NCBI GenBank assembly: GCA_016929435.1
Contig: JAFGIV010000006.1
Coordinates: 8,071 to 72,070 of the forward strand
Source: Candidatus Uhrbacteria bacterium
GTDB lineage: Bacteria > Patescibacteriota > Patescibacteriia > SG8-24
Direction: 5' to 3'
Length of the DNA: 64,000 nt
Shown: positions 1 to 64,000 of the stretch, piece by piece
How positions within the stretch are numbered: the first letter of the stretch is position 1
How the letters are laid out: each line of letters opens with the position of its first letter
The notes under the pieces: generated by a model
The model's input: the letters and a program-made list of their open reading frames with translations, nothing else
Database searches by the model: none
Told to the model about the DNA's origin: nothing
Program-made: the position numbers and the translations under genes

Positions 1-1041
1 TCCCCGTTCGATCAGCCGTTCCCGGAGTCCGGGATCGCTGGCCATGCGGACTAGGGCTCCGGTCATGTCCCGCCGGTCATCCGGGGAGAACCAGTCCGCC
101 GCATCCTCCAGTATTTCCGGCAGGCAGGAGACGGCGGCGGCCGTCACCGGCAGGCCGGCGTGCATGGCCTCCAGGGGCGGCAGGCCGAACCCCTCACAGA
201 GGGAAGGGAAGACATGGAAGTCGGCCAGGCGATACAGGATTGCCAATTCGGGATCCGTGGCCCGCCCGTAGAACACGACGTTCCCGTCCAGGCCCTTCCT
301 TTCGGTCTCTGCCTGGAGGCGCCGGTAGAAATAGTCGTTCCCGCCGATCAGGACAAGGCTCCACTCCCCAAAACCGCGTTTTCGGAAATCGGCGAAAGAC
401 TCGATTAGGCGATCCAGGTTCTTGTGGGGATAGGCACTGCCGACATAAAGGGCGAAAGGGCCTTTCGGTTTCGGTATGGGAATGTCCTCTTCCGGTTCCG
501 GCAGTTTCCGGCCGGCCTCATGGGTGACGGTCACCCGATCAGGGGTGAGGAAGGGGAAATTTTTGAGTATTTCCCCGCGGCTGTATTCGGAGACGGTGAT
601 TACCTGCCGGGCCTTCCTGACCGCCTGGCGGATGACTGCCCGATACGCCAGGTATTTGAGGCGATAGGCCAGCGGTCCGAGGGTCGTGGCCCGGGGAGTG
701 GGGTGGGAGAGCAGGATCAGGTCGTGGATGGTGACGACGAACGGCCGGCGGTATAGGAAAGGGACATTGAAGTGCGTGAAATGCATCAGGTCCAGGTCGA
801 ACCGTTCCAGCCAGAAGGGCATGACCAGCTGTTCGCGCCAACCGTACCACGGGAATTCCGCCCTGACCTTCCTGAAGTTGGGTGACTGGGGCCGGTATTC
901 GCCGAAGTTGTCGTCACGCAGAAAAACCAGGTATTCGTTTTCCCGGTCGATCCTTTCCAGTTCGGTCAGGAGCTCGCTGACATACCGTCCCAGGCCCTTT
1001 CCGGACGGTCCGTAGAATCTGGCGTCTATTCCGATACGCAT
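1..1041 (-). CDS. Glycosyltransferase family 4 (GT-B fold); 3' part runs off the window start
   Basis: Reverse-strand translation from the ATG at 1041 begins MRIGIDARFYGPSGKGLGRYVSELL, then HDLILLSHP and EGFGLPPLEAMHAGLPV (EX7E-like); typical GT4 signatures. The ORF continues to position 1 without a stop, so it is absent from the ORF track. Confidence 0.85.
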   Translation of the reverse strand, partial: MRIGIDARFYGPSGKGLGRYVSELLTELERIDRENEYLVFLRDDNFGEYRPQSPNFRKVRAEFPWYGWREQLVMPFWLERFDLDLMHFTHFNVPFLYRRPFVVTIHDLILLSHPTPRATTLGPLAYRLKYLAYRAVIRQAVRKARQVITVSEYSRGEILKNFPFLTPDRVTVTHEAGRKLPEPEEDIPIPKPKGPFALYVGSAYPHKNLDRLIESFADFRKRGFGEWSLVLIGGNDYFYRRLQAETERKGLDGNVVFYGRATDPELAILYRLADFHVFPSLCEGFGLPPLEAMHAGLPVTAAAVSCLPEILEDAADWFSPDDRRDMTGALVRMASDPGLRERLIERG

Positions 1042-1154
1042 ATATATCGTAAGGGCATTATAGCAGAAAACGGATCGTTTTTATTGCGGTGCCCGAAGGG
1101 CAAGCGGGACGGTCGGCAGCGGTTGCGTGTGGGCGGGCCATGTCGGTCGTTTTC

Positions 1155-1616
1155 CTATCTTGACGGAGGTTCGGGAAGGGGAAGCCCGGCACTGACGGAC
1201 AGTCGGCATTGGGACAGGCAGGCCAGCATTTCCGTTTCGCAATCCAGCCTTTCGGCATCGTCGGAGGATCGGTTGAGGCAGGCATTGCGGGACGGTTCGC
1301 ACCGCCCCTCTACGCAGCGGCGCAGGCTCTCCCGTTCCGCCTGTTCCGGCAACGGCTGCTGGCACATTTCCAGGCAGACCTTCAGGCGAATCCCGCACCT
1401 CTCCAGGGACGGCCGGTAGATCCCCGATTCCCGCCGGCATTGCCGGTCATCGGACAGGCAGCGGCGGTCGCAGAGTTCACGTTCCGTCAGGGTGGCCCGT
1501 TCGCCGGTCGGGATCGTCCGTACGGTCAGTGCGGTGACGGCCAGGAGAAAGAGTGCCGTTACCGCCAGGGACGTTACGACAACGGCCCTCCGTTCGATTT
1601 TTTGGCGAAAAAACAT
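1155..1616 (-). CDS. Small Cys-rich protein with N-terminal signal/TM segment (hypothetical)
   Basis: 153-aa ORF. Hydrophobic N-terminus (VVVTSLAVTALFLLAVTALTV) followed by a charged domain with about 14 Cys. AT-rich promoter-like spacer at 1617-1647 immediately upstream. Confidence 0.4.
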   Translation of the reverse strand: MFFRQKIERRAVVVTSLAVTALFLLAVTALTVRTIPTGERATLTERELCDRRCLSDDRQCRRESGIYRPSLERCGIRLKVCLEMCQQPLPEQAERESLRRCVEGRCEPSRNACLNRSSDDAERLDCETEMLACLSQCRLSVSAGLPLPEPPSR

Positions 1617-1647
1617 ACAGTTTATATTCTATCACAGTTGTCGTATA

Positions 1648-2277
1648 ATGAATCATATGTTGAACATCAGCCAAAAGGGACGGGAACCGGAAGCGGGGAA
1701 AGAGGTTCCTGACCGGCCCGCAGTCGGGTACTCCCCGCTTTTTTTGCCCGAACGCCACGGCCGTCATTGCCTCATATACCTGTCCGTCCTGGCCGTTGCC
1801 GTGGGGACCTGCGCTATCGGGCTGTCGCTTTACCGCCAGAGCGTCGACCTCTCCGGCCTTTCCGAGACCGTGGGGGTCATTTCCGATTCGGTCCGGAGGT
1901 TGGCTGGCGGGTCGGGGCATGCGGTAATCGACGTGACCGGCGAGCAGGTCATGCGGGTGTCCAATCCGGCCTCCGTGAACTGCGGCGATGCCGGCGGGCA
2001 GCTGGCCGTCGCCAAGCGGCCGGATGGGGCCGAATATGGCCTGTGCCTTTTCGGGCCGGATCGGCAGTGTGAGGAATGGGCCCTGTTCCGCGGCGAATGC
2101 CCGGTCGGCGGAATCGACATCAGCCAATACGGGCATCCGGCCGATGTCTATTGCGTTGTCACCGGACACGAGCTGACCCGGTCGCTTGTTTTCGGCAGTT
2201 CCGGAAAATGCCTGGTGGACGGCGTGACCTGTTCGGCCTCGGAGTTTTTCGAGACCGGCAGCTGCACGGCCGAATAG
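1648..2277 (+). CDS. DUF333 (putative hemolysin, YoaF-like) domain protein, two tandem DUF333-like repeats, N-terminal TM
   Basis: Motif NPASVNCGDAGGQL...GLCLFGPDRQCEEWALFRGECP matches the DUF333 C..GG...C....C.EW....G.C pattern. Second copy GHPADVYCVVTGHE...GKCLVDGVTCSASEFFETGSC. Start taken at internal ATG 1648 after a TATAAT-like box; the track start at 1492 would overlap the divergent gene. Confidence 0.7.
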   Translation: MNHMLNISQKGREPEAGKEVPDRPAVGYSPLFLPERHGRHCLIYLSVLAVAVGTCAIGLSLYRQSVDLSGLSETVGVISDSVRRLAGGSGHAVIDVTGEQVMRVSNPASVNCGDAGGQLAVAKRPDGAEYGLCLFGPDRQCEEWALFRGECPVGGIDISQYGHPADVYCVVTGHELTRSLVFGSSGKCLVDGVTCSASEFFETGSCTAE

Positions 2278-2315
2278 GGTTTTTGGGCGTCAGGAGGCAA
2301 TAGAATCCGATTCGT

Positions 2316-2338
2316 CGGATTTTTTTGTCGGCCTTGAC
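2316..2338 (+). terminator. Rho-independent terminator
   Basis: Hairpin atccga-ttcgtc-ggat followed by a T7 run. Confidence 0.6.
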
Positions 2339-2403
2339 ATTGTCGTTTTCGGCGGGCAAGGTTAGGCCAGAACGTTAAAACCAACCGGAAAGGAAGTGAT
2401 AGC

Positions 2404-3393
2404 GTGGTGATGTCTAATGATTCGAGTTCAGTCAGGGAATGGATGGCCTTCAATCCGGCCATTGATCTTCATGTCCACGGGTTGCTTAAGGGATACCTGC
2501 GACGCTGGCTGCCGGTGGAATGCCGAACCAGCCTGCCGCAGTCCAGGGCTGGCATGGTGGGGGCGCAGTTTCAGGTCCTGGTTTCCCCGCCGGTTTTCGG
2601 TAGCCGTTTCGCCTTTCGGGCGGTCATGGGGCAGGTTGAATGCCTGGACCGCCTGGTGGGGAGGTTTCCGGATTTGGCCGTCGTGGCCCGCACGGCGAGT
2701 GGCGTGGAACAGGCCAGGATCAGTGGCCGGACGGCATACCTTGTGGGTATCGAGGGGTCGCATTGCCTGGACAGTGACTTGGGACGGGTCGGGGTTTTGG
2801 CGGAACGCGGTGTCCGCTACATCTGTCTGGCGCATTTCGTCCCCAACAGGTCGTGTCGGCCCTCGGTCGGGATCGGGGCAAATCCGAAGAGGGGACTGTC
2901 GGCCTTCGGGCGGGAAATGATTTCCGCCTGTGGGGAAAACGGCGTCATTGTCGATTTGGCCCACATCAGCCGCCGGGGTTTCAGTGAGGCTGCCAGCCTG
3001 ATCCGGGGGCCGTTCATGGTTTCCCATACCGGCGTTCGGGCCGTCCATGACCATGACCGGAACCTGGATGACGACCAGATCCGCCTGGTCGCCGAATCCG
3101 GCGGACTGGTCGGAGTGACTTTCGTGAGGTGGATCCTGGGTGGCTCGGAGATTTCCCTGGTGGCCAGGCACCTGGAGCATGTCATTGGGCTGGTCGGGGA
3201 CGATCACGTGGCGATCGGTTCGGACATGGACGCCCCGATGGCTGCCGTCGTTTCCAGGCTTTCCGATTCCTCCCGCCTGCCGAACCTGGTGGCCGTCCTT
3301 TTCGAGCGCGGTTGGTCCAGGGAACGGGTCGCCAAGCTGCTGCGTCTCAATGTCCTGCGCCTCCTGGAATCCGTTCCGCCGCGCTATCCGTGA
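2404..3393 (+). CDS. Membrane dipeptidase, peptidase family M19
   Basis: IDLHVH, GIEG, VDLAHIS, HTGVRAV and GSDMD motifs typical of renal-dipeptidase-type M19 enzymes. GGAAAGGAAG RBS about 10 nt upstream of the GTG/ATG start. Confidence 0.85.
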   Translation: MVMSNDSSSVREWMAFNPAIDLHVHGLLKGYLRRWLPVECRTSLPQSRAGMVGAQFQVLVSPPVFGSRFAFRAVMGQVECLDRLVGRFPDLAVVARTASGVEQARISGRTAYLVGIEGSHCLDSDLGRVGVLAERGVRYICLAHFVPNRSCRPSVGIGANPKRGLSAFGREMISACGENGVIVDLAHISRRGFSEAASLIRGPFMVSHTGVRAVHDHDRNLDDDQIRLVAESGGLVGVTFVRWILGGSEISLVARHLEHVIGLVGDDHVAIGSDMDAPMAAVVSRLSDSSRLPNLVAVLFERGWSRERVAKLLRLNVLRLLESVPPRYP

Positions 3394-3423
3394 GTTCCTT
3401 CCCTTTTCGGGTATCTTAACCCC

Positions 3424-3452
3424 AAAAATAGGCCGATCGGCCTATTTTTTTT
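3424..3452. terminator. Bidirectional rho-independent terminator
   Basis: Perfect palindrome aataggccgatcggcctatt flanked by an A-run and a T8 run, between convergent genes. Confidence 0.8.
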
Positions 3453-3473
3453 GACACTTTCCGCGGCGGTCCC

Positions 3474-5084
3474 CTATGCGGTTTGGGGATTGAGGGGAAG
3501 GGTGAACCAGAAGGTGGAACCCTTTCCCTCCTCGGAGTCGAATCCGATGCGTCCGCCGTGTTTCTCTACGGCCGTCTTGCAGTAGTAGAGGCCCAACCCC
3601 GTCCCCTTGGTTTCCGAACGTGCGGCATTGTGGGCCCGGAAGAACTTGCCGAACATCTGCTGCCGGTCGGCTTGCGGTATGCCGATTCCCCGGTCGGTTA
3701 TCAGGACGGCCACTTCCCCCTCCCGGATTTCGGCCCGGATTTTGATGGTCGAACCTGCCGGGGAGTATTTGGAGGCGTTGGTCAGGAGGTTTTTGACCAC
3801 CTCCTCTATCATAAACCGGTCAAAGGTCAGGGGAGGGAGTTCCGGGCGGGAATAGTCCAGTTCCTGCCCCTTTCCGATGAGCAGCACCCCCGATTTTTTC
3901 GTTATGTCGTCCAGGACCGCATTGCTGTCCTGAATTTCCGAGGTCATCTTCGCCCCGGCCTCCAGGCGGGAGACGTTCAGGAGGCCGTTTATGAGGTCCG
4001 TCAGGTTGTCGCTGGCCATGAACATCTTCTCGACCCAATCCTGCTGCCTGTCCGTCAGCTCCCCCAGGTTTCCCTTCCGCATCATGTCGGTCATCATTCG
4101 GATGGCCGAGGACGGGGAACGCAGCTGGTGGGAGGCGATTGAGATGAATTCCGTCTTTCTGCGGTCTATCTCCACTTCAGCGGTGATGTCAGAGAAGACC
4201 GCCAGGGCCCCCGCCACCTCGTTTCCGACCGTAACGGGGGAGAACGTTATCTTGACCGGGAAGGCGGCATTGTCCTTTTTTCGCAGGTAGAGGGGTTTGA
4301 CGGGGGCGGGGGTGACTGCCGTCCTGCCTTCCCGAAGCGTTTCCGCGATCGGCCATTCGTCCGCCGGCAGTATTCGGCCCTTCTCGTCCTCCAGCTGAAA
4401 GGCCGAAAATATCGGCACGTCCCGTACCTGGTCGTCCCGCCACCAGAGGGCCTGGCGGGCCAGTCCGTTAAGGAAGGACACCCGCCCCTCCCGGTCGGTC
4501 GCCACGACCGCCTCCCCCATGCTGGCCAGGAGGGCCTCCAGTCGGGCCATCTGCAGTTCGGTCAGTCCCCTGTTCAGTTCCATCTCCGAGACGTTGTCCC
4601 TGACTGCCGAGGCGGCCGCGGCCTTGGTCCGGTCGATTTCCGCGATGCACTGGCCGTAGAGGTCGGTTATTCCGTCCAGTTCCCCCATCCCGCGGGGGAT
4701 GGCGGACGGATCGGCCTCTTTCCAGATGACTCTCATCATGGCGCGGGCCAGCTTCCGTGTTTTTCGGGCTATCAGGAAATCCCCCATGACCATGGCCAAC
4801 AGGAAGACGGATACGGAGGCAATGGCAGCGCCTGCCATGGCGCTGTTCGCAAGAGAGACGGCCTCGGCCGAAACAGCGGCCGTACCGGCGGTTTCCGCCA
4901 TACGGTAGGCCTCACGGAGGCGGAGGGTCAGAAATACGGCGATTCCGATCTGGGAAAGGCCGACGAAAGATACGGTGAAGGCCACCCGCGAGCCCATTGT
5001 CGGGAACGCTGTCCACCGGCGCGTTTGCCCTTTGGGGCCTTTTCGGTCCCGTTTCCCGTCTGGTTTTGGTGATGTGTCTGGCAT
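3474..5084 (-). CDS. Sensor histidine kinase (TM + PAS + HisKA + HATPase_c)
   Basis: H-box ASHQLRSPSSAIRMM. G-boxes GIGIPQADRQQMFGKFFRA and GTGLGLYYCKTAVEKHGGRIGFDSEEGKGSTFWFTLP. N-terminal TM helices. No response regulator adjacent. Confidence 0.9.
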   Translation of the reverse strand: MPDTSPKPDGKRDRKGPKGQTRRWTAFPTMGSRVAFTVSFVGLSQIGIAVFLTLRLREAYRMAETAGTAAVSAEAVSLANSAMAGAAIASVSVFLLAMVMGDFLIARKTRKLARAMMRVIWKEADPSAIPRGMGELDGITDLYGQCIAEIDRTKAAAASAVRDNVSEMELNRGLTELQMARLEALLASMGEAVVATDREGRVSFLNGLARQALWWRDDQVRDVPIFSAFQLEDEKGRILPADEWPIAETLREGRTAVTPAPVKPLYLRKKDNAAFPVKITFSPVTVGNEVAGALAVFSDITAEVEIDRRKTEFISIASHQLRSPSSAIRMMTDMMRKGNLGELTDRQQDWVEKMFMASDNLTDLINGLLNVSRLEAGAKMTSEIQDSNAVLDDITKKSGVLLIGKGQELDYSRPELPPLTFDRFMIEEVVKNLLTNASKYSPAGSTIKIRAEIREGEVAVLITDRGIGIPQADRQQMFGKFFRAHNAARSETKGTGLGLYYCKTAVEKHGGRIGFDSEEGKGSTFWFTLPLNPQTA

Positions 5085-5312
5085 GGTCTTGTTTGTTTTA
5101 TGTCATAATTATAGCAAAAAAACGGTTTGTCCGCTTCCCCCACTTCCGCAAGGCCTTGACACGGTTCCGGATATGGTGTACCCTTACCCAAGGTAAAGCG
5201 TTAGTATCGGCCAGGGAGAGCCACAAGGCTCAATCGAAGGTCAGATGGCGACGGGATACCGAATAAAGGTCGTCTAAAAATATCCCGTTATCAGACGGGA
5301 ATAAAATCGTTT

Positions 5313-5669
5313 ATGACTTTCGATTCCAACATGGGTGGCGGTCGTCCGCCACGGCAGATGTATGACGTTTCCGCGATGGGCCTGAAGTGCGCCGGCTGCG
5401 GTGCGGACATCACCGAGCTGCCGTTCCAGCCGACCGGAGACCGTCCGGTCTACTGCCGGGACTGCAAGCGCCAGAACAGCGGAAGCGGATCCGGTTTCAG
5501 CGCCCGCCCGCAGCGGCAGATGTATGACGTTTCCGCGATGGGCCTGAAGTGCGCCGGTTGCGGTGTTGACATCACCGAGCTGCCGTTCGAGCCGACCGGA
5601 GACCGTCCGGTCTACTGTCGCGAGTGCAACCGCAATCGCCGACAGAGCTATAGCGGCAACCGGTACTAA
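5313..5669 (+). CDS. Tandem CxxC-x18-CxxC zinc-ribbon repeat protein (TIGR04272-like)
   Basis: Two about 44-aa repeats RQMYDVSAMGLKCAGCG(A/V)DITELPF(Q/E)PTGDRPVYCR(D/E)C. The underlying about 130-nt DNA repeats are about 90% identical (recent tandem duplication). Terminator follows. Confidence 0.7.
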   Translation: MTFDSNMGGGRPPRQMYDVSAMGLKCAGCGADITELPFQPTGDRPVYCRDCKRQNSGSGSGFSARPQRQMYDVSAMGLKCAGCGVDITELPFEPTGDRPVYCRECNRNRRQSYSGNRY

Positions 5670-5688
5670 GCAAAACCCAAGGTTTTCG

Positions 5689-5715
5689 CCGCCCCCCTCG
5701 GGGGGCGGTTTTTGG
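5689..5715 (+). terminator. Rho-independent terminator
   Basis: gccgcccccc-tc-ggggggcgg hairpin followed by ttttt. Confidence 0.8.
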
Positions 5716-5809
5716 TATCGCGTGCGGCTTACGCCGGCCCCTGCCCCGTCCTTTCGCGCAAGTCCCGTTTCTGGTATCCTAACGTCGATTTAGGAGTAAC
5801 CAACATCGC

Positions 5810-6181
5810 ATGAAAGACATCAGCCAGGTCTATTTCAGGACCCAAGAGAAGAAAAAGAGGAAAAACGAGCTTTCCAAGATGATTCGGGACGAGCTGTCCC
5901 ATAACGGCGAGTACCAGCAGCTGACCGAGGAACTGCGGATCCTGCGGGATAAGAGGAAATCCATCGAGAACGGGGTAAGGGCCGACCTGTCGGATGCCGG
6001 GGAGATAGATGTCCTGAAGATGGAGATTGGGGCGGCCCAGGAGCTGATGTCGGACATTGCCCTGACCATGTACGCCAGCGGCCAGACGGTCGAGATCCGG
6101 GATGACGAGCTGGGGGTCAGGATGACCCCGGTGTTCTCTGTCCGGTTCAGGAAGGAAAACATCGAGTCCGACCGGCCATAA
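5810..6181 (+). CDS. Hypothetical protein (coiled-coil-like N-terminus)
   Basis: 123-aa ORF. AGGAG upstream and a terminator hairpin (6207-6234) downstream. No recognisable domain. Confidence 0.5.
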   Translation: MKDISQVYFRTQEKKKRKNELSKMIRDELSHNGEYQQLTEELRILRDKRKSIENGVRADLSDAGEIDVLKMEIGAAQELMSDIALTMYASGQTVEIRDDELGVRMTPVFSVRFRKENIESDRP

Positions 6182-6206
6182 CCCCTTCCGTTAATGGAAG
6201 GCCGGA

Positions 6207-6234
6207 AACCATGGCGAAACCGCCGTGGTTTTTG
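6207..6234 (+). terminator. Rho-independent terminator
   Basis: aaccatggcg-aaac-cgccgtggtt hairpin followed by ttttt. Confidence 0.6.
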
Positions 6235-6313
6235 GAGGCCGCTCTTTCGGGAGCCCCGGGATTACGGTTATTTTCCGCCGTGTGGTAACATTGAATACAG
6301 GTCCGTTTTGATT

Positions 6314-7372
6314 ATGGAATACGTCATTGTGGCGGTCTTGCTGTCCCTGTCGGCGGTTTTTTCCGGCCTGACTTTGGGGCTGCTCTCCCTGGACAAGCAC
6401 GAACTGGAAAGGAAGATGATCCTGGGCGACCGTCAGGCCGCCCGGATTTTTGCCGTCAGGAAACGGGGCAACCTGCTGCTCTGCACCCTGCTTTTGGGAA
6501 ACGTGGCCGTCAACACCTCCATAGCCATCGTCATGAACAGCGTTGCCGGCGGCTTGGTGGCCGGCATCGTTTCGACCATCCTGATCGTTGCCTTTGGGGA
6601 GATACTTCCCCAGGCCATTGTTCCCCGTTTTGCCATGTCTGTGGGGTCTAGGTTGGCTTGGCTGGTCCGAATCGCCACCATCATCCTCTATCCGATCGTC
6701 TGGCCTCTGGCGTGGGTCTTGGACCGGGTGTTGGGGGATGAGGTGCCGACCATCTACTCCAAACGGGAATTGGTGAAGATAATGGAGGAACACGAGGTTT
6801 CCAGGCAGAGCGATGTCGATGAGGACGAGTACCGGATCGTCAAGGGCGCCCTGTCCTATTCCGACAGGACGGCCGAGGATGTCATGACCCCCCGGACGGT
6901 CCTTTATGCCCTGGATGCCGATACCCGCTTTGACATGGTTGTCCTGGCCGATATCCGGGAAAACGGCTTCACCAGGATTCCGGTTTACGAGGGGGAGATC
7001 GATCGGGTGGTCGGCCTGCTGTATGTCAAGAAGCTGATCGGGGCAGATGTCATGGGAAAGAGGATCGGCGATGTCTGCCAGTCGACCGGCCTGCTGACCG
7101 TCAACGACGAGACCAAGCTGGACAGCGTCCTGAACTCGATGCTCCGGACGAAGAACCACATGGCTTTCGTGACGGACGATTACGGCGGGTTGAGCGGCAT
7201 TGTCACCATGGAGGACATCATGGAGGAAATCATCGATTCCGAGATCATGGACGAGACGGATGACGTCCGGGATATGCAGGAATACGCCAAGGAAAAGGAA
7301 AGGCGGATCGGAAGGCAACGGCCGGTTGCCGGGAAAGAGGCCAGACGTCACCGGAAAAGGACCGGAAGCTAA
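6314..7372 (+). CDS. DUF21 (CNNM transmembrane) + CBS-pair protein, CorC/HlyC-family-like but lacking the C-terminal CorC_HlyC domain
   Basis: MEYVIVAVLLSLSAVFSGLTLGLLSLDKHELE is a typical DUF21 N-terminus, followed by a CBS pair (TAEDVMTPR..., GGLSGIVTMEDIMEEI). Start chosen at internal ATG 6314; the longer track ORF (6194) adds an atypical Arg-rich N-terminus. Confidence 0.8.
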   Translation: MEYVIVAVLLSLSAVFSGLTLGLLSLDKHELERKMILGDRQAARIFAVRKRGNLLLCTLLLGNVAVNTSIAIVMNSVAGGLVAGIVSTILIVAFGEILPQAIVPRFAMSVGSRLAWLVRIATIILYPIVWPLAWVLDRVLGDEVPTIYSKRELVKIMEEHEVSRQSDVDEDEYRIVKGALSYSDRTAEDVMTPRTVLYALDADTRFDMVVLADIRENGFTRIPVYEGEIDRVVGLLYVKKLIGADVMGKRIGDVCQSTGLLTVNDETKLDSVLNSMLRTKNHMAFVTDDYGGLSGIVTMEDIMEEIIDSEIMDETDDVRDMQEYAKEKERRIGRQRPVAGKEARRHRKRTGS

Positions 7373-7381
7373 GGGGGGACC

Positions 7382-7418
7382 GCCGGGTTTCCGAATGGGA
7401 TGCCCGGCTTTTTTTTTG
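7382..7418 (+). terminator. Rho-independent terminator
   Basis: gccggg...cccggc hairpin followed by a T9 run. Confidence 0.7.
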
Positions 7419-7522
7419 TGCCCGTAGCGCCCGAAAAACCGCTGTTCGCCCGGGGGAGGCCGCCGCCACCCGCCTGCCGTCTCTTGCCATTTTCGGCGGC
7501 GGTGTGGTAAACCCTATCCGCC

Positions 7523-8146
7523 ATGGTCATATACGTGGACGAATCGGGGAATTTCGGGAAGGCGGGCCGGTATTTCGTGGTGGCCGCCCTTTTGCCTGAC
7601 CGCCCGAAAAGGATCAGGAACATGGTCGGCCGGTGCTGTGTCCGTTTCGGGGGAGGGAAACCCCTCCCGGAGATAAAGGGGACCCGCCTGGGGTTCCCGC
7701 AGCGGCAGGAATTCCTGCTGAAGATGGTTTCCCGTTCGGATTTCCAGTTTTCCTACATCGTTGCCGACAAGTGCCACATCCAACCCGATCTCCTGGACAG
7801 GCAGAACATCCTGTTCAATTACCTGACCAGCATCCTGTTGCGCCCGTTCATCCGGAACGCCCGGGAGGATGTCCAGGTCGTCATGGATAACCGCAGCCGG
7901 AAGGTTTCCCACGGGAACATGCTGGAGCAGTACCTGCGGATGGAGGCTGCCGTCAAGTGGGGGTTTTGCCATTGCCTGGACGTTTCCTACGGGGATTCCC
8001 GTTCCGTCCGAAACATTCAGGCGGCCGATGTGATATCCAATACGGTTTTCCAGTTCCATGAGCGGTCCAACCGCCACTGCTACCGCCTGATCCGGCCTTT
8101 CCTGCGGCACGGCCACCTCTTTCCCTTCGGCCGGTTCGGCAGCTGA
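7523..8146 (+). CDS. DUF3800 domain protein
   Basis: N-terminus MVIYVDESGNFGK with the hallmark YxDESG motif of DUF3800. The antisense 267-aa ORF 7514..8317 is rejected. Confidence 0.75.
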   Translation: MVIYVDESGNFGKAGRYFVVAALLPDRPKRIRNMVGRCCVRFGGGKPLPEIKGTRLGFPQRQEFLLKMVSRSDFQFSYIVADKCHIQPDLLDRQNILFNYLTSILLRPFIRNAREDVQVVMDNRSRKVSHGNMLEQYLRMEAAVKWGFCHCLDVSYGDSRSVRNIQAADVISNTVFQFHERSNRHCYRLIRPFLRHGHLFPFGRFGS

Positions 8147-8252
8147 CCGGACTGGACAGAACGGTGGGTGTCGGGTATGTTTCGGACGGCATGAGTCTTG
8201 TGCGGAGCCCTTGGGGTAAGTGGCGTATGCCGTCACCGAAGCGCAAGCGGCC

Positions 8253-8278
8253 AAAAAGCGCCCTGCGGGGCGCTTTTC
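8253..8278. terminator. Bidirectional terminator
   Basis: Perfect palindrome aaaagcgccc-tgcg-gggcgctttt between convergent genes. Confidence 0.8.
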
Positions 8279-8306
8279 GGTTGGCGGGGTTTTGCGTCTG
8301 GCAAGG

Positions 8307-8609
8307 TCAGTCCGCAAATAGGGGAACGATCAGGTAGATTGCCAGTGCCGCTATCCCCATGATCACCATGCATAGGGCCATGACGATGGCCTCGTCGGCC
8401 CAGTCCGTCTTCGGTTCGTGCCAATCGAACCGCCGGTCGTCCGGCCCGTTTGCCCGGTCCTCGTCACGGTATCGGATGGAATCCCTCCTGTCCGTCCTTT
8501 TTCTGTCGAACATACCCCCGCTTCGGTTATTTCGGGGAACACAAATGGCTCCCCGAGCCGGCGACGAGACCTTTCGGTTTCGTCCCATACCCTTTCGGGC
8601 ATGGACCAC
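8307..8609 (-). CDS. Small protein with C-terminal TM anchor (hypothetical); start possibly the internal MFDRK at 8513
   Basis: 100-aa ORF ending in IVMALCMVIMGIAALAIYLIVPLFAD. Preceded on the minus strand by a long structured leader and a TATAAT box (8727-8732). Confidence 0.4.
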   Translation of the reverse strand: MVHARKGMGRNRKVSSPARGAICVPRNNRSGGMFDRKRTDRRDSIRYRDEDRANGPDDRRFDWHEPKTDWADEAIVMALCMVIMGIAALAIYLIVPLFAD

Positions 8610-8726
8610 GCAAATAGTGCCGGTCAGGAGACCGTCTCTGTCTGCGTGGGTTTGCGGCCATGCCCCGCATAGGCGGGGTTTAGGCCATTCGGTTGTCTTT
8701 CCTTATTCGGTCGTTTCGTTTTTCTC
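8514..8726 (-). promoter_or_regulatory. Candidate structured 5' leader (riboswitch-like) upstream of the small membrane protein
   Basis: Minus-strand RNA contains nested hairpins CCCCGC-CUAU-GCGGGG, CCACGCA...UGCGUGG, three GNRA (GAAA) tetraloop hairpins (CCC-GAAA-GGG, ACC-GAAA-GGU, GACGA...UCGUC), GGCUC-GGG-GAGCC, and a CCCC...GGGGG stem that overlaps the G-rich stretch 2 nt before the AUG. Confidence 0.3.
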
Positions 8727-8796
8727 ATTATAACCGACAGTGCCCGTCCGGGGAAGGGGGTTGTTTTTTCGCCATTTCATGCGGTTTTTGCGGGTC

Positions 8797-8826
8797 TTGA
8801 CGAACGGTTTCCGTTTTCGGTATATT
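8797..8826 (+). promoter_or_regulatory. Sigma70-like promoter (TTGACG-18-TATATT)
   Basis: -35 ttgacg 8797-8802, 18-nt spacer, -10 tatatt 8821-8826. Confidence 0.5.
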
Positions 8827-8864
8827 TTTCGTGATAATTCACCTAATGCATCAATTGCCCAAAT

Positions 8865-9014
8865 ATGGACGATGACATGCGCGACGACGACATCCTCGAG
8901 GAGGATGGGACGGAAGGGGTCGAAGAGGACCTGGATGGCGTCGAGGAAACGGACCCTGAGGCGGATGCCGACGGCGGGGACGTGGACGATGACATGGATG
9001 ACGACGAGCTTTAG
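8865..9014 (+). CDS. Hyper-acidic 49-aa protein (hypothetical)
   Basis: MDDDMRDDDILEEDGTEGVEEDLDGVEETDPEADADGGDVDDDMDDDEL. GC-rich third codon positions. Own promoter upstream and a perfect terminator hairpin downstream. Below the 60-aa cutoff of the ORF track. Confidence 0.5.
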   Translation: MDDDMRDDDILEEDGTEGVEEDLDGVEETDPEADADGGDVDDDMDDDEL

Positions 9015-9036
9015 GCCGTTGGGCATCTGAAGACGA

Positions 9037-9065
9037 CCGGAACGGGCGAACCCGTTCCGGTTTTC
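9037..9065 (+). terminator. Rho-independent terminator
   Basis: ccggaacggg-cgaa-cccgttccgg perfect hairpin followed by tttt. Confidence 0.8.
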
Positions 9066-9141
9066 GTTACCCGCCAATACGCCCACGGTTGGGGAAGGGG
9101 AGGGAACGGCGTTGCCCGTGAGGTTTCGGTAGGTTCCTTAA

Positions 9142-9780
9142 ATGCTGCCGCCCGTTTTGGATGGGCAATGTTTGCAAAATAGAAAAAGTTATTTTATCAA
9201 ATTAGGAATAGACACAAATAACATAGTATCAACTAATTTGATACACGAAACCAATGTGGCGGTGGTTGATGAAAAAGACAGGGGTCAAATCCTCCCCAAT
9301 ACCGACGGACTGATGATAACCGCCAAGCAAGGCGTTTTCCTGACGGTAACGGTAGGGGATTGTGTCCCGATATATTTTTTTGATAAAAACAAAAAGGTTA
9401 TTGGTTTAGTACACGCTGGTTGGCGCGGCGTTATAAAAAATATTTCAAAATCATTGATTGATAAAATGGCAAATGAATTTGAGTCAAAATCAGAAGACAT
9501 ATCTGCCCATATTGGTCCCCATTTGCAGAAATGCCATTTCGAAATAAAAGAGGATATTGTGCCGCAATTTGATGGCGAGTTTGTCTTGAGAGAAGACCGC
9601 ATCATGAAAGTTGATTTACGATCCATGATAAAACAACAACTCCTGTCACTTGGCGTAAAATCGGAAAATATAGACTCAAGTGATGGATGTACCTTTTGCG
9701 ACAAGGAAAAATATTTTTCATATCGTAGAGATAAACCAGAAAAAGTGCAGTCAATGATTGCGTATATAGGCATGATATAA
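9142..9780 (+). CDS. pgeF: PgeF/YfiH family (DUF152, Cu-oxidase_4) protein, apparently 5'-truncated at a GC-content junction
   Basis: VGDCVPIYFFD, LVHAGWRGV, CTFCDKEKYFSYRRD and SMIAYIGMI match the YfiH/PgeF core. Compared with E. coli YfiH, about 35 aa are missing from the N-terminus (the STRxGGxS region). GC content drops sharply at about 9176 inside the ORF. Confidence 0.6.
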   Translation: MLPPVLDGQCLQNRKSYFIKLGIDTNNIVSTNLIHETNVAVVDEKDRGQILPNTDGLMITAKQGVFLTVTVGDCVPIYFFDKNKKVIGLVHAGWRGVIKNISKSLIDKMANEFESKSEDISAHIGPHLQKCHFEIKEDIVPQFDGEFVLREDRIMKVDLRSMIKQQLLSLGVKSENIDSSDGCTFCDKEKYFSYRRDKPEKVQSMIAYIGMI

Positions 9781-9983
9781 TAGGGAATGTTCGTTTTTTG
9801 GCATTCACTCTCGTCCCTCTTCCCGTATGGGGTTTCGGTTTTCTGAAAAACCCGTTCCCCAAACTCTTCCCCGTTACGCCGTGCCGAACCCCCCATGTCC
9901 GCAACATTAGGTGAAATACACGGAAAGTCTTGTCGGTAAGATGCTCAAAAGTAATCAATTTTTCATTTATTATGAACACGACA

Positions 9984-10028
9984 ACAGAAAAAGCCATACC
10001 TTAACGGTATGGTTTTTTCTGGTAGGCC
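9984..10028. repeat. att-like direct repeat, copy A (tRNA-Glu 3' tip plus downstream hairpin)
   Basis: acagaaaaagccataccttaacggtatggttttttctggtaggcc matches 14150-14194 (acagcaaaagccacgccttaacggtgtggcttttgctggtagccc) at about 38 of 45 nt. Ends with the TGGTAG(G/C)CC tRNA 3' terminus. Confidence 0.6.
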
Positions 10029-10253
10029 AGATACTCGCCCAGTGGAACCAGCTTATCCCGGAGCTTAAGGCTTGGGCGGCGTTTGAGGAGGTTCTTAAAA
10101 ACGAGGCTAGATCTGGGATTTTGGTAGGTGGTTAGAGTCTGACAAGGGGGAGTGGAATCAGTGTCATGAGAGATAGCATGGAACAACTTATTGTAGAAAA
10201 TTTAAAGCACGGACGTGGTAAATGCCCGTGCTTTAAATTTACAGTTCCGCGGT

Positions 10254-11018
10254 CTATGAGCCTGAAGCAAAGATATATAAGTCTGGATTGATATAGATAT
10301 CGTCTGGGGTAACCCAGTAGCCACCGTTGTAATCAATATTTTTGCTAGCGGAGTATTCGTAGCCCTTGTATGGCAATTTACTACAGTACCAGTTACTACT
10401 CGTATATTTGGATGTTGGCGTATAGAATGGCTCGCCAGCTTGATTGCGGATGTAAGTAACCGCACCGTATCGGTTCGAATAAGTCACAGATGGAAACCAG
10501 CCACCTTGTGCAGTATCATAATTGTTTCGGATAGACGATTTTGATTGTCTGCCGACTTTGTCACATACATCCGGTTCAGAACTGCAGATTCCGGAATCAG
10601 GGTATGCGCTCCAGAAAGGTCTTTCTGAAAGGTCATTTGGATCAGATTGATAGGCGCTATCAAAGGTTGCCACATGCTTCCATGTGCATACTACACCGTC
10701 AAAGAATTCGCAGCCTGGATTGGTGACAAATACTATGTCACCGTAATCGAAATAGACAAACGAAATGTTGTTGGTTCCCGTGTTAAGCAAGCTAACATCA
10801 GATTTATTTGGGAGGTTTTTTTGATTGGCTACATACGTAGTGTCATTTTTTAGGTTCAACACCGGAATTTTTGGGATATGTTGTTGCGATTTCATCTTAT
10901 CCATTGCCACACCGTGCTGTATGGCAGCATCTGTCAACTGTGGTGTTTCTTGGGCCATGGCCCCGCTTGAAAGCAAGACGCCAAATGTGATTGAGAGTGC
11001 TATGGCTAATTTTTTCAT
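10254..11018 (-). CDS. Secreted hypothetical protein (signal peptide), low-GC island cargo
   Basis: MKKLAIALSITFGVLLSSGAMA|QE signal peptide. Aromatic and Cys-containing mature domain. AT-rich codon usage distinct from flanking DNA. Confidence 0.65.
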   Translation of the reverse strand: MKKLAIALSITFGVLLSSGAMAQETPQLTDAAIQHGVAMDKMKSQQHIPKIPVLNLKNDTTYVANQKNLPNKSDVSLLNTGTNNISFVYFDYGDIVFVTNPGCEFFDGVVCTWKHVATFDSAYQSDPNDLSERPFWSAYPDSGICSSEPDVCDKVGRQSKSSIRNNYDTAQGGWFPSVTYSNRYGAVTYIRNQAGEPFYTPTSKYTSSNWYCSKLPYKGYEYSASKNIDYNGGYWVTPDDIYINPDLYIFASGS

Positions 11019-11034
11019 ACTTTTTTGTGAAAAG

Positions 11035-12249
11035 TTAGTTTGTGATAATGGTCGGGTTGCCCTGTAGGTTTATGGTGTTGATATTTTTGAAAGAGCTTAA
11101 TGAGAAAATTTGGATGTCTTCATTTCCTGGTCGAGTTACAAATATCTCATTATTGATGATTATAGCATCTTTTGCCGCAAAGAGATACTGGTCATGAGTA
11201 TCCACGTCGTCAATCAGGTCCCCTGTTTTTTTGTCTATGATGACAATGCCCCCTTTTTCTGTTAACGGGTCACCGGTGCTGTCAGAATATATCATTAGGA
11301 CATAATTTCTGTGAATTAATAATTTTGGATTAGAATGTCTTGGGGTGACAAGGTATTTGGAGTCGTCTTTTATTTTGTTGTAAATAACCAGAACAGTATT
11401 GCCTTTCGGGTAAACAGTTTCTTTAGATATTTTAACATCGTTTTGTTCATTATAGTCACCTATAAACGGCATCCAGTAGGATTCACTTGGCGGATCATAG
11501 GCTATGTCAGCAGGATATACGTCAGCAATTTTTTTAGTAATTAGTAAGTCGATACTGCTGGAAAAATCAGGATAGACAATGGCTACATTGTTGCCCTCGT
11601 TTCCTCCAGATCCATGCATAATTGGTATGTACACTTGGCCGTCATTTAATAGCCGAGGCTTTCTGGGTGATCCCGGCAGGTTTTTGACAGTTTGTATTTC
11701 ATTCGTCTCAGAATCTAGAATTGATATTGCCCACCCGCTGCCATCTTTGTATTCAAATGAATGGACGATGTAAGCATTTCCTTGGTTGTCGAAAGTCATC
11801 TGTTCTGGGAGTGCCTCAGACTGTATTTTTGCTACAATTTTTTCTTCGTTTGGATTGATGATCGCAATATGGGCTGTGATTTTTTTTTTGCTCGACGACT
11901 GTTCTTTTGGCTTGACCGATACGCTTGCGTAGAGATGGCCATTTGGAGCAAAATCTATATCGGCGACGTAGTAGTACTTTGGGTCGGCGATTTGGAGACC
12001 GTGTCCGATCTGCTCTCTGGTTTTTGCATTAAAAAAATATACGAAGTTTTTGTTGACTAAGATTGCAAACTGATTATCATCGCGTTCGATATTTGGCAGG
12101 CGTCCAACATGTTCCAGCCCTAATTCAGCATCGTTATTTTTTGGTGTACGACTCTTGTGGCATATAGCGCCAACAGCACATGTTGCCACGAGTGCGATGA
12201 TTGACACGGTTACCATTGATAATTTTATTTTAGTTCGTGGTGTTTGCAT
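11035..12249 (-). CDS. Membrane-anchored beta-propeller-like protein (YVTN/YncE-like repeats), island cargo
   Basis: N-terminal TM (VTVSIIALVATCAVGAI). Repeated blades such as ISILDSETNEIQTV and IVIIDKKTGDLIDDV. AT-rich. Confidence 0.65.
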   Translation of the reverse strand: MQTPRTKIKLSMVTVSIIALVATCAVGAICHKSRTPKNNDAELGLEHVGRLPNIERDDNQFAILVNKNFVYFFNAKTREQIGHGLQIADPKYYYVADIDFAPNGHLYASVSVKPKEQSSSKKKITAHIAIINPNEEKIVAKIQSEALPEQMTFDNQGNAYIVHSFEYKDGSGWAISILDSETNEIQTVKNLPGSPRKPRLLNDGQVYIPIMHGSGGNEGNNVAIVYPDFSSSIDLLITKKIADVYPADIAYDPPSESYWMPFIGDYNEQNDVKISKETVYPKGNTVLVIYNKIKDDSKYLVTPRHSNPKLLIHRNYVLMIYSDSTGDPLTEKGGIVIIDKKTGDLIDDVDTHDQYLFAAKDAIIINNEIFVTRPGNEDIQIFSLSSFKNINTINLQGNPTIITN

Positions 12250-12349
12250 ACTGCATGTAGAAAAGTTGTATTTTTAAATACGTTTCATAGAAATTATATA
12301 TGGTAATGAAAGATAGCAAAAGATTGATATTTTTAGAGCAGGCCGGCTA

Positions 12350-12403
12350 CGCGCCCAGTGGAACACGCTTTGGAGTGTCCCCCATACGTTAGACAGACTT
12401 CCC
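12350..12403 (-). pseudogene. Pseudo-tRNA fragment (D-arm/anticodon-arm half related to tRNA-Glu)
   Basis: gtgtcccccatacgttagacagacttccc versus the tRNA-Glu gene gtgtcctaaccgttagacgaacgggcc (shared cgttagac, gtgtcc, cacgcttt). Also shares a 13-nt CGCCCAGTGGAAC motif with the sequence just right of repeat copy A. Confidence 0.3.
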
Positions 12404-12428
12404 ACGGAGAGGGCATAATCAAGAACGT

Positions 12429-12705
12429 ATGGCAAAATACGTAGACAGGGACCTGAAGGAACAGGTTCTCCGGGCCGTCAGGGACGGCATGAAGGTCTCC
12501 TGGGCCAAGGCCAAGTTCGGGGTCAGCGACAACGTCGTGTGCGGCTGGCTCCGGGTCCAGACAGACAAAAAGCCAGGACCTTGCGGCCCTGGACTGGATT
12601 GAGATCGAGAGGCGCCTGGACAGCCTGCCCCGGAAGTCGCTCGGATACCTTACGCCCAACGAGGCACTGAATCAATACCTGGAGGGTGGTGCAATTAAGG
12701 GTTGA
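12429..12705 (+). pseudogene. Decayed IS30-like (rve/DDE) transposase remnant: N-terminal HTH fused out-of-frame to the C-terminal tail
   Basis: MAKYVDRDLKEQVLRAVRDGMKVSWAKAKFGVSDNVVCGWLR (HTH), stop, then frame-shifted IERRLDSLPRKSLGYLTPNEALNQYL, which resembles the IS30 C-terminal LNNRPRKTLGxKTPxE motif. The segment is GC-rich inside the AT-rich island. Confidence 0.5.
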
Positions 12706-12769
12706 ACTTCGGGAAATCATAGGGTATACTCCTATTAAGGCGTGCGTATTCACAAATTAATATTTTTTT

Positions 12770-14032
12770 ATGTTTTTCATAAGATTAAAAATTGCATCGA
12801 CGGCATTTTCCTTGTTGGCGGTCATGTTGCTTTCGGTTACTTTGGCCGTGCCGACGGCCAAGGCTGACGGGTATGTCAATCTAACCTCACCAAATTATAC
12901 GGAGTATGGCACTACACTGACGGCCGGAGAACACGTTACGGTAAAGTGGGGAAGCGCATTGTCCAGCGTTAGTTTGGTTGACGCAACAGTATGGGTAAAA
13001 GAGTCGACGTCTACCGGTTCAAATGACGTTTTTTATTCTAATATTGCCGTTAACGCACCCCCAACGCATAGCGGCATAACTTGGACGGTTCCTCAGGAGC
13101 TTACCGGAAAGGCCATAGCCTTCCGGGCGGAAACGAAGGATGCCTACGGAAACCATCTTGGATTCTCTCACAGCGATGTCTTCACCGTCATTTCCCAATC
13201 AAATAACCAGAAAACTGTCAGTCATATCAGCATGACGTCTCCATGTCATTCAGGTATTAATTCTCCATTTGTGGTCGGTGATTATGTGCAGATCAAATGG
13301 GGAAATGTATCCTCTGATATCCGTACCGTAGATCTGTCAGTTTGGGCCAAGACCCCGTACGAATCGACGGAACAGCTCTATTCGAACATTCTTCTAAGCG
13401 CCTCTCCAAACCATGGTGGCGTATCGTGGCAAATCAGTCAGGATTTGTCGGGGAAGAACATTTCGTTTAGGGCTAATGGAAAAGACGCCTACGGAAACCT
13501 TTTGGCTTCCGACAGTACTAATGTTTACAGTGTCGTATCCAAACCAGTTGCGACCCAAGCAACAGGGGTAAGCTATCAGAATTGGGTATCTGAACAAGCA
13601 ATGTCTGCCCCTACGATATCAGCCGATAAGGGATTGCCTTCGACTATCGTGTCGGGTTGTACGACCGGAACCCTGTTCAGAATCGCCTCCAACCCAGCAG
13701 TCTATTATTGCGGGACCGACGGAAAGAGGTACGCTTTCCCTGATAGCCACACCTATTTCTCTTGGTACGAGGATTTTTCCGGAGTAATTACGGTGTCCGA
13801 CAAAAGTATCGGAGCGATTCCCTTTGGTGGGGTTGTCTTTATGAAGCCTGGAACTCTGGTTAAGATCGCTTCTGACCCCAAGGTTTACGCTGTTTCCAAG
13901 GGAGGCACCTTGAGGTGGGTCAGGACTGAATCTGTTGCTTCACAGCTGTGTGGCACAAACTGGAATCGCAAGGTTATTGATATCTCACCGGCATTCTTTT
14001 CGAATTACGTAATGGGTGAGACTTTAGAGTAA
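12770..14032 (+). CDS. Secreted protein with two about 130-aa internal repeats and a C-terminal domain shared with CDS 45530..47287
   Basis: Signal peptide MFFIRLKIASTAFSLLAVMLLSVTLAVPTAKA. Repeats (...VTVKWG...FRAETKDAYGNHLGFSHSDVFTV / ...VQIKWGN...FRANGKDAYGNLLASDSTNVYSV). The C-terminal about 120 aa (LFRIASNPAVYYCGTDGKRYAFPDSHTYFSWYEDFSGV...DPKVYAVSKGGTLRWV) are homologous to the C-terminus of the protein at 45530..47287. Confidence 0.75.
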   Translation: MFFIRLKIASTAFSLLAVMLLSVTLAVPTAKADGYVNLTSPNYTEYGTTLTAGEHVTVKWGSALSSVSLVDATVWVKESTSTGSNDVFYSNIAVNAPPTHSGITWTVPQELTGKAIAFRAETKDAYGNHLGFSHSDVFTVISQSNNQKTVSHISMTSPCHSGINSPFVVGDYVQIKWGNVSSDIRTVDLSVWAKTPYESTEQLYSNILLSASPNHGGVSWQISQDLSGKNISFRANGKDAYGNLLASDSTNVYSVVSKPVATQATGVSYQNWVSEQAMSAPTISADKGLPSTIVSGCTTGTLFRIASNPAVYYCGTDGKRYAFPDSHTYFSWYEDFSGVITVSDKSIGAIPFGGVVFMKPGTLVKIASDPKVYAVSKGGTLRWVRTESVASQLCGTNWNRKVIDISPAFFSNYVMGETLE

Positions 14033-14149
14033 TTTGCGCCATTGCAGAATCGGGCTTCCTGGCGATCGGTGCAGATGGATTTGCGTATCGGTGTCAGGGA
14101 CCGTTATTACTGACAATTTTTTTGGGGTAGGGAAAGAAAGCTCTTAGAA

Positions 14150-14194
14150 ACAGCAAAAGCCACGCCTTAACGGTGTGGCTTTTGCTGGTAGCCC
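14150..14194. repeat. att-like direct repeat, copy B (overlaps the tRNA-Glu 3' end and its terminator hairpin)
   Basis: See copy A at 9984-10028. Hairpin gccacgcc-ttaa-cggtgtggc flanked by A and T runs. Confidence 0.6.
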
Positions 14195-14260
14195 GTAGGG
14201 GAATCGAACCCCTGTTCCCACATTGAAAGCGTGGTGTCCTAACCGTTAGACGAACGGGCC
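14186..14260 (-). tRNA. tRNA-Glu (anticodon TTC)
   Basis: Reverse complement GGCCCGTTCGTCTAACGGTTAGGACACCACGCTTTCAATGTGGGAACAGGGGTTCGATTCCCCTACGGGCTACCA folds as a cloverleaf: 7-bp acceptor (G1-U72 wobble), D-arm GTCT/GGAC, anticodon stem CCACG/TGTGG with loop CTTTCAA (UUC), T-arm AGGGG-TTCGATT-CCCCT, encoded CCA. Confidence 0.9.
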
Positions 14261-14345
14261 TTAACGATAGGAATGATATGGGAGAATTCGGGCCGTGTCA
14301 AGCGGTCTGGACGGCGGCCGGGCCACGGTGTAATGTTTCCAGGAT

Positions 14346-15416
14346 ATGAGGATACTGGGAATCGAGACATCCTGCGACGAGTCGGCGGTGGCCCTCCTGG
14401 AGGTCAGGGACGGCCGGACCGTCGGTTTGGAGCACCTGGTGGCCACCCAGGCCATCCACGCCAGGTATGGTGGGGTGGTGCCTGAGGTGGCGGCCCGGGA
14501 GCATTCCGTGACCGTGCCGTTGCTTCTGGAATCCCTGGCCGAGAGGGCGGTCGGCCGGCCGGACGGCCGGGCTTTGGGTCAGGCGGTCGATGTCGTGGCC
14601 GTGGCCAGCGGCCCGGGGCTGGTGACTTCCCTGAAGATCGGCCTGGATCACGGCCGGGTTTTGGCTGCCGCCTGGGACAGGCCCCTTTTTGCCGTCAACC
14701 ACATCGAGGGGCACATCCATTCCAATTGGCTGCCCGGCGCCGAGATGGACGGGGCGTGGGATGCGGACGGGGACATCTTTCCGGCCCTGGTGCTGGTCGT
14801 TTCCGGCGGACACACCGAAATGCTGCTGATGGCCGGACACGGGCAATACCGGCTATTGGGCGCGACTCGGGACGATGCGGCCGGGGAGGCTTTCGACAAG
14901 ACCGCCAAGATGATGGGTTTGGGGTATCCGGGCGGGCCGGCATTGGCCAGGTTGGCCGAAGTCGGGAACCCGAAGGCCTTTGATTTCCCCCGGCCCCTCC
15001 TGGCTGATCCGAGCCGTGACTTCTCGTTTTCTGGGCTGAAGACGGCGGTCCGGTATTTCCTGCGCGACAACGCCTCACGGTCGGGGGAAAGGGTGTTTTT
15101 GGCCGATGTCGCCGCTTCGGTCCAGGCGGCGATCGTCGATGTCCTGGTCGGAAAGGCCGTTCGGGCGGCTGTCGAATCGGGTGTGCGTTCGGTCATGCTG
15201 GCCGGTGGGGTGGCGGCCAATGCCGAATTGCGGCAGCGGCTGCGGGAACGCCTGGGGAAAGAGGCACCGGGAATCCGGACGATCGAGCCGCCCGTCGGGT
15301 ATTGTACCGATAATGCGGCCATGGTCGCCGCTGCCGCCTATTTTCAGGCCAAAAGCCGCCCGGCTGACGACTGGAGGATGGTTCAGGCCGACCCGCATTG
15401 GGAGATCGGACGCTGA
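14346..15416 (+). CDS. tsaD: tRNA N6-adenosine threonylcarbamoyltransferase TsaD (Kae1/YgjD)
   Basis: MRILGIETSCDESAVALLE, HIEGHIHS, SGGVAANAELR; full-length 356 aa. Confidence 0.95.
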   Translation: MRILGIETSCDESAVALLEVRDGRTVGLEHLVATQAIHARYGGVVPEVAAREHSVTVPLLLESLAERAVGRPDGRALGQAVDVVAVASGPGLVTSLKIGLDHGRVLAAAWDRPLFAVNHIEGHIHSNWLPGAEMDGAWDADGDIFPALVLVVSGGHTEMLLMAGHGQYRLLGATRDDAAGEAFDKTAKMMGLGYPGGPALARLAEVGNPKAFDFPRPLLADPSRDFSFSGLKTAVRYFLRDNASRSGERVFLADVAASVQAAIVDVLVGKAVRAAVESGVRSVMLAGGVAANAELRQRLRERLGKEAPGIRTIEPPVGYCTDNAAMVAAAAYFQAKSRPADDWRMVQADPHWEIGR

Positions 15417-15435
15417 CCCGTTTGGGTATCTGGAT

Positions 15436-15900
15436 ATGGAGAGGGGAAAGACGGTCAGAATCGCCGATTTGGACGGTTTGGGGAGCTTCGCCGCGGAGGT
15501 TTCCTGCCGCTTGAGGGGCGGGGAGACAATCGGGCTGGTCGGGGATTTGGGGGCCGGAAAGACGGCTTTCGTCCAGATGCTGGCCAGGGCCATGGGGATC
15601 ACGGAAGCCGTGCGCAGTCCGACCTTTACCCTCATGCAGTGCTATGGGGTGGGGGAGGAATACTCCCGCCGGACCGGGATCGGGGAGCTTTGCCACATCG
15701 ATGCCTACCGCCTGGAGACGGCGGACGGCCTGTATGCCATAGGATTCGGCGACTATGCCGGGCGGAAGGACGCCGTGACGGTCATCGAGTGGGCTGACCG
15801 GGTGGAACCCGTCTCAAGGTTGGGGGGCTACCGCAGGATCGGTTTTGGTTTCGGTCAGGACGGCAGCCGCATTTTGACGGTTGATCCCGGCTTATTGTGA
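15436..15900 (+). CDS. tsaE: tRNA threonylcarbamoyladenosine biosynthesis ATPase TsaE (YjeE)
   Basis: Walker A GDLGAGKTAFVQMLARAMGI, SPTFTLMQCY, HIDAYRL, VIEWAD. Internal ATG within track ORF 15106..15900, immediately after tsaD. Confidence 0.85.
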   Translation: MERGKTVRIADLDGLGSFAAEVSCRLRGGETIGLVGDLGAGKTAFVQMLARAMGITEAVRSPTFTLMQCYGVGEEYSRRTGIGELCHIDAYRLETADGLYAIGFGDYAGRKDAVTVIEWADRVEPVSRLGGYRRIGFGFGQDGSRILTVDPGLL

Positions 15901-15907
15901 CCATAAT

Positions 15908-15938
15908 AAAAAATGGCTAAAACAAGCCATTTTTTATT
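15908..15938 (+). terminator. Rho-independent terminator
   Basis: aatggct-aaaacaa-agccatt hairpin followed by tttttattt. Confidence 0.7.
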
Positions 15939-15964
15939 TACGGGCAAATTTACGGCAAAACCCT

Positions 15965-15993
15965 TGACAGGTTTTCTGATTCGTGATAAATTA
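15965..15993 (+). promoter_or_regulatory. Sigma70-like promoter (cccTTGACA-17-TAAATT)
   Basis: -35 ttgaca 15965-15970, 17-nt spacer, -10 taaatt 15988-15993. No CDS downstream on this strand. Confidence 0.5.
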
Positions 15994-15999
15994 ATCTCT

Positions 16000-16157
16000 T
16001 CCCTGATGGGGATGTTGATAACCCGAGGGACGAAACGTCTCGCGAAATCGCGCTCACGACAAGCATGGGGGTTGCGTCTAAGGTCATTCCGGCTTAGGCT
16101 CGAATGTTTCTTAGAACGGCCTTCTTGGGCGCGATGTCACGGGGCGTTTTTTTTTTG
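16000..16157 (+). ncRNA. Candidate small RNA (about 155 nt) between an orphan promoter and a T10 terminator; identity unknown
   Basis: Promoter at 15965-15993. Multiple local hairpins (gacg-aaa-cgtc, cgcga-aat-cgcg, ctaag...cttag). T10 run at 16147-16156, followed by a second terminator at 16192-16220. Not matched to SRP, 6S or tmRNA by eye. Confidence 0.3.
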
Positions 16158-16191
16158 GGTTTTAGACTTTTCGCATCGGTTTTAGTTTATT

Positions 16192-16220
16192 CAAGCCCTG
16201 AAAATTGGGGCTTGTTTTAT
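16192..16220 (+). terminator. Rho-independent terminator
   Basis: aagccc-tgaaaatt-gggctt hairpin followed by gtttta. Confidence 0.6.
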
Positions 16221-16297
16221 ATAAATTAATCCTTTTCAACATAAATCCCCCGGATGGGGGATGAACGTGCGGCACCCGGCCAGAGTGTTCTTTCGGG

Positions 16298-18232
16298 TCA
16301 TTCCCCGGCCGCCCCGGAGGCGTCGGCCGATATGGCCGTACCTGAACCGGAATTTTCAGGAAGCGGCGGGGCGTTCGGGTCAATGCCGATCAGGCAGACC
16401 TCGCCCCAGGGGCGGTAAAGGCTGTAGAAGGCCTGTTTTTCCTCCCGGCCGTCCGGATAGGTGACGGTGTAGTCGAACGACGCCTTGGCTCCGGCATGGG
16501 GGGATTCCGTGCATTTCTCGACCCCCGGAGCCAGGTCCGCGCTGGGGACGAGTTTTTTCTCCGGCGGCGGGGTGATGTCCCAAACGCTGACCTTCCCCTG
16601 TTCGGCCACCCGCCCGTCACTGACCCCCCAGAACGTGAAGGTCAGCCGGTTGCCGTCGATGGCGGTCATGATGACGATGGCGTGCCCGGTGTCGTTTTTG
16701 AACTTCAGGTCCGGACTGGGGTCGTAGATGGTGGCGTCCTTCCCCGGGCCCACGTATTTGCCGTCCCCGTCCAGCTCGTAATAGGAGACGCGGTAGGAAT
16801 GGTTGCGTCGTTCGGTGATCGGCAGTCCGGAAGCCAGGGCCACCCTGAAGGCGGTTGTCCCTATCTGGCACAGCCCGCCGCCGTATTCCGGGACCGTCCG
16901 GTTGTCCTTAATGACCAGTTCCTGTTTGTAGCCGTGTTCCCCGTCAATGGACCCCAGGGCCTTTACCAGGGAGAATTCCGTGTTTGGCGGGACTACCAGG
17001 CCGTTCAGGCTGGCGGCCCCGACGGCGATGTTTGACCGCCGGTTGGCCGGGCTGCCGCGGAAGTTGCTTTCCCCCACCCCGATGATCTCCCTGATCCCGT
17101 AGGGGTTGGACTTTTCGGTGGTGATTTCCGGCTCAACCGAAATTATGGGCAATTCGATCCGTTCCGGCGGCTTTTCCGGGCCGAAAACGGCGGCTTCCAG
17201 GGCCCTGACGGCCCCATCGATGTCCAACCTTTCCCCGTTTTTGTGGGGTTCGATGCGGATCACCCGTCCGTCCGTCATTTCGAATATCGCATCGGTCGGC
17301 GGAACCGCAAATTCCGGGGCCTTCGATTCCAGGTATTTCCTTATGGCCGAATCGCTGAACCCCAAACCGGTTGTCCCGTCCTCCCGTGAAACGACATCCA
17401 GCCAACCGGCCAATTGGCTGCGGGAAACCGACCATACGGCCGTTTTGGCGGTTAAGGTCAGGGGGGCGCGGGCCATGGCCCCGTCAACGTCCCCAACGGC
17501 CCTTTCCGCCTCGGGTAGGGTTATCTTCGGCTGGTCATAACGGATTGCCATCGCGATCGGTTCGGAGGACAGCCTGTTCAGCCTTGAAAGGGCGGCGGTT
17601 ACGGCATGTTCGGTGTCCAGGTTGGTCCCGGGCCTTTCGGGAACCGTTTCCTTTCGGATTGACCCGTTACCTTCGACGCTTACCTTGACTTGGGCGTTGA
17701 CGGCCGGGTAGAATATTCCGGCAAAAGCGGTCTCCAGCTCGTTTTTCAGGGCACCTTCGTCCAGTCTGAAGTCCATTTCGATTCGGTGGCCCATCAGGTA
17801 GGCGACCGCCCTTTCCATGGCCGATTTCGCCTTTCCCGGTTTTCTTCCCACCGCAAAGGCTTCCCGGACCGCCTTTTCCGAATCTGCCGCGGCTATCGCT
17901 CGGCCGTTTCTTCCGGCCGAAAGGGGCTTGATGTCTGCCGTGAGGCCATTGGCCCGGAACTGAAGGCTGTAATCCGCCAGGACGGAACCCAATCTTTCGG
18001 TCGCCTCGGTCTGGGTCATTCCCCCGACAGGCACTGTCCCTATGGTGACCCCGTCGGAGATCCGGCCGGCGGCCGCTCCGGATACGAATCCGATCACGCC
18101 CATGCCCCCGACCGCCAGGACCAGCAGGAAAAGGGCCATCCCGCGCAGGGACAGGAAATTTTTCAGGCGGAATTCCCGTTTTACGGCGGCCTTCTTGGCT
18201 TTCATCAGGTTTTGCCTTTTGGGTGCGGTCAT
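16298..18232 (-). CDS. VanW-family protein (YoaR-like) with N-terminal TM
   Basis: C-terminal VanW signature EYGGGLCQIGTTAFRVALASGLPITERRNHSY. N-terminal TM helix. Confidence 0.85.
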   Translation of the reverse strand: MTAPKRQNLMKAKKAAVKREFRLKNFLSLRGMALFLLVLAVGGMGVIGFVSGAAAGRISDGVTIGTVPVGGMTQTEATERLGSVLADYSLQFRANGLTADIKPLSAGRNGRAIAAADSEKAVREAFAVGRKPGKAKSAMERAVAYLMGHRIEMDFRLDEGALKNELETAFAGIFYPAVNAQVKVSVEGNGSIRKETVPERPGTNLDTEHAVTAALSRLNRLSSEPIAMAIRYDQPKITLPEAERAVGDVDGAMARAPLTLTAKTAVWSVSRSQLAGWLDVVSREDGTTGLGFSDSAIRKYLESKAPEFAVPPTDAIFEMTDGRVIRIEPHKNGERLDIDGAVRALEAAVFGPEKPPERIELPIISVEPEITTEKSNPYGIREIIGVGESNFRGSPANRRSNIAVGAASLNGLVVPPNTEFSLVKALGSIDGEHGYKQELVIKDNRTVPEYGGGLCQIGTTAFRVALASGLPITERRNHSYRVSYYELDGDGKYVGPGKDATIYDPSPDLKFKNDTGHAIVIMTAIDGNRLTFTFWGVSDGRVAEQGKVSVWDITPPPEKKLVPSADLAPGVEKCTESPHAGAKASFDYTVTYPDGREEKQAFYSLYRPWGEVCLIGIDPNAPPLPENSGSGTAISADASGAAGE

Positions 18233-18236
18233 TGGA

Positions 18237-18689
18237 CTATCTTTCCTGCACCTTGATTTTCCGGTCCCGGACCGCCTTGGGCATCCTGACTGTCAGGATG
18301 CCGTCCTTCAGCTCGGCCCGGATCCGATCCGGATCGACTTCGGTCGGCAGGATCAGGGATCGGGAAAAGCCACCCCAGTGGCATTCCCGCACCAGCCAGC
18401 GCCCCTCTGCGGTTTCCCCGACCTGTTTCCGCTGCCCGCGGATGGTCAGGAGGTCGTTATGGACCGAAACCTCCAGGTCCTCAGGTCGGACCCCGGCGAT
18501 GGCCGAGCGGATGACGATCTCCCCGTCCGTCTCCAGGACATCCACGGATAGCTGTCCGTCCTCGTCGATCCAGGATTCCACGTCGGTCCCGGGGAACAGG
18601 GACAGGCCGTTTTCCTCCCGTGACGGGCCACTCGGTACGGGTTTTCGGGAATCCGGTCTATTGGTTGATTGCTTTTTCATACCTGTCAA
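18237..18689 (-). CDS. Hsp20/alpha-crystallin family small heat-shock protein
   Basis: Alpha-crystallin domain: DVLETDGEIVIRSAIAGVRPEDLEVSVHNDLLTIRG...GGFSRSLILP...DGILTVRMPK. Confidence 0.85.
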   Translation of the reverse strand: MTGMKKQSTNRPDSRKPVPSGPSREENGLSLFPGTDVESWIDEDGQLSVDVLETDGEIVIRSAIAGVRPEDLEVSVHNDLLTIRGQRKQVGETAEGRWLVRECHWGGFSRSLILPTEVDPDRIRAELKDGILTVRMPKAVRDRKIKVQER

Positions 18690-18744
18690 GTTTAAGCCGG
18701 ATTCAGTATACCATATTCCGGATTCGGTCGGGATGGAGTTTCGT

Positions 18745-18773
18745 TTAAAAAACCAACCCCGATCGGGGTTGGT
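18745..18773 (-). terminator. Rho-independent terminator (minus strand)
   Basis: ccaaccccgatcggggttgg hairpin; on the minus strand it is followed by ttttttaaa. Confidence 0.7.
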
Positions 18774-18782
18774 CGAGAGACG

Positions 18783-19361
18783 CTATTTTTCGGTGATGCG
18801 ACCTTTGGGATTCCAGGGATCACCTTCGTTTTTGGGGTAATCGAACCAGATGCGGGCACTGGTGACGTCACACAGGTGACAAAAAGCCGCGAGGGGATTC
18901 ATCACCCGGAATTTGCTGCTGTAGTCCCGATGTTCTCCCTCGACATACTTCAGGCCGTTTCGCTGTTCCGGAGTCAGGACCAGTCCGTATTCGGACATTT
19001 TTTTGTTTCGGAATGTCCGGGCTGCCCCCTTAGTCTTCAGCCCCTCGACATATTCCGTTTCGCCCCGGTCGTTCAGGCGGTATTTCCACGGTTTTTCCAG
19101 GTCATGCAGAAACAGGACCAAGAGGGCATCGGAAAGGCTGAAGTTTAATGGTCGGAGTTCGGATAGGGTGCGATAGAGGATTATGGCCAGGTTCATCGTC
19201 TCCAAAACATGGTCGTGATATCCGCCCGGCCAATTTTGGTGGTTGTTGGACGAACCCCGAACCCGGCGGAATATTTCTTTGTTGTCGGCCAAGATTTTTT
19301 TGCATGCCCGGCGGTTCGGCATTTCGATCATTTCCGTCAGGTCGTCAATTGAAATGTACAT
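18783..19361 (-). CDS. HD-domain phosphohydrolase
   Basis: HQNWPGGYHDHVLETMNLA...LFLHDLEKP (HD motif). Start at ATG 19361 with a strong SD AAGGAGGG about 10 nt upstream. The track's longer ORF (to 19829) would overlap tRNA-Pro. Confidence 0.8.
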   Translation of the reverse strand: MYISIDDLTEMIEMPNRRACKKILADNKEIFRRVRGSSNNHQNWPGGYHDHVLETMNLAIILYRTLSELRPLNFSLSDALLVLFLHDLEKPWKYRLNDRGETEYVEGLKTKGAARTFRNKKMSEYGLVLTPEQRNGLKYVEGEHRDYSSKFRVMNPLAAFCHLCDVTSARIWFDYPKNEGDPWNPKGRITEK

Positions 19362-19744
19362 TGCGTGTTTTTCCCTCCTTTTTCCTTGCCCCCACATGTT
19401 AATAGGTCCGTAAATGTTCGTCAACACGCCGAACGGTCGATAATCCGTCCGCTGTTGCCCGTTTCTCCCGCGGCTGGTACCATGAAATTGAACTTCACAA
19501 CGGTATCCGTTAAGTTTTGGGTCAAACTTTTGGCTGTCGGGTCCTGAAGGCCCTTCCCGTGGGGAGGGTCGGTGGATCCATGCGGCCCAGCGCTGGTTCC
19601 GGTGGGCCCTGTCGGGATGTCGCCTTGGCGGTCTCTTGACGGCGGGCATCGGAATGGCGGGTTCGATCAGTCGGACTAAGCCCGCTTGTCTCAAGCCAAA
19701 ACTTCGGGTGCCATGCCTGTGGAGTTCGTTATTATCTCGGTTTG

Positions 19745-19818
19745 CGGGCCATAGTATAGTGGTAATACACGCCCTTGGGGTGGGCGAGTCGGGAGTCCGA
19801 TTCTCCCTGGCCCGACCA
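19745..19818 (+). tRNA. tRNA-Pro (anticodon GGG)
   Basis: CGGGCCATAGTATAGTGGTAATACACGCCCTTGGGGTGGGCGAGTCGGGAGTCCGATTCTCCCTGGCCCGACCA: acceptor CGGGCCA/TGGCCCG, D-stem GTAT/ATAC, anticodon stem CGCCC/GGGCG with loop TTGGGGT, T-arm GGGAG-TCCGATT-CTCCC, CCA encoded. TATTAT -10 box just upstream. Confidence 0.9.
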
Positions 19819-19883
19819 GCTTTTGCCAACTCATCCCGTTCGGGAGTCGCGTCTGGCGCGGTCGGTTCGGTGGTTTGACATGA

Positions 19884-19917
19884 TAAAAACCGTTCCGGTT
19901 CTGACCGGAACGGTTTG
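19884..19917. terminator. Bidirectional terminator
   Basis: Perfect 11-bp stem accgttccggt-tctg-accggaacggt flanked by A5 and TTT, between tRNA-Pro and convergent rpmB. Confidence 0.8.
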
Positions 19918-19931
19918 CCGTTTGGGCGGCC

Positions 19932-20105
19932 TTAGGCGCCCTTGGCCAGCGTGCGCAGGCAGCGGGTGCAGGCCTTGACCTTCTGGCCATCCAGGTTCTT
20001 TGTCTGGAGGTTGACGAGCTGGCGGCGCTTGGTGGCGATGTTGGAGTGGCTGCGGGAAACGGCCTGGCTTGGGCCGCGGCCGCAGACATCACATGTCCTG
20101 GACAT
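19932..20105 (-). CDS. rpmB: 50S ribosomal protein L28
   Basis: MSRTCDVCGRGPSQAVSRSHSNIATKRRQLVNLQTKNLDGQKVKACTRCLRTLAKGA (57 aa) matches the L28 consensus. Below the ORF-track length cutoff. Confidence 0.85.
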   Translation of the reverse strand: MSRTCDVCGRGPSQAVSRSHSNIATKRRQLVNLQTKNLDGQKVKACTRCLRTLAKGA

Positions 20106-20216
20106 ACTCTGTCGGTTAGCTAAGTTGACTAGGACACATTAACATCGGCTGGGCGTTTAGTCAAGTTTGCCGTTCCAATTTCAGGTAGGGTGATAATTCC
20201 GTTAATTTTAGCCTAA

Positions 20217-20855
20217 ATGGACATGCGAATCGGTTTGTTGGCCTATTTGGCGCTCCTGGTTTCCTTGAGTTTCCACGAGTTCATGCACGCCTACTCGGCG
20301 TATCTTTTGGGGGATCGGACGGCGGAAAGGGCCGGTCGGCTGACATTGAATCCCGTCCGGCACATAGACTTCCTGGGAACCGTCGTTCTGCCCCTGATGG
20401 GACTGTTTTCCGGCATGCCCGTGTTCGGATGGGCCAAACCGGTTCCGGTCAATCCCCATAACCTGAAGGGTGGGCGGTGGGGGCCGGCCCTGGTGGGTGG
20501 TGCCGGCCCGCTCTCCAATTTTTTTGCGGCCGCGGTTTTCCTGGTCCTGCTTAGGGTGGCCCTGGGGTTTTTTCCGCCGGAGAACCTCCTGGTGGTTTTC
20601 CTGTTCCAGCTGGTGACCGTCAATGTCGTCCTGGGGGTGTTTAACCTGATTCCCGTCCCGCCGCTTGACGGTTCTTCCGTGCTGGAGTCGTTCCTGGTCG
20701 CCCCCCGCTGGCGGAACCTGTTGGCGTTCCTGGAGAGCCGGGGGCCGATGCTCCTGATTCTCCTGATCGTCCTGGACTCCATGTCCCCGGTTTCCCTGCT
20801 CGGATCGGTATTCGTAGTTGCAGTCAACGGTTTTTTCGCCTTGGGCGGGATGTAA
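20217..20855 (+). CDS. Peptidase family M50 (site-2 protease-like) membrane protein
   Basis: HEFMHAYSAYLLG (HExxH) in a TM helix, LNPVRHIDFLG, and multiple TM segments. Confidence 0.85.
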   Translation: MDMRIGLLAYLALLVSLSFHEFMHAYSAYLLGDRTAERAGRLTLNPVRHIDFLGTVVLPLMGLFSGMPVFGWAKPVPVNPHNLKGGRWGPALVGGAGPLSNFFAAAVFLVLLRVALGFFPPENLLVVFLFQLVTVNVVLGVFNLIPVPPLDGSSVLESFLVAPRWRNLLAFLESRGPMLLILLIVLDSMSPVSLLGSVFVVAVNGFFALGGM

Positions 20856-20881
20856 TCCGGGCTTGCCCCAAAGCGTGGACG

Positions 20882-20919
20882 AAAAAGGCGCCGCTTGACC
20901 AGCGGCGCCGAAGTTTTTT
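20882..20919 (+). terminator. Rho-independent terminator
   Basis: ggcgccgct-tgacc-agcggcgcc hairpin, then a T6 run. Confidence 0.7.
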
Positions 20920-20944
20920 GTTTTTTTGTCAAGGATAGGGATGT

Positions 20945-20971
20945 CAAAAACCGCCCCCTATGGCGGTTTTT
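20945..20971. terminator. Bidirectional terminator
   Basis: aaaaaccgcc-ccctat-ggcggttttt. Confidence 0.7.
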
Positions 20972-20987
20972 GCTTGTTTTCGGTAAT

Positions 20988-21452
20988 TTATCCTTCCGGT
21001 GTCCCTTCCCAATCCGGCGGGTTCTCGTCCAGGGGAGCGTTCACTGACTCGGTCGGGTCATGGGGTTCCGGTGCCTGGCAGTTGGCGACCACGGAAGGGG
21101 AGTCCGACTCGTTCCGCCAGGCATAGCCCACGCCGGGCGGCACGGACAGGAGACGGTAGAGCTTCGGGTCTTCGGCGGACAGGACTATTTTCGTCGCCTG
21201 TCCGGCCGTCGGCGAACCCGGGCGGTCATCCCTTAGGATGAAGGTTATTCGGCCGTGCGGCACGGCAAGGTTCTGGACGGTCCGGAGGTGGGTTTTCCAC
21301 CCCTTGGTCACGCCAGGATTGATGACCGAGAAATACGCTTCCCCGAAGCCCGTGAAGTGCGGGTCGTCTGACCGGAGCATCCGCATCACCTTTCCCCGCT
21401 CGTCCCCCACGGTTTTCAGCGGGGTTATTTTCAGGCCGTCGATGGCGGACAT
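20988..21452 (-). CDS. RmlC-like cupin (dTDP-4-dehydrorhamnose 3,5-epimerase family)
   Basis: GDERGKVMRMLRSDD...FGEAYFSVINPGVTKGWKTHL...HGRITFILRDDRPGSPTAGQ fits the RmlC/FdtA cupin pattern. Start taken at internal MSAIDG (21452), 33 nt after the upstream gene's stop. Confidence 0.7.
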   Translation of the reverse strand: MSAIDGLKITPLKTVGDERGKVMRMLRSDDPHFTGFGEAYFSVINPGVTKGWKTHLRTVQNLAVPHGRITFILRDDRPGSPTAGQATKIVLSAEDPKLYRLLSVPPGVGYAWRNESDSPSVVANCQAPEPHDPTESVNAPLDENPPDWEGTPEG

Positions 21453-21484
21453 GTTTTCGGGGCCTAAATCCGGGACGCCGCCGC

Positions 21485-22537
21485 CTATTCCCGGCAGCGG
21501 CAGGCATCCGGATCGATTTCCTGTTTCCGGCCGTTTTTTTGCGACAGGAAGTTCCGGTACCATTCGATCGTTTCCTTCAGCCCCTCGTCCAGGCTGTATA
21601 TCGGTTCCCAACCGAGGAGGCTCTTGGCCTTGGCGCTGGACAGGGTCTGGTCGTGGATTTCGGCCTTGGCCTGGTTCAGGATCTCCGGCTCCAGGTCGGA
21701 TCCGGCAATCTTGAGCAGCTGATCCACCAGTTTCAGGACGGTCATCCCGTTACCGGTGCTGAAGTTGAAGGCCTGACCCACGATCTCCGGACGGTCCATG
21801 TTCTCGGCCAGGGCGATGTAGGCGCTGGCCGCATCCTTCACGAAGAAATAGTCGCGGACGAACAGCCCGTCGCTCCGGATGACCGGGGATCGGCCCATGA
21901 CCATGTCCCGGATGATCCCGGGCACCAGTCGGTTGAAGTTCAGGTCCCCCGGTCCGTAGAGGTTGCCGCAGCGGGTGACGCAGACCGGGGTGCCGTAGGT
22001 GTTGTGGTAGGTGTAGGCGATCAGGTCCGTGCAGGATTTGGAGACGTCATAGGGGTGGTTGCCGCGCAGGGACGCCTCTTCCGTATAGGGAAGGATCGGT
22101 TGCGGACCGTAGGCCTTGTCCGAGGAGGCCACCACCACCCGCTTGACCGTGGGGGAGAGGCGGGCCGATTCCATGACGTGGCAGGTGCCCATGATGTTGG
22201 TCCGGAGCGTCGGCAGGGGGCAGCGGTTGGCGATCGGGGCGATCGGTTGGGCCCCCACATGGAAGACCGTTTCCGCCTCATACTCGTTTATGGACCGGTA
22301 GACCGAATCGTAGTCGTTCAGGTCCCCGTAGGCGATTGATACCCGGTTCATGGCATCCGTCTCGAAGAGGCGGCTGGTGGGGACATGATCCCGCTTCAGG
22401 ACCGCGACATTGGCCCCAAGCTGGTCCAGCAATTCCACTATGTGGGAACCCAGAAGCCCGAACCCCCCGGTCACCAGGACATTCCGGTCCTTCCAGAAGG
22501 ATCGGCGCTTTTCGGTGACGATTTGGTCTTTAAACAT
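21485..22537 (-). CDS. NAD-dependent sugar 4,6-dehydratase, CDP-glucose 4,6-dehydratase (RfbG)-like
   Basis: FWKDRNVLVTGGFGLLGSHIVELL (compare RfbG FWQGKRVFVTGHTGFKG), SDKAY and YDVSK catalytic triad. SDR extended family. Confidence 0.8.
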   Translation of the reverse strand: MFKDQIVTEKRRSFWKDRNVLVTGGFGLLGSHIVELLDQLGANVAVLKRDHVPTSRLFETDAMNRVSIAYGDLNDYDSVYRSINEYEAETVFHVGAQPIAPIANRCPLPTLRTNIMGTCHVMESARLSPTVKRVVVASSDKAYGPQPILPYTEEASLRGNHPYDVSKSCTDLIAYTYHNTYGTPVCVTRCGNLYGPGDLNFNRLVPGIIRDMVMGRSPVIRSDGLFVRDYFFVKDAASAYIALAENMDRPEIVGQAFNFSTGNGMTVLKLVDQLLKIAGSDLEPEILNQAKAEIHDQTLSSAKAKSLLGWEPIYSLDEGLKETIEWYRNFLSQKNGRKQEIDPDACRCRE

Positions 22538-22664
22538 AGTTTATCCGTTAATGGATGATGGGTGCCTGTCCGGGCCGTTTTCCTAGCTTAGCTTATCTTC
22601 TTGCGCTTAATCGTGTCAATGCCGGAAGTTTTTGACGGCAGTTTTTTTGTGGTAAGATTCGGGC

Positions 22665-23540
22665 ATGAACATCATCATTTTTGGCGCCACCGGCCGACTC
22701 GGCACGGCCCTGTGTCGCCACCTGACCGGACACAATCTGAAACTGCCGGCCACCGAGGATTTCGCCTCGGCGGACGGCCCGGAACTGGTCCGGATGATCA
22801 GGGAATCCGGAGCCGAGATGGCCGTCAACACCGCCGCCTACAACAACGTCAACGGGGCCGAGGGGGACGGATACGAGACCTGCCGCCGGGCCAACGCCGA
22901 ATTCCCCGGTCTTTTGGCCGATGCCGCCGCAACCGTCGGCATTCCCCTGATTCATTTCTCCACCAACTACGTCTTTTCCGGGGAAAAGGGGAGTCCCTAT
23001 GTGGAAAGCGATGTCCCGGATCCGGTCAGCCGATACGGTCAGGCCAAGGCCGACGGCGAACGGCTGGTTCGGGAAAACCACCCGGAAGGATCGTTCGTCA
23101 TCCGCACCTCCCGCCTGTTCGGTCCGCCGGGTACGGCTCCGGAGTCCAAGCGCAGCTTCGTGGAGATAATCGTGGGGGAACTGTCCGAACAGGCCGCTTC
23201 CCCGGATCCGAAGCCGGTTTTGGTGGACGATCGGGAGGTCTGTTCCCCGACTTTCATTGACGATTTGGCCGAAGCCGTAACCCGCCATTTTATCGGTGCC
23301 CAACAGCCGGTCGGGATATATCACCTGACCAACAGCGGCAGCTGCACCTGGTTCGGTTGGGCCGAGGAGATCGCCCGGCTGTCAGGATTGGGCGTTCCGG
23401 TGGCTCCGCGCCCCCTGTCCGAAATCAAGCCCCGTCCGGCCAGGGTGCCGCCGTATTCCGTCCTGGAATCGACCCGTTTGCCGGCGCTTCGGCCCTGGCC
23501 GGAGGCTTTGCGGGATTACATGTCCAAATATGGAAAATAG
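22665..23540 (+). CDS. RmlD-like 4-keto-6-deoxyhexose reductase (dTDP-4-dehydrorhamnose reductase family)
   Basis: MNIIIFGATGRLG...AVNTAAYNNVNGAE...LIHFSTNYVFSG...PY.E.D...P.SRYGQAKADGE...VIRTSRLFG matches RmlD. Confidence 0.85.
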   Translation: MNIIIFGATGRLGTALCRHLTGHNLKLPATEDFASADGPELVRMIRESGAEMAVNTAAYNNVNGAEGDGYETCRRANAEFPGLLADAAATVGIPLIHFSTNYVFSGEKGSPYVESDVPDPVSRYGQAKADGERLVRENHPEGSFVIRTSRLFGPPGTAPESKRSFVEIIVGELSEQAASPDPKPVLVDDREVCSPTFIDDLAEAVTRHFIGAQQPVGIYHLTNSGSCTWFGWAEEIARLSGLGVPVAPRPLSEIKPRPARVPPYSVLESTRLPALRPWPEALRDYMSKYGK

Positions 23541-24123
23541 GGAAATTCATGCCGAGACCGGTATTGACGGGTTGGCCGTCGAACCGCAGCCGATCTTCGG
23601 CAATCCGGACGGGGCCGTCCTTCACCTTATTCCCGGCGGAACGGACAGTCCGGAAATGCTGGACGGAGGAATTAGGGACGTTTATGCCTCTATGGCCATT
23701 GGTCGCGGTATCTGGCGTGGTGGACACTACCACGGACGGTTGGACGAGTTCTTTTTCGTGATGTCCGGACGGGCGGTGTGGCTGTTCGTTGACATGCGTC
23801 CCGAATCCCGGACCAGCGGCCGGCATTACCTGTGCGTGGTTGACGCTGAAGCTCGCCGTAATGGCGCCGGTTCATTGGGGCCGCCCGTCCCCGAGTTCTC
23901 CGTGGTCGGGGACATGAAGAGCTACCGTTTGCGGGTGCCGGCCGGAGTCTACCATGCCTATGCGCCCCTCGGAGAGGGGAGGGTCATGATTTTGGCGGTG
24001 GGGAATACGCCTTTCGACGGTCAGGACTATTTCTATCCGGATATCCGGACCGTCGGCGATTCCCCCGCCCTTCACGAGCGGCTGGAGGAACTGGGGCTGG
24101 AAATCCCCAAACCGACCCGATAG
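23530..24123 (+). CDS. Cupin-fold sugar epimerase/isomerase (RmlC/WxcM-like)
   Basis: GGHYHGRLDEFFFVMSGRAVWLFVDMRPESRTSGRHY...RVPAGVYHAY. Overlaps the rmlD-like gene by 11 nt. Confidence 0.7.
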   Translation: MENREIHAETGIDGLAVEPQPIFGNPDGAVLHLIPGGTDSPEMLDGGIRDVYASMAIGRGIWRGGHYHGRLDEFFFVMSGRAVWLFVDMRPESRTSGRHYLCVVDAEARRNGAGSLGPPVPEFSVVGDMKSYRLRVPAGVYHAYAPLGEGRVMILAVGNTPFDGQDYFYPDIRTVGDSPALHERLEELGLEIPKPTR

Positions 24124-24124
24124 G

Positions 24125-24165
24125 AAAAAAGACAGGCCCCCGGAAAGGGAGCCTGTCTTTTTTTG
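24125..24165. terminator. Bidirectional terminator
   Basis: aaaaaagacaggc-ccccggaaagggag-cctgtcttttttt. Confidence 0.8.
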
Positions 24166-24173
24166 AGGCAGCC

Positions 24174-25304
24174 TTACCACCGGATCAGGAAATAGAGTAC
24201 TCTCCAGGAGAGCGACATCAGCGGGTTGGCGATATTGGTCATGAAGAAACCGCCCATACCCGGTTCCTGGAAATCGATGGTCGGGACGGCCCAGCGCAGG
24301 AATTCCCGGTCGCCGATCTTTCGGAAGGACTGGATCCGCTTCCGGCGGTTCCCGATCCATTTCCAGGTGGAAGGTTTCAGCATGGCCCGGAAGGCCCGGA
24401 GCTTCTCCCGGTGCCAGCCGCCGCCCAAGATCGCCAGGGGCAGGGAGGCCAGTTCGGAGACCAGGATGGGAAGGAAAAGTAGCGCAATGGTCGCCGGTCT
24501 GTAGTATGACAGCAGGACGATCAGGCGGTTCCGTTCCATCCAGAAGAACTTGGTGATGCTCTTGGAGAACTGGTAGTGGTGATAGACCACGCTTTCCGGT
24601 TCGATGACCACCTTCCAGCCGGCCGTCCGGGCGGCGAAGGACAGGTCAATGTCCTCGTGGTAGAGGAAGAAGTCCCGGTCGAAAAGCCCGGTGGTTTCGG
24701 TCATGGCGATCCTGACCAGCAGGCCGGCCCCGCTGGCCGTCGGGATCTCCAGGTCAACGTTCCCGGATTTCCGTTCGGTCTCGAAGAATTCGGCGGCCCG
24801 GTCCGCGGTCCAGAGGTAGCCGCCGCAGTAGCCGAAGCCCAGGAAGTGGAAACGGTTTCCGACGCTGTTCACCAGGTTCCGGTCCCGGCCCAGGAGGAGG
24901 AAGGATTGGACCAACCCTATTTTGGGGTCCCTTTCGGTCCTTTCCACGGCCCGCTTCAGGAAAAGGGGATCGACTTCCGTATCCTGGTTCAGGAGATAGA
25001 CGTAGTCGTGGCCGGATTTCCTGGCCGCCTCCAGGCCGATGTTGTTGGCCCCGGAAAACCCCCAGTCCCGGTCGTTCTTTATTGTCGTCAGTTTCGGCAG
25101 TTCGGTGCCGGCCTTGGGACCCCATTCCGCCTCGATGAAAGACCAGCTGTTTCCGCCCTCGGACGGGTTCTCGACGCAGACTATCTCCCAGCTGTCTTTC
25201 GGGTAATCGACCCGGGAAAGGGACCGGAAACATCGGGTCAGGTCCCGGTAGGAGTCGCGGCCCCATTTGGTCAGGAGTATGACGGCGACTTTCGGTTGGC
25301 TCAT
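24174..25304 (-). CDS. Glycosyltransferase family 2 (rhamnosyltransferase-like)
   Basis: VAVILLTKWGRDSYRDL...VCVENPSEG...DYVYLLNQDTE; GT-A signatures with C-terminal TM helices. Confidence 0.8.
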   Translation of the reverse strand: MSQPKVAVILLTKWGRDSYRDLTRCFRSLSRVDYPKDSWEIVCVENPSEGGNSWSFIEAEWGPKAGTELPKLTTIKNDRDWGFSGANNIGLEAARKSGHDYVYLLNQDTEVDPLFLKRAVERTERDPKIGLVQSFLLLGRDRNLVNSVGNRFHFLGFGYCGGYLWTADRAAEFFETERKSGNVDLEIPTASGAGLLVRIAMTETTGLFDRDFFLYHEDIDLSFAARTAGWKVVIEPESVVYHHYQFSKSITKFFWMERNRLIVLLSYYRPATIALLFLPILVSELASLPLAILGGGWHREKLRAFRAMLKPSTWKWIGNRRKRIQSFRKIGDREFLRWAVPTIDFQEPGMGGFFMTNIANPLMSLSWRVLYFLIRW

Positions 25305-25314
25305 GATCGTGGGG

Positions 25315-27147
25315 TTAGTTTTCGGGGATGGTCGGGGACGGCTTTCCCGCCCACTTGGCCAGGTATTTGATCCAGCTGGCGATGTGTCCGCGGGTTTCCT
25401 TCTTGCGCAGGAAATTCAGCAGGGGGTTGCGGATCATGGCCGATTCCCGGCTGTGGGCATGGCGGATCGTCACTTCTGGCAGGTAGTGGATATCCCTTCC
25501 GGACAGCCAGGTGCGGCGGCAGAGATCGACGTCCTCGAAGTATAGCCAGAAGCGGTCATCGAACCCTCCCAGCCGTTTCCAGACGGATCGCGGCAGCATC
25601 ATGGCCGATCCCTGGATCCACTCCACCGGACGGATCGACCGATGGTCATAGTCGCGCATCAGGAACCGGTCGGCGTAGCGTCTGCCCCAGGCGGTTCTCT
25701 TGAGTCCGGAACGGATCACCAGCGGCTGATACCAGGTGGGGAAACGTCGGCAGGTGTCCTGGACGGTTTCGCCGGAGACATCCGTGATCTTCGGTCCGAC
25801 CATCCCGACCTTCGGATGGGCCTTCAGGTAATCGACCATGGAATCGATGGCTTTCGGATCGTTCAGTACCGTATCCGGGTTGAGGATGAAATAGTAGTCG
25901 GCCTCGATTTGGAGGGCCGCCCGGTTGCAGGAACGGCCGTAGCCGTGATCCCCATCCCGCATCAGGCAATACGATCCCGGTAGGACGGACTCAACCAGCT
26001 CGTTGGCCCGATAGGCAACGGAGGCGTTATCCGCCACCACCAGCCTGATTCGGCAGCGGCCGGTTTCGGCGGCCGTTTTCAGGGATTCCAGACAGGCGGA
26101 ATTCAGGTCGTTATGGGAGACCATGATGACGGCCACATCGGTTTCGGCCGGCTCCAGGCAATCCGCCGGCCGGTTATCGCGTATTTTCCGGATAAAATCC
26201 CTTTTTTGGTCCAGGTAGTCCCTGTTTCTCTCGGTATCTTCCCGGCGTTTTTTCAGGAAATGCGGGCAGCGGATTGCCCAATAGGCGGTTTTGGCCATTT
26301 CCACGGCCAGGATGTCCGGGCGACGGAAGATCCAGGTCTTGGGACTGTTGAAGTGTGCCGACATCATCCAGAAATGGTTGCGGAAGGACAGGTAGGCGGT
26401 TTCCTCGGAGAACGGCCGCCTTACGCCTTTCCCGATCGATCGGCGGTGGTAGGCGACGGCCCGGTTGACCGTGTGGGCCCCGAATCCGCCGGCCCGCAGT
26501 CGGAAGGCCAAATCGACGTCCTCCTTATATGACCGATAGGTTTGGTCAAACATTTTCCCCTCCGGATGGCAGGCCCGGACAGCGGCCGTACGGTACATGG
26601 GTAGGCAGCCGGAGACCCCGAAGACCGGCATGGGCCCGGCTGGCAGGAGAATTCCTGTAACCGGCCGTCCGGATCCCATGTCCTCGACCTTCCCGCCCCA
26701 TCCGATTTTCAGTCCGACGGTATCCAACGTTCCGGTCTTCCCGCCGTCCTCCCGGTTTCGGCGCTCGAAATCCCAGCGGTAGATCCGGCCGGAGACGGCG
26801 GCGCAGTCCGGAACGCTGTCCAGCTGTTCGGTCAGCCGTTCCAGGTATTCCGGTTCCAGGAAGGCGTCGTCATTCAGCAACTGGACAAATTCGGAATCGA
26901 CCTTCTCGAAGAGAAGGTTATGGGCTCCGGCGAACCCGATGTTCGTTTCCACCCGGAACAGCTCGATCGGCAGCCCCGATTCCCTGACCGCACGGGCGAT
27001 TTCCTCGGCCTCTTCGGATCGGGAAGCGTTGTCCAACACCAGCAGCCGCCAATTTTTGAGGGTTTGGGCCCCTAAGGAACGAAAAAGCGGCGGCAGGTAG
27101 CGGGAACCGTTGTAGCAGGAGAGTTGAAGCGTCAGTTTGGCGGTCAT
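25315..27147 (-). CDS. Bimodular glycosyltransferase with two tandem GT2 domains
   Basis: N-terminal module LTLQLSCYNGSRYLPPLFRSLGAQTL...VLDNASRSE. Second module VAVIMVSHNDLNSACLESLK...VVADNASV...DGDHGYGRSCN. 4-nt ATGA overlap with the next gene. Confidence 0.85.
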   Translation of the reverse strand: MTAKLTLQLSCYNGSRYLPPLFRSLGAQTLKNWRLLVLDNASRSEEAEEIARAVRESGLPIELFRVETNIGFAGAHNLLFEKVDSEFVQLLNDDAFLEPEYLERLTEQLDSVPDCAAVSGRIYRWDFERRNREDGGKTGTLDTVGLKIGWGGKVEDMGSGRPVTGILLPAGPMPVFGVSGCLPMYRTAAVRACHPEGKMFDQTYRSYKEDVDLAFRLRAGGFGAHTVNRAVAYHRRSIGKGVRRPFSEETAYLSFRNHFWMMSAHFNSPKTWIFRRPDILAVEMAKTAYWAIRCPHFLKKRREDTERNRDYLDQKRDFIRKIRDNRPADCLEPAETDVAVIMVSHNDLNSACLESLKTAAETGRCRIRLVVADNASVAYRANELVESVLPGSYCLMRDGDHGYGRSCNRAALQIEADYYFILNPDTVLNDPKAIDSMVDYLKAHPKVGMVGPKITDVSGETVQDTCRRFPTWYQPLVIRSGLKRTAWGRRYADRFLMRDYDHRSIRPVEWIQGSAMMLPRSVWKRLGGFDDRFWLYFEDVDLCRRTWLSGRDIHYLPEVTIRHAHSRESAMIRNPLLNFLRKKETRGHIASWIKYLAKWAGKPSPTIPEN

Positions 27148-28100
27148 ATCCGTTTTCCGGTCAGTTTTTCGAACAGATCGGCTCCGGCGGCGGCGGCGAC
27201 GGCGAACGGCCGCAGGGCCGCAAGGACGGGAGCCTGCCAGGGACGGCCGTGTTTTCGGAAATAACGGACCATGCTGGCCGTGAAGATGGCCTGCTTTTCC
27301 GCATGGCCCATCAGGGCAAATCCCTGGCCGACATGGTCATGGGCCTCGGCATCGGCAGAGAACCTGATCCGCAGGCCGGCCTTTTGGGCTCGGAGGCAGA
27401 AATCCACCTCCTCAAACCAGAGGTGGTAGCCCTCGTCCAGGTAGCCAATTCGATCCAGGAGTTCCCGCCGGAAGGCAAAGAAAGATCCCCGAACCTGATC
27501 AACATCCTGCGACCGGTAGTAGTCGAAGTCACGGAACATGTACCGGTCCAGCAGCTTGGGGAACAGCCGGCCGATCTTCAGCAGGATGCAGAGCTGGGAG
27601 GCGAAGTCCGGAAAACGGCGGACCGAACCGATCGGCCGGCCGTCATGTCCGATCAGCCTGATCCCGGCAACGCCGACGGTTTGGTCTTCGGTAAGGAGGT
27701 CGTGAACCGTCTTTAGGGCTTTGGGTTCCACCAGCATGTCCGGGTTGAGCAGGATGCAGGTTTGGCCCTTGGCCAGTCGCAGGGCCTGGTTGTTGGGCCC
27801 GGCGAAACCGGCATCCCAATCGTTGGTGACGAGGCGGACCCGGGGAAATTCCCGGCGGATCATCCTGACCGTGCCGTCTTCGGAGTTGTTGTCCACGACC
27901 AGCACCTCAAAACTGACCCCGTGATCCAGGGAAAATAGGCGGGTCAGGTTGGCGCGCAGCAGTTCCCTGACCTTCCAGGTGACGATTATCACGCTGACCG
28001 CCGGTGTCCTTGCCGGTTCTGGCCGGTCGTTGTCTCCTTGCATGATTTTGCCGGTGATACTAAGATTTAGCTTAGGCACGGAAACCGCAATTTCAGTCAT
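27144..28100 (-). CDS. Glycosyltransferase family 2; true start probably the internal MQGDN at 28043
   Basis: VSVIIVTWKVRELLRANLTRLFSL...VVDNNSEDGT...DAGFAGPNNQA. Its 5' end is partially duplicated at 29791-30000. Confidence 0.85.
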   Translation of the reverse strand: MTEIAVSVPKLNLSITGKIMQGDNDRPEPARTPAVSVIIVTWKVRELLRANLTRLFSLDHGVSFEVLVVDNNSEDGTVRMIRREFPRVRLVTNDWDAGFAGPNNQALRLAKGQTCILLNPDMLVEPKALKTVHDLLTEDQTVGVAGIRLIGHDGRPIGSVRRFPDFASQLCILLKIGRLFPKLLDRYMFRDFDYYRSQDVDQVRGSFFAFRRELLDRIGYLDEGYHLWFEEVDFCLRAQKAGLRIRFSADAEAHDHVGQGFALMGHAEKQAIFTASMVRYFRKHGRPWQAPVLAALRPFAVAAAAGADLFEKLTGKRI

Positions 28101-28125
28101 GGTTATCGTCTAAAATTATCGCATT

Positions 28126-28983
28126 ATGGCGGATATCAGTCAATCAATCCCGGTGGTCATACTCTGCGGGGGGAAGGGCACCCGCATGCGGGAGGAGACG
28201 GAGTACCGTCCCAAACCCATGGTGGAGGTCGGCGGTCGGCCTATCCTTTGGCATATAATGAAGCACTACGCCCACTACGGGCACAGGGAGTTCATCCTTT
28301 GTTTGGGATACCGCGGCAACGACATCAAGGACTATTTCCTCCGCCATCACCTGATGGCCAACGATTTCCGGCTGTCCGTTTCCGACGGGCGCTATCACCG
28401 GCCGGACAACGGGGATTATGACGATGACGATTTTCACATCACCTTCGCCGATACCGGATTGGAATCCCTGACCGCCGAGCGGGTTCTCCGGGTAGCCAAA
28501 TACATCCGGACGCCGCGTTTCATGCTGACCTACGGGGACGGCGTCTCTGACCTGGATATCCTCAGGCTTCACGCCCATCACGAGGAACGGCGGCAGACCC
28601 ACGGCGTCGTGGCCACGATCACCGGCATCCACCCCAAGTCCAAGTACGGCCTGGTCTGCTGCGATGACCGCTGTCTGGTCACCAGCTTCAAGGAAAAGCC
28701 CCGCCTGAACGACTACACCAACGGCGGTTTCATGGTCCTGGAGCGCGATTTCATCGGCCAATACTGCCGTCCCGGAAAGATGATCGAGGAGGCGCTGATT
28801 GACGCCAGTCAGGACCGGAAGGTTTCCCTGTACCAGCACGACGGTTTCTGGCACAGCATGGATACGGTCAAGGACAAGGAGGATCTGGAGAGCCTGTGGA
28901 ACAGTGACCCGAAATGGTGCGTTTGGCGGAAGGCCAAGGCAACGGTCGAGCCGGAAAAGGCCTTGGTGGGGGAGAACAGGTAG
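28126..28983 (+). CDS. rfbF: Glucose-1-phosphate cytidylyltransferase (CDP-glucose pyrophosphorylase)
   Basis: VVILCGGKGTRMREETEYRPKPMVEVGGRPILWHIMKHYAHYGHREFILCLGYRG...NGGFMVLERDF...HDGFWHSMDTVKDKEDLESLW closely matches Salmonella/Yersinia RfbF. Confidence 0.9.
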   Translation: MADISQSIPVVILCGGKGTRMREETEYRPKPMVEVGGRPILWHIMKHYAHYGHREFILCLGYRGNDIKDYFLRHHLMANDFRLSVSDGRYHRPDNGDYDDDDFHITFADTGLESLTAERVLRVAKYIRTPRFMLTYGDGVSDLDILRLHAHHEERRQTHGVVATITGIHPKSKYGLVCCDDRCLVTSFKEKPRLNDYTNGGFMVLERDFIGQYCRPGKMIEEALIDASQDRKVSLYQHDGFWHSMDTVKDKEDLESLWNSDPKWCVWRKAKATVEPEKALVGENR

Positions 28984-29018
28984 GTGACCACCCATAAATT
29001 CGCACGCATCCATGAGAC

Positions 29019-29047
29019 TTGACTTTTGTGCCATGATTGTATTATAT
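29019..29047 (+). promoter_or_regulatory. Sigma70-like promoter (TTGACT-17-TTATAT)
   Basis: Upstream of hicB-like gene. Confidence 0.5.
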
Positions 29048-29072
29048 TAGGCGCTAATAAAGAGTACGCAGC

Positions 29073-29396
29073 ATGAACGGTATTTATAGGACAATTTGTC
29101 GCTGGTTCTTGCCGCCGATGGACAGGGTGGAGATGCGACGCCATTACGGCCTGCCGGAGACACTCAACCTTTCCTTCCGAATCACGCCGGACGGGTGGTT
29201 TGCTGTCAGCTCGCCGGACTTGCCGGGGTTCGTGACCCAGGCGCGAAGCCGCAAGGAATTGCTGACGGCTCTCAACGATGCCGTGCTGACTTATTTTGAT
29301 GTTCCCCGGCATTGCGGCGAGGTGGTGTATGACCAACTGAACATCGGTGGCGAGGTCGTCACCTTCGAGGGTGCGCTTAAGGTCAGCCACGCCTGA
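29073..29396 (+). CDS. hicB: HicB-family antitoxin (UPF0150)
   Basis: LSFRITPDGWFAVSSPDLPGFVTQARSRKELLTALNDAVLTYFD matches the HicB N-terminal domain (xxPDLPGCxxxGxTxEEALxxAxEAL). Confidence 0.7.
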   Translation: MNGIYRTICRWFLPPMDRVEMRRHYGLPETLNLSFRITPDGWFAVSSPDLPGFVTQARSRKELLTALNDAVLTYFDVPRHCGEVVYDQLNIGGEVVTFEGALKVSHA

Positions 29397-29408
29397 CTTG
29401 CGCCAACA

Positions 29409-29657
29409 ATGGGGACGTGGAACTTCACGACCAAGCAATGCGTCCACGCCCTTCGGCGACTCGGTTTCTTTCTCTGCAACAAGGGGCGGCGGGGCGACCA
29501 CGACAAGTATTGCGTGCCGGAGCACCTGAAACGCCAAGGCTTCGCTTTCATCATGGTGCCACGCCACAATGACCTGCATTGCCAAGAGGAAATCGTGAAG
29601 GAATTGCACGCCCTCGGCGGCGACGACCTGATCCAGAAATTCAAGGAAAATCTATAG
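29409..29657 (+). CDS. hicA: HicA-family mRNA interferase toxin (YcfA-like)
   Basis: CVHALRRLGFFLCNKGRRGDHDKY...FIMVPRHNDLHCQEEIVKELHALG fits the HicA pattern (LxxxGFxxxRxxGSHHxx...VPxHxxL). 12 nt after hicB. Confidence 0.7.
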   Translation: MGTWNFTTKQCVHALRRLGFFLCNKGRRGDHDKYCVPEHLKRQGFAFIMVPRHNDLHCQEEIVKELHALGGDDLIQKFKENL

Positions 29658-29663
29658 AAAACA

Positions 29664-29690
29664 GAAACCGCTCCCTGTTGGCGGTTTTGG
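29664..29690 (+). terminator. Rho-independent terminator
   Basis: aaaccgc-tccctgttg-gcggtttt. Confidence 0.7.
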
Positions 29691-29749
29691 TTATATGGCG
29701 GAATGGGTAACAGCTTGACGTGAGACCGTGATTAGCAAGATACCGTGCC

Positions 29750-29789
29750 CATAAAGTCTCCTGTGCCTGCCCTTCGGGGGGTGTAGGGG
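29750..29789 (+). repeat. Promoter-proximal leader repeat RepX copy 1 (CATAAAGTCTCCTGYGCCTGCCCTTCGGGGGRGTGT)
   Basis: About 38 of 40 nt identical to 33887-33927. Both copies start about 7 nt after a TTGAC(G/A)-17-(-10) promoter with identical spacing. Confidence 0.6.
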
Positions 29790-29790
29790 T

Positions 29791-30000
29791 GGGCAAAACC
29801 GGAGTTCCAGTCGTTGGTTATCAGCCGCACCGCCTGAAACCGTTGCCGGACCATCCGGACCGTACCGCCACCTGAGCCGTTGTCCACGACGATCACCTCG
29901 AAACGGACACCGTGGTCCAGCGCAAAGAGTCGCTTTAGGTTGTCATGCGGCAGCTCCCGAACCTTCTATGTGACGATGATGACGCTGACGTCGATTTTGG
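29791..30000 (-). pseudogene. GT2 glycosyltransferase 5' fragment (partial duplicate of the 5' end of gene 27144..28100) with in-frame stop
   Basis: Minus-strand translation VSVIIVT*KVRELPHDNLKRLFALDHGVRFEVIVVDNGSGGGTVRMVRQRFQAVRLITNDWNSGFA; about 70% nucleotide identity to 27786-27990. Confidence 0.6.
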
Positions 30001-30061
30001 TAGTTTTGGTTTTCGTCTGGTTCGGTAAAGATATGCTTAATCATGGCCAGAAAAGGGGAAT

Positions 30062-30841
30062 TTAGTCCAGCTTGGCCTGGGTGATGAAGGTTGGGAACAG
30101 TTTCACCTTTTGGGCATCTTGGGCATTGAACAGGAATGGCTGGACATCTCGGGCCAGCCCATCGAAATCAAGGTCCTTGATTATTTCTCCGATCTTCAAC
30201 CGAAGGGATTTCGAATCGCTGACGCCTATCTTCAAATTGAGATAGGGATAGTTCGGCTTAGCGAAGGAGAGCAGAAAGACGATATCGAAAAAATCACGCC
30301 CCTTGGCCCTTGGTCGGTTGGCGATCGCCCATATTTTCCGGGATAGGAGGATATCCGTCGGCGTTACGAAAATCTTCGAGAAAACGTCGAAGCGGTTCAA
30401 TATCCTGCTTTCGGGTCGGTACTCGAAACCGTGGGTCAGACTGTCGATTTGGATGAGTATCTTTTCCCCCTCATGCGGGGACAGGTCGTTGGCGAACAGG
30501 ACATTCGGCAGACGAATCCGACAGCGGTAGGCCTCCTTTCCGGCCAGACTGATTTCCACCGCCATGCCCTGGGCCTCCAGACCAAGGCGGACCTTTTGCG
30601 CCAAGGCCCCGAATTCGTCCTCGTTCAGTCCGAAGTTGTCGAAATCCAGGTCCTCGGAGAATCGGGTGTTGTCGTGTACGATCCGCAGGGCCGTCCCGCC
30701 CAGGAAGGAAAGTTTCGGGGCAAATTCCGAGGCGAAGATGATCTCCAGAATCTTGAACTGCAGGTATTCCCGGAGCAGGTTTTTCTTGTATGGCCTAAGC
30801 GGTGCCGGGTATTGCTGCTCGATCTGTTGGAGGGTAAGCAT
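30062..30841 (-). CDS. abiEii: AbiEii nucleotidyltransferase toxin (DUF1814), type IV TA / abortive infection
   Basis: LSFLGGTALRIVHDNTRFSEDLDFDN is the AbiEii/DUF1814 hallmark (fkGGTAL...RfSEDiDf). Lower GC than surroundings. Confidence 0.85.
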   Translation of the reverse strand: MLTLQQIEQQYPAPLRPYKKNLLREYLQFKILEIIFASEFAPKLSFLGGTALRIVHDNTRFSEDLDFDNFGLNEDEFGALAQKVRLGLEAQGMAVEISLAGKEAYRCRIRLPNVLFANDLSPHEGEKILIQIDSLTHGFEYRPESRILNRFDVFSKIFVTPTDILLSRKIWAIANRPRAKGRDFFDIVFLLSFAKPNYPYLNLKIGVSDSKSLRLKIGEIIKDLDFDGLARDVQPFLFNAQDAQKVKLFPTFITQAKLD

Positions 30842-30843
30842 AT

Positions 30844-31461
30844 CTATTGGGTTTTGATCATCTTAAGCAATTTCTCCAGCCGGTTCATCAGCCGCCGATT
30901 TCCGAATTCCGTGGCGTATCGGCGCAACTTGTCCTCATCCATATTGGCGGTGAATTCCCTTCCGTTGAACCGCCATTCGTGGTAATCGGCATCATCGGTG
31001 ATTTTCGGGTTCAGGTACAGGTAGTCAAGGACGGCCTTCTCCATCTCGGCGATCTTGTAGCCCTGCCCGTTCAGCTTGTCGATCCGATAGCCGAAGTGCA
31101 GTGAGGTTTTGAGGTGACGGTAGGTGAAGTGGGCCAAGGGCGTCTGAAAGGAGACGGTTTTCCTGACGGAGACCGAGGTAATCGAATAGACCCCTTCCGG
31201 TATCAGTCCATAGTGCGAAAGGGCCGACTCCAGGGAGACATAGGAAGGGGAGTAAAGGCGGTTGGCGATCAGAAAAAGGGTTTCCTCGTCGATATTTTGA
31301 TCAGAAAAGGAGTAGTAACCGCGGCGTATCTTCTTGATGTAACCCTTTTTTTGCCATTCAACGAGTCTTGGGCTATAAAATTTTGGCTCAACCTTGCGGA
31401 TATCGTTTAGGGAAAAGATCAGAAAACCTTTCAGTTGCTCCCTAAGTTCTGCTATCTTCAT
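30844..31461 (-). CDS. abiEi: AbiEi antitoxin / transcriptional regulator
   Basis: N-terminal LREQLKGFLIFSLNDIRKVEPKFYSPRLVEWQKKGYIKKIRRGYY matches the AbiEi N-terminal wHTH. Immediately upstream of abiEii. The ATG at 31461 is preferred over the TTG at 31482, which lies inside the operator palindrome. Confidence 0.8.
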   Translation of the reverse strand: MKIAELREQLKGFLIFSLNDIRKVEPKFYSPRLVEWQKKGYIKKIRRGYYSFSDQNIDEETLFLIANRLYSPSYVSLESALSHYGLIPEGVYSITSVSVRKTVSFQTPLAHFTYRHLKTSLHFGYRIDKLNGQGYKIAEMEKAVLDYLYLNPKITDDADYHEWRFNGREFTANMDEDKLRRYATEFGNRRLMNRLEKLLKMIKTQ

Positions 31462-31466
31462 ATTTA

Positions 31467-31512
31467 TTATAATTCCGAACAATACTAATATTAGTATTCT
31501 TTGGAATTATAA
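31467..31512. promoter_or_regulatory. Nested 46-bp palindrome (likely AbiEi operator)
   Basis: ttataattcc-gaac-AATACTAATATTAGTATT-cttt-ggaattataa; inner 18-bp perfect palindrome with outer 10-bp arms. Confidence 0.5.
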
Positions 31513-31588
31513 TATCATAATTTTGGAGGTAATACAAGGGAAATGATCAAAATATTGTGCAGGAATTTTTTAAAACCGCCGTCTTGCC

Positions 31589-31855
31589 TTACCGCCTCCT
31601 GCGGGCGGCGCCGTAGAATCCGAGGTCGATCGTGACGGCCACGGCCATGTCGATGACGGCCCAGGTTGACCAGGATCCATGGAGCCAGTTGGTGACCACG
31701 GAGTACCAGAGCACGGCCCGCGGCAGGAATACGAACCCCAAGATCGGCCACAGCCGACCGTCGAATACGCCGTCGAACCACTCGGTGAGGAAATAGGCGT
31801 AAAGGGAGAATATCCGGGGCAGGCACAACCCGAACAGGAATCCAAAATACGGCAT
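31589..31855 (-). CDS. Small membrane protein (2-3 TM), hypothetical
   Basis: MPYFGFLFGLCLPRIFSLYAYFL...LWPILGFVFLP...VIDMAVAVTIDLGFYGAARRRR. TATAAT box upstream on the minus strand. Confidence 0.45.
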   Translation of the reverse strand: MPYFGFLFGLCLPRIFSLYAYFLTEWFDGVFDGRLWPILGFVFLPRAVLWYSVVTNWLHGSWSTWAVIDMAVAVTIDLGFYGAARRRR

Positions 31856-32029
31856 GGTTTTTGGGGTTAAATCTGCGACTTATCCAATATGATTATACAC
31901 CAACGGCTCTCGCGTGACAGGATGGGATAGGGCAAAGCACCGCCCGGAGGGGGGGGTGGTGATTGTTTGCCATGATCGAGATATTTTTTGCGATTATTGG
32001 TATGATATTGGCAATCAGCCCAATGAATT

Positions 32030-32797
32030 ATGCAACTGTCATTCGATATCTCCCTTGCCGAACAATACAAGAGCCGATCCCAGGCCATTCGGGTCATGAC
32101 CGAATCGTGGGTTAGGAATACGATTTTTTGTCCCGGTTGCGGTCAGGATATCAGTGAATATCCCAACAACAACCCGGTCGGGGATTTTTTCTGTTCTCGG
32201 TGTTCTGAGGATTACGAGCTGAAGAGTAAATCCGGTAAGTTTACGGGCAAGGTCGTCGATGGGGCCTACCGGACGATGATCCAGAGGTTGGAGAGCGACG
32301 ACAACCCCAATTTTTTTCTCCTTAACTACAATCCGGACGTCAATGAGGTTACCGATCTGGCGGTCATTCCCAGGCATTTCTTTACCCCGAAGATCATCGA
32401 GAGGCGCAAGCCGTTGTCGGTCGGTGCCGATAGGGCCAACTGGGTCGGCTGCAATATCCTGATTCGAGATATCCCGAACAGCGGGAAGATATTCTATGTT
32501 CGGGGCGGACAGGTCAATACCAGGAAGAAGGTCATGGATGACTGGCAACGAACCTTGTTCCTGCGCGAAACGGGTAAGCCTGACCTGCGGGGATGGACTT
32601 TGGACGTCATGAAATGCATCGACGACATCGGCAAATCGGTATTTTCGTTGGATGATGTTTACGCTTTTGAGCCGGTTCTGTCCAAGAGACACGTCAATAA
32701 CCGCCACATTAGGGATAAGATTCGCCAGCAGCTGCAGGTCTTGAGGGATGGGGGATATCTGGAGTTCGTTGGGAGGGGAACCTACCGTCTTATATGA
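32030..32797 (+). CDS. DpnI-like methyl-directed (Type IIM) restriction endonuclease
   Basis: MQLSFDISLAEQYKSRSQAIRVMTESWVRNTIFCPGCG...DFFCSRCSEDYELKSKSGKFTG...DGAYRTMIQRLESDDNPNFFLLNY...KIRQQLQVLRDGGYLEFVGRGTYRLI aligns along its full length with S. pneumoniae DpnI (MELHFNLELVETYKSNSQKARILTEDWVYRQSYCPNCG...). Extended -10 (TGgTATGAT) upstream. Confidence 0.85.
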   Translation: MQLSFDISLAEQYKSRSQAIRVMTESWVRNTIFCPGCGQDISEYPNNNPVGDFFCSRCSEDYELKSKSGKFTGKVVDGAYRTMIQRLESDDNPNFFLLNYNPDVNEVTDLAVIPRHFFTPKIIERRKPLSVGADRANWVGCNILIRDIPNSGKIFYVRGGQVNTRKKVMDDWQRTLFLRETGKPDLRGWTLDVMKCIDDIGKSVFSLDDVYAFEPVLSKRHVNNRHIRDKIRQQLQVLRDGGYLEFVGRGTYRLI

Positions 32798-32811
32798 AAC
32801 TACGGAAATTC

Positions 32812-32973
32812 ATGGGTGAATTGTCCAAAATCGCCGCCAAACACGGCGACGACTTGGAGGTTACGATGGCCGATTTCAAGCCGGTGGTGACGCCGTGTGT
32901 GGTCTACGATTCTAGTGGTACAACGGTGATTGTTACGGATATGGAGGATGACGAAAGTGAAGTTCCCAACTGA
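32812..32973 (+). CDS. Small 53-aa ORF downstream of the DpnI-like gene (hypothetical)
   Basis: MGELSKIAAKHGDDLEVTMADFKPVVTPCVVYDSSGTTVIVTDMEDDESEVPN; ends just before a terminator. Below the track cutoff. Confidence 0.3.
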   Translation: MGELSKIAAKHGDDLEVTMADFKPVVTPCVVYDSSGTTVIVTDMEDDESEVPN

Positions 32974-32995
32974 GGACAACCTTTATTTTTTCTGG

Positions 32996-33024
32996 AAAAC
33001 CCCGCCCCCTCGGCGGGGGTTTTG
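32996..33024. terminator. Bidirectional terminator
   Basis: aaaaccccgcccc-ctcg-gcgggggtttt. TATAAT at 33026-33031 follows. Confidence 0.8.
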
Positions 33025-33078
33025 GTATAATTAACGCATATCCAAAAATCCAAATAATCCATTGCCAACCCCATCCCC

Positions 33079-33558
33079 ATGCAACCCGACTTTTCCCGCC
33101 AGCTGATCAAGGGCAAGATCGCCGAGGTGGTCTTCGAGCAGATGTTTCGCGACACCGGGCGGTTTACGGTAATTCCGTTCGGGTATGAGACGGTCATGCC
33201 GGAACTCATGCAGTACGCCATGGGCGAGGCCTATCGGGACCTGGTGGACAACATCCGGAACGCCCCGGACTTCGCCATCGTCTCCCATAACCCGGACGAG
33301 GTCTTTCTGGTGGAGGTGAAATACCGGCCGAAGATGAACGCCGAGGACGTCAGGAAGTACGCCAAGGTCATCTACGAGCGCTGGAAGCTGGCCTGGCTGT
33401 TCTACGCCACCCCGGAAGGCTTCTTTTTGGGCAAGTGCACGGACCTCCTTGGGGACGATTCGCGGATCAGGCCCCTGGACGAGCGGTTCGTCAGCCGGGA
33501 CATCCAGGACAGGCATTTGCTGCTGCTTCGGGAGTTTTTGGGAAATAGGGGAGGGTAA
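33079..33558 (+). CDS. PD-(D/E)XK-superfamily nuclease-like protein (hypothetical)
   Basis: APDFAIVSHNPDEVFLVEVKYR gives the D...(D/E)VK signature. N-terminus KGKIAEVVFEQMFRDTGRFTVIPFGYE resembles an Mrr-cat-like core. Confidence 0.55.
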   Translation: MQPDFSRQLIKGKIAEVVFEQMFRDTGRFTVIPFGYETVMPELMQYAMGEAYRDLVDNIRNAPDFAIVSHNPDEVFLVEVKYRPKMNAEDVRKYAKVIYERWKLAWLFYATPEGFFLGKCTDLLGDDSRIRPLDERFVSRDIQDRHLLLLREFLGNRGG

Positions 33559-33607
33559 GGGGGTCAATCGCACCGTGTCGGTTGCGCCACCGGTCCTTTG
33601 GCACGCA

Positions 33608-33664
33608 TAAAACCGCCAGCTTGCGCTGACGGTTTTGTGGTGGGCGGCAGAGGAGTCGAACCTC
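33608..33664. repeat. 57-nt direct repeat: displaced copy of the tRNA-Val 3' end (28 nt) plus its downstream hairpin
   Basis: aaaaccgccagcttgCgctgacggttttgtggtgggcggcagaggagtcgaacctct; 56 of 57 identical to 34702-34758. Confidence 0.8.
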
Positions 33665-33852
33665 TATCAGCCAAAATCAGGGGGAGGCTAAAGCAAGTCA
33701 AAAAACCAAGAAAAGAGTCTCTACACAAACAAGATACCGATTATCACAAGTCGCCGTTGGCCAGCGTCAACCGCCGCAACCCGTCACTTCGTGGGCAACC
33801 CGTGGGCAACACTTCGGGGGAGGTGGTGGGGTGTGGTTGGGGATAAAGCCTA

Positions 33853-33881
33853 TTGACATTCTGGGAATAGGTTGCTATTGT
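33853..33881 (+). promoter_or_regulatory. Sigma70-like promoter (TTGACA-17-TATTGT) driving RepX copy 2 / NYN gene
   Basis: -35 33853-33858, -10 33876-33881. TSS predicted at the first base of the RepX repeat. Confidence 0.5.
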
Positions 33882-33886
33882 AGAGG

Positions 33887-33927
33887 CATAAAGTCTCCTG
33901 CGCCTGCCCTTCGGGGGAGTGTGCAGG
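33887..33927 (+). repeat. RepX copy 2: leader hairpin followed by a T-run (terminator/attenuator-like)
   Basis: cataaagtctcctgcgcctgcccttcgggggagtgtgcagg followed by acttttatttttatt. Imperfect stem TCCTGCGC/TGTGCAGGA enclosing CCC-TTCG-GGG. Confidence 0.55.
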
Positions 33928-33967
33928 ACTTTTATTTTTATTGTTAAAAGGATAAAGTGCGTTTATT

Positions 33968-34633
33968 ATGCGCATCCAAATTTTTATAGACGGCGGCAAC
34001 TTCCACCACTTGGCCCTGAAGCCCCTTGGTCTTCAGGAGGCAGATTTCGATTTCGACGGGTTTGCCTCCTTCTTGGCTGATGGGCGTCAGATTACCGAGA
34101 TAGGCAAGCGGTACTATATCGGCACGGTCCGAGAAAGGGAGGGAGACGAAAGGAGTAGGGTGGCCATGGCCAAGCAGACAAGACTTTTCAACGGGTTAAA
34201 AGGGACCGGTTGGGCCATAAAGACCAGCAAGCTGCGCACACGAACCGAGAGGGTTCGGATTGATGCGAGGGTTGTTGATTGCGAAAGCCTTTTGACCTTG
34301 GGGATTACCGAAGTCGTATATAATACGTTTCGAGAAAAGGGCATAGATGTCAAAATCGCCACGGACATGGCGGCGGCGGCAGTTGATGACCGTTGTGAGG
34401 TTCTAATCGTCGTCAGTTCCGACACCGATCTGGTGCCGATGATTGATTGGGTAAGGAACCGTTACTCCAAGAAAGTCGAATATATCGGTTTCTCAATACT
34501 CGCCTCATCGGGTGACGCCATGGTCAAGCCAACCCAGCAACTGATCGCACGGACTGATCGGCAGAGGGTCCTGGTGGAGAGTGACATCAGGAAATTTGTC
34601 AGGACGGAAAAGCAGGTCGCCTTGATCGATTAG
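33968..34633 (+). CDS. NYN-domain (LabA-like, PIN-fold) putative RNase
   Basis: MRIQIFIDGGNFHH...KGIDVKIATDMAAAAVDDRCEVLIVVSSDTDLVPMIDW matches the NYN/LabA pattern. Confidence 0.8.
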   Translation: MRIQIFIDGGNFHHLALKPLGLQEADFDFDGFASFLADGRQITEIGKRYYIGTVREREGDERSRVAMAKQTRLFNGLKGTGWAIKTSKLRTRTERVRIDARVVDCESLLTLGITEVVYNTFREKGIDVKIATDMAAAAVDDRCEVLIVVSSDTDLVPMIDWVRNRYSKKVEYIGFSILASSGDAMVKPTQQLIARTDRQRVLVESDIRKFVRTEKQVALID

Positions 34634-34655
34634 AATAAGCTGGACGATGATACGG

Positions 34656-34684
34656 GGCCGCTCATCGAGAGCGGCTTTTTCTAT
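34656..34684 (+). terminator. Rho-independent terminator
   Basis: gccgctc-atcgag-agcggc followed by tttttct. Confidence 0.7.
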
Positions 34685-34701
34685 TTTGATTGAGGCAACA
34701 A

Positions 34702-34758
34702 AAAACCGCCAGCTTGTGCTGACGGTTTTGTGGTGGGCGGCAGAGGAGTCGAACCTCT
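34702..34758. repeat. 57-nt direct repeat (intact copy: tRNA-Val 3' end plus terminator hairpin)
   Basis: Pairs with 33608-33664. Confidence 0.8.
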
Positions 34759-34807
34759 GACCTCAACAATGTCAATGTTGCGCTCTAACCAACTGAGCTA
34801 GCCGCCC
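34731..34807 (-). tRNA. tRNA-Val (anticodon GAC)
   Basis: Reverse complement GGGCGGCTAGCTCAGTTGGTTAGAGCGCAACATTGACATTGTTGAGGTCAGAGGTTCGACTCCTCTGCCGCCCACCA: canonical cloverleaf, anticodon loop TTGACAT, CCA encoded. Confidence 0.9.
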
Positions 34808-34887
34808 CTATCGACAAAATCCATAATAAATTATCCTCCGCAAACAATCAAGCCCCCGGTTCGGGGGGGCTTGATTCGGGTTGGGGA

Positions 34888-37458
34888 TCAGGACCTGTTC
34901 TCGTCTTCCGTCCCGCCATCTTCCCCTTCCGGAAGGCCCTTCCCGCTTTCCTTTCCGTCCGGCGGTTGGGGCGGGCCGCTGACGGGGATCTGGAAGTAGA
35001 AGGTGCTGCCCTTGCCCTCCTCGGACTCGAACCAGACCCTGCCCCCGTGCATCTCCACGAACCGCTTGGCGATGTTCAGGCCGAGCCCGGAACCCTCCAC
35101 CTCGCTGGCCTTGGCGTTGGAGGCCCGGAAGAACATGCCGAATATCTTGTCCTGGTCGCCTTTCGGTATGCCCATTCCGTTGTCCTGGACCCTGACCAGG
35201 ACCGAACGCCCGGCATCGGCCAGGCTGACCCTGACCGACACCTGGCCGTTGTTCCTGCTGTATTTGACGGCATTGGTCAGGTAGTTGTCCAGGACATGCC
35301 GGAGCAGCTTGTCGTCCCCGACCACCTCCAGGAACCCCACCTCGCCGGTTTCGCAGGTCAGGTTGATTCCGCGGTTGGAGGCTATCGGCATGATGGAGGT
35401 ACAGGACTGTTGGGCCAGTTCCCCGAACGGCACCTGCTTCAGGCCTATCTCGATCTTACCGCGCTCCAGGCGGGATATCCTCATCAGGTCATTGACCAGG
35501 TTGCGCATCCTGTCCGAGGCTTCCGTCAGCATGGCGGTCAGGTCCTTCTGCTGCTGGGTCATCTTCCCATCGTCGGTCTCTATCGATTCCAGGGCCCAAC
35601 GGAAGGCGCTGAGCGGCGTCTTGAGCTCGTGGACCGTGAAGGCGATGAAATCGCGCTGTTCCTGGACCTTCCGGTTCAGCTGGTCGGACCTGGTCTCGAT
35701 GGCTTTTGCCATCCGGTTGAAGGTGTCGGAAAGCTTCCCGATCTCATCCGGGTATTTGACTGCGATCGGATCCGGCTCCATTCCGGCTTCCAGCCGTTCG
35801 GCCTCCAGCTGCAGGGGGCGGAGCGGCCGGAGCGGCACCTCCACCGCCCTGAACAGGAAATAGGTCAGGATGACCAGGAAGGAGAAGGTCCATACGTTGA
35901 TGACGGAAACGATTCGCAGGGTTTCCCGGTCGTAGTCGGCCTGGGTGATGATGACGAACAGGGATCCGGGATCGTTGGCCGTCGGGACGTTCATGTACAG
36001 GTGGCCGTTATGGTCTTCCGTGGGGGTCAGGTGCCATTGCCCCCTTCGGACCATTCCGTAGAGCCGTTCGGCCATCCCCTCCGTGTTGTTGCTGTGGTGG
36101 CGGTCCAGGATGATCCGTCCGGTGCGGATGTTGAACCACCCGCAGCCGCTGATCGGCATTTCCCCGCCGTACCTGCAGGCGCTGACGATGTCAACGGTCA
36201 GCGGTTCCGTGACCGCCAGGATCCCGACCGCCTGCCCCCGTTCGTCCCTGATTTGGGCGGCCACGGTCATCACCAGGTCGATCGGTCCGGTGGCGTTTCG
36301 GTCGAGGCTGATGTCAATGTCGGATTGGTCGGTCAGGACCTCGGCGAAGAACGACTGGCCGGGTTGCGGGTAGGGGATACCGTCCGTCGATGTCTCCCGG
36401 AAGACCGGGTTGCCGGCCGCATCGAATACGGACACCCGGCGGGAATCTTCCGTTTCCGCTGTGGGGTGGGGGATGCCGTTCCGGTAATCGGTGAGGATTC
36501 CGGCATATTGGCCGCTTTCGGCACGCTGTTCCGCCGCGGCCTTCAGGTTGGCGTATTGGATGTCCATGGACTGGTCCGCGATTCCCAGGGAATGGGAGAT
36601 GTGCATCTGGTGTTCGGACTGGAGGATCTGTCCGACCATGCGGTCGGCCACCAGGAACATGAGCAGGAAAGCGGATACGCAGAAGAAAATTCCGGTCATG
36701 GAGAGGAGCCGGTATACGATCCGTCCCCTCACCAGGGTCATCGGTTTTTCCCGAACCGTCCTGTCGGGATGGCGTTTCGAGACCATTCCCAGGTAGCGGG
36801 TAAACACCGAGGCCAGAAGGATGAGGTATACGAGCGGGATCCCGGACTCGAAGTTGGTGACCAGTAAGGTGCCGATGGTCATGGCCATGAGGATGGTCAG
36901 GATTCCGCCGACGAAAAGGTAAAGGTCCCCGCCGTTCGGCGTCCCGTTTCGGCGACCCCTGAACCAGGCCACTCCGGCCAGGACCGTGGCAATCAGGTGT
37001 ATCGCCATCCAGGTTCCGTAGTTGGCCAGGTAGTTGACGACGTTGTCCACCGGGACGTTTACCCCGAACACCTGGCGGGAGATGTCCCATCCCCAGGTCA
37101 TGGCCGCCAGTATGCCCATTACGATGGCCGCCGGCACGAAAACGTTCTGCTGGCGGCGGGTCATGAACAGCTGGCTGGTGATGTAGGCCACCAGGATCGT
37201 GCTGGTCAGGTTGATTTTCGGGGGGAGTCCGGCGATCTGCATCCCCAGGGTGGTGAACCCCTGGGCCTGGAGAAGCTGGGCGGCGACATCCGTCAGGTTG
37301 CTGACGGCCAGGATCAGGTAGAGGATTCCGACCGCCAGCAGGTACCGTTCTTTTGTCCGCTTCTTGAATTCCTGGAAGGCAGCGATGCCAAGGCCTATTT
37401 CCAGGACGGCGATCGTCAGCATGATGAAGGCCGTGGAGAATTGGAGAAGGAATCTCAT
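34888..37458 (-). CDS. Large membrane sensor histidine kinase (multi-TM N-terminal domain, extracytoplasmic sensor, HisKA, HATPase_c)
   Basis: H-box FTVHELKTPLSAFRWALESIE. VQDNGMGIPKGDQDKIFGMFFRA, GSGLGLNIAKRFVEMHGGRVWFESEEGKGSTFYF. At least 8 predicted TM helices in the first 280 aa. Confidence 0.9.
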   Translation of the reverse strand: MRFLLQFSTAFIMLTIAVLEIGLGIAAFQEFKKRTKERYLLAVGILYLILAVSNLTDVAAQLLQAQGFTTLGMQIAGLPPKINLTSTILVAYITSQLFMTRRQQNVFVPAAIVMGILAAMTWGWDISRQVFGVNVPVDNVVNYLANYGTWMAIHLIATVLAGVAWFRGRRNGTPNGGDLYLFVGGILTILMAMTIGTLLVTNFESGIPLVYLILLASVFTRYLGMVSKRHPDRTVREKPMTLVRGRIVYRLLSMTGIFFCVSAFLLMFLVADRMVGQILQSEHQMHISHSLGIADQSMDIQYANLKAAAEQRAESGQYAGILTDYRNGIPHPTAETEDSRRVSVFDAAGNPVFRETSTDGIPYPQPGQSFFAEVLTDQSDIDISLDRNATGPIDLVMTVAAQIRDERGQAVGILAVTEPLTVDIVSACRYGGEMPISGCGWFNIRTGRIILDRHHSNNTEGMAERLYGMVRRGQWHLTPTEDHNGHLYMNVPTANDPGSLFVIITQADYDRETLRIVSVINVWTFSFLVILTYFLFRAVEVPLRPLRPLQLEAERLEAGMEPDPIAVKYPDEIGKLSDTFNRMAKAIETRSDQLNRKVQEQRDFIAFTVHELKTPLSAFRWALESIETDDGKMTQQQKDLTAMLTEASDRMRNLVNDLMRISRLERGKIEIGLKQVPFGELAQQSCTSIMPIASNRGINLTCETGEVGFLEVVGDDKLLRHVLDNYLTNAVKYSRNNGQVSVRVSLADAGRSVLVRVQDNGMGIPKGDQDKIFGMFFRASNAKASEVEGSGLGLNIAKRFVEMHGGRVWFESEEGKGSTFYFQIPVSGPPQPPDGKESGKGLPEGEDGGTEDENRS

Positions 37459-37537
37459 AATTTTCTGTGTTTACCCCATAATTATACCACAAAACCGCCT
37501 CCCCTACATTTCGGGAGGCGGCTTTTTCGTCGTGCGG

Positions 37538-38791
37538 TCAGGCCGGGCGGACCGGCCTAATGTCAGGGTGCCCCAGTTCCGGGGCGGCGGTCACCCCGTC
37601 GGCTTCCTGTTTCCTTTCGGGCTCAAAAGGGCTTTTTCGGCCCAACGAACGGTAAACCGTGTCCAGAACCGACTTTTCCGCCTCCAGCAGGTTGGCGTTC
37701 GGGAAGCAGATTCGGGCCAACCGGCGGTCGCCGTTCGGTTTCAGGCCGGCCATTAGCCTGGTGGCGTCCCCGTGCCTTTCCGAGCTGATTAGGGCGCATA
37801 TCCCGGCCGGATGGCCGTCCTCGTTCCGGTGTCCCTGCTCGTAGATGACCCCGCAGATCTCCGCTTCCGGGGAATTGGCCATCATCTCCTCCATGATGTC
37901 GGGCAGTTGGTTTTCCGAGGCCCCGGAATGGATGAAATCCTGCCTGACCAGCAGTGTCCAGGCGAACTGGGTGCTGGCGTCGTGTTTGAGGCGGGAAAGG
38001 GCCCTTCCCCACAGTTTCAGGGTCGGGAGGGAACGGTTGCGGTAGAGGTGACGGACGATTTCCTCCCGTTGTCCTCCGGCGGCGATCAGTTCAGAGGCGA
38101 CCTTTAGGGTGTGGGGCGTGACCTGCGGCGTCCGGAAGCTCCTGGTCTTGGCTATCAGTCCGGTCAACAGGCAGGTGGCTGCCCCCTCGTCCAGGTCGGT
38201 CCGGTCGATCTCGTGCAGGACGTTAAATACCACCTCGGCCGCCGATGAGGCGGTAATGTCGATTATGTTGATGTTTCCGAACCGTTCGTTGGCCGGGTCG
38301 TTGTCGATGTTGACCACCGGAAGGCGGTGGAAGAAATCGGTGTTCTCCCGGAAGATTGCCCCAAGCGAGTCGTAGGAAGGCGTGTCCAGGCAGACGATCA
38401 GGTCATACCGGAAATCCGATGCGGATAGGGCGATGTCCTGATCCCGGAACTGTCCGGATTTCGGGGTGACGTATATCTTGAGGCGATCTTCGGCCAGGTC
38501 ATAAGACAGGTCCTCTATTCCGGCCCGCGATACGTCCAGGCTGATGATGAATTTCTGGAGTTTCCCCAAGCTTGGCCTGATGTCGGTGACGCCGGGGAGG
38601 AACCCCACGTGTTTCGGGTCATCGAACCCGTCGGCTGCGATGTCGGCCCTCTTGCCCCAACCCTTCAGTATCCTGGCCAGCGCCAAGGCCGAACCGACCG
38701 CATCCGGATTCCATTCCTTCCGGAAGGTTATCAGGCAGTTGGTGGCGCGGTTGACGGTCTCCAGGAACTGTTTCCCGGTGTTGAGGGGCAT
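37538..38791 (-). CDS. DHH-family (NrnA-like) protein with degenerate DHH motif
   Basis: NPDAVGSALALARIL (DHH motif I region), DHHA1-like C-terminus. The canonical DHH is replaced by VNIDND. Start set at internal MPLNTGK (38791) to avoid a 58-nt divergent overlap with valS. Confidence 0.75.
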   Translation of the reverse strand: MPLNTGKQFLETVNRATNCLITFRKEWNPDAVGSALALARILKGWGKRADIAADGFDDPKHVGFLPGVTDIRPSLGKLQKFIISLDVSRAGIEDLSYDLAEDRLKIYVTPKSGQFRDQDIALSASDFRYDLIVCLDTPSYDSLGAIFRENTDFFHRLPVVNIDNDPANERFGNINIIDITASSAAEVVFNVLHEIDRTDLDEGAATCLLTGLIAKTRSFRTPQVTPHTLKVASELIAAGGQREEIVRHLYRNRSLPTLKLWGRALSRLKHDASTQFAWTLLVRQDFIHSGASENQLPDIMEEMMANSPEAEICGVIYEQGHRNEDGHPAGICALISSERHGDATRLMAGLKPNGDRRLARICFPNANLLEAEKSVLDTVYRSLGRKSPFEPERKQEADGVTAAPELGHPDIRPVRPA

Positions 38792-38919
38792 CGGTTCGGG
38801 CGGTGATGGATAAGGAATCACCTTATAGACCCTGGGAAATTGTGTCAAGAGAGCCGCCATCCCTTCCCAAAACCCCGCTTTTGGGCCAAAATATACGGGT
38901 CATCGCTAATGTGCCACTT

Positions 38920-41643
38920 ATGAAAAAAATCGAATTGGCCAAGGCCTACGAACCGCAGTCCGTTGAGGACGGAATTTACCGGGATTGGGAGCAATCCGGC
39001 CTCTTTAACCCCGACAACCTTCCCGGCAAAAGGGACGAGTCCTTTACCGTCATCATGCCCCCGCCCAACGCCACCGGCACCCTGCACATCGGACATGCCA
39101 TGTTCCTGACCCTGGAGGACATCATGGTCCGCTTTGCCCGGATGCGGGGCAAGGCCGCCCTGTGGCTGCCGGGTACGGATCACGCCTCCATCGCCACCCA
39201 GGCCAAGGTGGAGAAGATCGTCGCCAAGGAGGAGGGGAAGACCAAGTACGACTACGGCCGGGAGGCCTTCATCGAGCGGATCAAGAAGTTCGTCGGGGGT
39301 TCGCAGGCCACCATCCGCAGGCAGGTCCGGAAGATGGGCGCTTCCTGCGACTGGTCGCGGGAGGCCTATACGCTTGACGATCCGCGTTCTCGGGCCGTCC
39401 GGGAGATGTTCGTCCGGATGTTCGACGACGGCCTGATCTACCGCGGCTACCGCATCGTCAACTGGTGCCCGCGCTGCGAATCGACCCTGGCCGACGATGA
39501 GGTCGAGTACAGGGAGCAGCGGGGCAGGCTGTACTTCATGAAATACGGCCCGTTCACCGTGGCCACGACCCGCCCGGAGACCAAGCTGGGCGATACCGGC
39601 GTGGCCGTCCATCCGGAAGATGCCCGATACCGGGACATGATCGGAACGGAATTCGAGGTCGATTTCGGAATCGGTCCGCAGAGGATCAGGGTGATTGCCG
39701 ACGGGTCCGTCGATCCGGAGTTCGGTTCCGGAGTGGTCGGCCTGACCCCGGCCCACTCGGCCGTGGACTTCGAGATGGCCGAGAGGAACGGCCTGCCGAT
39801 CAGGAAGGTTATCGGCGAGGACGGGAAGATGACCGCCTTGGCCGGGAGATACGCCGGGATGACTGTCGAGGAGTGCCGGACCAGGTTCGTGGCTGACCTG
39901 GAGGCGAAGGGCCTCATGGAGAAGGTCGAGGATTTGGACAACAACATTTCCGTCTGCTACCGCTGCGCCACGCCAATCGAGCCGCTCACCTCGCGCCAGT
40001 GGTTTATTGACGTCAATCGCCCGATTGCCGATCGGGAAAACAAGTCCCTGAAGGAGCTGTCCGTCGAAGCCGTCCGGAGCGGCAACATCAGGATCGTTCC
40101 CGACCGCTTCGAGAAGGTCTATTGCCGTTGGATGGAGAACCTCCGTCCGTGGTGCATCTCCCGGCAGATATGGTTCGGGCATCAGGTGCCGGTCTGGTAC
40201 TGCGATGATTGTCGCGGGGGCCTTGCCGCGGACGGGGACGGCCTGGAGGGGGTCATCGTGTCCAGGGACACGCCGGACAGTTGCCCGAAATGCGGAGGAG
40301 CCAACCTGCGCAGGGATACCGATACCCTGGACACCTGGTTCTCGTCCGGGATGTGGACCTTCTCGACCCTCGGCTGGCCGGATAACGCCAAGGTCGGACC
40401 GGACGGTACCGTTGAGAAGACCGGGGACATCAAGCGTTTCCACCCTACCAGCATCATGGAGACCGGTTACGATATCCTGCCGTTCTGGGTAGCCCGGATG
40501 ATCCTGATGACCACCTATGCCTTGGGGGAGGTGCCTTTCCGGAACGTCTATCTGCACGGCCTGGTCCGCGACGAGCAGGGGAGGAAGATGTCCAAGTCCC
40601 TGGAGAACATCATCGACCCGATGGACGTGGCCGAGAAGTACGGCACTGACGCCGTCCGGCTGTCGCTGACCATCGGCAACGCCCCGGGCAATGACCTTAA
40701 GATGTCCGAGGACAAGATCGCTTACTTCCGAAACTTCGCCAACAAGCTCTGGAACATTTCCCGATTCATCCTGATGGGCGGCATTCCGGAGGGGAATCCG
40801 GCCCGTCCCGAACCGAGGACCCTGGCGGACCGATGGATCCTGGCCCGGTTCGACGAGACCGTCCGGTCCGTGACCGCGGACCTGGAGGGGATGAACTATT
40901 CCCGTCCCGGGGAGACGCTCCGCGACTTCACCTGGAACGAGCTGGCCGACTGGTATTTGGAGATCGCCAAGATCGAGAAGGCGCAGGAAAACGACGACAA
41001 CAAACAGAAGATATTGGCCTATCTCCTGTCCAACCTGCTCAAGCTCTGGCACCCGTTCATGCCGTTCGTCACCGAGGAGATCTGGCGGCAGGCCTTCGCC
41101 GCCGGTCCGGAGGACCGGATCATGGTGGCGGAGTGGCCGGAAGTGCCGGCGGCCGCTGCGGACGACGGGGCGGTCATGGACGGCATGGCGGCTCTGCGGG
41201 AGATCATCGTCACGATCCGCAACATCCGGTCCGAGTATGGGGTCGAGGCGGCCAAGAAGATTGGGGCCGTCGCTGTCGCCGGCGACAGGATCGATTTGGT
41301 AAGCCGGCATGCGCAGGTCATCAGGGGCTTGGCTCGCCTGGGCGAGCTCAGGGTTTCGGCTGAAGGCGACCGGCCGGAAGGGCAGGTCGCGGCGGCGGTC
41401 GTCGCCGGAGTGCAGCTGTTCGTCCCGCTCGGAGATTTGGTTGATGCTGACGCCGAAAAAGAAAGATTAAACAGAGAGCTGGCCGATGCCGAGAAATACC
41501 TGGCCGCCCTGAAGGGCAAGCTCGGCAACGCCGATTTCGTGGCCAAGGCCCCGGAAGCGGTGGTGGCCGCCGAAAGGGAGAAGCTGGCGGCGCAGGAGGA
41601 CAAGATCGCCAAGCTCCGGGGGCAGGTGGCGGGGATGTCTTAG
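38920..41643 (+). CDS. valS: Valine--tRNA ligase
   Basis: PPPNATGTLHIGHAM (HIGH), KMSKSLENIIDP (KMSKS), C-terminal coiled coil. Start at MKKIELAKAYEPQSVEDGIYRDWE (38920) rather than the track's 38803. Confidence 0.95.
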   Translation: MKKIELAKAYEPQSVEDGIYRDWEQSGLFNPDNLPGKRDESFTVIMPPPNATGTLHIGHAMFLTLEDIMVRFARMRGKAALWLPGTDHASIATQAKVEKIVAKEEGKTKYDYGREAFIERIKKFVGGSQATIRRQVRKMGASCDWSREAYTLDDPRSRAVREMFVRMFDDGLIYRGYRIVNWCPRCESTLADDEVEYREQRGRLYFMKYGPFTVATTRPETKLGDTGVAVHPEDARYRDMIGTEFEVDFGIGPQRIRVIADGSVDPEFGSGVVGLTPAHSAVDFEMAERNGLPIRKVIGEDGKMTALAGRYAGMTVEECRTRFVADLEAKGLMEKVEDLDNNISVCYRCATPIEPLTSRQWFIDVNRPIADRENKSLKELSVEAVRSGNIRIVPDRFEKVYCRWMENLRPWCISRQIWFGHQVPVWYCDDCRGGLAADGDGLEGVIVSRDTPDSCPKCGGANLRRDTDTLDTWFSSGMWTFSTLGWPDNAKVGPDGTVEKTGDIKRFHPTSIMETGYDILPFWVARMILMTTYALGEVPFRNVYLHGLVRDEQGRKMSKSLENIIDPMDVAEKYGTDAVRLSLTIGNAPGNDLKMSEDKIAYFRNFANKLWNISRFILMGGIPEGNPARPEPRTLADRWILARFDETVRSVTADLEGMNYSRPGETLRDFTWNELADWYLEIAKIEKAQENDDNKQKILAYLLSNLLKLWHPFMPFVTEEIWRQAFAAGPEDRIMVAEWPEVPAAAADDGAVMDGMAALREIIVTIRNIRSEYGVEAAKKIGAVAVAGDRIDLVSRHAQVIRGLARLGELRVSAEGDRPEGQVAAAVVAGVQLFVPLGDLVDADAEKERLNRELADAEKYLAALKGKLGNADFVAKAPEAVVAAEREKLAAQEDKIAKLRGQVAGMS

Positions 41644-41714
41644 AGCCCCCAAACGTTCTGAACCCTAAATCCCCAGCGCCCCCCTAAGTCCCCCAATACT
41701 GGGGGACTTAAAGT

Positions 41715-41845
41715 GTGGGGTGGGCGCGCTCGGATATTTGTCTTGGCCCCCAAACCCCCTCCCTGCGGGAGACCTGCGCCTTCAGGGGCTTAAGGGGAAG
41801 GGGATTCCGGAACGAAAAAAAACCCGAGAGATCGGGTCTTTTTGG
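41715..41845 (+). repeat. Intergenic repeat R1 (alpha + beta modules: GCGCTCGGATATTTGTCTTGGCCCCCAAACCCCC...TCAGGGGCTTAAGGGGAAGGGGATTCCGGAACGAAAAAAAACCCGAGAGATCGGGTCTTTTTGG)
   Basis: Shares the alpha core with 42640-42712 and the beta terminator module with 43205-43272. Has a 21-nt insertion relative to R2. The beta hairpin loop is inverted relative to R3. Confidence 0.7.
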
Positions 41846-41874
41846 AAGTTGTTTTGGAGAGATTTGTGAGAGGT

Positions 41875-42549
41875 CTATGTCATGTTTTTCAGAGAAGAAT
41901 TTATTTTCTCCTCGGCTCTCCGGACGGCTTCTTTCAGGTATCTTTCTGCTGCCGGGATGTAATTGGTTTCGTATCGGTCTTTCTCACGACACAAACCCAG
42001 TCGTTGTTTTTCTAGGCTACGCACCTTTTTTACTATTTTTTCCGCATTGTCGAGATCCTTGTCGGTGAGTTTTTTTAATTTTTCGCACATTGATTTGAGT
42101 AGTAGGCCGTCGATTTCATCGACCTCTAACCTCAGTGCCTTAACCCGCTTTCCGCCGAAATGAAGCAGTTTTTTCGTCTGCACAATCGTTGGCGGTCCAT
42201 TTAGTCCGACATGAAACCCGGCGAGTTTTTGTTCCTTCGCCTTTCTGACCAGAATCAAGACCGGAACAACCGTAACGGTCAGTAATAAAAAGAATATCAG
42301 CATCAGAACGCTGAATATTTTTGTGATCATTTTATCAATTATATCGCACCCTTCCCTTGTTTCCCATCGGTAATCGATGGTTTTTTGAGACCTGTCGAGT
42401 GGTGCGACTATGAAGCCGATCATCCGTTCGTTGCAGAGCGGAGACTGTGTCAGAAAAAGTTTCACGTACAGGTGGCCTATGATCAGCCACGTTAAGATTG
42501 CCAGTGACAACAGAACTATCCACATCTTTACCTCCCTGACGGCGTTCAC
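41875..42549 (-). CDS. Hypothetical membrane protein (2 TM + coiled coil), low-GC
   Basis: 224-aa ORF, about 42% GC, between repeats R1 and R2. TM helices WIVLLSLAILTWLIIGHLYV and IFSVLMLIFFLLLTVTVVPVLILV. Confidence 0.5.
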   Translation of the reverse strand: MNAVREVKMWIVLLSLAILTWLIIGHLYVKLFLTQSPLCNERMIGFIVAPLDRSQKTIDYRWETREGCDIIDKMITKIFSVLMLIFFLLLTVTVVPVLILVRKAKEQKLAGFHVGLNGPPTIVQTKKLLHFGGKRVKALRLEVDEIDGLLLKSMCEKLKKLTDKDLDNAEKIVKKVRSLEKQRLGLCREKDRYETNYIPAAERYLKEAVRRAEEKINSSLKNMT

Positions 42550-42639
42550 CGTCTTTCGTTGTTAATTTGCGAACCGTTTGCCTGAAGCTTAGCGGGAGTC
42601 CGGGGAGGAGTCAAGGGGGTTGCGCTCTTGCGGGGACCG

Positions 42640-42712
42640 GCGTAGGGTGGGAGCGCTCGGATATTTGTCTTGGCCCCCAAACCCCCTTCAGGGGCTTAAG
42701 AGGAAGGGGATT
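42640..42712 (+). repeat. Intergenic repeat R2 (alpha module; contains left 34-bp IR 42667-42700)
   Basis: gggtgggagcgctcggatatttGTCTTGGCCCCCAAACCCCCTTCAGGGGCTTAAGaggaaggggatt. Confidence 0.7.
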
Positions 42713-43172
42713 AATTCAAATCTCATATGGGATTCCCCTCTGTTTCCGGTGCGGTTGGCGTGGCTAACACCTGCACCAAGAAGATCTATCCGGAGTTGGC
42801 GGAAGCAGCCAAGAGAATGCGGGACAATCCGACCGATACTGAGGCCCTGGTTTGGGCCCGCCTTTCCGGCAGACAGTTGGGGCACAAGTTCAGGAGACAG
42901 CACGTCATCGACCGTTTCATTGTCGATTTCTTCTGTCTTGAGAAATCGCTGGTCGTGGAGATCGACGGCGGAATTCACAATCAGACCAAAGATAGGGATG
43001 CGGAAAGGGATAGAATATTGAAAGTGTTGGGCTGTCAGGTATTGCGTTTTTCGAATCGGCAGGTATGGGACAATCTCGACGGGGTAATCGCCACCATTCG
43101 TCGGGAATTGGATAAGGGAATAAAAACTAAAATTTCCTCTTAAGCCCCTGAAGGGGGTTTGGGGGCCAAGAC
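42667..43172 (+). mobile_element. Candidate small mobile/selfish element: DUF559 gene bracketed by perfect 34-bp inverted repeats
   Basis: IR-L 42667-42700 gtcttggcccccaaacccccttcaggggcttaag is the exact reverse complement of IR-R 43139-43172. Single gene between them (DUF559); its stop codon lies inside IR-R. Confidence 0.5.
42727..43143 (+). CDS. DUF559 (Vsr/restriction-endonuclease-like fold) domain protein
   Basis: EALVWARLSGRQLGHKFRRQHVIDRFIVDFFCLEKSLVVEIDGGIHNQTKDRDAERDRILKVLGCQVLRFSNRQVW matches the DUF559 consensus. Likely start is the internal M at 42817. Confidence 0.8.
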   Translation: MGFPSVSGAVGVANTCTKKIYPELAEAAKRMRDNPTDTEALVWARLSGRQLGHKFRRQHVIDRFIVDFFCLEKSLVVEIDGGIHNQTKDRDAERDRILKVLGCQVLRFSNRQVWDNLDGVIATIRRELDKGIKTKISS

Positions 43173-43272
43173 TAAGCGGCACGCCCGGTGGGGGTGCCAT
43201 GGCCCCCGTAGGGGGATTTAGGGGAAGGGGATTCCGGAACGAAAAAGACCCGATCTCTCGGGTCTTTTTGGA
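43139..43272 (+). repeat. Intergenic repeat R3 (inverted alpha core = right IR, then alpha-tail + beta terminator module)
   Basis: cttaagcccctgaagggggtttgggggccaagac ... gggggatttaggggaaggggattccggaacgaaaaagacccgatctctcgggtctttttgg. The hairpin acccga-tctc-tcgggt plus T-run acts as a bidirectional terminator. Confidence 0.7.
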
Positions 43273-43283
43273 AAGGGAAGAAT

Positions 43284-43580
43284 TTATTCCCTCCCCAGCT
43301 CTCTCTCGATGCGTGCATAGAGTTCGGGGTATAATCTTTTTCTTTCCGTGTACCATCCCCCGAATTCTTCAACGGTCATCGATTTAACTTCCATGGCGTC
43401 TCGTTTCAACTTTCGGAGCTCCCTAAGCTCCTTTAGTTTGTAGTGTCTCCTTTTAGGACGTTTCAGGCGGTTTCGAGGGTTTTTCTTCCCCGATATCCCC
43501 CCTTTTTTCTTGATCGAAACGGTCATGGCCAGGATGACCACGATCGCCATTATCACGATCGCCATTATCAGATAGACCAT
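43284..43580 (-). CDS. Small N-terminally TM-anchored basic protein (hypothetical)
   Basis: MVYLIMAIVIMAIVVILAMTV followed by a Lys/Arg-rich segment. Internal 15-nt DNA direct repeat (atggcgatcgtg...). Moderate GC. Confidence 0.4.
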   Translation of the reverse strand: MVYLIMAIVIMAIVVILAMTVSIKKKGGISGKKNPRNRLKRPKRRHYKLKELRELRKLKRDAMEVKSMTVEEFGGWYTERKRLYPELYARIERELGRE

Positions 43581-43698
43581 TTTTTCTCCTTTCTTTTCCT
43601 GTTTGGTTTTCGACTGTTTTTCCTGAGAGACTTAATCAGATATTAGTATTCTTGTCAACCTTTGACACCGTTCCTCGCTTGGGTTAAGGTTTCACCTT

Positions 43699-44697
43699 AT
43701 GGAAATTTCCCATTGTTACAGGCGGGCCTTTCGGGCCATGGGCCGGGCCAAACGGCTCCTGGCCGTCTGTCACCGCCGTCCGGACGGCGATGCCTTGGGG
43801 TCCACGGCCGCCGTGCTCCTCTGGTGCCGTCGGCAGGGGATAGCGGCCAAGGCCTTTTGCCTTGATCCCATACCACCGAGCTTCGGTTTCCTTCCGGAAT
43901 CCGAGCGGTTTACGTCCGATCCCGCCGTTTTCGGAGAGGGATGGGATACGGTGGTTGTCCTGGACTGCGGCGACCTCCAGCGGATCGGACATCCGGGGGT
44001 GGCCGGCGGCTTCCCGTCCGTCGGCCCGCACCAGCCACCGACCGTCATTGCCGTTGACCACCACTGCACCAACGACGGCCGTTATGCCGACGTATCCGTC
44101 ATTGATCCGCAGGCCTCCTCCACCGCTGAACTTGTCCTGGGCATGTTCCGAGAGAACGGCGTGACCGTTGATTGCGATTTGGCCACCTGCCTCCTGGCTG
44201 GGGTTGCCGGGGACACCGACATGCTGACCAATCCCGCCGCCTGCCGTTCGGCCTTCCGGATGGCTTCCGAGCTCCTGTCCGAGGGGGCTGATTGGCGTTC
44301 GGCGATCGGCCTTTTCGTGCGGAACCGGTCGATTCCCTCCCTGCGTCTCGTGGGCCGGGCCATGGCCCGGCTGAAGGTCGATCCCCAGACCGGGGTGGCC
44401 TCAACGGCCGTATTTCGGTCCGACTGCCCGGATGGGAGTGATTTCCTGGCGGACGGCCTGGTTGACGCCATCGGAGGCGCCATGGATGCGGAGGTGATCC
44501 TGGTGCTGAAGGAAAGGGCGGACGGGACGGTTTCCGGCAGCTTCCGGACGGTCGGGGAGGCGGATACCGCATCCGTGGCCCAGAGGCTGGGGGGAGGCGG
44601 ACACCGGAAAGCCTCCGGTTTCACCGTCACCGGCCGGATCGTGGAAAGGGAACACGGCTGGACGGTGGAGAGGGAAGTTGCCCCCCAGGATCATTGA
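43699..44697 (+). CDS. nrnA: DHH/DHHA1 phosphoesterase NrnA (oligoribonuclease / pAp phosphatase)
   Basis: HRRPDGDALGS, VVLDCGD, VDHHCTN (DHH), GGGHRKASG (DHHA1 GGGH). Alternative start at 43738. Confidence 0.85.
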   Translation: MEISHCYRRAFRAMGRAKRLLAVCHRRPDGDALGSTAAVLLWCRRQGIAAKAFCLDPIPPSFGFLPESERFTSDPAVFGEGWDTVVVLDCGDLQRIGHPGVAGGFPSVGPHQPPTVIAVDHHCTNDGRYADVSVIDPQASSTAELVLGMFRENGVTVDCDLATCLLAGVAGDTDMLTNPAACRSAFRMASELLSEGADWRSAIGLFVRNRSIPSLRLVGRAMARLKVDPQTGVASTAVFRSDCPDGSDFLADGLVDAIGGAMDAEVILVLKERADGTVSGSFRTVGEADTASVAQRLGGGGHRKASGFTVTGRIVEREHGWTVEREVAPQDH

Positions 44698-44790
44698 TCT
44701 CCGGGATCGTTTGACATCCCGGAGATCGGGCGTTCCGTTTGCCCCTTCGCCGCTGGCTTGGTATCATTTCAGCGAAACTAACCGGATAGT

Positions 44791-45396
44791 ATGACCAACC
44801 CATTTACCGTCAGTTCGCAGGTTCTTATCCCGACCGTGATCGAGAAATCCCAGTACGGCGAGCGGGCCTATGACATCTACTCCCGCCTGCTCAAGGACCG
44901 GATCGTATTTTTGGGGGACGGGATCGACGAGCATGTGGCCAACATCATCGTTGCCCAACTCCTGTTCCTGGAGAGCCAGGACAAGACCAAGGACATCAAG
45001 CTTTACATCAACAGCCCGGGCGGGTCCGTGACCGCCGGATTGGCGATCCTGGACACCATGAACTACATCAAGCCGGACGTGGCCACCATCTGCATCGGCA
45101 TGGCAGCCTCCATGGGGGCGGTGCTCCTGGCGGCCGGAGCCAAGGGCAAGCGGTTCGCCCTGCCGAACGCCGAGGTGATGATTCACCAGGTGATGGGCGG
45201 GGCAGAGGGCCAGGCCACGGACATCAAGATCCGGGCCGAAAGGATACTGAAGATGAAGGACAAGCTCAACCAGATCCTGGCCGACTGCACCGGACAGACC
45301 TTCGAGAAGGTGGAGAAGGACAGCGACCGGGACAACTTCATGACCGCCGATGAGGCCAGGAAATACGGCCTGATAGACAAGATCATCAGGAAATAG
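44791..45396 (+). CDS. clpP: ATP-dependent Clp protease proteolytic subunit
   Basis: [37 protein letters not shown], catalytic [22 protein letters not shown]. Confidence 0.95.
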
Positions 45397-45402
45397 GCCG
45401 AC

Positions 45403-45438
45403 AAAAAAAACAGCCAGCCGCCGGTGCGGCTGTTTTTT
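45403..45438. terminator. Bidirectional terminator
   Basis: A8-cagccagccgc-cggt-gcggctg-T6. Confidence 0.75.
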
Positions 45439-45450
45439 GTCATCCGACCC

Positions 45451-45479
45451 TTGACATTCCGTCCCAAAAATGATATAAA
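45451..45479 (+). promoter_or_regulatory. Sigma70-like promoter (TTGACA-17-TATAAA)
   Basis: Near-consensus boxes. 5' UTR contains hairpin ccttaat-cgtgc-attaagg. Confidence 0.6.
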
Positions 45480-45529
45480 TACCCCTTAATCGTGCATTAA
45501 GGCCAGAATACGATTCTAATTACGGAATT

Positions 45530-47287
45530 ATGACTAAATACAGCAAAAAAAGCGTTAAGGTTGCCGCTGTCGGGATGATGTTCGTCGGTTTTTGGGCGTT
45601 CGTCGCTCCGGTCTTGGCTGCGGTCCCGTCCGGGATCGTACCGTCCCAGTCCGTCATCGAGGATTGGGCAGTGACTGACCTGACCTTCGAGACCCCGGTT
45701 CGCCAGGTCGAGTCCTTTAAGGTCGACCGTGATTTCGTCGCCTGGACGGAGATCGACCCTGAAGACCAGATCCGGCGCCTGTTTTCCTTTGACAGCGGTT
45801 CCGTCCGCCTTTTGGCCGAGATGCCGCGTCAGGAATGGGATCAGGATTACGGCAACGGGTTCTTTGATTCCGTTGAGGGCAACTACGACGTGGCCGACGG
45901 CCGGGTCGTCTGGTCCGCCTCGGACGGCACGGATCGGGAAATCTGGTCCTATAACGGTTTCGACATCGTCAGGGTCAGCGACAACACCTATGACGATAAC
46001 CACCCCGTCACTTCCGGGGGGCGGGTGGCCTGGACCTCGTATCCCGGATCCGGATACAACCTGATGGTCAGCGACCGGAGGGGTACCCGTCGGATTGACG
46101 GTTGGCATGTCAAGAATTACGCCTTCGCCGGCCCGAACCTGTATTGGCTGAATCGCCTCCCGGAGGAGGATTGGTTCCGGGTGTTCCGGGAGAACGGTCA
46201 GGACGTCAAGGCCGTCGGAAAGGGGGATGACCGGGCCATCGTGAACTATTTCTGGACCGACAGGCAGGGAACGGCCGCCTGGGAATATTCCACCAAACAG
46301 TGGGGCTACGACAAGAGGGAAACCTTCATTTCCCATCGCGGGGCCGCCCCGGCCCTTAGGGTCATCCAGCGGGACGTTCCGCCGAACATCACCCGGATCG
46401 AGGATATCGCCGACCGGTCGGTCATCCTGAACGTAACCAACCTGCTCCAGTCCGATGCCTGGGATAGGGTCCAGCTGATTTCCGTCAATGGCCAGGAAAG
46501 GTATCTTGACCGCTATGTTGCCGTCACCAAGGTCCGCTACTTCGGAAACGGGCTTCTGGTCCGCCATGCGGTCCCGGATACCTCCAGCGCCCTGATTATC
46601 GGCAACGGCATGGACAGCACGGATTTTATCCTGAACGAGCACGTCATCCACGACCGGTTTGAGGCCGCTGACGGCCTGGTGGCCGGGGCCCTGCTGAAGG
46701 GCGGACTGTTGGTCCGCACCGACGATGGGACTTCCGTGATACCGACCGGCGGTCAGGTCAGTCGCCTGGCCATCGGTCAGGGGTGCGTGGCTTGGGTTGA
46801 GGGGGAAGAAGGAAACGGCCGTCTCCGTTCCGCCTGCCCGACCGTGGCGGTTCGGGGATCCAACGGCCAGGTGTCGCGGGTATCCGGACGCCTGGTGAAG
46901 GAAGCCGGAAACCCCGACGTATATCTCTTCGGTATCGACGGGCAACGCTACCGTTTCCCGAGCGAAACCCAGTTTTGGGGGTGGTATCGGGACTTCTCTT
47001 CCGTCCGTACCGTTTCGTCGGCCGAGATGCGGCGGGTCAACCTGGCCGGCAGTGTCCTGATCCGCCCGAATTACCGACCGGTAATGGTTTCCGGCGACCC
47101 CAAGGTATATGGCGTTACCGGTGACGGGGAATTGCGGTGGATCACCTCCGGTGACGTGATGGATGAGCTTTACGGTCAGGGGTGGGAAGGCCGGGTGGCG
47201 ACCATTCCCGTCCGGGACCTTCTGGACTACCATATCGGCGCTCCGATAAGCAGTGCTGCCGGCGGCCGGATGGCCCTAGCCTTCTGA
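45530..47287 (+). CDS. Secreted repeat (beta-propeller-like) protein with C-terminal domain shared with CDS 12770..14032
   Basis: Signal peptide/TM MMFVGFWAFVAPVLAAVPS. Repeated GRVVWSASDGTDREIW / GRVAWTSYPGSGYN blades. C-terminus GNPDVYLFGIDGQRYRFPSETQFWGWYRDFSSVRTVS...GDPKVYGVTGDGELRWI homologous to the 12770..14032 protein. Confidence 0.8.
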   Translation: MTKYSKKSVKVAAVGMMFVGFWAFVAPVLAAVPSGIVPSQSVIEDWAVTDLTFETPVRQVESFKVDRDFVAWTEIDPEDQIRRLFSFDSGSVRLLAEMPRQEWDQDYGNGFFDSVEGNYDVADGRVVWSASDGTDREIWSYNGFDIVRVSDNTYDDNHPVTSGGRVAWTSYPGSGYNLMVSDRRGTRRIDGWHVKNYAFAGPNLYWLNRLPEEDWFRVFRENGQDVKAVGKGDDRAIVNYFWTDRQGTAAWEYSTKQWGYDKRETFISHRGAAPALRVIQRDVPPNITRIEDIADRSVILNVTNLLQSDAWDRVQLISVNGQERYLDRYVAVTKVRYFGNGLLVRHAVPDTSSALIIGNGMDSTDFILNEHVIHDRFEAADGLVAGALLKGGLLVRTDDGTSVIPTGGQVSRLAIGQGCVAWVEGEEGNGRLRSACPTVAVRGSNGQVSRVSGRLVKEAGNPDVYLFGIDGQRYRFPSETQFWGWYRDFSSVRTVSSAEMRRVNLAGSVLIRPNYRPVMVSGDPKVYGVTGDGELRWITSGDVMDELYGQGWEGRVATIPVRDLLDYHIGAPISSAAGGRMALAF

Positions 47288-47307
47288 CGCAGGCAAACCG
47301 AACGACA

Positions 47308-47348
47308 GAAAGAAACACCCCACCGAGAGATGGGGTGTTTCTTTTTGC
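47308..47348. terminator. Bidirectional terminator
   Basis: agaaacacccca-ccgagaga-tggggtgtttct followed by ttttt. Confidence 0.8.
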
Positions 47349-47358
47349 GTTGCCCCTC

Positions 47359-47850
47359 CTATTTCCTCTTCGGGGCCTTTCTTGCGGTTTTTTTCTGGAC
47401 CGTTCCCTTGGGGGCGGTTTCCTTCAGCTTGCGCTTGCTGGTTCGGGTGTAGTACAGCTTGGCGCGACGGGTCTTCAGTTCCTTGACCAGTTCGATCTTG
47501 GCGATGGCCGGCATGCGCAGAGGGAATATCCTTTCCACGCCATATCCCTTGGAGACCTTTCGGACAGTGATGGTGGCGCTGTTCCGTTCCCGTCCCTTCT
47601 TGGCGATTATCGTTCCCTCGAACACCTGGATCCGTTCCCGCTCGTCTCCTTTCGGGGTGGTTTCCTTGATCTTAAGGTGTACGCGGATGACCTGTCCGGG
47701 CTTTAGCATGTCCAAATCGTCCTTTTTTACCTCTTCCGTCACCGTTGTCACCGTTTCCTCCGCCGTCTCTTCGGCCGGCGTTTCGGCGATGTCGTTCCCC
47801 TCGGTCTTGACCTCGGTTTCCTCCGCCGTTTTTTGCGTGTCTTCAGCCAT
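47359..47850 (-). CDS. rplS: 50S ribosomal protein L19 (with acidic N-terminal and basic C-terminal extensions)
   Basis: GQVIRVHLKIKE...RIQVFEGTIIAKKGRERNSATITVRKVSKGYGVERIFPLRMPAIAKIELV...RRAKLYYTR matches the L19 core. Confidence 0.9.
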   Translation of the reverse strand: MAEDTQKTAEETEVKTEGNDIAETPAEETAEETVTTVTEEVKKDDLDMLKPGQVIRVHLKIKETTPKGDERERIQVFEGTIIAKKGRERNSATITVRKVSKGYGVERIFPLRMPAIAKIELVKELKTRRAKLYYTRTSKRKLKETAPKGTVQKKTARKAPKRK

Positions 47851-48400
47851 ATTTCTGGAGTTCGTTTAGTATGAATGAAACAACCCCTTCAATAGGGAGG
47901 TCGTCAGTCGGAACGACAATATCATAAACCGATAAATCGTTCAAGTCGATTCCGTAGTTGTCGCGGTAATTTTTCCAGTCGTTTCGGTCCCTCCGGTTTA
48001 CGGATTCCAGGATCTTTTCCGGGTCCCCGCCTTCCCGGTTGGCGATTCTGGAGGCCCTAACCGGCGGGGAAGCGTCTATCCAGATGCGGATTGCCGGGAT
48101 ATCCTGCCTTTTGGTCATCCAGGCGGATACCCGCCCCTGCAGGATGCATCCCTTTGGGCATTGGAGACAGCGGTCCATGACGTCCAGGTCGATTTCCCTG
48201 TCTATTTCCGGGTGGGCCAGGCGATAGTCGCTGAACTTGGTGATGTCCATTCCGGTCTTTTCCGCCTTTTCCCGGAAAACCTTTCCGACATCTATGGTCG
48301 GAATCCCCAGTTTTTTTGCCAGCAGTCCGGCAACCGTGCTTTTTCCCGATCCGGCCGGGCCGGAAATCGTTATGACCATATCGTTTTTCCGCTCTCGCAT
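47843..48400 (-). CDS. cmk: Cytidylate kinase
   Basis: P-loop ITISGPAGSGKSTVAGLLAKKLGI. SD GGAGGG 4 nt upstream of the ATG at 48400. 8-nt overlap with rplS. Confidence 0.85.
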   Translation of the reverse strand: MRERKNDMVITISGPAGSGKSTVAGLLAKKLGIPTIDVGKVFREKAEKTGMDITKFSDYRLAHPEIDREIDLDVMDRCLQCPKGCILQGRVSAWMTKRQDIPAIRIWIDASPPVRASRIANREGGDPEKILESVNRRDRNDWKNYRDNYGIDLNDLSVYDIVVPTDDLPIEGVVSFILNELQKYG

Positions 48401-48401
48401 G

Positions 48402-49325
48402 TTACCCTCCGGTTCGTTTTCCGGCAACCTTTCCCCATTCCGGGGGTTCGCAGGCGAATTCCACCCATTGGTTGTCTTTCGGGTGGCGGAACCCCAGCCT
48501 TTTGGCGTGCAGGCAAAGGCGGGAACTGGGGAGCCCGTTCTGGCGGCCGTATAGCGCGTCTCCGACTATGGGGTGTCCCAGGGATCGCATGTGGACCCGT
48601 ATCTGGTGGGTCCGGCCGGTTTCGGTTCGGACAGTCAGGCGGGTGGCCTTTGGCGGCCGGCCGATCACCTCATAATGGGTGATGGCCGGGCGGTCGGCAT
48701 CGGCCGCCTGGGTATGGGCTGACATCCGGCCGCTGCCCTTGGCCCGCCCTATCGGCAGGTCAACCGTTCCCCGGTCCCCGGACATTTCCCCCTCGACCAG
48801 GGCATCGTATTCCTTAAGGATAGTGTGGTCCTGGAACTGTTTCTTGAGGTGGTCGTAGGCCTTCTGGTTCCGGGCAATCGCCACCAGGCCGGAGGCGTCC
48901 TTGTCCAGGCGCTGCATGATTCCCGGGCGCCATTCGGACTCCCCGACCGTGGCTATTTCCGGGTATCGGGCCACTATGGCGTTGATCAGGGTGAAGTCGT
49001 CGTCGGCCTTGGCCGGGTGCATAAGCATCCCCGGCGGCTTTTCCACCACCAGGATATCGTCATCCTCGTGAATGACGGTAAGCTTCAGGTCAGGACGGGG
49101 GACAAGGGGCGGCAGGACGGTCATGTCGACGATTTCCTTCAGTATCTCGATCCTGTCGCCGGATTCCAGGCGGTGGCTCGATTTGGCCGGCCGGCCGTTT
49201 ATCAGGACCTGCTTTCTGTCCAGGGCATTCTGGACCTGGTTTCGGGCCATGCCGGTCATTTTCGCCAGGTGACTGTCGATTCGGACTCCGGCCGCCTCTT
49301 CCGTGACGGTAAATTCACTCTCCAT
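48402..49325 (-). CDS. RluA-family 23S rRNA pseudouridine synthase (RluD/RluC-like; S4 + PseudoU_synth_2)
   Basis: S4 domain RIDSHLAKM...NGRPAKSSHRLESGDRIE. Catalytic MQRLDKDASGL and GRTHQIRVHM. Start at MESEF (49325). Confidence 0.85.
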   Translation of the reverse strand: MESEFTVTEEAAGVRIDSHLAKMTGMARNQVQNALDRKQVLINGRPAKSSHRLESGDRIEILKEIVDMTVLPPLVPRPDLKLTVIHEDDDILVVEKPPGMLMHPAKADDDFTLINAIVARYPEIATVGESEWRPGIMQRLDKDASGLVAIARNQKAYDHLKKQFQDHTILKEYDALVEGEMSGDRGTVDLPIGRAKGSGRMSAHTQAADADRPAITHYEVIGRPPKATRLTVRTETGRTHQIRVHMRSLGHPIVGDALYGRQNGLPSSRLCLHAKRLGFRHPKDNQWVEFACEPPEWGKVAGKRTGG

Positions 49326-49653
49326 GTTTTTTGGGGTAAGGCACTTAACGGTCGGCCCATAGTATGATACAATTAAATCAGGAGAAATCCCATAAAACCA
49401 AAACAAAAAATATTGTGCCCCCCTACGGGCACCCGTTCTTTCCCCGCTCCTTCCTTTCGATTAAGGCACCGGCCCTCTCTATTTTTAGGCCTGGTGCCTT
49501 TTTTTTGGGTATTGATTAGGACCCTACACTGTCCCGTTTGTTGCCGTGTTTCGGATATGATACATTTTTGTCATAAAATCGGAATGCCGTTGCCCTATTT
49601 CCTTCCGCCTACCGACATATGAATACGAATCCTCCCTCACGGAGAGGGGGTTT

Positions 49654-50211
49654 TTGTGCATTGCCGGTACGGATGAGGCCGGGGCAGGCTGCTGGGCCGG
49701 ACCGGTTTTCGCCGGGGCGGTCATCCTGCGCGGGCCGATCAGGGACCGGCTGGTCAGGGATTCCAAGACCCTGTCCCCGTCCCAGCAGCAGAGGGCGGCG
49801 GAACTGATCCGGCGGGAGGCCCTGGCCTGGGCGGTCGGGTTCGCCGCGGCCGGGGAAATAGACGAGATCAACATAGCCCGGGCCTCTGAATTGGCCATGA
49901 TGCGGGCGATACGAGGACTGTCCCCGGCCCCGGATTTCGTGCTGGCCGATTTTAGGGAACTTGGGGATCTTGGCATACCGAACCTGGGAATCGTCGGCGG
50001 GGACGCCCTATCCGTGTCGATCGCCGCCGCCTCCATCATCGCCAAGACCGAAAGGGACTCCCTCCTGGAGTCCCTGGATCTTCGGTATCCGGGATACGGA
50101 TTTGCCTCCCACAAGGGTTACGGAACCAAGGCCCACGCCGAGGCCCTGCGGCACCTCGGCCCCTGTCCGGAACACCGCTTGAGTTACCGGCCGGTCATGG
50201 CGTGCCGCTAG
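49654..50211 (+). CDS. rnhB: Ribonuclease HII
   Basis: IAGTDEAGAGCWAGPVFAGAVIL, DSKTLS, SIIAKTERD. TTG start with GGAGAGGGGG RBS. Confidence 0.85.
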   Translation: MCIAGTDEAGAGCWAGPVFAGAVILRGPIRDRLVRDSKTLSPSQQQRAAELIRREALAWAVGFAAAGEIDEINIARASELAMMRAIRGLSPAPDFVLADFRELGDLGIPNLGIVGGDALSVSIAAASIIAKTERDSLLESLDLRYPGYGFASHKGYGTKAHAEALRHLGPCPEHRLSYRPVMACR

Positions 50212-50423
50212 TAGCCGGCCGGTCCGGCCGTCCCCCGGTCCGACGGGCCCGGATGGGCATCAGGCCGGCTGTCCGGTCCTTTTGCCTGGGACAGGCCCGC
50301 CGATCGGGCCGCCTCCAGCCTGTCGGTTTGGCGGTCAATACCGGATTGCCCGACGGCCGCATCAATCCACGTGGACAGGAACGCGGCGGCCAGCAGCAGG
50401 CCGGATTTGGCTATCTTTCGCAT
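50208..50423 (-). CDS. Possible small secreted protein (71 aa) translationally coupled to upstream GT4 gene
   Basis: Signal-peptide-like MRKIAKSGLLLAAAFLSTWIDAAVG. The ATG overlaps the GT4 stop. Weak support. Confidence 0.25.
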   Translation of the reverse strand: MRKIAKSGLLLAAAFLSTWIDAAVGQSGIDRQTDRLEAARSAGLSQAKGPDSRPDAHPGPSDRGTAGPAGY

Positions 50424-51541
50424 ATGTCGTTCAGGATCGAATCTATCCTTTCGGCCCCCGTCCCCCAGTCGAACCGTTTGGCGGCGACGATCCCCGAATC
50501 CGAGAGCCTTTCCGAAAGCCCCGTTTCCTCCAGCACCAGCCGCATCGCTTCGGTCAGCTCGTTCAGGTCATGGGGGTCAATCAGCAGTCCGGCCTCCCCG
50601 ACCACCTCACCGAGCGAGGAGGCGAAACTGGCGATGACCGGACAGCCGCAGGCCATCGCCTCCAGCGGCGGCATGCCGAAACCCTCATAGAACGAGGGGT
50701 AGGTCAGGGCAACGGCAGAGGAGTAGAGGGCCGGCTTGTCCGCCTCGTCCACGTAATCAATGAAATGGATCCGGTCCCTGGCCGGCGAGATTGCCGCCTG
50801 TCTCAGGGTTTTTTGCCAGAGCCACCCCCGGCCGCCGGCGATCACCAGGTGGGAATCTGTTTTCAGCCGCCCAAAGGCCTCGATCAGGCCGTCGATGTTC
50901 TTTCTCGGCTCGATCGTCCCCAGAAACAGGAAAAACCGTTCCGGCAGGCCGTATTTTTCCCTTACCGCAGCCCTCTCTTCCGGTTTGGCCGGGCGGAATT
51001 CCGGTCCTACAGCCGGACTGACGATCTCTATCCTTTCCTCCCCGATGCCGTAGGTCTCGATCAGGTCCTCCTTGGTGTGGCGGGATACGGCGATCACCCT
51101 GGCGGCCTGCCGGAAAAGCCGTGCAGGGCTGGCCATGGCGTGCCAGAGGCGCATTTTGGCCGGAAAGAACTCCGGGAAACGGATGAAGGACAGGTCATGC
51201 ACCGTTACCGCATAGGGCCGTCCGGTTGCGGAAAAGTTGATGTTCGGCAGCCAGGCGACATCGAAATTGCCGGCCAGGTCCTCCAGCCGGGGCCTTCCGG
51301 ACAGGCTGACGGCGGCGTTCAGAATGCGGTTGGGGATTTTCGGCCGGCAATACCCGATCCGGCCGTTCCCTTCCGGCAGGTCCCCGGGCAGAACCCCCTT
51401 CCATCCGGGGGCGAAAAGACGATACTGCCGTCCGGGGACTGGGGGACGGTCAAGCAGGGCCATTGTCAGGCGGTAGGCGTATTGCCCGACCCCGGCCCGG
51501 CGCCGGTCCAGCAGGGATCGAATGTCTATCAGGCGGGTCAT
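50411..51541 (-). CDS. Glycosyltransferase family 4
   Basis: GT-B C-terminal domain with EGFGMPPLEAMACGCPVIAS (EX7E). Confidence 0.85.
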   Translation of the reverse strand: MTRLIDIRSLLDRRRAGVGQYAYRLTMALLDRPPVPGRQYRLFAPGWKGVLPGDLPEGNGRIGYCRPKIPNRILNAAVSLSGRPRLEDLAGNFDVAWLPNINFSATGRPYAVTVHDLSFIRFPEFFPAKMRLWHAMASPARLFRQAARVIAVSRHTKEDLIETYGIGEERIEIVSPAVGPEFRPAKPEERAAVREKYGLPERFFLFLGTIEPRKNIDGLIEAFGRLKTDSHLVIAGGRGWLWQKTLRQAAISPARDRIHFIDYVDEADKPALYSSAVALTYPSFYEGFGMPPLEAMACGCPVIASFASSLGEVVGEAGLLIDPHDLNELTEAMRLVLEETGLSERLSDSGIVAAKRFDWGTGAERIDSILNDICER

Positions 51542-51639
51542 GCGGTTTATTCTACCACCTGTCGGCCGGGGACGGAATTTTTCGCCGGACGATTTTTATG
51601 GTATAATTTATTTGAACAAAAACACGGAACGCTGTTCTT

Positions 51640-53916
51640 ATGGGAAATGACCCGGATCGGTTTTCGGAAGGGACTGACGGCGACGCCCGCTGGGCCGAGG
51701 CGTTTTTCGGGCTCATTCCGGACATTGCCGTATCCTTGGATTCCCGCGGGAGGATAGCGTACGTCAACCGTTACGGACGGAAGCTGTTGGGCGGTGACGA
51801 GAGCGCCGATCTTGTCGGCCGGGACTGGTTCGGGGAATTCATCCGTCCCGGCGACCGAAGGGCGGTAAGACGGGTTTTCCGACAGACGATGGCTTCCGAA
51901 CCGGATGGTGAAGGGACGGAACACGGCCATTACCGGAACCGTATCGTGGCCCTGGACGGTCAGGAAAGGGTGATCGAGTGGCACAACCGGACGGTTCGGG
52001 ACAGTGACGGACGGGCGATCGGGATCGCCAGCGTCGGCCGGGACGTCACCGAATCGGTGGAGACGGGCAAGAGGCTGGAGGAAAGCGAGGCGAAGTTTCG
52101 GTCAATGGTCGAGATGTCCAACGACATAACCCTTAGGATCAACCTGAAGGGGGAATTGCAGTACATCAGTCCGCAGATCAGTAAATACGGGGAGGATCCG
52201 GTAGCGGTTCTCGGGCGCAATTTTACCGAATTCGTCCACCCTGATTTCCGGAAGGAACTGCGCCGTTTGGCGATCCAGCGTTTTTTCCATCCCGACGGCA
52301 AGTTCCCCCCGTTCGAGTTCATCGCCACCCTGGACGGCGGCCGCCGCCAGGTTTGGATGCAGGTCTGGTCCGGGGCCATCCGCGACAAGAGGGGTCGGGT
52401 AAGGGAAATCGTCTCCGTCATGCGGGACATCGATGACCGCAAGCGTTCGGAAATCCACTTTAAGGAACTGGTGGAGAACCTGACGGTCGGGGTCTATCGG
52501 CGGGAATTCGGCCCGAACGGACGTTTTCTGGAGGGCAATCCGGCCGCCTTGGCCATCTTGGGGGCCAAATCCGTTGACCAGGTTCCGAACATGAACATCG
52601 AGGACATCTGCCAGGATCCGGAGGATTACCGCCATGTCGAGAGGGAGCTTGCGGAGAAGGGGGTAATCCGCGGTTTTGAGATGGGCATCAAGACCCTGAA
52701 GGGCAAGCTTGCCTACATTCGGCTTACGGCCATCCTCAAGAAGGGGAGTGACGGTAAGGCGTATTCGGACGTGATCGTGGAGGACATCACCGCCGAGAGG
52801 GCGACGATCGAGAGGATCAGGGAAAGCGAGGAGCGCTACCGCGTATTGGCGGAGAACACCCCCCAAGACATCATTTTGATCGATGTTGACGGCCGCCTCC
52901 TGTTCATGAACCGGCCTGCCCTGAACCGGTACGGTTTCGGTGACGTGGCCGAGGCCGGCAGGAAGTTCCGTTTGAGCGGGAGTTTCGTCGGCGAAGACCG
53001 GCGGAGGGTCGAGGATCTGATCGATATGGGCCGGCAGGGGAAGGTCTCGACCGTTGAGCTGGAAAGCGTCGATGCCGGTGGGGTCTCACGGACCATGCAG
53101 GTGATCTTTGCGCCGGTCCGCGATTCGAAAGGCACGGTCAGCGGGATTGTTGTCGTCGGTTCGGACGTATCCGAGCTGCGGGCCATGCGGAGGCAGGTCG
53201 ATGAACTGGACCAGCTGAAATCCCGCTTCATGACCTCCCTTCTCCATGTCACCAGGACCCCGCTCAGCAAGATCCGGTGGGCCCTGGAGATCCTGCAGTC
53301 CGGGGAGATCGCACCGGTAGCCCCCGGCCAGTCCGCCTTCATCCGCCAGGCCCTATCCAGCGGCAATACGGTCATTTCCGTGATGGAGAACATGACGTTG
53401 GCACTGGACATCGAGCGCGGTGCCCTGACCCTGGACCGGACGTTCACCTCGGTCGTCAGCCTGGTCCAGTCGGTCCGTCAGCAGTTTTCCGCAAGGCATG
53501 AGATGGACGGGGTGGAATGCGTCATTGACGCCCCGGACACCGACATCAAGGCCAACGTTGACATCCACCGGCTTCATCGGGTGTTTGAGACCGTTCTGGA
53601 CAACGCCAGCCGCTACCTGAGGGACAGCGAACGCCGCATCCTGATACGCATCCGGACCGTCAGGGGGCGTGTCCGATTCGAGTTCGAGGATCACGGCATC
53701 GGCATTCCCGCCAACGAACAGGGGTATGTATTTGGCCGGTTCTATCGCGGTTCCAACGCCCAGTTGGCCCATCCGGATGGGGTGGGGCTGGGACTTTTCA
53801 TTTCCAGGGCCGTGGTTGAGGCCCACGGCGGGACCATGGGGTTCAGCAGCAGGGAGGGGAAGGGGAGCGTCTTCTGGATGGAGTTGCCGGTGGGCGACGG
53901 GAAGGCGGGGACATGA
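51640..53916 (+). CDS. Cytoplasmic multi-PAS (x4) sensor histidine kinase
   Basis: Four PAS-like modules. H-box FMTSLLHVTRTPLSKIRWALEIL. HGIGIPANEQGYVFGRFYRG and GVGLGLFISRAVVEAHGGTMGFSSREGKGSVFWMELP. TATAAT at 51603-51608. No adjacent response regulator. Confidence 0.9.
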   Translation: MGNDPDRFSEGTDGDARWAEAFFGLIPDIAVSLDSRGRIAYVNRYGRKLLGGDESADLVGRDWFGEFIRPGDRRAVRRVFRQTMASEPDGEGTEHGHYRNRIVALDGQERVIEWHNRTVRDSDGRAIGIASVGRDVTESVETGKRLEESEAKFRSMVEMSNDITLRINLKGELQYISPQISKYGEDPVAVLGRNFTEFVHPDFRKELRRLAIQRFFHPDGKFPPFEFIATLDGGRRQVWMQVWSGAIRDKRGRVREIVSVMRDIDDRKRSEIHFKELVENLTVGVYRREFGPNGRFLEGNPAALAILGAKSVDQVPNMNIEDICQDPEDYRHVERELAEKGVIRGFEMGIKTLKGKLAYIRLTAILKKGSDGKAYSDVIVEDITAERATIERIRESEERYRVLAENTPQDIILIDVDGRLLFMNRPALNRYGFGDVAEAGRKFRLSGSFVGEDRRRVEDLIDMGRQGKVSTVELESVDAGGVSRTMQVIFAPVRDSKGTVSGIVVVGSDVSELRAMRRQVDELDQLKSRFMTSLLHVTRTPLSKIRWALEILQSGEIAPVAPGQSAFIRQALSSGNTVISVMENMTLALDIERGALTLDRTFTSVVSLVQSVRQQFSARHEMDGVECVIDAPDTDIKANVDIHRLHRVFETVLDNASRYLRDSERRILIRIRTVRGRVRFEFEDHGIGIPANEQGYVFGRFYRGSNAQLAHPDGVGLGLFISRAVVEAHGGTMGFSSREGKGSVFWMELPVGDGKAGT

Positions 53917-53952
53917 TCCTGCCCATCAGATTTTTGAAGGGGGTCCGATTCC

Positions 53953-53981
53953 GCGGCTCCCCGAAAAAGACGCCGTTCAGG
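53953..53981. terminator. Bidirectional terminator
   Basis: aaaaagacgcc-gttcag-gcgtctttttt. Confidence 0.8.
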
Positions 53982-55074
53982 CGTCTTTTTTCCCCATTTC
54001 CCGGTTTACGTATCCCGTGATTTTTTCCCTGAACCTTTCGGCGCTGAATTTTTCGGCGTGGCGGCGGATGGCTTGGGGGTCGAATCGACGGTGGTCGAAG
54101 CGGCGGACCGTCTCGGCCAGCTCTTTCCAGTTCTGGCTGTCCAGGAACCGGCCGGTGACGCCCTCCACGACCGTTTCCGTTGCCCCGCCCTTCCGGTAGG
54201 CGATGACCGGCCGCCCGGAAGCCATGGCCTCCACGGCGGTGATGCCGAAATCCTCCTCCTGCGGGTTGAGGTAGGCGATGGCGTGGCGGTAAAGTTCGGC
54301 CTTCTCTTTCTCGTTGACCCTGCCCAGGAACTCGACGTTCGGTCCGGCCATTTTCCCCAGCCTTTCCGTTTCCGGACCGTCGCCGAAGATCTTAAGGGGC
54401 AGTCCCAGGTCACTGAAGGCCCGGACGGCGATGTCGAACCGCTTGTAGGCGACCAGCCGTCCGCCGGCCAGGTAATAGTCGCCGATGTCTTCCGAGACGG
54501 AGAACCTTTCCGTCTCGATCGGCGGATGGATGACGGTCGATTTTCGGCCGTAGTATCGCCAGATGCGCCGGCGGACCGTCTCCGAGTTGGCGATGAACCG
54601 GTCCACCCGGTCGGCGGCCAGGCGATCCCAGGCGCGGAGGCGGGGAAGATACAGCCTGACGGCCTGTCGGACCGGTTTCGGGAGGTTAAGGCCGTCGACG
54701 TAGCTGTCCGTATCGGACCAGAGGTAGCGGGTCGGCGTGTGGCAATAGCAGAAATGCACCGTTTCCGGCCGGGTGACGATGCCCTTGGCAAAGGCCGAGG
54801 TGCTGGAAAGGACGGCGTCATACCCCCTCAGGTCGTAACTTTCCGTGGCTAGGGGCATGAGCGGCAGCAGGAACCTGTATGTCTTCAGTCCCAACGGCAG
54901 TCGTTGGAGGAAGGAGGTGCGGATGTCCCGGCCGTCGAAGGCCGGACCGACCCGTTTGGGGTCATGCATCAGGACATAGGTCGGGGAATCCGGCCACATG
55001 TCCTGAAAGACCTGGAGCACCCGTTCGGCACCCCCGTCCTGGATGAGATAGTCGTGAACCAGGGCCATTTTCAT
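53977..55074 (-). CDS. Glycosyltransferase family 4
   Basis: MKMALVHDYLIQDGGAERVLQV N-terminus typical of GT4. EDFGITAVEAMASGRPVIAYRKGG (EX7E). Confidence 0.85.
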   Translation of the reverse strand: MKMALVHDYLIQDGGAERVLQVFQDMWPDSPTYVLMHDPKRVGPAFDGRDIRTSFLQRLPLGLKTYRFLLPLMPLATESYDLRGYDAVLSSTSAFAKGIVTRPETVHFCYCHTPTRYLWSDTDSYVDGLNLPKPVRQAVRLYLPRLRAWDRLAADRVDRFIANSETVRRRIWRYYGRKSTVIHPPIETERFSVSEDIGDYYLAGGRLVAYKRFDIAVRAFSDLGLPLKIFGDGPETERLGKMAGPNVEFLGRVNEKEKAELYRHAIAYLNPQEEDFGITAVEAMASGRPVIAYRKGGATETVVEGVTGRFLDSQNWKELAETVRRFDHRRFDPQAIRRHAEKFSAERFREKITGYVNREMGKKDA

Positions 55075-55075
55075 A

Positions 55076-56488
55076 TCACTCGTTCTGTCGCCGGGCGATG
55101 ACCGCCCAGGGCGTCTTGGCCAGGATCGCCAAGTCCAGCCAGGGTGACCAGTTCTCCATGTACCAGATGTCCAGGCGGGCCTCCTCGTCGAAATTCAGGT
55201 CCGACCGTCCGGAAACCTGGCCCATGCCGGTGATGCCGGGCTTGACGTTCAGGACCCGCCGCTGCCAATCGGCGTACCTGTCCACCTCCTCCGGCAGGTG
55301 CGGCCGCGGTCCCACCAGGCTCATCTTCCCGGACAGCACCAGGAAAATCTCCGGCAGCTCGTCGATCGACCAGCGGCGGATGAACCTGCCTACCCGGGTG
55401 ATGCGGGGATCGTCCTTGATCTTCACCAGCGGCCCGCCCTGGCGGGTATTCCGGTCGGCCAGCTCCGAATAGCGCAGGTTATGGGACCTGTGCCGCATTG
55501 ACCGGAACTTGACGTAGCGGAAGGGTTTCCCGTGTTCGCCGATTCTGGTCACAGGGCTGCCGTCATCCAGCTCGCTCCAGAATACCGGACCCCTGGAATC
55601 GAGCTTTACGGCAATGGCCGTGACCGCCAGGATCGGGGATACGATGACCAGCATGACGGCGGAGACGATGATGTCGAACAGCCGCTTGAAGACCCGGCCC
55701 CAGCCGTCCAGCCGGATGCCCTTCACCTCCACGATCGGGATGCCGGCGATTACCCCCACCTCCAGGTTTCCGGACTGCGACTCCAGGGCATTGGCGGCAT
55801 ACCGGAACGACAGGTGGCGCGATTGGGCGAAGGCGAAGATGCGGCCGAGTTCCTGGCGGCTTATTTCCGGGTCAGTGACGATGATCTCGTCGATCTGGCC
55901 GCTTTTGGCCATTTCGTCCGTTTCGGCGGAGGCCGCATCGAAATTCGGGTAGGAACGGACGATGCGGTAGCCGTTGCCGGGGTTGGCGGCGAACTCGTTC
56001 CGCAGGGTGGCGGCAATCCGGTTGTCGACACCGATGACCGCAACCCGGTGGACACCGACGCCGAGACGGAGCAGGCGGCGCTGTGTCAGGCGCACGGCAA
56101 TCCGCCCCAGGCTGACGTAAAGGAAGGAGAGGGCCCAGGCGACGATGACGATCAGCCGGGACTCGAACATTTCCCGCTGGAAGAACACCACGGCAATGAC
56201 TGCCATTACCGCGGCGGCCGAGGCGATCAGGATGCGGTTGATCTCGTGCTTGAGGCGGCGCGGACCGAAGGTGGTGTAGAGCCCGGCTATGGCGAAAAAC
56301 AGCACGAAGATGGCCGAGGCCGCCAGTGAGGCCCTCAGGAACTGACCGAAAGGCAGGTCAAAGACCACCGGCCGCATCTCGGACAGCCACCCGAACCGCC
56401 AAAAATAGGCGGTTAGCGCCGCCAAAAGCACCAGGCAGAAATCGACCGGCACCATGATGACCGTGAAGAACAGTTCGGCTTTTTTCAT
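55076..56488 (-). CDS. Polyprenyl-phosphate hexose-1-phosphate transferase (WbaP/WcaJ-type bacterial sugar transferase)
   Basis: Five N-terminal TM helices. C-terminal Bac_transf domain KRLFDIIVSAVMLVIVSPILAV...KLDSRGPVFW...KFRSM...DELPEIFLVLSGKMSLVGPRP. Directly upstream of the GT4 gene (operon). Confidence 0.9.
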   Translation of the reverse strand: MKKAELFFTVIMVPVDFCLVLLAALTAYFWRFGWLSEMRPVVFDLPFGQFLRASLAASAIFVLFFAIAGLYTTFGPRRLKHEINRILIASAAAVMAVIAVVFFQREMFESRLIVIVAWALSFLYVSLGRIAVRLTQRRLLRLGVGVHRVAVIGVDNRIAATLRNEFAANPGNGYRIVRSYPNFDAASAETDEMAKSGQIDEIIVTDPEISRQELGRIFAFAQSRHLSFRYAANALESQSGNLEVGVIAGIPIVEVKGIRLDGWGRVFKRLFDIIVSAVMLVIVSPILAVTAIAVKLDSRGPVFWSELDDGSPVTRIGEHGKPFRYVKFRSMRHRSHNLRYSELADRNTRQGGPLVKIKDDPRITRVGRFIRRWSIDELPEIFLVLSGKMSLVGPRPHLPEEVDRYADWQRRVLNVKPGITGMGQVSGRSDLNFDEEARLDIWYMENWSPWLDLAILAKTPWAVIARRQNE

Positions 56489-56549
56489 ACGGAAGCGTCG
56501 ATTTTCATATTAGGCCTTTGTCCGGCCGCTGGCAAGGTGTGGACACAAT

Positions 56550-56578
56550 CCCGCATCTTGACTTTTCTGCTAAGATCC
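56550..56578 (+). promoter_or_regulatory. Sigma70-like promoter of rnpB (TTGACT-17-CATTAT)
   Basis: -35 56550-56555, -10 56573-56578. Confidence 0.5.
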
Positions 56579-56583
56579 GCCAT

Positions 56584-57053
56584 TATGTCTGGGAGGTTGG
56601 CCAGACGGTCGCCCCGGTGACGAACCGGGGAGGAAAGTCCGAACACCCGTTCCGGCGCAAGCCGGGACGACCGGCGATAGTCGCTAACGGCGACCGGGTA
56701 TAAGGCGAAAGTGCGGCCGGCAACGGCCGAAAGGCCATGGCCGCAACTCGTCGAAGCCCAGGGAAAGTGCAACAGAAAACACACCGCCTGAACCCCGAAA
56801 GGGGTGAGGATTCGGATGAAGCCGAAAGGCCGACCCGAACCAGGTAAGGTTGAAATCGTGGGGTAAGGGCCCACGCGGGAGAGCCGGGTGACCGGCCCCG
56901 TGGAAAACGCCTATCCGGTGCAAGAGCAAGTTTGGTAGCTCGCATTCCGTTCCCAAAATCGGGGCGGAGGAGGCGGTCGGCAACGGCCGCTCAAGAGAGA
57001 TGACCGTCCGTTCCCTCCGGGGGACGACAGAATTCGGCTTATCGACCGGCCTC
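56584..57053 (+). ncRNA. rnpB: RNase P RNA, bacterial type A
   Basis: Conserved P4 GGAGGAAAGUCCGAACACC. AGUGCAACAGAAAACACACCGCC. CAGGUAAGGUUGAAAUCGUGGGGUAAGGGCCCACG. 3' GACAGAAUUCGGCUUAUCGACCGGCC pairing with the 5' end. Ends are approximate. Confidence 0.85.
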
Positions 57054-57061
57054 AAACGTCG

Positions 57062-57090
57062 AAACCCCTGCCCAAACGGCAGGGGTTTCG
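57062..57090 (+). terminator. Terminator hairpin after rnpB
   Basis: aaacccctgcc-caaac-ggcaggggttt; the T-run is weak. Confidence 0.5.
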
Positions 57091-57195
57091 TGATAAATTA
57101 CAGTTAGTTATTTGGCTGTTTTAAGCCATAATATTAACTATGTTTAGTTATTTTTATCTAATAATTAGATATTTGATACAATATTTTGTATTAAC

Positions 57196-57224
57196 TTGAC
57201 AGTTAATTATGGATACTCTATAAT
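57196..57224 (+). promoter_or_regulatory. Sigma70 consensus-like promoter (TTGACA-17-TATAAT) in an AT-rich islet
   Basis: Perfect -35 and -10 hexamers. Upstream direct repeats gttagttattt x2. Confidence 0.6.
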
Positions 57225-57262
57225 AAAAAACATAAGTTATTAAGAGCTATGGCTTAATAATT

Positions 57263-58450
57263 ATGATCAGAAAGATAAAATTCAGTAATTTCTATTCCTT
57301 TAATGGGGAACAGGAGATTGATTTTACGGCGACCAAGAAAAAGAACGACTATAGTTATTATAATTCGCCGGTGGGCGATCAAATCACCAAAGTGGCCGGG
57401 TTTATTGGTGATAATGCTTCCGGAAAGACGAATATTCTTCGTGTTTTTAGTTTTCTGGGGTATTTTATCTGCAGCCCATCTCGTCCGACCCTAGTTGATT
57501 TGCCTTTTATTGCCTATAAGGCTTTTTTTGGCAATTCAGAACCGTCAAGTTTTTATATAGAATTTGAAATAGACCAAGACATATACAAGTATTCCCTGAC
57601 CTTGAAAAACAACATTGTCGAATCTGAGAGTTTGAACGTCAAAAAAATCGGCAGTTTGGGTGCGTCGGTGAAGGTGTTTTCAAGGACACCAGACGGAGTA
57701 AAGCTAAATGATGAACTGTTCCGCGGTTTTGATGAGATGGAAGGGATGAAGAATATTCGCTCTGATGTTTCCTTGATTTCTTATGTTAGGGCTAATTATC
57801 AGATTGATGTAATTGGCAAGATTTTTAGTTATTTTTCGAATTTCGGCTTCAACATAAACGAACGGGGTGACAAGTTTGGTATCGGATATTCGGCAATCAA
57901 ATATCTGGAAGACGAACAGGTGAAGACAAAAACGGATAATTACTTCATAGGGTCCAATACCGGTTTGAAGGGTTTTAAGGTTGAAAGGGATAACATAAAA
58001 AACGAAAGGGGGGAGGATATTGTCCGTATCTCTGTTTGGGGTATCCATAACACGGAAAAAGGCGATACGCTGCTTTATTCCGATTACGAATCGACCGGAA
58101 CGAAATCGCTGTTCTGCATGATCGATAAGTTGACGTTGGCCATCAAAAATAACGGTGTGGCGATAATTGACGAAATCGAAACCGGTCTGCATCCGGAAGC
58201 GCTGTATAAGTTGATTGGATACTTCATCGACGAGAACGAGGAAAGCCGGGCCCAGCTGATCTTCTCTTCACATTCCTTGGAATTCATGGGTAAGTTGGAC
58301 ATGCAACAAATCTATTTGGTGGAGAAGAATGAGGATGGGGAAAGCCGGGCATATCGCTTGGATTCTGTTGAAGGTGTAAGGTCGGATGATAATTTTATGG
58401 CCAAGTACATGTCCGGAGCCTATGGGGCCTTTCCGGACATTCGGGTTTAG
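57263..58450 (+). CDS. AAA_21-family ABC-like ATPase (RloA/AriA/AbiLi-like), anti-phage module component A
   Basis: N-terminal IKFSNFYSFNGEQEIDF...AGFIGDNASGKTNILRVFSFL (Walker A). C-terminal VAIIDEIETGLHPEALYKLIGYF...QLIFSSHS (Walker B/D-loop). About 33% GC versus about 60% background. Confidence 0.85.
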   Translation: MIRKIKFSNFYSFNGEQEIDFTATKKKNDYSYYNSPVGDQITKVAGFIGDNASGKTNILRVFSFLGYFICSPSRPTLVDLPFIAYKAFFGNSEPSSFYIEFEIDQDIYKYSLTLKNNIVESESLNVKKIGSLGASVKVFSRTPDGVKLNDELFRGFDEMEGMKNIRSDVSLISYVRANYQIDVIGKIFSYFSNFGFNINERGDKFGIGYSAIKYLEDEQVKTKTDNYFIGSNTGLKGFKVERDNIKNERGEDIVRISVWGIHNTEKGDTLLYSDYESTGTKSLFCMIDKLTLAIKNNGVAIIDEIETGLHPEALYKLIGYFIDENEESRAQLIFSSHSLEFMGKLDMQQIYLVEKNEDGESRAYRLDSVEGVRSDDNFMAKYMSGAYGAFPDIRV

Positions 58451-58458
58451 GGTGTTCT

Positions 58459-58950
58459 ATGTGTCCTTATCTCCTTTATGGCGAGGGCAGACGGGATAGA
58501 AAATTTTTGGAGGCTTTAGCTTCTGTACCGCAGTTTCAGTACCATACGAAAGGATGGATACCGAAATTCGACAATTGGCACGGATGTTCCGCCAAGAATA
58601 CGATAGAGGGGTGCCGCAAGGCCTTTTGTAAATATGGGGCCAAGTTTACCATTTGTCTGATAGATATTGATGATCTTAAGCATGACTATCCGGAAGATTG
58701 GGACGAACAGAAGTTGAAGATAGAGCAAGACGAAGTGGGTTGGCTATCCATTGTTTGGCAATACGAAAATGCCGAGGATGAATACAGGAAGGTCATCCCG
58801 GATCTGTACAACGGTGATAAGACTGCTAAAAACAGGGAAGCTGTGAGAAGAATAGCTGAGTTTGTCAATTGTGACCTTTGGAAACGGATAATGGAGGAAT
58901 TCGAGAGGAAAGCGGAATTCGAGAAAAAGAAACAGGAAAAAGACACTTGA
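58459..58950 (+). CDS. Small Toprim-like (RloB/DUF4435-like) partner protein, component B
   Basis: YLLYGEGRRDRKFLEALAS (Toprim Glu) and FTICLIDIDDL (DxD) about 55 aa later. 8 nt after the ATPase gene; same low GC. Only 163 aa, which is shorter than typical AriB/AbiLii. Confidence 0.55.
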   Translation: MCPYLLYGEGRRDRKFLEALASVPQFQYHTKGWIPKFDNWHGCSAKNTIEGCRKAFCKYGAKFTICLIDIDDLKHDYPEDWDEQKLKIEQDEVGWLSIVWQYENAEDEYRKVIPDLYNGDKTAKNREAVRRIAEFVNCDLWKRIMEEFERKAEFEKKKQEKDT

Positions 58951-58964
58951 ATACTTTATAGAAT

Positions 58965-58995
58965 TAAACAACCGCCCCGAAGGGCGGTTGTCTTT
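58965..58995. terminator. Bidirectional terminator
   Basis: aacaaccgcccc-gaa-ggggcggttgtc followed by ttt. Confidence 0.7.
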
Positions 58996-59004
58996 AAGTT
59001 CGAA

Positions 59005-60066
59005 TCATCTAACCCCGACCAGCTTCCTCACCTCTTTCAGCGTCTCCCCGGCGGTCTTTCCGGCCGTTTCCGCGCCTTTCTTCAGTATTTCTTTGAGGTG
59101 ATCCTCGTCTTCCCTGAACTTTTCGTATTTTTGGCGGAAGTCGGCGAAATGGTCGGATAGGCGTTCGGCCACCAGCCGCTTCAGCTCGCCGTACCTGATC
59201 GGCTGTCCGGCCATTATCAGCCTGGCTTCCCGTTCGCCGCCGGCCAGCTTGAGCAGGGTGAGGAGATTGTAGGCCCCGGCCTGGCCACACAGGTCAGTGC
59301 CTTCCCCGTCCGTCAGGGCCGGATTCGGCCCGCCGAGGCGGCGCTCCAGCTCCTCCTCCGAATATTTCAGTATTCCCGTGGTTTCCGTGACGGCCGATTT
59401 CAGCTTGGCGCAAATCGTGTCCGGGTCATCCCTAAGGGCGACATACGATTTTCCCCCCAGGCTCTTGGACATCTTCTTCAGCGGGTCGTTCAGTCCGCGG
59501 ATTTTCGGGGTTTCGGTCAGGAGCGGTTTGGGTTCAGTGAAATACCGGCCGAAACGGTTGTTGAAGAAACCGGCGATGTCCCGCGTCAGCTCCAGGTGCT
59601 GCAGCTGGTCCCGCCCCACAGGAACCTGGTCCGCCCGGTATATGAGGATGTCCGCGGCCTGCAGGACCGGATAGGCGAACAGGCCGACGTTGATGTTCTG
59701 TTTCTGCCGGGACGCCTTGTCCTTGTATTGGGTCATCCGCTCCAGGAAGGAGATCGGGGTGACGGTGTTGAGTATCCAGCAGAGCTCCGTGTGTTCCGGG
59801 ACATGGGACTGGACGAACAGGGTCGTCTTCTTCGGGTCAACGCCGATGGCCAGCAGTTCGGCCGCCAGGTCCATGATTTGCCGACTCTTTTCGGACGGGT
59901 CGTAATCCTCGGACAGGGAATGGTAGTCGGCGATGAAATAGAAACGCCTGGCCTCCCGTTCCTGCAGGGCGACCATGTTCCGGTAGATGCCGGCATAGTG
60001 GCCGAGATGCGACGGCCCGGTCGGCTGGACGCCGGTGACGATGGTGGGGATCTTTCTTTCGGTCAT
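59005..60066 (-). CDS. trpS: Tryptophan--tRNA ligase
   Basis: VTGVQPTGPSHLGHYAG (HIGH-type), KMSKSLGGKSYVAL (KMSKS); class I TrpRS length. Confidence 0.9.
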   Translation of the reverse strand: MTERKIPTIVTGVQPTGPSHLGHYAGIYRNMVALQEREARRFYFIADYHSLSEDYDPSEKSRQIMDLAAELLAIGVDPKKTTLFVQSHVPEHTELCWILNTVTPISFLERMTQYKDKASRQKQNINVGLFAYPVLQAADILIYRADQVPVGRDQLQHLELTRDIAGFFNNRFGRYFTEPKPLLTETPKIRGLNDPLKKMSKSLGGKSYVALRDDPDTICAKLKSAVTETTGILKYSEEELERRLGGPNPALTDGEGTDLCGQAGAYNLLTLLKLAGGEREARLIMAGQPIRYGELKRLVAERLSDHFADFRQKYEKFREDEDHLKEILKKGAETAGKTAGETLKEVRKLVGVR

Positions 60067-60094
60067 ATGCGGTCATTATAGACGAAAGCGTCGG

Positions 60095-60126
60095 ATAAGA
60101 AAAAAGGGACGCCAGGCGTCCCCCTT
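60095..60126 (-). terminator. Rho-independent terminator (minus strand)
   Basis: gggacgcc-a-ggcgtccc; the minus-strand reading is followed by ttttttctt. Confidence 0.6.
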
Positions 60127-60155
60127 ACCGAGTTTTTCCCCGTCTTTCTTTTTTC

Positions 60156-60488
60156 CTATTTTTTCTCTTTCTTTTCCCTCAGTCTTCTTGCCCACGCCGC
60201 GTTTTTGGCCAGCATGGCCAAAGCGGCGACCGTCATCGCCGGGGCGGCTACGAATAGCGCAACCGGCAGGGCCCTTTCGGAAAAAAGCCCATTGTTGATG
60301 GTACCGGCCACGGTCGAAACCGCAGCCAACACCAACCATATTTTGAAAATTCTCCTGCTATCCAGCAGGATTTCTCTGGACCGTTCCCCTGGGGGCATGT
60401 CGGCGATGAAATTTAATATCGCCAACAGTCCCAATAGCGACCCTGGCCAGAACGTAAATCCCCATATCACCAATACCATTGTTTGCAT
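60156..60488 (-). CDS. Small membrane protein (3 TM), hypothetical
   Basis: MQTMVLVIWGFTFWPGSLLGLLAILNFIADMP.... Start at the ATG 60488 preceded by SD GGAGGAG (5-nt spacer). Minus-strand promoter GACCCTTGACA-17-TAAACT at 60533-60569. Confidence 0.5.
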   Translation of the reverse strand: MQTMVLVIWGFTFWPGSLLGLLAILNFIADMPPGERSREILLDSRRIFKIWLVLAAVSTVAGTINNGLFSERALPVALFVAAPAMTVAALAMLAKNAAWARRLREKKEKK

Positions 60489-60584
60489 TGTTTCTCCTCC
60501 GTGTTTTTGGTTCGGCGACATTGCCGTTTGACCGAAGTTTAGCATTTTTTCGGTTGGGTGTCAAGGGTCAGGGACAAAAACGAA

Positions 60585-60613
60585 AAGACCCCCTGCGGGG
60601 CCTTTTCTCGGGT
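60585..60613 (-). terminator. Rho-independent terminator for rnj (minus strand)
   Basis: aaaagaccccctgcggggcctttt; the minus-strand reading is followed by tcgttttt. Confidence 0.6.
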
Positions 60614-60630
60614 GTTTTCCCTACGCCCGA

Positions 60631-62538
60631 CTATACCTCGATGATCACCGGCAGCACCATCGGCCTCCGTTCCGTGGCCTTGAAAAGGAAGGCCCCGATC
60701 TCGTTGCGGACCTTGTTTTTGAGGTGTTCCTCAAAGGCCGGACCCTGGGGATTGTTGTCCTTCAGGACGCGCCGGACCCGGTCCCTGGCCTGGTTGATCA
60801 GTTCCTTGTTCTCCCTCATGTAGACGAAACCGCGGGAGATGATGTCCGGGGAACCGACCAGCTTGCCGGTGCGTTTCTCTACGGTGGCGATGATCACGAA
60901 GATCCCGTCCTCGGCCAGCATCCGCCGGTCGCGCAGGACGACCTCGGATACGTCACCGACACCCAGGCCGTCCACCATCACGTAGTCGGTATCCACCTTG
61001 GTCTTCGTGAGCTGCCCGCCCTTGGCGTCGAACTCGATCACCTGGCCGTTCTCTGCGACGAGGATCCGCTCGTCCGGGATGCCGACTTCCCGGGCCAATT
61101 CGGCGTGGGCTTCCAGCATGAAGCGGTTTCCGTGGGCCGGGATCAGGTATTTCGGCTTGATCAGGCGCATCATCAGCTTCAGGTCCTCCTGTTTGGCGTG
61201 GCCGCCGGCGTGGACGTCCAGGTTCTTGTAGTGGAAGATGTGGGCCCCCTGCCGGACCAGGGTGTCCTTCAGGTTCTGGACGGTCCTCTCGTTTCCCGGG
61301 ATGACCGAGGACGAGAAGACCACGCTGTCGCCTTTCCTGATCTGGAAGACGCGGTGCTCCTTGTTGGCGATCCTCATCAGGGCGGCGTTCTTTTCCCCCT
61401 GGGCGCCGGTGCAGACTACGGCTATCTGGTGGTCGGCCAGGTGTTTGGCGGACTTGTCGTCCACGATCGTTCCCGGTTTCATCTTAAGGTATCCCAGGGA
61501 ATGGGCCAGCTCGATGATGTTCTTCATGCTCCGGCCCTCGACGATCACCTTCCGGCCGTACTTTTCCGACAGGGTGATGATCTGCTGGACCCGGGTCAGG
61601 AGGGATGAGAAGGTGCCGATTATCAGCCGCCCCTTGACCTTCTGGAATATGTCGTCCATTTCCGCCCCCACCTGCCGTTCCGACATCTGGTATCCGGGGC
61701 TTTCGGCGTTGGTGGAATCGGACATCATGGCCAGGACGCCCTTGGTGCCGAATTGCGCGATATACGGGAGGTCGGCCGGTTCGTCCATCACCGGGGTGAA
61801 GTCGAACTTGAAGTCCCCGGTATAGATGATCGTCCCGTACGGGGTGTGGAGGGCCGAACCGAAGGCATCGGAGATGTTGTGGTTGACGTGGAACGGCTCG
61901 AATATGAAGTGCCTGCCGAGCCGGATTCTTTCCCCGGATTTCACCATCTGGATCCTCAGGTTACTCTCGTTGCGGAATTCCTCCTGCCTCTTCCTGATGA
62001 TGCCGGCGGTCAAGGGGGTGGTGAAGATCGTCGGCCACCCCAGTTTGGGCATGGTGAGCGGTATCCCCCCCACGTGGTCCATGTGGCCGTGGGTCACCAG
62101 CACGCCGCGGATGTTCTGTTCCTTCCCCTTCAGGGAGGAGATGTTGGGGATGATGTAGTCTATGCCCGGCATCCCTTCCTCCGGGAACATCAGGCCGATG
62201 TCTATGATGACGATGTCCGCCCCGCACTCGAAGACCGTGCAGTTGCGTCCGATTTCCTCCAGTCCGCCCAGGGCGTAGATCTTCAGTTTCGGCGCCAGGA
62301 CCTTTCCGTTCGGCGGTTCGACGGTCACCGGGGACGGGGTGATTGCGGGATTTTTTATGGGGTGCCCGACAGCGGCATTCGCCGGACGGGGGGGTTTGGC
62401 TCCGGTCGGTTGGCGCCGTTCCGCCGCCGGTCGGATCGGCCTTTTGGCGGTCGGCCTTTGGTATGTCCGGCGTGGGGCGGTCGGATCCGGTTTGGCTGCC
62501 GGGGGTGTGACCGGCGTGTTTTTGTTCTGTTCTGCCAT
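60631..62538 (-). CDS. rnj: Ribonuclease J (metallo-beta-lactamase/beta-CASP) with Pro/Ala-rich N-terminal extension
   Basis: IYALGGLEEIGRNCTVFE, VLVTHGHMDHVGGIP (HxHxDH), beta-CASP and RNase J C-terminal domain. Minus-strand promoter TTGACA-17-TAAAAA at about 62847-62881 gives an about 300-nt 5' UTR. Confidence 0.9.
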   Translation of the reverse strand: MAEQNKNTPVTPPAAKPDPTAPRRTYQRPTAKRPIRPAAERRQPTGAKPPRPANAAVGHPIKNPAITPSPVTVEPPNGKVLAPKLKIYALGGLEEIGRNCTVFECGADIVIIDIGLMFPEEGMPGIDYIIPNISSLKGKEQNIRGVLVTHGHMDHVGGIPLTMPKLGWPTIFTTPLTAGIIRKRQEEFRNESNLRIQMVKSGERIRLGRHFIFEPFHVNHNISDAFGSALHTPYGTIIYTGDFKFDFTPVMDEPADLPYIAQFGTKGVLAMMSDSTNAESPGYQMSERQVGAEMDDIFQKVKGRLIIGTFSSLLTRVQQIITLSEKYGRKVIVEGRSMKNIIELAHSLGYLKMKPGTIVDDKSAKHLADHQIAVVCTGAQGEKNAALMRIANKEHRVFQIRKGDSVVFSSSVIPGNERTVQNLKDTLVRQGAHIFHYKNLDVHAGGHAKQEDLKLMMRLIKPKYLIPAHGNRFMLEAHAELAREVGIPDERILVAENGQVIEFDAKGGQLTKTKVDTDYVMVDGLGVGDVSEVVLRDRRMLAEDGIFVIIATVEKRTGKLVGSPDIISRGFVYMRENKELINQARDRVRRVLKDNNPQGPAFEEHLKNKVRNEIGAFLFKATERRPMVLPVIIEV

Positions 62539-62901
62539 ATTCGGTCAGGTTGTGCGGGCGAGTGCCCTCTCTTTCGTGCGATAGCCCTGCCCTAAAGGGC
62601 AGTCGGCGTTGGATTCTGGTTCGCCGTCAAACGACGATGGCGGATTGCCTGCATGCCGGTGGCGGGGAGAAGGGGCGCAAAACAAAAGCGCCATCCGCCC
62701 GGCAGTCGGTCCATTCCTCGTTGTTTCGGATACGATTTCCAGGGATTCGGGTTCAACCGTTCGGTTGACTTCAAGTCTCCGGTATCGTCTTTTTCCCTCC
62801 CGTTGATTTGATTCTACCCCAAAAGGCCTTTTGGGCAAAATCCCGTTCCTGGATTTTTACCACGTTTTGGTGGGGGTGTCAAGGGTCGCTCCCCTTTTCT
62901 C

Positions 62902-62930
62902 TTGACGGCAAAAACGGGCCGTGGCAATAT
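62902..62930 (+). promoter_or_regulatory. Promoter of tRNA-Leu (TTGACG-17-CAATAT)
   Basis: -35 62902-62907, -10 62925-62930, about 20 nt before the tRNA 5' end. Confidence 0.45.
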
Positions 62931-62950
62931 TACTTCCGTGAACGGAATCC

Positions 62951-63036
62951 GCTGCGGTGGTGAAATGGCAGACACGCTAGCTTCAGGTGCTAGTGGGAGC
63001 AATCCCATGAGGGTTCAAGTCCCTCCCGCAGCACCA
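62951..63036 (+). tRNA. tRNA-Leu (anticodon CAG), class II with long variable arm
   Basis: GCTGCGGTGGTGAAATGGCAGACACGCTAGCTTCAGGTGCTAGTGGGAGCAATCCCATGAGGGTTCAAGTCCCTCCCGCAGCACCA: acceptor GCTGCGG/CCGCAGC, anticodon stem CTAGC/GCTAG with loop TTCAGGT, variable arm GGGA-GCAA-TCCC, T-arm GAGGG-TTCAAGT-CCCTC, CCA encoded. Confidence 0.9.
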
Positions 63037-63105
63037 TCAAGAGTCCGGTCAGGCGCAAGCCTGACGGGACTTTTGATTTTGGCCGCGCGAATGGGGGTTC
63101 CGGCC

Positions 63106-64000
63106 CTAACGCCAGACCCGTTTCGTCTTGACGTGCCAATCGGCAATGCCGGCGAATCGGTCGGACGGGGACATTATGGCGGCTGGGGTTATGCCCCTGA
63201 TTCGGCTGTTGATCATGTAGGAATAGGTGGGGTTGTATAGAAATACGGCCGGCGCTTCCCCTGTCAGCAGTTCCTGGAATTCGCTGTAGTAGGCCTCCCT
63301 CTGCCCCTCGTCGGTCGTCGTCCGACCCAGTTCCAGCAGCTCGTCGGATCGGCGGTGGCTGTAGGCGGACAGGTTGAGTCCCGGAGCGGCCTTTTGCGAG
63401 GAATGCCAGAACGGGTACGGATCGACATCCGGGCCGATGATTTCCCCGTAGATCAGCGCCTCGTATTCCCTGGGTCGGATACGGTCCTTCTGGATGCGGT
63501 TGGCGTCAACGGTATCCAATTCAACCTCGATTCCCAGCTGTTCCCAGTCTGCCTTGACCATTTGGGCCACGGCCAGGTTTTCCCTGGTGTTGGCCACGGT
63601 CAGGGTGACCTTCAGGGGTTGCCGGGTCACCTGGTCTCCCACCTTGGTTTCCTTTCCCCTCCGTCCCTCCTCGTCCAGGACATATCCCGCCTGGTCCAGG
63701 AGCTTGGCGGCCGCCTCCGGATCAAGTCCGTAGCTCTTGGCTCCCGGGCGGAAACCCGGGAATCGGGGAAGGATCGGTCCGTGTACCGCCACCCCCCGCC
63801 CGTCCAGGGCGTCTCGGAGTATGGCCGTCCGGTTGACCGCCAGGTTCAGGGCCTGGCGGATCTCCCTGGAACGGAGAATCGGGCTCTTGGATTGGTTCAG
63901 GAAGATTGCGGTGTATTGGGGCAGGCGGAGGGCATACTCGCGGATGGACCGGAGTCGGTCCAACGCTTCCCTGGATTCGGCCGGAACGAACCCCAAACCG
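63106..64000 (-). CDS. ABC transporter substrate-binding protein, family 5 (peptide/nickel); N-terminal part beyond the window end
   Basis: C-terminal SBP_bac_5-like sequence. Reading frame open to the window edge. Confidence 0.75.
   Translation of the reverse strand, partial: GLGFVPAESREALDRLRSIREYALRLPQYTAIFLNQSKSPILRSREIRQALNLAVNRTAILRDALDGRGVAVHGPILPRFPGFRPGAKSYGLDPEAAAKLLDQAGYVLDEEGRRGKETKVGDQVTRQPLKVTLTVANTRENLAVAQMVKADWEQLGIEVELDTVDANRIQKDRIRPREYEALIYGEIIGPDVDPYPFWHSSQKAAPGLNLSAYSHRRSDELLELGRTTTDEGQREAYYSEFQELLTGEAPAVFLYNPTYSYMINSRIRGITPAAIMSPSDRFAGIADWHVKTKRVWR

Follow-up and report, generated by a model that had tools for sequence, protein, structure and literature searches.

In the window, i. 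e. the complete 64-kb stretch of DNA that was analysed, the interval between valS and the gene of the DHH protein contains an intact gene for a 138-amino acid protein (42727..43143, plus strand), which is identified as a DUF559/Vsr-fold PD-(D/E)XK nuclease by Pfam, PDB and its conserved residues. The gene is enclosed by two arms (42664..42705 and 43134..43175, plus strand) that form an inverted repeat of 42 nt with 98% complementarity. The first-pass annotation had reported perfect inverted repeats of 34 nt at this position; the repeats are indeed perfect, and the uninterrupted stretch extends over 39 nt (42667-42705 and 43134-43172). The left arm, as defined by repeat search and alignment, reads TGTCTTGG-CCCCC-AAA-CCCCC-TTCA-GGGG-CTTAAG-AGGAA and is thus built from two C-runs and a G-run. 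The right arm is its reverse complement, with CTTAAG-CCCC-TGAA-GGGGG-TTT-GGGGG on the plus strand, and it includes the stop codon of the gene: the TAA at 43141-43143 is the TAA of its CTTAAG, as the coordinates of the reading frame and the arm confirm for the earlier claim of a single DUF559 gene that ends inside the right repeat. The 29-nt core of the arms occurs at two places only in the 64-kb window, and none were expected from shuffled sequences (n=100). Upstream, the left arm is joined to a leader (GTAGGGTGGGAGCGCTCGGATATTT, 42639..42666, plus strand) which, according to the alignments, is conserved in a nearby gene-less copy (R1, see below) and in a related cassette of another genome (L001, 79% identity) and partly in a second one (L002). 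Leader, left arm, gene and right arm make up a portable cassette of about 544 bp (~0.54 kb; 42639..43182, plus strand; delimited by blastn) with a GC content of 52% as compared to about 60% for the genome. A strict sigma-70 scan detected no promoter at the cassette; judged by eye only, TTGCGC-17-TAGGGT (42619-42647) is a candidate weak promoter. The search of the region against Rfam gave no family match, and single arms as single-stranded DNA fold no better than shuffled sequences in ViennaRNA, which models Watson-Crick pairs only.

The assignment of the protein rests on several matches: it covers positions 3-108 of the 109 positions of the Pfam profile DUF559 (PF04480; E=3.3e-32, 111 bits at a cut-off of 20.6), and it matches PDB entry 3HRL (E=6e-16) as well as NCBIfam PRK09767 (3e-17, under the cut-off of that model). 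It is 100% identical to a Candidatus Uhrbacteria protein at NCBI. The catalytic-type residues D...ExDGxxH are present, and all 27 positions conserved in at least 85% of 121 family members, among them D67, E78, D80 and H84, are kept. DUF559 and MTES_1575 are the only Pfam matches of the cassette gene, and open reading frame and domain searches found no transposase, recombinase or invertase in the cassette or beside it, nor a cytosine methyltransferase adjoining the gene. PADLOC reported no defence system (marginal matches to DpdF, 7e-4, and mREase_II, 1e-3; no matches for the neighbouring reading frames), and NCBIfam does not assign the gene to a defence system either. The DUF559 nucleases form a very large family in which, to our knowledge, hardly any member has been assigned a function. 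One DUF559 protein, VsrA of Caulobacter, is an active DNA-damaging nuclease in vivo (PMC12907096).

The cassette is not the only repeat at this locus. About 0.9 kb upstream lies R1 (41715..41806, plus strand; direct repeats and alignment), a copy without a gene that consists of the 25-nt leader and the left arm (46 nt at 96% identity, then 28 nt at 96%) and ends in GGGGAAGGGGATT. The two parts are separated by an insertion of 21 nt (about 41761-41781) inside the small hairpin of the arm with CCT on each side; repeat search and alignment thus corroborate the third, gene-less copy with its 21-nt insertion that had been noticed before. R1 was also considered as a clean empty site, and this was ruled out: since it has leader and left arm and no right arm, R1 is either what a deletion between the two GGAAGGGGATT direct repeats has left behind or a left-end unit that occurs alone. 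Two further units resemble triplex motifs. One was found by a regex scan between the valS stop codon and R1 (41679..41712, plus strand; CCCCCC-TAAG-TCCCCC-AATAC-TGGGGGA-CTTAAAG); as single-stranded DNA, it is predicted to form an 11-bp hairpin (z=-4.8 versus shuffles). The other, found by repeat search and regex scan (43203..43233, plus strand; CCCCC-GTA-GGGGG-ATTTA-GGGG-AA-GGGG), ends in GGGGAAGGGGATT like R1. In total, the regex scan revealed 5-6 triplex-like units in the 64-kb window, all of them in the 1.6 kb around the gene (41679-43233). R1 and the region 3' of the right arm have in common GGGGAAGGGGATTCCGGAACGAAAAA and a terminator-like palindrome, T1 (41816..41843) and T2 (43242..43269) with no strand assigned, which form an inverted pair (28 nt at 96%) with reverse-complemented loops, GAGA in T1 and TCTC in T2; the shared downstream terminator module with a flipped loop is therefore recovered by the repeat and terminator scans. 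Two membrane-protein reading frames on the minus strand stand out by composition: one of 224 amino acids with 44.7% GC (41875..42549), for which profile searches with Pfam, PADLOC and NCBIfam gave no family match, and a small low-GC one of 98 amino acids (43284..43580). Their 3' ends are 83% alike (43274-43303 and 41891-41920), which, as far as such likeness goes, suggests a local segmental duplication of repeat, terminator and gene end.

The 224-codon reading frame is part of a valS-DHH interval that looks foreign as a whole, with 49% GC as compared to 62-66% for the neighbouring genes. We compared the interval with the orthologous locus of the relative with the closest available ValS, which is only 69% identical to that of the window (L124): the synteny of valS with DHH-ClpP is kept, the interval has neither a DUF559 gene nor the repeat, and its content differs from that of the window. 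A second relative (L125) is not syntenic at valS. The suggestion that this is an insertion hotspot fits both the GC island and the differing interval content in L124.

The exact arm family together with its gene was found in four members: the window, L001, L002 and L003. The copy in L001 (6145-6694) is 81.5% identical over 551 nt in blastn and is located 167 nt past a complete 16S rRNA gene, the copy in L002 is 71% identical to the window cassette and follows a peptidase gene, and the one in L003, a genome with 43% GC, was found by the DNA pattern alone and is squeezed in where one open reading frame of an operon ends with its stop codon and the next begins with its ATG. Since the sequences outside of the module are about 50% identical between copies, the insertion sites are unrelated. 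Compared in this way, the copies show the cassette to be portable: the same architecture is present in three independent assemblies from other samples. That the arms accompany the DUF559 gene to three unrelated contexts contradicts the possibility, raised beforehand, of a terminator or REP that belongs to this one locus. The alignments also show that the arms are conserved jointly and change in concert: the left arm is 92-95% identical between the genomes, as compared to 68-79% for the coding sequence, and at the positions where the copies differ both arms of each copy match (TTGG/TTGG, TGAG/TGAG, TAAA/TAAA; hairpin loop TC/TC, and CC/CC in L002). Decay is apparent as well, as the genes of L001 and L003 are frameshifted, i. 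e. two of the four copies. L002 contains in addition an inverted doublet without a gene, the arms of which match those of the window at 97.5% identity. We had considered this doublet as an internal-deletion derivative and dropped this idea; because both of its arms resemble the right end of the cassette, the better description, on the basis of the alignment, is that of two right-end units arranged as an inverted doublet. The strict arm pattern had one match in metagenome contigs and none in viral contigs, and when plasmid and phage sequences were searched with the DNA of the complete cassette, nothing matched. The first-pass annotation had called for target-site duplications flanking the arms to be looked for: there are none at the arm ends in the window, nor in L001, L003 and the Sphingomonas cassette L143, even though several possible ends were tried (flanks: window, GGATA|TTTGTC...GACTAA|GCGGC; L143, tt/gc; L003, a/ttt).

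The combination of DUF559 genes with such repeats is not restricted to this family. Inverted repeats of the triplex-motif type flank DUF559 genes in Sphingomonas, Sphingobium, Bacteroidales, cyanobacteria, Deinococcus and Sinorhizobium; bracketing arms were seen in L008 (Bacteroidales), L144 (Sphingobium) and L133, and in Sphingomonas they measure 35 nt at 100% identity (L126) and 39 nt at 95% (L143). In a taxonomically spread plasmid sample, a flanking inverted repeat with a score of at least 16 was present at 7 of 12 DUF559 genes and at 3 of 302 control genes, and four of the 12 DUF559 genes had no flanking repeat. The repeats even leave their mark on the proteins: translated C-terminal tails derived from the repeat (e. 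g. PHPNPSPEGEGL) were present in 51 of 120 DUF559 homologues as compared to none of 120 ValS proteins. Judged from these sequence comparisons, DUF559 genes and triplex-motif repeats are physically coupled in the form of a conserved cassette in Patescibacteria, Bacteroidota, Alphaproteobacteria, Cyanobacteria and Deinococcota. In E. coli, the association is partial and one-sided: only the 3' side of ycjD carries such repeats, with the gene ending in one unit and TMECO no. 9 about 180 nt downstream. The repeats also sometimes flank other genes, such as those for an RND pump (L022) and a MoaC-like protein (L011). Our search of the literature on DUF559/ycjD, on Vsr and inverted repeats, and on intrastrand triplexes found no description of the link between DUF559 and the repeats.

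Two loci differ between related genomes in whether a cassette is present. In Sphingomonas, the yebC-ruvC spacer of L142 is an empty site of 40 nt without a repeat, whereas in L143 it is filled by a cassette with arms that reach within 2 nt of the yebC stop codon and the ruvC ATG. At the sequence level, relatives of the cassette are thus polymorphic for filled and empty sites, and in this one filled/empty comparison the idea of a homing-type insertion into a pre-existing repeat finds no support. DUF559 genes that are 66% identical occupy the same yebC-ruvC locus in Sphingomonas; this common location may just as well result from vertical descent with losses. The genes next to the cassettes are conserved housekeeping genes (16S rRNA, valS, ruvC, ligA, dnaG, fabI), and such neighbours are typical of homing-type elements. 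At the fabI-sapF site of E. coli, 3346-3377 of 5426 genomes carry ycjD and BoxC and the remainder carry eefRABCD; at least two independent replacements have been inferred for this site (PMC12817139).

Which known system does the cassette resemble? BoxC/PIT triplex-motif repeats were reportedly the subject of earlier work by Hoyne and Maher in 2000. The arms of the window share with the BoxC, PIT and TMECO intrastrand triplex motifs (Holder et al., NAR 2015, PMC4666352) the succession of C-stem, loop, G-stem, a loop of 2-3 nt and second G-stem, and the units of the cassette are likewise G/C-rich, intergenic and often arranged as inverted doublets; the earlier guess of a REP-like repeat was close in this respect. 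The units of the window belong with a gene; Holder et al. report no connection with mobile elements and never mention a nuclease or ycjD (PMC4666352). The arms of the Sinorhizobium and Sphingomonas cassettes fit the TMECO consensus closely, whereas the sequence of the window arms differs from TMECO. With their blocks of 4-5 nt, the window arms also fall outside of the ITxF definition, which requires at least 6 nt (TMECO has 9); the 9-nt blocks of the Sphingomonas arms are within it, and the S. meliloti arms are TMECO-like. If instead three blocks with short loops are asked for (C-stem, G-stem, G-stem or their complement), both window arms have them.

A second likeness is to the REP/REPIN-RAYT systems, on which there is reportedly a study by Bertels and Rainey from 2011: in REP/RAYT, a single-copy gene is flanked by inverted short structured repeats, and gene-less singles and doublets exist. 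The cassette has the same layout, with a single gene between inverted repeat copies and with gene-less singles and doublets. However, RAYT is an HUH/Y1 transposase of the IS200/IS605 type whereas the cassette gene encodes a Vsr-fold PD-(D/E)XK nuclease, the window shows no high-copy dispersal, and the unit of the cassette adds a third G/C block. Free-standing homing endonuclease genes ("intronless homing"), such as the seg and mob genes of phage T4, have in common with the cassette a small nuclease gene in a short spacer between housekeeping genes and co-oriented with them, presence/absence polymorphism between relatives, as seen for the related cassettes at the Sphingomonas yebC-ruvC and E. 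coli fabI-sapF sites, frequent decay and one clade of the nuclease superfamily. They differ in that the cassette involves no intron or intein, and we know of no homing endonuclease genes that carry conserved inverted terminal repeats. The window protein shares fold and family with Vsr and VsrA, the latter of which has a DUF559 domain (PMC12907096), and the Vsr-like homing endonuclease I-Bth0305I (PDB 3r3p) has been grouped with Vsr/DUF559 (PMC3424549). Unlike Vsr genes, the cassette has no linked cytosine methyltransferase, and conserved arms are not described for Vsr. Finally, MITEs and transposons with terminal inverted repeats, e. g. the Correia elements of Neisseria, resemble the cassette in their terminal inverted repeats of about 40 nt, their gene-less derivatives and their intergenic insertion. 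In contrast to these elements, the cassette lacks target-site duplications as well as a transposase, be it of the DDE or another type, and its arms have an internal structure of the hairpin or triplex type, the triplex being deduced from the sequence layout. The proposal of a small selfish or mobile element is supported as far as it concerns a unit that behaves like a portable selfish cassette (L001-L003, decay), and it finds no support as far as it implies a classical transposon with terminal inverted repeats.

The best explanation, to which we give about an even chance, is that the window contains a copy of a small selfish DUF559 nuclease cassette that spreads horizontally and has the arms as its own ends; for the copy in the window, we infer mobility from sequence comparison. 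Each arm would be a triplex-motif unit of the BoxC/PIT type, composed of CTTAAG, a short GC hairpin, TTT and a G-run. By analogy with free-standing homing endonuclease genes, the nuclease may nick or cut either the repeat structures or a naive site that adjoins conserved housekeeping genes, and recombination or repair would then copy the cassette into the break. Both the action of the nuclease on arms or empty sites and this copying are thus modelled on the homing systems. The arms would serve as conserved cis-acting ends, be it as protein-binding half-sites, as substrates for recombination or template switching, or as both, and the copies would decay, some to pseudogenes and some to remnants of the repeat that have no gene, such as R1.

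The concerted change of both arms is just what would be expected of a conserved stem, and the gene might be an ordinary Vsr-like nuclease gene of the repair or restriction type, acquired by standard horizontal transfer, with arms that act at the RNA level and have nothing to do with mobility: the 5' and 3' untranslated regions would pair to a long mRNA stem that stabilises the message, directs its cleavage by RNase III or insulates it from neighbouring transcription. In the predicted mRNA, the left arm is located in the 5' leader and the right arm covers the stop codon with the terminator next to it, and both arms pair in the minimum-energy fold (z=-5.8). Moreover, Caulobacter VsrA behaves as a chromosomal, SOS-induced nuclease that is linked to a methyltransferase (PMC12907096). 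A stem requires complementarity only, however, and here the primary sequence itself and the order of the blocks (CTTAAG, hairpin, TTT, G-run) are kept from Patescibacteria to Sphingomonas, Bacteroidota and E. coli BoxC, the outer-arm mismatches show no bias to G-U when read by eye, many copies of the units have no gene, PIT elements showed neither promoter nor terminator activity in earlier work, and no cytosine methyltransferase adjoins the window gene. We regard this explanation as unlikely. Far less likely still is an invertible switch in which the nuclease gene is flipped with respect to a promoter beyond the repeats and so turned on and off: the perfect 39-nt inverted repeats enclose the whole gene, a possible promoter lies outside the left arm, and "DUF559 domain-containing protein" is enriched among predicted targets of programmed inversion (odds ratio 14; Milman et al. 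2023), but this enrichment is an automatic consequence of the inverted repeats that flank DUF559 genes. Besides, no invertase or recombinase is nearby, the Sphingomonas cassette has one orientation in the seven places shown, of 11 contigs read, and wherever a cassette is inserted in an operon, its gene points in the same direction as the adjacent genes. Palindromic chimeras can arise in metagenome assemblies; with no matches expected in shuffles and an equal architecture in three independent assemblies, the probability of a chance similarity or an assembly artefact around a local terminator or REP is practically negligible.

It is also tempting to speculate that DUF559 acts in trans like RAYT, generating and dispersing BoxC/PIT-type repeats while its gene is flanked by its own substrates; the cassette would then be a domesticated or semi-selfish "repeat maintenance" gene that does not move itself. 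This view overlaps in part with that of a mobile cassette. The geometry is that of REP-RAYT, with one gene between inverted units and gene-less singles and REPIN-like doublets elsewhere. The core CCCCCAAACCCCCTNNAGGGG occurs at 120 loci or more in Bacteroidota, Chloroflexi and other genomes at an estimated chance expectation of about 4, with several copies in many genomes and close inverted doublets in L012, L035, L070, L073, L098, L099 and L106, and a DUF559 gene abuts the core at two pattern-derived loci (L014 and L115). In sampled E. coli genomes, there are about 19 repeat places with ycjD and about 7 without, and Holder et al. (PMC4666352) report 29 copies in strain 55989 and one in IHE3034. 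However, O157-type strains without ycjD have about 12 copies, and genomes with independently acquired ycjD variants (92% identity) have 11-13 and are not enriched: the difference follows the phylogroups, and the correlation is thus confounded by phylogeny. In addition, most E. coli copies are at fixed loci (Holder et al., PMC4666352), most repeat-rich loci have no DUF559 gene within 8 kb, and the triplex-like units of the 64-kb window do not extend beyond the 1.6 kb around the gene. A role of this kind is accordingly doubtful.

We know of no function, origin or mechanism of spreading for the BoxC/PIT/triplex-motif repeats. They have been catalogued for about 30 years, one survey counted 3610 copies across 262 genomes of proteobacteria, and they have been linked to genomic instability. 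Returning to the mobile cassette, a wider idea, which we hold tentatively, is that DUF559 proteins may be the missing cognate enzymes of these repeats, and that enzymes and repeats together may constitute a kind of mobile or self-propagating DNA, driven by a nuclease and spread over several phyla, that has so far escaped recognition. If this is true, a Vsr-fold enzyme would recognise a folded or palindromic unit (CTTAAG, hairpin, TTT, G-run), and in this way it would bring about both the transfer of the cassette that encodes it and the origin of the repeats without a gene with which E. coli researchers have been familiar since the 1990s. With their physical coupling, the DUF559 family and the triplex-motif repeats each gain a specific partner that is open to experiment. 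Should the nuclease act on the repeats, this would explain the spread of the repeats and the instability of their loci, the P/G-rich tails that are common in DUF559 annotations, and the flagging of DUF559 by inversion-prediction pipelines, and it would define a new, very small type of selfish element within housekeeping operons.

The DUF559 gene of the window lies between the arms of an inverted repeat that is longer than the 34 bp reported in the first-pass annotation: the left arm (42664-42705) and the right arm (43134-43175) are 98% complementary over 42 nt, with a perfect core of 39 nt (42667-42705 and 43134-43172). A 29-nt core of the arm is present at two places in the whole window, the two arms; the number expected from shuffled sequence is zero. 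The ORF (42727-43143) encodes a protein of 138 aa that matches Pfam PF04480 (E=3e-32) and PDB entry 3HRL (E=6e-16), retains 27 of the 27 near-invariant positions of the family, including the D...ExDGxxH motif, and is 100% identical to an NCBI Candidatus Uhrbacteria protein. As had been noted, the stop codon lies inside the right repeat, where it is the TAA of a CTTAAG. The upstream, gene-less copy R1 (41715-41806) repeats a 25-nt leader and the left arm, and it does carry the 21-nt insertion ascribed to it, in the small hairpin of the arm. This insertion (41761-41781) falls exactly in the hairpin loop, has a CCT direct repeat on either side and holds a small hairpin of its own, CTCCC-TGC-GGGAG; it looks like a nested mini-insertion in the same repeat style. 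R1 and the region past the right arm have GGGGAAGGGGATTCCGGAACGAAAAA and a terminator-like palindrome in common, and the loop of the palindrome is indeed flipped, i. e. reverse-complemented, between these copies, as would be expected from intrastrand template switching in a palindrome with identical stems. No target-site duplication, as the annotation had proposed to look for, was found at the arms. All triplex-like units in the window are inside 41679-43233.

The cassette, a unit of about 0.54 kb made up of leader, left arm, gene and right arm, is portable. The two nearest homologues of the protein (70-71% identity) are encoded at unrelated positions in other genomes, 167 nt beyond a complete 16S rRNA gene (L001) and after a peptidase-like gene (L002), and both loci have the same architecture as the window cassette. 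Window positions 42639-43182 align with L001 6145-6694 at 81.5% over 551 nt (blastn), whereas the flanks outside the aligned cassette are about 50% identical, i. e. unrelated. A fourth copy (L003), in a genome of 43% GC, came from a DNA-pattern scan blind to protein: its frameshifted DUF559 gene lies between both arms, and the unit is wedged in, with the stop codon of a 603-aa ORF on one side and the ATG of a 1367-aa ORF on the other. The arms are constrained and change in concert: the left arm is 92-95% identical among the copies as compared to 68-79% for the coding sequence, and variable positions have the same state in both arms of each copy (outer ends TTGG, TGAG, TGAG and TAAA across the four copies, and CC in place of TC in the arm loops of L002). 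Cassettes also decay, since the gene is frameshifted in two of the four copies; L002 has an additional gene-less inverted doublet with an arm 97.5% identical to that of the window. The base composition is foreign: the valS-DHH interval, which holds R1 and the cassette, has 49% GC as compared to 62-66% in the neighbouring genes. The possibility that the repeat occurs only here, or is a terminator of this locus regardless of the gene, can be discarded: arms and gene recur in L001-L003, and in the nearest relative with valS...DHH-ClpP synteny (L124, ValS identity 69%) this interval holds three unrelated ORFs and neither DUF559 nor the repeat. Two DHH-family phosphoesterase genes lie one on each side of valS (37538-38860, minus strand; 43699-44697, plus strand).

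The gene is a DUF559 member, and the arms are BoxC/PIT-like. On the right-arm strand the order is CTTAAG, CCCC, TGAA, GGGGG, TTT, GGGGG, i. e. a short GC hairpin, then a loop of 3 nt and another G-run. The same block layout is found in the repeats first named BoxC, later PIT (potential intrastrand triplex) elements and finally TM or TMECO (Holder et al., PMC4666352), but the blocks of the window arms measure 4-5 nt, below the 6-nt threshold of that study, and we therefore call them triplex-motif-like rather than family members. E. coli K-12 has 23 TM repeats, and 3610 were counted in 262 proteobacterial genomes, frequently as inverted doublets; they form a triplex in vitro as a single strand and are associated with locus instability (PMC4666352). 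That study reports neither a function nor a link to mobile elements, and mentions neither an endonuclease nor ycjD. The looser core CCCCCAAACCCCCTNNAGGGG was found at at least 120 loci of a species-representative genome collection, as compared to about 4 expected by chance according to our own estimate, which assumes uniform base composition. Among the matches listed, Bacteroidota and Chloroflexi predominate; a genome often has several, mostly single units or close inverted doublets. In Chloroflexi, the core CCCCCAAACCCCC forms the 5' portion of a longer element, conserved over about 100 nt (...GCTGAAAAACA-CCCCCAAACCCCCTCAAGGGGGTTCAAGGTATCC..CTTCGG..GGGGACACCCCC...). This element has several copies per genome and might be a separate MITE or structured RNA (Chloroflexi/Dehalococcoidia MAGs L005, L006, L018, L020, L026, L036, L047, L079, L083, L090, L102, L104, L113, L114 and L122).

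The pairing of DUF559 genes with inverted repeats is statistically general. About 25 loci were compared in all, a small sample with the early ones partly hand-chosen. Inverted units that share the layout but not the sequence of the window arms surround further DUF559 genes: in Bacteroidales (L008) there are five copies before the gene and three, in inverted orientation, after it; the arms have 35 nt at 100% complementarity in Sphingomonas (L126), 39 nt at 95% in Sphingomonas sp. 8AM (L143), where CTTAAG lies outermost, and 34 nt at 91% in Sphingobium (L144); and L133 has doublets on each side. In E. coli K-12, the end of the DUF559 gene ycjD is a triplex-motif unit, and an inverted second one, listed as TMECO no. 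9 in Table 1 of Holder et al., follows after about 180 nt. Between two downstream BoxC/TM units, a 3'-end fragment of ycjD is duplicated (L135, 4338-4362 and 4440-4464), which suggests an earlier rearrangement or the remnant of a second cassette. A less biased sample consisted of 12 taxonomically spread loci taken from records of plasmids and chromids. The best flanking inverted repeat scored at least 16 in seven of them: Pseudanabaena (40 nt, perfect), Deinococcus proteolyticus (53 nt), Sinorhizobium meliloti (114 nt, with a TMECO-like unit inside), Qipengyuania, Sphingomonas parapaucimobilis, Deinococcus aetherius and Picosynechococcus; four of the 12 had no flanking inverted repeat. By the identical procedure, 3 of 302 control genes reached this score, two of them themselves between triplex-motif repeats. 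In a Chitinophagaceae MAG (L022, 1339, plus, and 5511, minus), such repeats, as part of longer 57-nt inverted repeats, bracket the gene for an RND efflux pump of 1055 aa, and in a Bacteroidales MAG (L011, 1018-1482) they bracket a MoaC-like gene; thus, they occasionally flank non-DUF559 genes. P/G-rich C-terminal tails such as PHPNPSPEGEGL, the translated C-run plus hairpin, are present in 51 of 120 DUF559 homologues and in none of 120 ValS proteins. Two orientation classes exist: the CTTAAG side points toward the gene in the window, L001-L003, Pseudanabaena and D. proteolyticus, and the G-run side in Sphingomonas, Sphingobium, L008, S. meliloti and on the 3' side of ycjD.

Related cassettes are polymorphic, with some sites filled and others empty. 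The Sphingomonas cassette lies between yebC and ruvC, and in L143 its arms come within 2 nt of the stop codon of yebC and of the ATG that starts ruvC. In L142 (RuvC 92% identical) the spacer has 40 nt and no such repeat, and in other relatives (RuvC 94% identical) it has 247 nt with neither repeat nor gene. In this case, the repeats therefore came with the gene, and homing into a pre-existing repeat, as considered in the first-pass annotation, would have had no target at the empty site. The fabI-sapF interval holds ycjD and BoxC in 3346-3377 of 5426 complete E. coli genomes and the 7.5-kb eefRABCD operon in the remaining ones; a recent study inferred that eef was lost independently at least twice, with ycjD as the replacement each time (PMC12817139). 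Recurrent neighbours are conserved housekeeping genes (16S rRNA, valS, yebC/ruvC, recN/ligA, yqeY/dnaG, fabI), and operon-internal DUF559 genes have the orientation of their neighbours. In the Sphingomonadaceae L126 (1932-1935), L143 (2399-2402) and L144 (2408-2411), the ORF runs on across the right-arm repeat, and its stop codon overlaps the start codon (ATG) of ruvC or ligA, the repair gene that follows; thus, the cassette is built into the translational layout of the operon.

Several other explanations have to be considered. An artefact is ruled out by three independent assemblies. If the DUF559 enzyme dispersed the repeats as in REP/RAYT systems, the geometry and the multi-copy repeats elsewhere would be accounted for, but in the window the units are restricted to the cassette locus; moreover, the roughly 19 repeat places in E. 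coli with ycjD as opposed to 7 without it track phylogroups, and lineages that acquired ycjD independently show no repeat enrichment. The arms might also form a 5'-3' stem in the mRNA of an ordinary Vsr-like gene, and the predicted fold does pair them (z=-5.8); this leaves the cross-phylum conservation of primary sequence and block layout unexplained. For an invertible switch, there is no recombinase nearby, and one and the same orientation was seen at the seven Sphingomonas places compared, even though DUF559 is among the enriched predicted inversion targets (odds ratio 14; Milman et al.). That enrichment, left unexplained by its authors, is the sole trace in the literature searched: a full-text search found the DUF559-repeat cassette described nowhere.

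By analogy, the arrangement may work like REP-RAYT or a free-standing homing endonuclease gene, minus the defining features of both: the cassette encodes no HUH transposase, which defines REP-RAYT, and it has terminal repeats, which homing endonuclease genes are not known to have. The target-site duplication and transposase of TIR transposons are absent as well.

Other segments of the window also have features of their own. A 60-nt direct repeat (97%; 33606-33665 and 34699-34758, 1.09 kb apart), one copy of which overlaps the end of tRNA-Val(gac) (34731-34807, minus strand), looks like an att-type duplication from an integrated element; a second repeat of 31 nt (29750-29780 and 33887-33917, 97%) is nearby, and GC is reduced to 0.50-0.55 in this stretch (30-35 kb). 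Two low-GC islands, 9000-14000 (GC 0.39-0.48, directly adjoining tRNA-Glu, 14186-14260) and 57000-59000 (0.37-0.45), in a genome of about 60% GC are probably horizontally acquired. Moreover, there are a tandem-like duplication (5338-5471 and 5500-5633; 134 nt, 90%, 162-nt spacing) and a dispersed repeat (27788-27998 and 29779-29989; 211 nt, 73%).

We propose, with about an even chance of being right, that the unit is a selfish nuclease cassette with its own inverted triplex-motif ends that spreads horizontally by nuclease-initiated copying and later decays. The arms would be its own conserved cis-acting ends, and we infer that the enzyme recognizes them or the empty sites; a natural possibility is a putative homodimeric PD-(D/E)XK enzyme acting on two inverted half-sites. 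The copying step, likewise deduced, would depend on recombination or repair and would take the cassette horizontally and into short spacers next to conserved genes, where copies may decay to pseudogenes and to repeat remnants such as R1.

Follow-up and report, generated by a model that had tools for sequence, protein, structure and literature searches.

AbiL and RloAB are old and mechanistically unsolved members of a class of defence systems that combine an ABC ATPase with a Toprim protein, among which AbiL has been placed in previous classifications (PMC11464382; PMC13064643). Toprim domains are recognised by a conserved glutamate after strand 1 and a DxD motif after strand 3, and RloB is a member of this superfamily that carries the E and DxD residues (PMC12065111). 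In PARIS, the ATPase forms a scaffold that sequesters the Toprim nuclease, which is released by a trigger to cleave tRNA (PMC11464382), and toxins of the TOPRIM_OLD type are neutralised by AAA proteins (PMC10440598). The AbiLii protein of F. nucleatum is toxic in E. coli, and in one published test AbiLi of the same organism supplied in trans failed to neutralise it (PMC3985639), so that even in canonical AbiL a role of the ATPase as sensor or antitoxin has yet to be established. The window analysed in this study, a stretch of 64,000 nucleotides of an Uhrbacteria genome, contains a two-gene cassette that we consider likely to be a divergent ABC-ATPase and Toprim-nuclease module of the AbiL/RloAB class, belonging to a clade found mainly in Patescibacteria (CPR) and presumably acting by the defence mechanism proposed below.

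Locus, composition and boundaries

The following features, all on the forward strand, define the locus (positions refer to the window).

56593-57057, +, rnpB, the gene of the RNase P RNA (Rfam RF00010, 141 bits)
57060-57090, +, hairpin 3' of rnpB, an inverted repeat with a perfect stem of 13 bp and a loop of 5 nt
57090-57172, +, AT-rich leader with short direct and inverted repeats
57173-57194, +, palindrome TTGATACAA-TATT-TTGTATTAA of 22 nt, ending 1 nt before the -35 hexamer
57196-57224, +, promoter of the sigma-70 type, TTGACA-17-TATAAT, matching in 12/12 positions
57263-58450, +, gene A, AbiLi-type ABC ATPase (AbiLi by PADLOC, AAA_21/AAA_15 by Pfam) of 395 aa
58459-58950, +, gene B, predicted short and divergent RloB/AbiLii-like Toprim protein of 163 aa
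58483-58485, 58663-58665 and 58669-58671, +, candidate catalytic residues E9, D69 and D71 of B
58774-58776 and 58780-58782, +, further candidate catalytic residues E106 and E108 of B
58968-58991, +, terminator-like hairpin of 10 bp with 7 G-C pairs, located between B and the convergent trpS

The two-gene block directly follows the 3' end of the RNase P RNA gene at position 57057, and it is the stretch of 1.9 kb with the lowest GC content of the window. The values of about 33% for the block and about 60% for its surroundings given in the original prediction have to be corrected to 40.3% (positions 57090-58996) and 57.5% (entire window), with the intergenic part (57090-57262) contributing 20.8%, gene A 41.6% and gene B 43.7%. 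Another low-GC block of comparable depth is located at about 8750-12500 of the window. The left edge of the insert coincides with the hairpin following rnpB, from which the GC content falls. The predicted consensus promoter agrees in each of its 12 positions, and the predicted clean terminator is found in the hairpin downstream of B, just past which the stop codon of the convergent trpS is reached at position 59005. This hairpin, for which an equivalent is found in the close relative L003, probably terminates transcription from both sides and delimits the insert on the right. Flanking direct repeats were searched as integration scars around the insert, without yielding convincing candidates.

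The ATPase and its Toprim-like partner

The best match of gene A is the PADLOC model of AbiLi (PDLC02335), which it recognises with 219 bits and an E-value of 1.7e-65, compared to 231-298 bits obtained for ATPases that adjoin RefSeq-annotated RloB proteins. Further matches concern the Pfam families AAA_21 (PF13304; E 6.3e-28, 99 bits at a cut-off of 27) and AAA_15 (E 1.3e-13). The protein displays the split architecture that had been proposed for it, with a Walker A motif of sequence GDNASGKT (G49, N51, G54 and K55), a signature-like motif ESTGT (S277, G279 and T280), a Walker B motif IIDE (D303 and E304) and a segment SSHS, of which the Walker A, signature-like and Walker B motifs are invariant in its relatives. 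When searched by sequence in the PDB, its relatives are PtuA, the ATPases of the retrons Ec83 and Ec78 and the OLD nuclease of T. scotoductus, all of which are defence ABC ATPases. These sequence features identify gene A as an ABC ATPase of the AbiLi type whose nucleotide-binding motifs are intact, and the analogy to described systems predicts for it a role as sensor and regulator.

Gene B starts 8 nt past the stop codon of A, as expected from the prediction. On its own, it does not match any model in Pfam, PADLOC, NCBIfam or PHROGs, in the former three not even at E <= 1, and rule-based annotation would therefore leave an orphan ATPase and render the entire clade invisible. The family is rare, with 71 clusters in a set of 1.84 billion representative proteins and, in a pattern scan, occurrence in 12 of 185,579 species representatives. 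Nearly all complete members are 145-185 aa long. Related loci were searched with an alignment of six sequences of this family, and conservation and HMM matches were assessed in 46 members. Their sequences are 20-47% identical, and four acidic residues (E9, D69, D71 and E106) are invariant in all 46, which confirms that the proposed E...DxD arrangement is real and conserved among homologues.

Evidence for the relationship to RloB emerges at the level of the family. Matches to the Pfam RloB model (PF13707) were found for 24 of the 46 members, all below threshold, with a best E-value of 4.2e-6 and scores of 16.6-20.3 bits in the four members listed individually (gathering score 31.5), and 19 of the 46 match the PADLOC AbiLii model PDLC02337 (best E 9.6e-6). 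Gene B of the window matches neither and consequently falls short of an assignment to AbiL by HMM threshold of the AbiLii/RloB partner. Its remote homology to RloB/AbiLii is found in a comparison of the B family with seven RefSeq RloB proteins by hhalign (probability 96.8%, E 2.1e-10, 111 columns). In this alignment, E9 pairs with the glutamate of the conserved EG-ETE stretch of RloB following the first strand, while D69xD71 is matched to its DKD motif and E106 to the glutamate in its CFE motif. The aligned region is confined to residues 5-116 of B, with the C-terminal helical tail having no counterpart in RloB. A protein of 171 aa encoded on a Shewanella plasmid beside the best plasmid match of the ATPase was rejected as not RloB-like and left out of the reference alignment. 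Together with the AbiLi score of gene A, the profile homology sustains the description of the pair as a divergent variant of the ATPase-plus-Toprim family.

The predicted structure of B (pLDDT 94.7) finds its best matches in the Toprim domains of OLD nucleases, and the top match in BFVD is an RloB-like protein. In a Foldseek search of the model against the PDB, no match was obtained at E <= 1e-3 and lumazine synthases rank top, and a PDB sequence search with the profile of the B family returned a match at chance level (E 0.82). For this reason, the assignment to Toprim does not rest on the fold alone. It is reflected in the location of the conserved residues, with strand 1 of the model covering residues 2-8 and strand 3 residues 63-69, so that E9, D69 and D71 occupy the places of the Toprim glutamate and DxD motif. 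As far as can be judged from sequence, gene B is thus a distant RloB-like Toprim protein whose E/DxD/E set is invariant across its family, and by analogy we predict it to be a nuclease effector. Its description as miniature, with half the size of known partners, is appropriate with respect to AriB (~35 kDa; PMC11464382) but overstated relative to RloB proteins, which exceed B in length only slightly, since the RloB-family partners on RefSeq plasmids contain 170-221 aa and the Pfam RloB model 195 positions.

Promoter palindrome, distribution and origin

A conserved palindrome at the promoter, with the family consensus TTAATACAA-N4-TTGTATTAA, is an element of the cassette that was previously unnoted. 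It occurs once in the window, compared to 0.03 occurrences expected by chance. All 21 non-redundant cassettes carry it next to the -35 box, with 14-16 of the 16 arm positions conserved and a distance of 42-68 nt to the start codon of A in all of them. Between the window and L003 it is 100% conserved, and a -35 element of the TTGACA/TTGCA type is retained beside it in the other loci. None of the plasmid AbiL loci examined has the palindrome in its upstream region, and no half-site was found downstream of B in 18 loci. These properties are consistent with a putative operator. A recognisable DNA-binding domain is absent from both A and B. The 51 IMG/VR matches to the 16-base pattern come without A or B and were taken as chance, as were those of L032 and L037 located in AT-rich DNA devoid of ORFs. 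Several of the matching IMG/VR contigs are giant-virus bins.

Gene A is located directly upstream of B in the loci L001, L002, L004-L007, L016-L031, L033-L036 and L038. None of the complete loci examined has the two apart from each other, and in all relatives they remain separate genes. They are thus strictly coupled. The carriers are mostly low-GC Patescibacteria, with a GC content of 30-40% in most of the host genomes of relatives, and the genomic context of the cassette is unrelated from genome to genome, with different neighbours in every one. These are mostly housekeeping genes, accompanied only occasionally by defence or mobile genes, namely SocA_Panacea, HEPN_AbiU2, Fic, a resolvase or an rve integrase. 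Searches of INPHARED phages, PLSDB plasmids and IMG/VR did not reveal any homologues of B. In its composition, the cassette is foreign to the Uhrbacteria genome with its GC content of about 58%, and the predicted horizontal acquisition is supported by the GC content at third codon positions (0.50 in A and B vs 0.80 in trpS) and by the presence of the same cassette at unrelated sites in low-GC Patescibacteria. Since one relative carries it at the same site beside trpS (with A being 72% and TrpS 78% identical), this acquisition was not recent. In L003, gene A is intact (dN/dS ~0.11) and B is cut to an in-frame remnant of 27 codons, which suggests that B is dispensable and possibly a toxic effector.

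Proposed function and relation to known systems

The steps of the mechanism that we propose are modelled on PARIS, on P2 OLD and on those homologues of AbiL that have been tested, of which PARIS is the best mechanistic model. The palindrome, the promoter, A and B form a self-contained unit, in which A would oligomerise and keep B inactive. Upon sensing of a phage-derived cue by A in conjunction with ATP, B would be freed or activated and its metal-dependent Toprim site would then cleave host nucleic acid, most likely tRNA or another RNA as in case of AriB and P2 OLD, or alternatively nick DNA as found in class 1 and 2 OLD nucleases. The ensuing growth arrest would abort the infection. The palindrome would most simply be an operator, used by a product of the cassette or by the A-B complex to autoregulate the promoter in the manner of type II toxin-antitoxin operons. 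A more elaborate version, which we regard as tentative and rather doubtful, describes a distinct, self-regulated derivative of AbiL, where the A-B complex or the family-specific C-terminal tail of B binds the palindrome, the Toprim effector doubles as sequence-specific autoregulator and palindrome, promoter, A and B would move as one unit among Patescibacteria.

The same organisation could be expected for a plain toxin-antitoxin or addiction module, consisting of a toxin B, an antitoxin A and an autoregulatory palindrome, that would be selfish and without a role in phage defence. The bicistronic operon with its operator-like element, the classification of pairs of AAA and TOPRIM_OLD proteins as toxin-antitoxin systems by NetFlax (PMC10440598), the insertion among housekeeping genes instead of defence islands and the state of L003, which has lost B but kept A as expected if a toxin can go but an antitoxin cannot, are all compatible with such a module. 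We nevertheless hold it to be improbable, in light of the founding AbiL system, which confers resistance to phages (Deng 1999, cited in PMC13064643), and of the characterised relatives of the ATPase, which are all defence proteins. Moreover, toxin-antitoxin and abortive-infection roles are compatible, as illustrated by PARIS, which is both (PMC13064643).

The palindrome must have a recogniser that is encoded by or travels with the cassette, which, together with the family-specific helical tail that does not align to RloB, could point to B as a regulator or adaptor on a flavodoxin- or Toprim-like scaffold, possibly binding the palindrome, with A as the active component. This appears very unlikely, as the four invariant acidic residues are located exactly at the catalytic positions of Toprim domains, their invariance at such low sequence identity is the pattern of an active site and the profile homology is to RloB and not to lumazine synthase. 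The adjacency to the RNase P RNA gene could in turn reflect a housekeeping pair in RNA processing, placed beside rnpB for functional reasons, where B would resemble RNase M5, itself a small Toprim ribonuclease (PMC12065111). The rarity of the family, the neighbours varying across all genomes, the foreign base composition and the deletion of B in a close relative leave this explanation with hardly any credibility, and it was rejected.

A defence module of the AbiL/RloAB class thus provides the preferred reading, with the defence role and its mechanism being deduced from analogy. The genomes of Patescibacteria are tiny and reportedly poor in defence systems, and a cassette as compact as this one (about 1.8 kb) that has spread across several of their lineages bears on how they handle phages. 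If the version as self-regulated AbiL derivative were true, the cassette would count as one of few dedicated defence modules in these minimal, episymbiotic genomes. The Toprim partner of about 160 aa represents a minimal version of the effector that is suited for structural and biochemical study, the conserved palindrome leads to a hypothesis on the silencing of such cassettes that can be tested, and an HMM built from the alignment of the B family could close the annotation gap.

Among known systems, class 1 and 2 OLD proteins (P2 Old and GajA; 6nk8, 6p74 and 8u7i) combine ATPase and Toprim domain in one polypeptide, in contrast to the two ORFs of the cassette, which are separated by a stop codon and the 8-nt spacer, and B lacks the helical domain found in the C-terminal region of class 2. 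PARIS (AriA/AriB, class 4 OLD-like) resembles the cassette in encoding its ABC ATPase (AAA_15/21) separately from the Toprim effector, and it had been named in the original prediction alongside AbiL and RloAB. Of this reading, the AAA_21 ATPase with an AbiL/RloAB-like Toprim partner is retained and PARIS rejected: AriB is a DUF4435 protein of ~35 kDa, compared to the 163 aa of B, and DUF4435 is absent from the 25 most-matched Pfam families of the 46 B members (E <= 1). Similarly, A reaches 96 and 60 bits on AriA models, far weaker than on AbiLi, and AriA has a mass of ~53-55 kDa compared to the 395 aa of A.

Closer counterparts are the RloB partners WP_064369880.1 (179 aa) and WP_080176573.1 (170 aa) on Vibrio and Photobacterium plasmids, which are small like B. 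The ATPases preceding them rank with the best matches of A on plasmids (26.5-29.1% identity; E 1e-33 and 2e-29). Unlike B of the window, these partners score above or close to the Pfam RloB threshold (39.4 and 30.7 bits) and match the PADLOC AbiLii model PDLC02338. With respect to AbiL and RloAB as a whole, the cassette differs in its B protein, which aligns over the Toprim core only and carries a different helical tail of ~45 residues, in the conserved promoter palindrome and in its chromosomal location in Patescibacteria. It shares with AbiLi/AbiLii of the Lactococcus plasmid pND861 and with RloA/RloB of Campylobacter type I R-M loci the order of an ATPase gene followed by a small Toprim gene, the close spacing or overlap of the two, the strong match of A to AbiLi and the aligned catalytic E, DxD and E of a profile-homologous B family, and it thus extends a known family without overturning its current understanding.

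The low-GC insert between rnpB and trpS

The cassette lies between the RNase P RNA gene and a convergent trpS gene, and its components are listed together with those of a second low-GC region.

Features of the cassette locus and of a second low-GC block (window coordinates; strand where assigned)
56593-57057, plus: RNase P RNA gene (rnpB; Rfam, 141 bits)
57060-57090: perfect 13-bp hairpin 3' of rnpB
57196-57224: promoter TTGACA-17-TATAAT, 12 of 12 consensus positions
57263-58450: ORF A, 395 aa
58459-58950: ORF B, 163 aa, starting 8 nt past the stop codon of A
58968-58991: GC-rich hairpin
59005-60066, minus: trpS, convergent
8566-8686, minus: LOOT RNA beside the second low-GC block
9142-9780: Cu-oxidase_4/YfiH-like gene beside the second low-GC block
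10254-11018, minus: ORF of 253 aa within the second block
11035-12249, minus: ORF of 403 aa within the second block

The GC content collapses at 57090, 3' of the end of rnpB at 57057, and the segment 57090-58996 is with 40.3% GC (leader 20.8%, A 41.6%, B 43.7%) the lowest 1.9-kb block of the window, which averages 57.5%. The values of about 33% for the block and 60% for the chromosome in the original prediction thus require correction, whereas the contrast that it described is real, as reflected in the GC content at third codon positions of 0.50 in A and 0.49 in B compared to 0.80 in trpS, and the foreign composition of the insert is established. The location directly after the RNase P RNA, the consensus promoter, the probable terminator (the GC-rich hairpin) and the size and 8-nt spacing of both genes all agree with what had been proposed. 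NCBI contains 100% identical entries for both proteins under Candidatus Uhrbacteria (Patescibacteria/CPR), the source of the window.

In the AT-rich leader, 5' of the palindrome described below, there are two copies of a 21-nt direct repeat (57093-57113 and 57133-57153, 76% identical) and two further short palindromes, TAACTATGTTTAGTTA and TATCTAATAATTAGATA. The match of the RNase P RNA extends over 465 nt compared to the 367 positions of the bacterial type A model, indicating insertions of about 100 nt. A second block of similar depth (about 8750-12500, 39-45% GC against the 57.5% of the window) encodes two adjacent ORFs on the minus strand, neither of which finds a match in Pfam or PADLOC, and may constitute another horizontally acquired two-gene islet.

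An AbiLi-type ATPase and its small RloB-like partner

The identity of protein A as an AAA_21-type ATPase, as originally proposed, is established by its matches to Pfam AAA_21 (6.3e-28) and AAA_15 (1.3e-13) and to the PADLOC model AbiLi PDLC02335 (1.7e-65, 219 bits), which exceeds by far the runner-up, a model of AriA (96 bits). For calibration, the AbiLi model gives 298 and 231 bits, respectively, for plasmid-borne ATPases of Clostridium and Vibrio that adjoin RefSeq 'RloB family' proteins. Invariant in 19 aligned relatives are G49, N51, G54 and K55 of Walker A, the signature-like S277/G279/T280, D303/E304 of Walker B, H310/P311 and Q331. A profile of the family reaches PtuA, the ATPases of the retrons Ec83 and Ec78 and the OLD nuclease of T. 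scotoductus, all of which are ABC ATPases of defence systems, and our search for a close solved structure of A returned none. The protein (57263-58447) also matches phrog_5836 of the PHROG collection (unknown function, 1.6e-57). This match covers only positions 5-405 of the 1071 in the profile, raising the possibility that an AbiLi-like ATPase is joined to a large further region in some phage proteins.

On its own, protein B has no match in Pfam, PADLOC, NCBIfam or PHROGs, and a word-indexed search of 5.8 billion proteins detected only two relatives. Searching 1.84 billion cluster representatives exhaustively with HMMER, we identified 71 clusters, 62 of them at E <= 1e-10. In an alignment of 46 sequences (20-47% identical to B), E9, G42, D69, D71, W100 and E106 are invariant, the acidic ones among them being the conserved Toprim residues, and G10, W33, C52, C66, I98 and E108 are retained in at least 90%. 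When these members were scanned singly, 24 of the 46 showed sub-threshold matches to Pfam RloB (best 4.2e-6) and 19 matched the PADLOC AbiLii model PDLC02337 (best 9.6e-6), with no other family recurring. The HMM and PADLOC searches suggested along with the original prediction have recognized A directly and B only by way of weak matches of its relatives.

As reference, we have aligned seven RefSeq RloB proteins that are paired with those plasmid ATPases which resemble A most closely. All of those tested are recognized by Pfam RloB, with four of five exceeding the cut-off, or by PADLOC AbiLii. The profile-profile comparison between both families gives a probability of 96.8% (E 2.1e-10, 111 columns). 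In this comparison, the counterpart of E9 is the glutamate in the conserved EG-ETE stretch following the first strand of RloB, that of D69xD71 is the RloB DKD motif and that of E106 is the glutamate in the RloB CFE motif, in line with the E...DxD arrangement that had been noticed in the sequence. This sequence-profile evidence, which we consider decisive, makes B a remote relative of RloB/AbiLii. The alignable part is confined to residues 5-116, and the last approximately 45 residues form a family-specific helical tail that is unlike the RloB C-terminus. The AlphaFold2 model of B, whose pLDDT increased from 72 with three sequences to 94.7 (pTM 0.86) with 36, is consistent with this kinship without being independent proof. 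It predicts four beta-alpha units followed by the helical tail, with E9 closing strand 1, the DxD closing strand 3 and E106/E108 immediately past strand 4, and its top match in BFVD is a myovirus 'RloB-like protein' (E 3.2e-3, probability 0.99).

Nearly all full-length members of the family contain 145-185 residues, which identifies the small size of B as a family property rather than a truncation. The claim that B is half the size of described partners holds with respect to AriB (35 kDa; PMC11464382) but not for RloB-family partners on RefSeq plasmids (170, 179, 205, 212, 219 and 221 aa) or the 195 positions of the Pfam RloB model, which define B as a short RloB-like protein.

Distribution, history and promoter palindrome of the cassette

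The strict coupling of both genes is established by the fact that A directly precedes B in every locus with available upstream DNA, including two short contigs with the closest relatives of B, contigs of Patescibacteria and Moranbacteria, twelve GTDB species representatives, four long metagenomic contigs and further metagenome loci. Named hosts are mostly Patescibacteria (Moranbacteria, Peribacteria, Saccharibacteria, Shapirobacteria, Paceibacterota), with Margulisbacteria and Wirthbacteria appearing among the names in the A family. The 30-40% GC of most host contigs fits a low-GC donor of the Uhrbacteria insert. Neighbours vary between genomes and are mostly housekeeping genes, with occasional mobile or defence genes (rve integrase, resolvase, SocA_Panacea, HEPN_AbiU2, Fic), and no homologues of B were found in phage, plasmid and IMG/VR collections.

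The same site is occupied in L003, a locus of an Uhrbacteria-like relative, where an A gene (72% identical) is followed by trpS (TrpS 78% identical) as in the window. This shared arrangement suggests that the cassette is older than the split of the two lineages, the alternative being its replacement in situ. The low GC of A has persisted (41.9% against 64.5% in trpS of L003), and a dN/dS of about 0.11 indicates purifying selection on the gene (57263-58447). The dS of A, about 1.7, exceeds that of trpS (59008-60066, about 0.71), with both values near saturation, which may be due to exchange of the allele in situ or to selection that keeps the GC content low. Whereas A is intact in L003, B (1295-1378) is reduced by an in-frame deletion to a remnant of 27 codons, in which the first nine (MCRCLLYGE) are joined to the C-terminal tail (WERIMAGF...), as would be expected if B were a dispensable, potentially harmful effector.

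Over the 34 nt up to and including the -35 box, the window and L003 are identical, and this stretch contains the palindrome ATACAA-TATT-TTGTAT, at which the L003 contig begins. Upstream regions of the cassettes share the consensus TTAATACAA-N4-TTGTATTAA followed by cTTG(A/C) of the -35 box. The conservation of this cis element is established by its presence in all 21 non-redundant cassette loci, with 14-16 of 16 arm positions kept, 42-68 nt 5' of the start codon of A proteins that are only 41-72% identical to ours. Each cassette locus (up to 17 kb) has a single copy of the core ATACA-N6-TGTAT, at constant position, and the 64-kb window one copy compared to 0.03 expected by chance; none is present 5' of the plasmid AbiL loci examined. 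Ten loci were recovered when metagenomes were scanned with 20 specified bases. In six of them, one with a divergent pair (A 41%, B 25% identical), the palindrome directly precedes an A gene; one match is at a contig edge, two lie in AT-rich DNA devoid of ORFs and one is located 42 nt 3' of a distantly related ATPase and its 209-aa partner. In the last of these (L040, 2259-4166; ATPase 28.5% identical to A), the palindrome, with CTTGC, comes after the stop codon of the partner and faces the other strand, possible explanations being an orphan operator and a vestige of an adjacent cassette. In L036 (1311-3023), with its more divergent pair (A 41%, B about 25%), the palindrome is extended and fully symmetric, CAAGTTAATACA-N6-TGTATTAACTTG, suggesting that CTTG of the -35 region may belong to the putative binding site.

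Across loci, we found neither conservation 5' of the palindrome or 3' of B, nor a second half-site 3' of B, which suggests a mobile unit composed of palindrome, promoter, A and B. With its span of roughly -59 to -38, the palindrome is most simply explained as operator for a dimeric binder travelling with the cassette, presumably A, B or their complex.

Relation to known abortive infection systems

AbiL confers abortive infection in Lactococcus (PMC13064643). AbiLii of F. nucleatum is toxic in E. coli and is not neutralised by AbiLi in trans (PMC3985639), and in other pairs TOPRIM_OLD toxins are neutralised by AAA proteins (PMC10440598). In PARIS, AriB is sequestered by a hexameric ATPase and, once set free in response to a phage protein, cleaves tRNA-Lys (PMC11464382), and tRNA anticodon arms are also attacked by P2 OLD (bioRxiv 10.64898/2026.07.10.737580). 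By analogy, A might sense a phage cue and control B, which upon activation would cleave RNA, most likely tRNA, or nick DNA by means of a metal site formed by E/DxD/E, leading to growth arrest, with the palindrome mediating autoregulation. Whereas it is highly probable that the cassette encodes an AbiL-class ATPase and Toprim module, and somewhat probable that it functions in defence in this organism, the specific steps of this scheme are tentative.

In its predicted mode of working, the module resembles PARIS, AbiL and RloAB. The originally proposed relationship has held for AbiL and RloAB, with A being a member of the AbiLi family and B a remote homologue of RloB/AbiLii despite scoring below HMM thresholds, but not as membership in PARIS, since no member of the B family matches DUF4435. 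A fused OLD nuclease was also considered for the cassette and rejected. New are the largely patescibacterial clade with its shortened, divergent Toprim partner, which is missed by current annotation tools, and the clade-specific promoter palindrome, which was not part of the original prediction. The cassette provides an effector of minimal size and a regulatory element amenable to testing, and compared to known systems it extends the map of defence in CPR bacteria while leaving existing concepts unchallenged.
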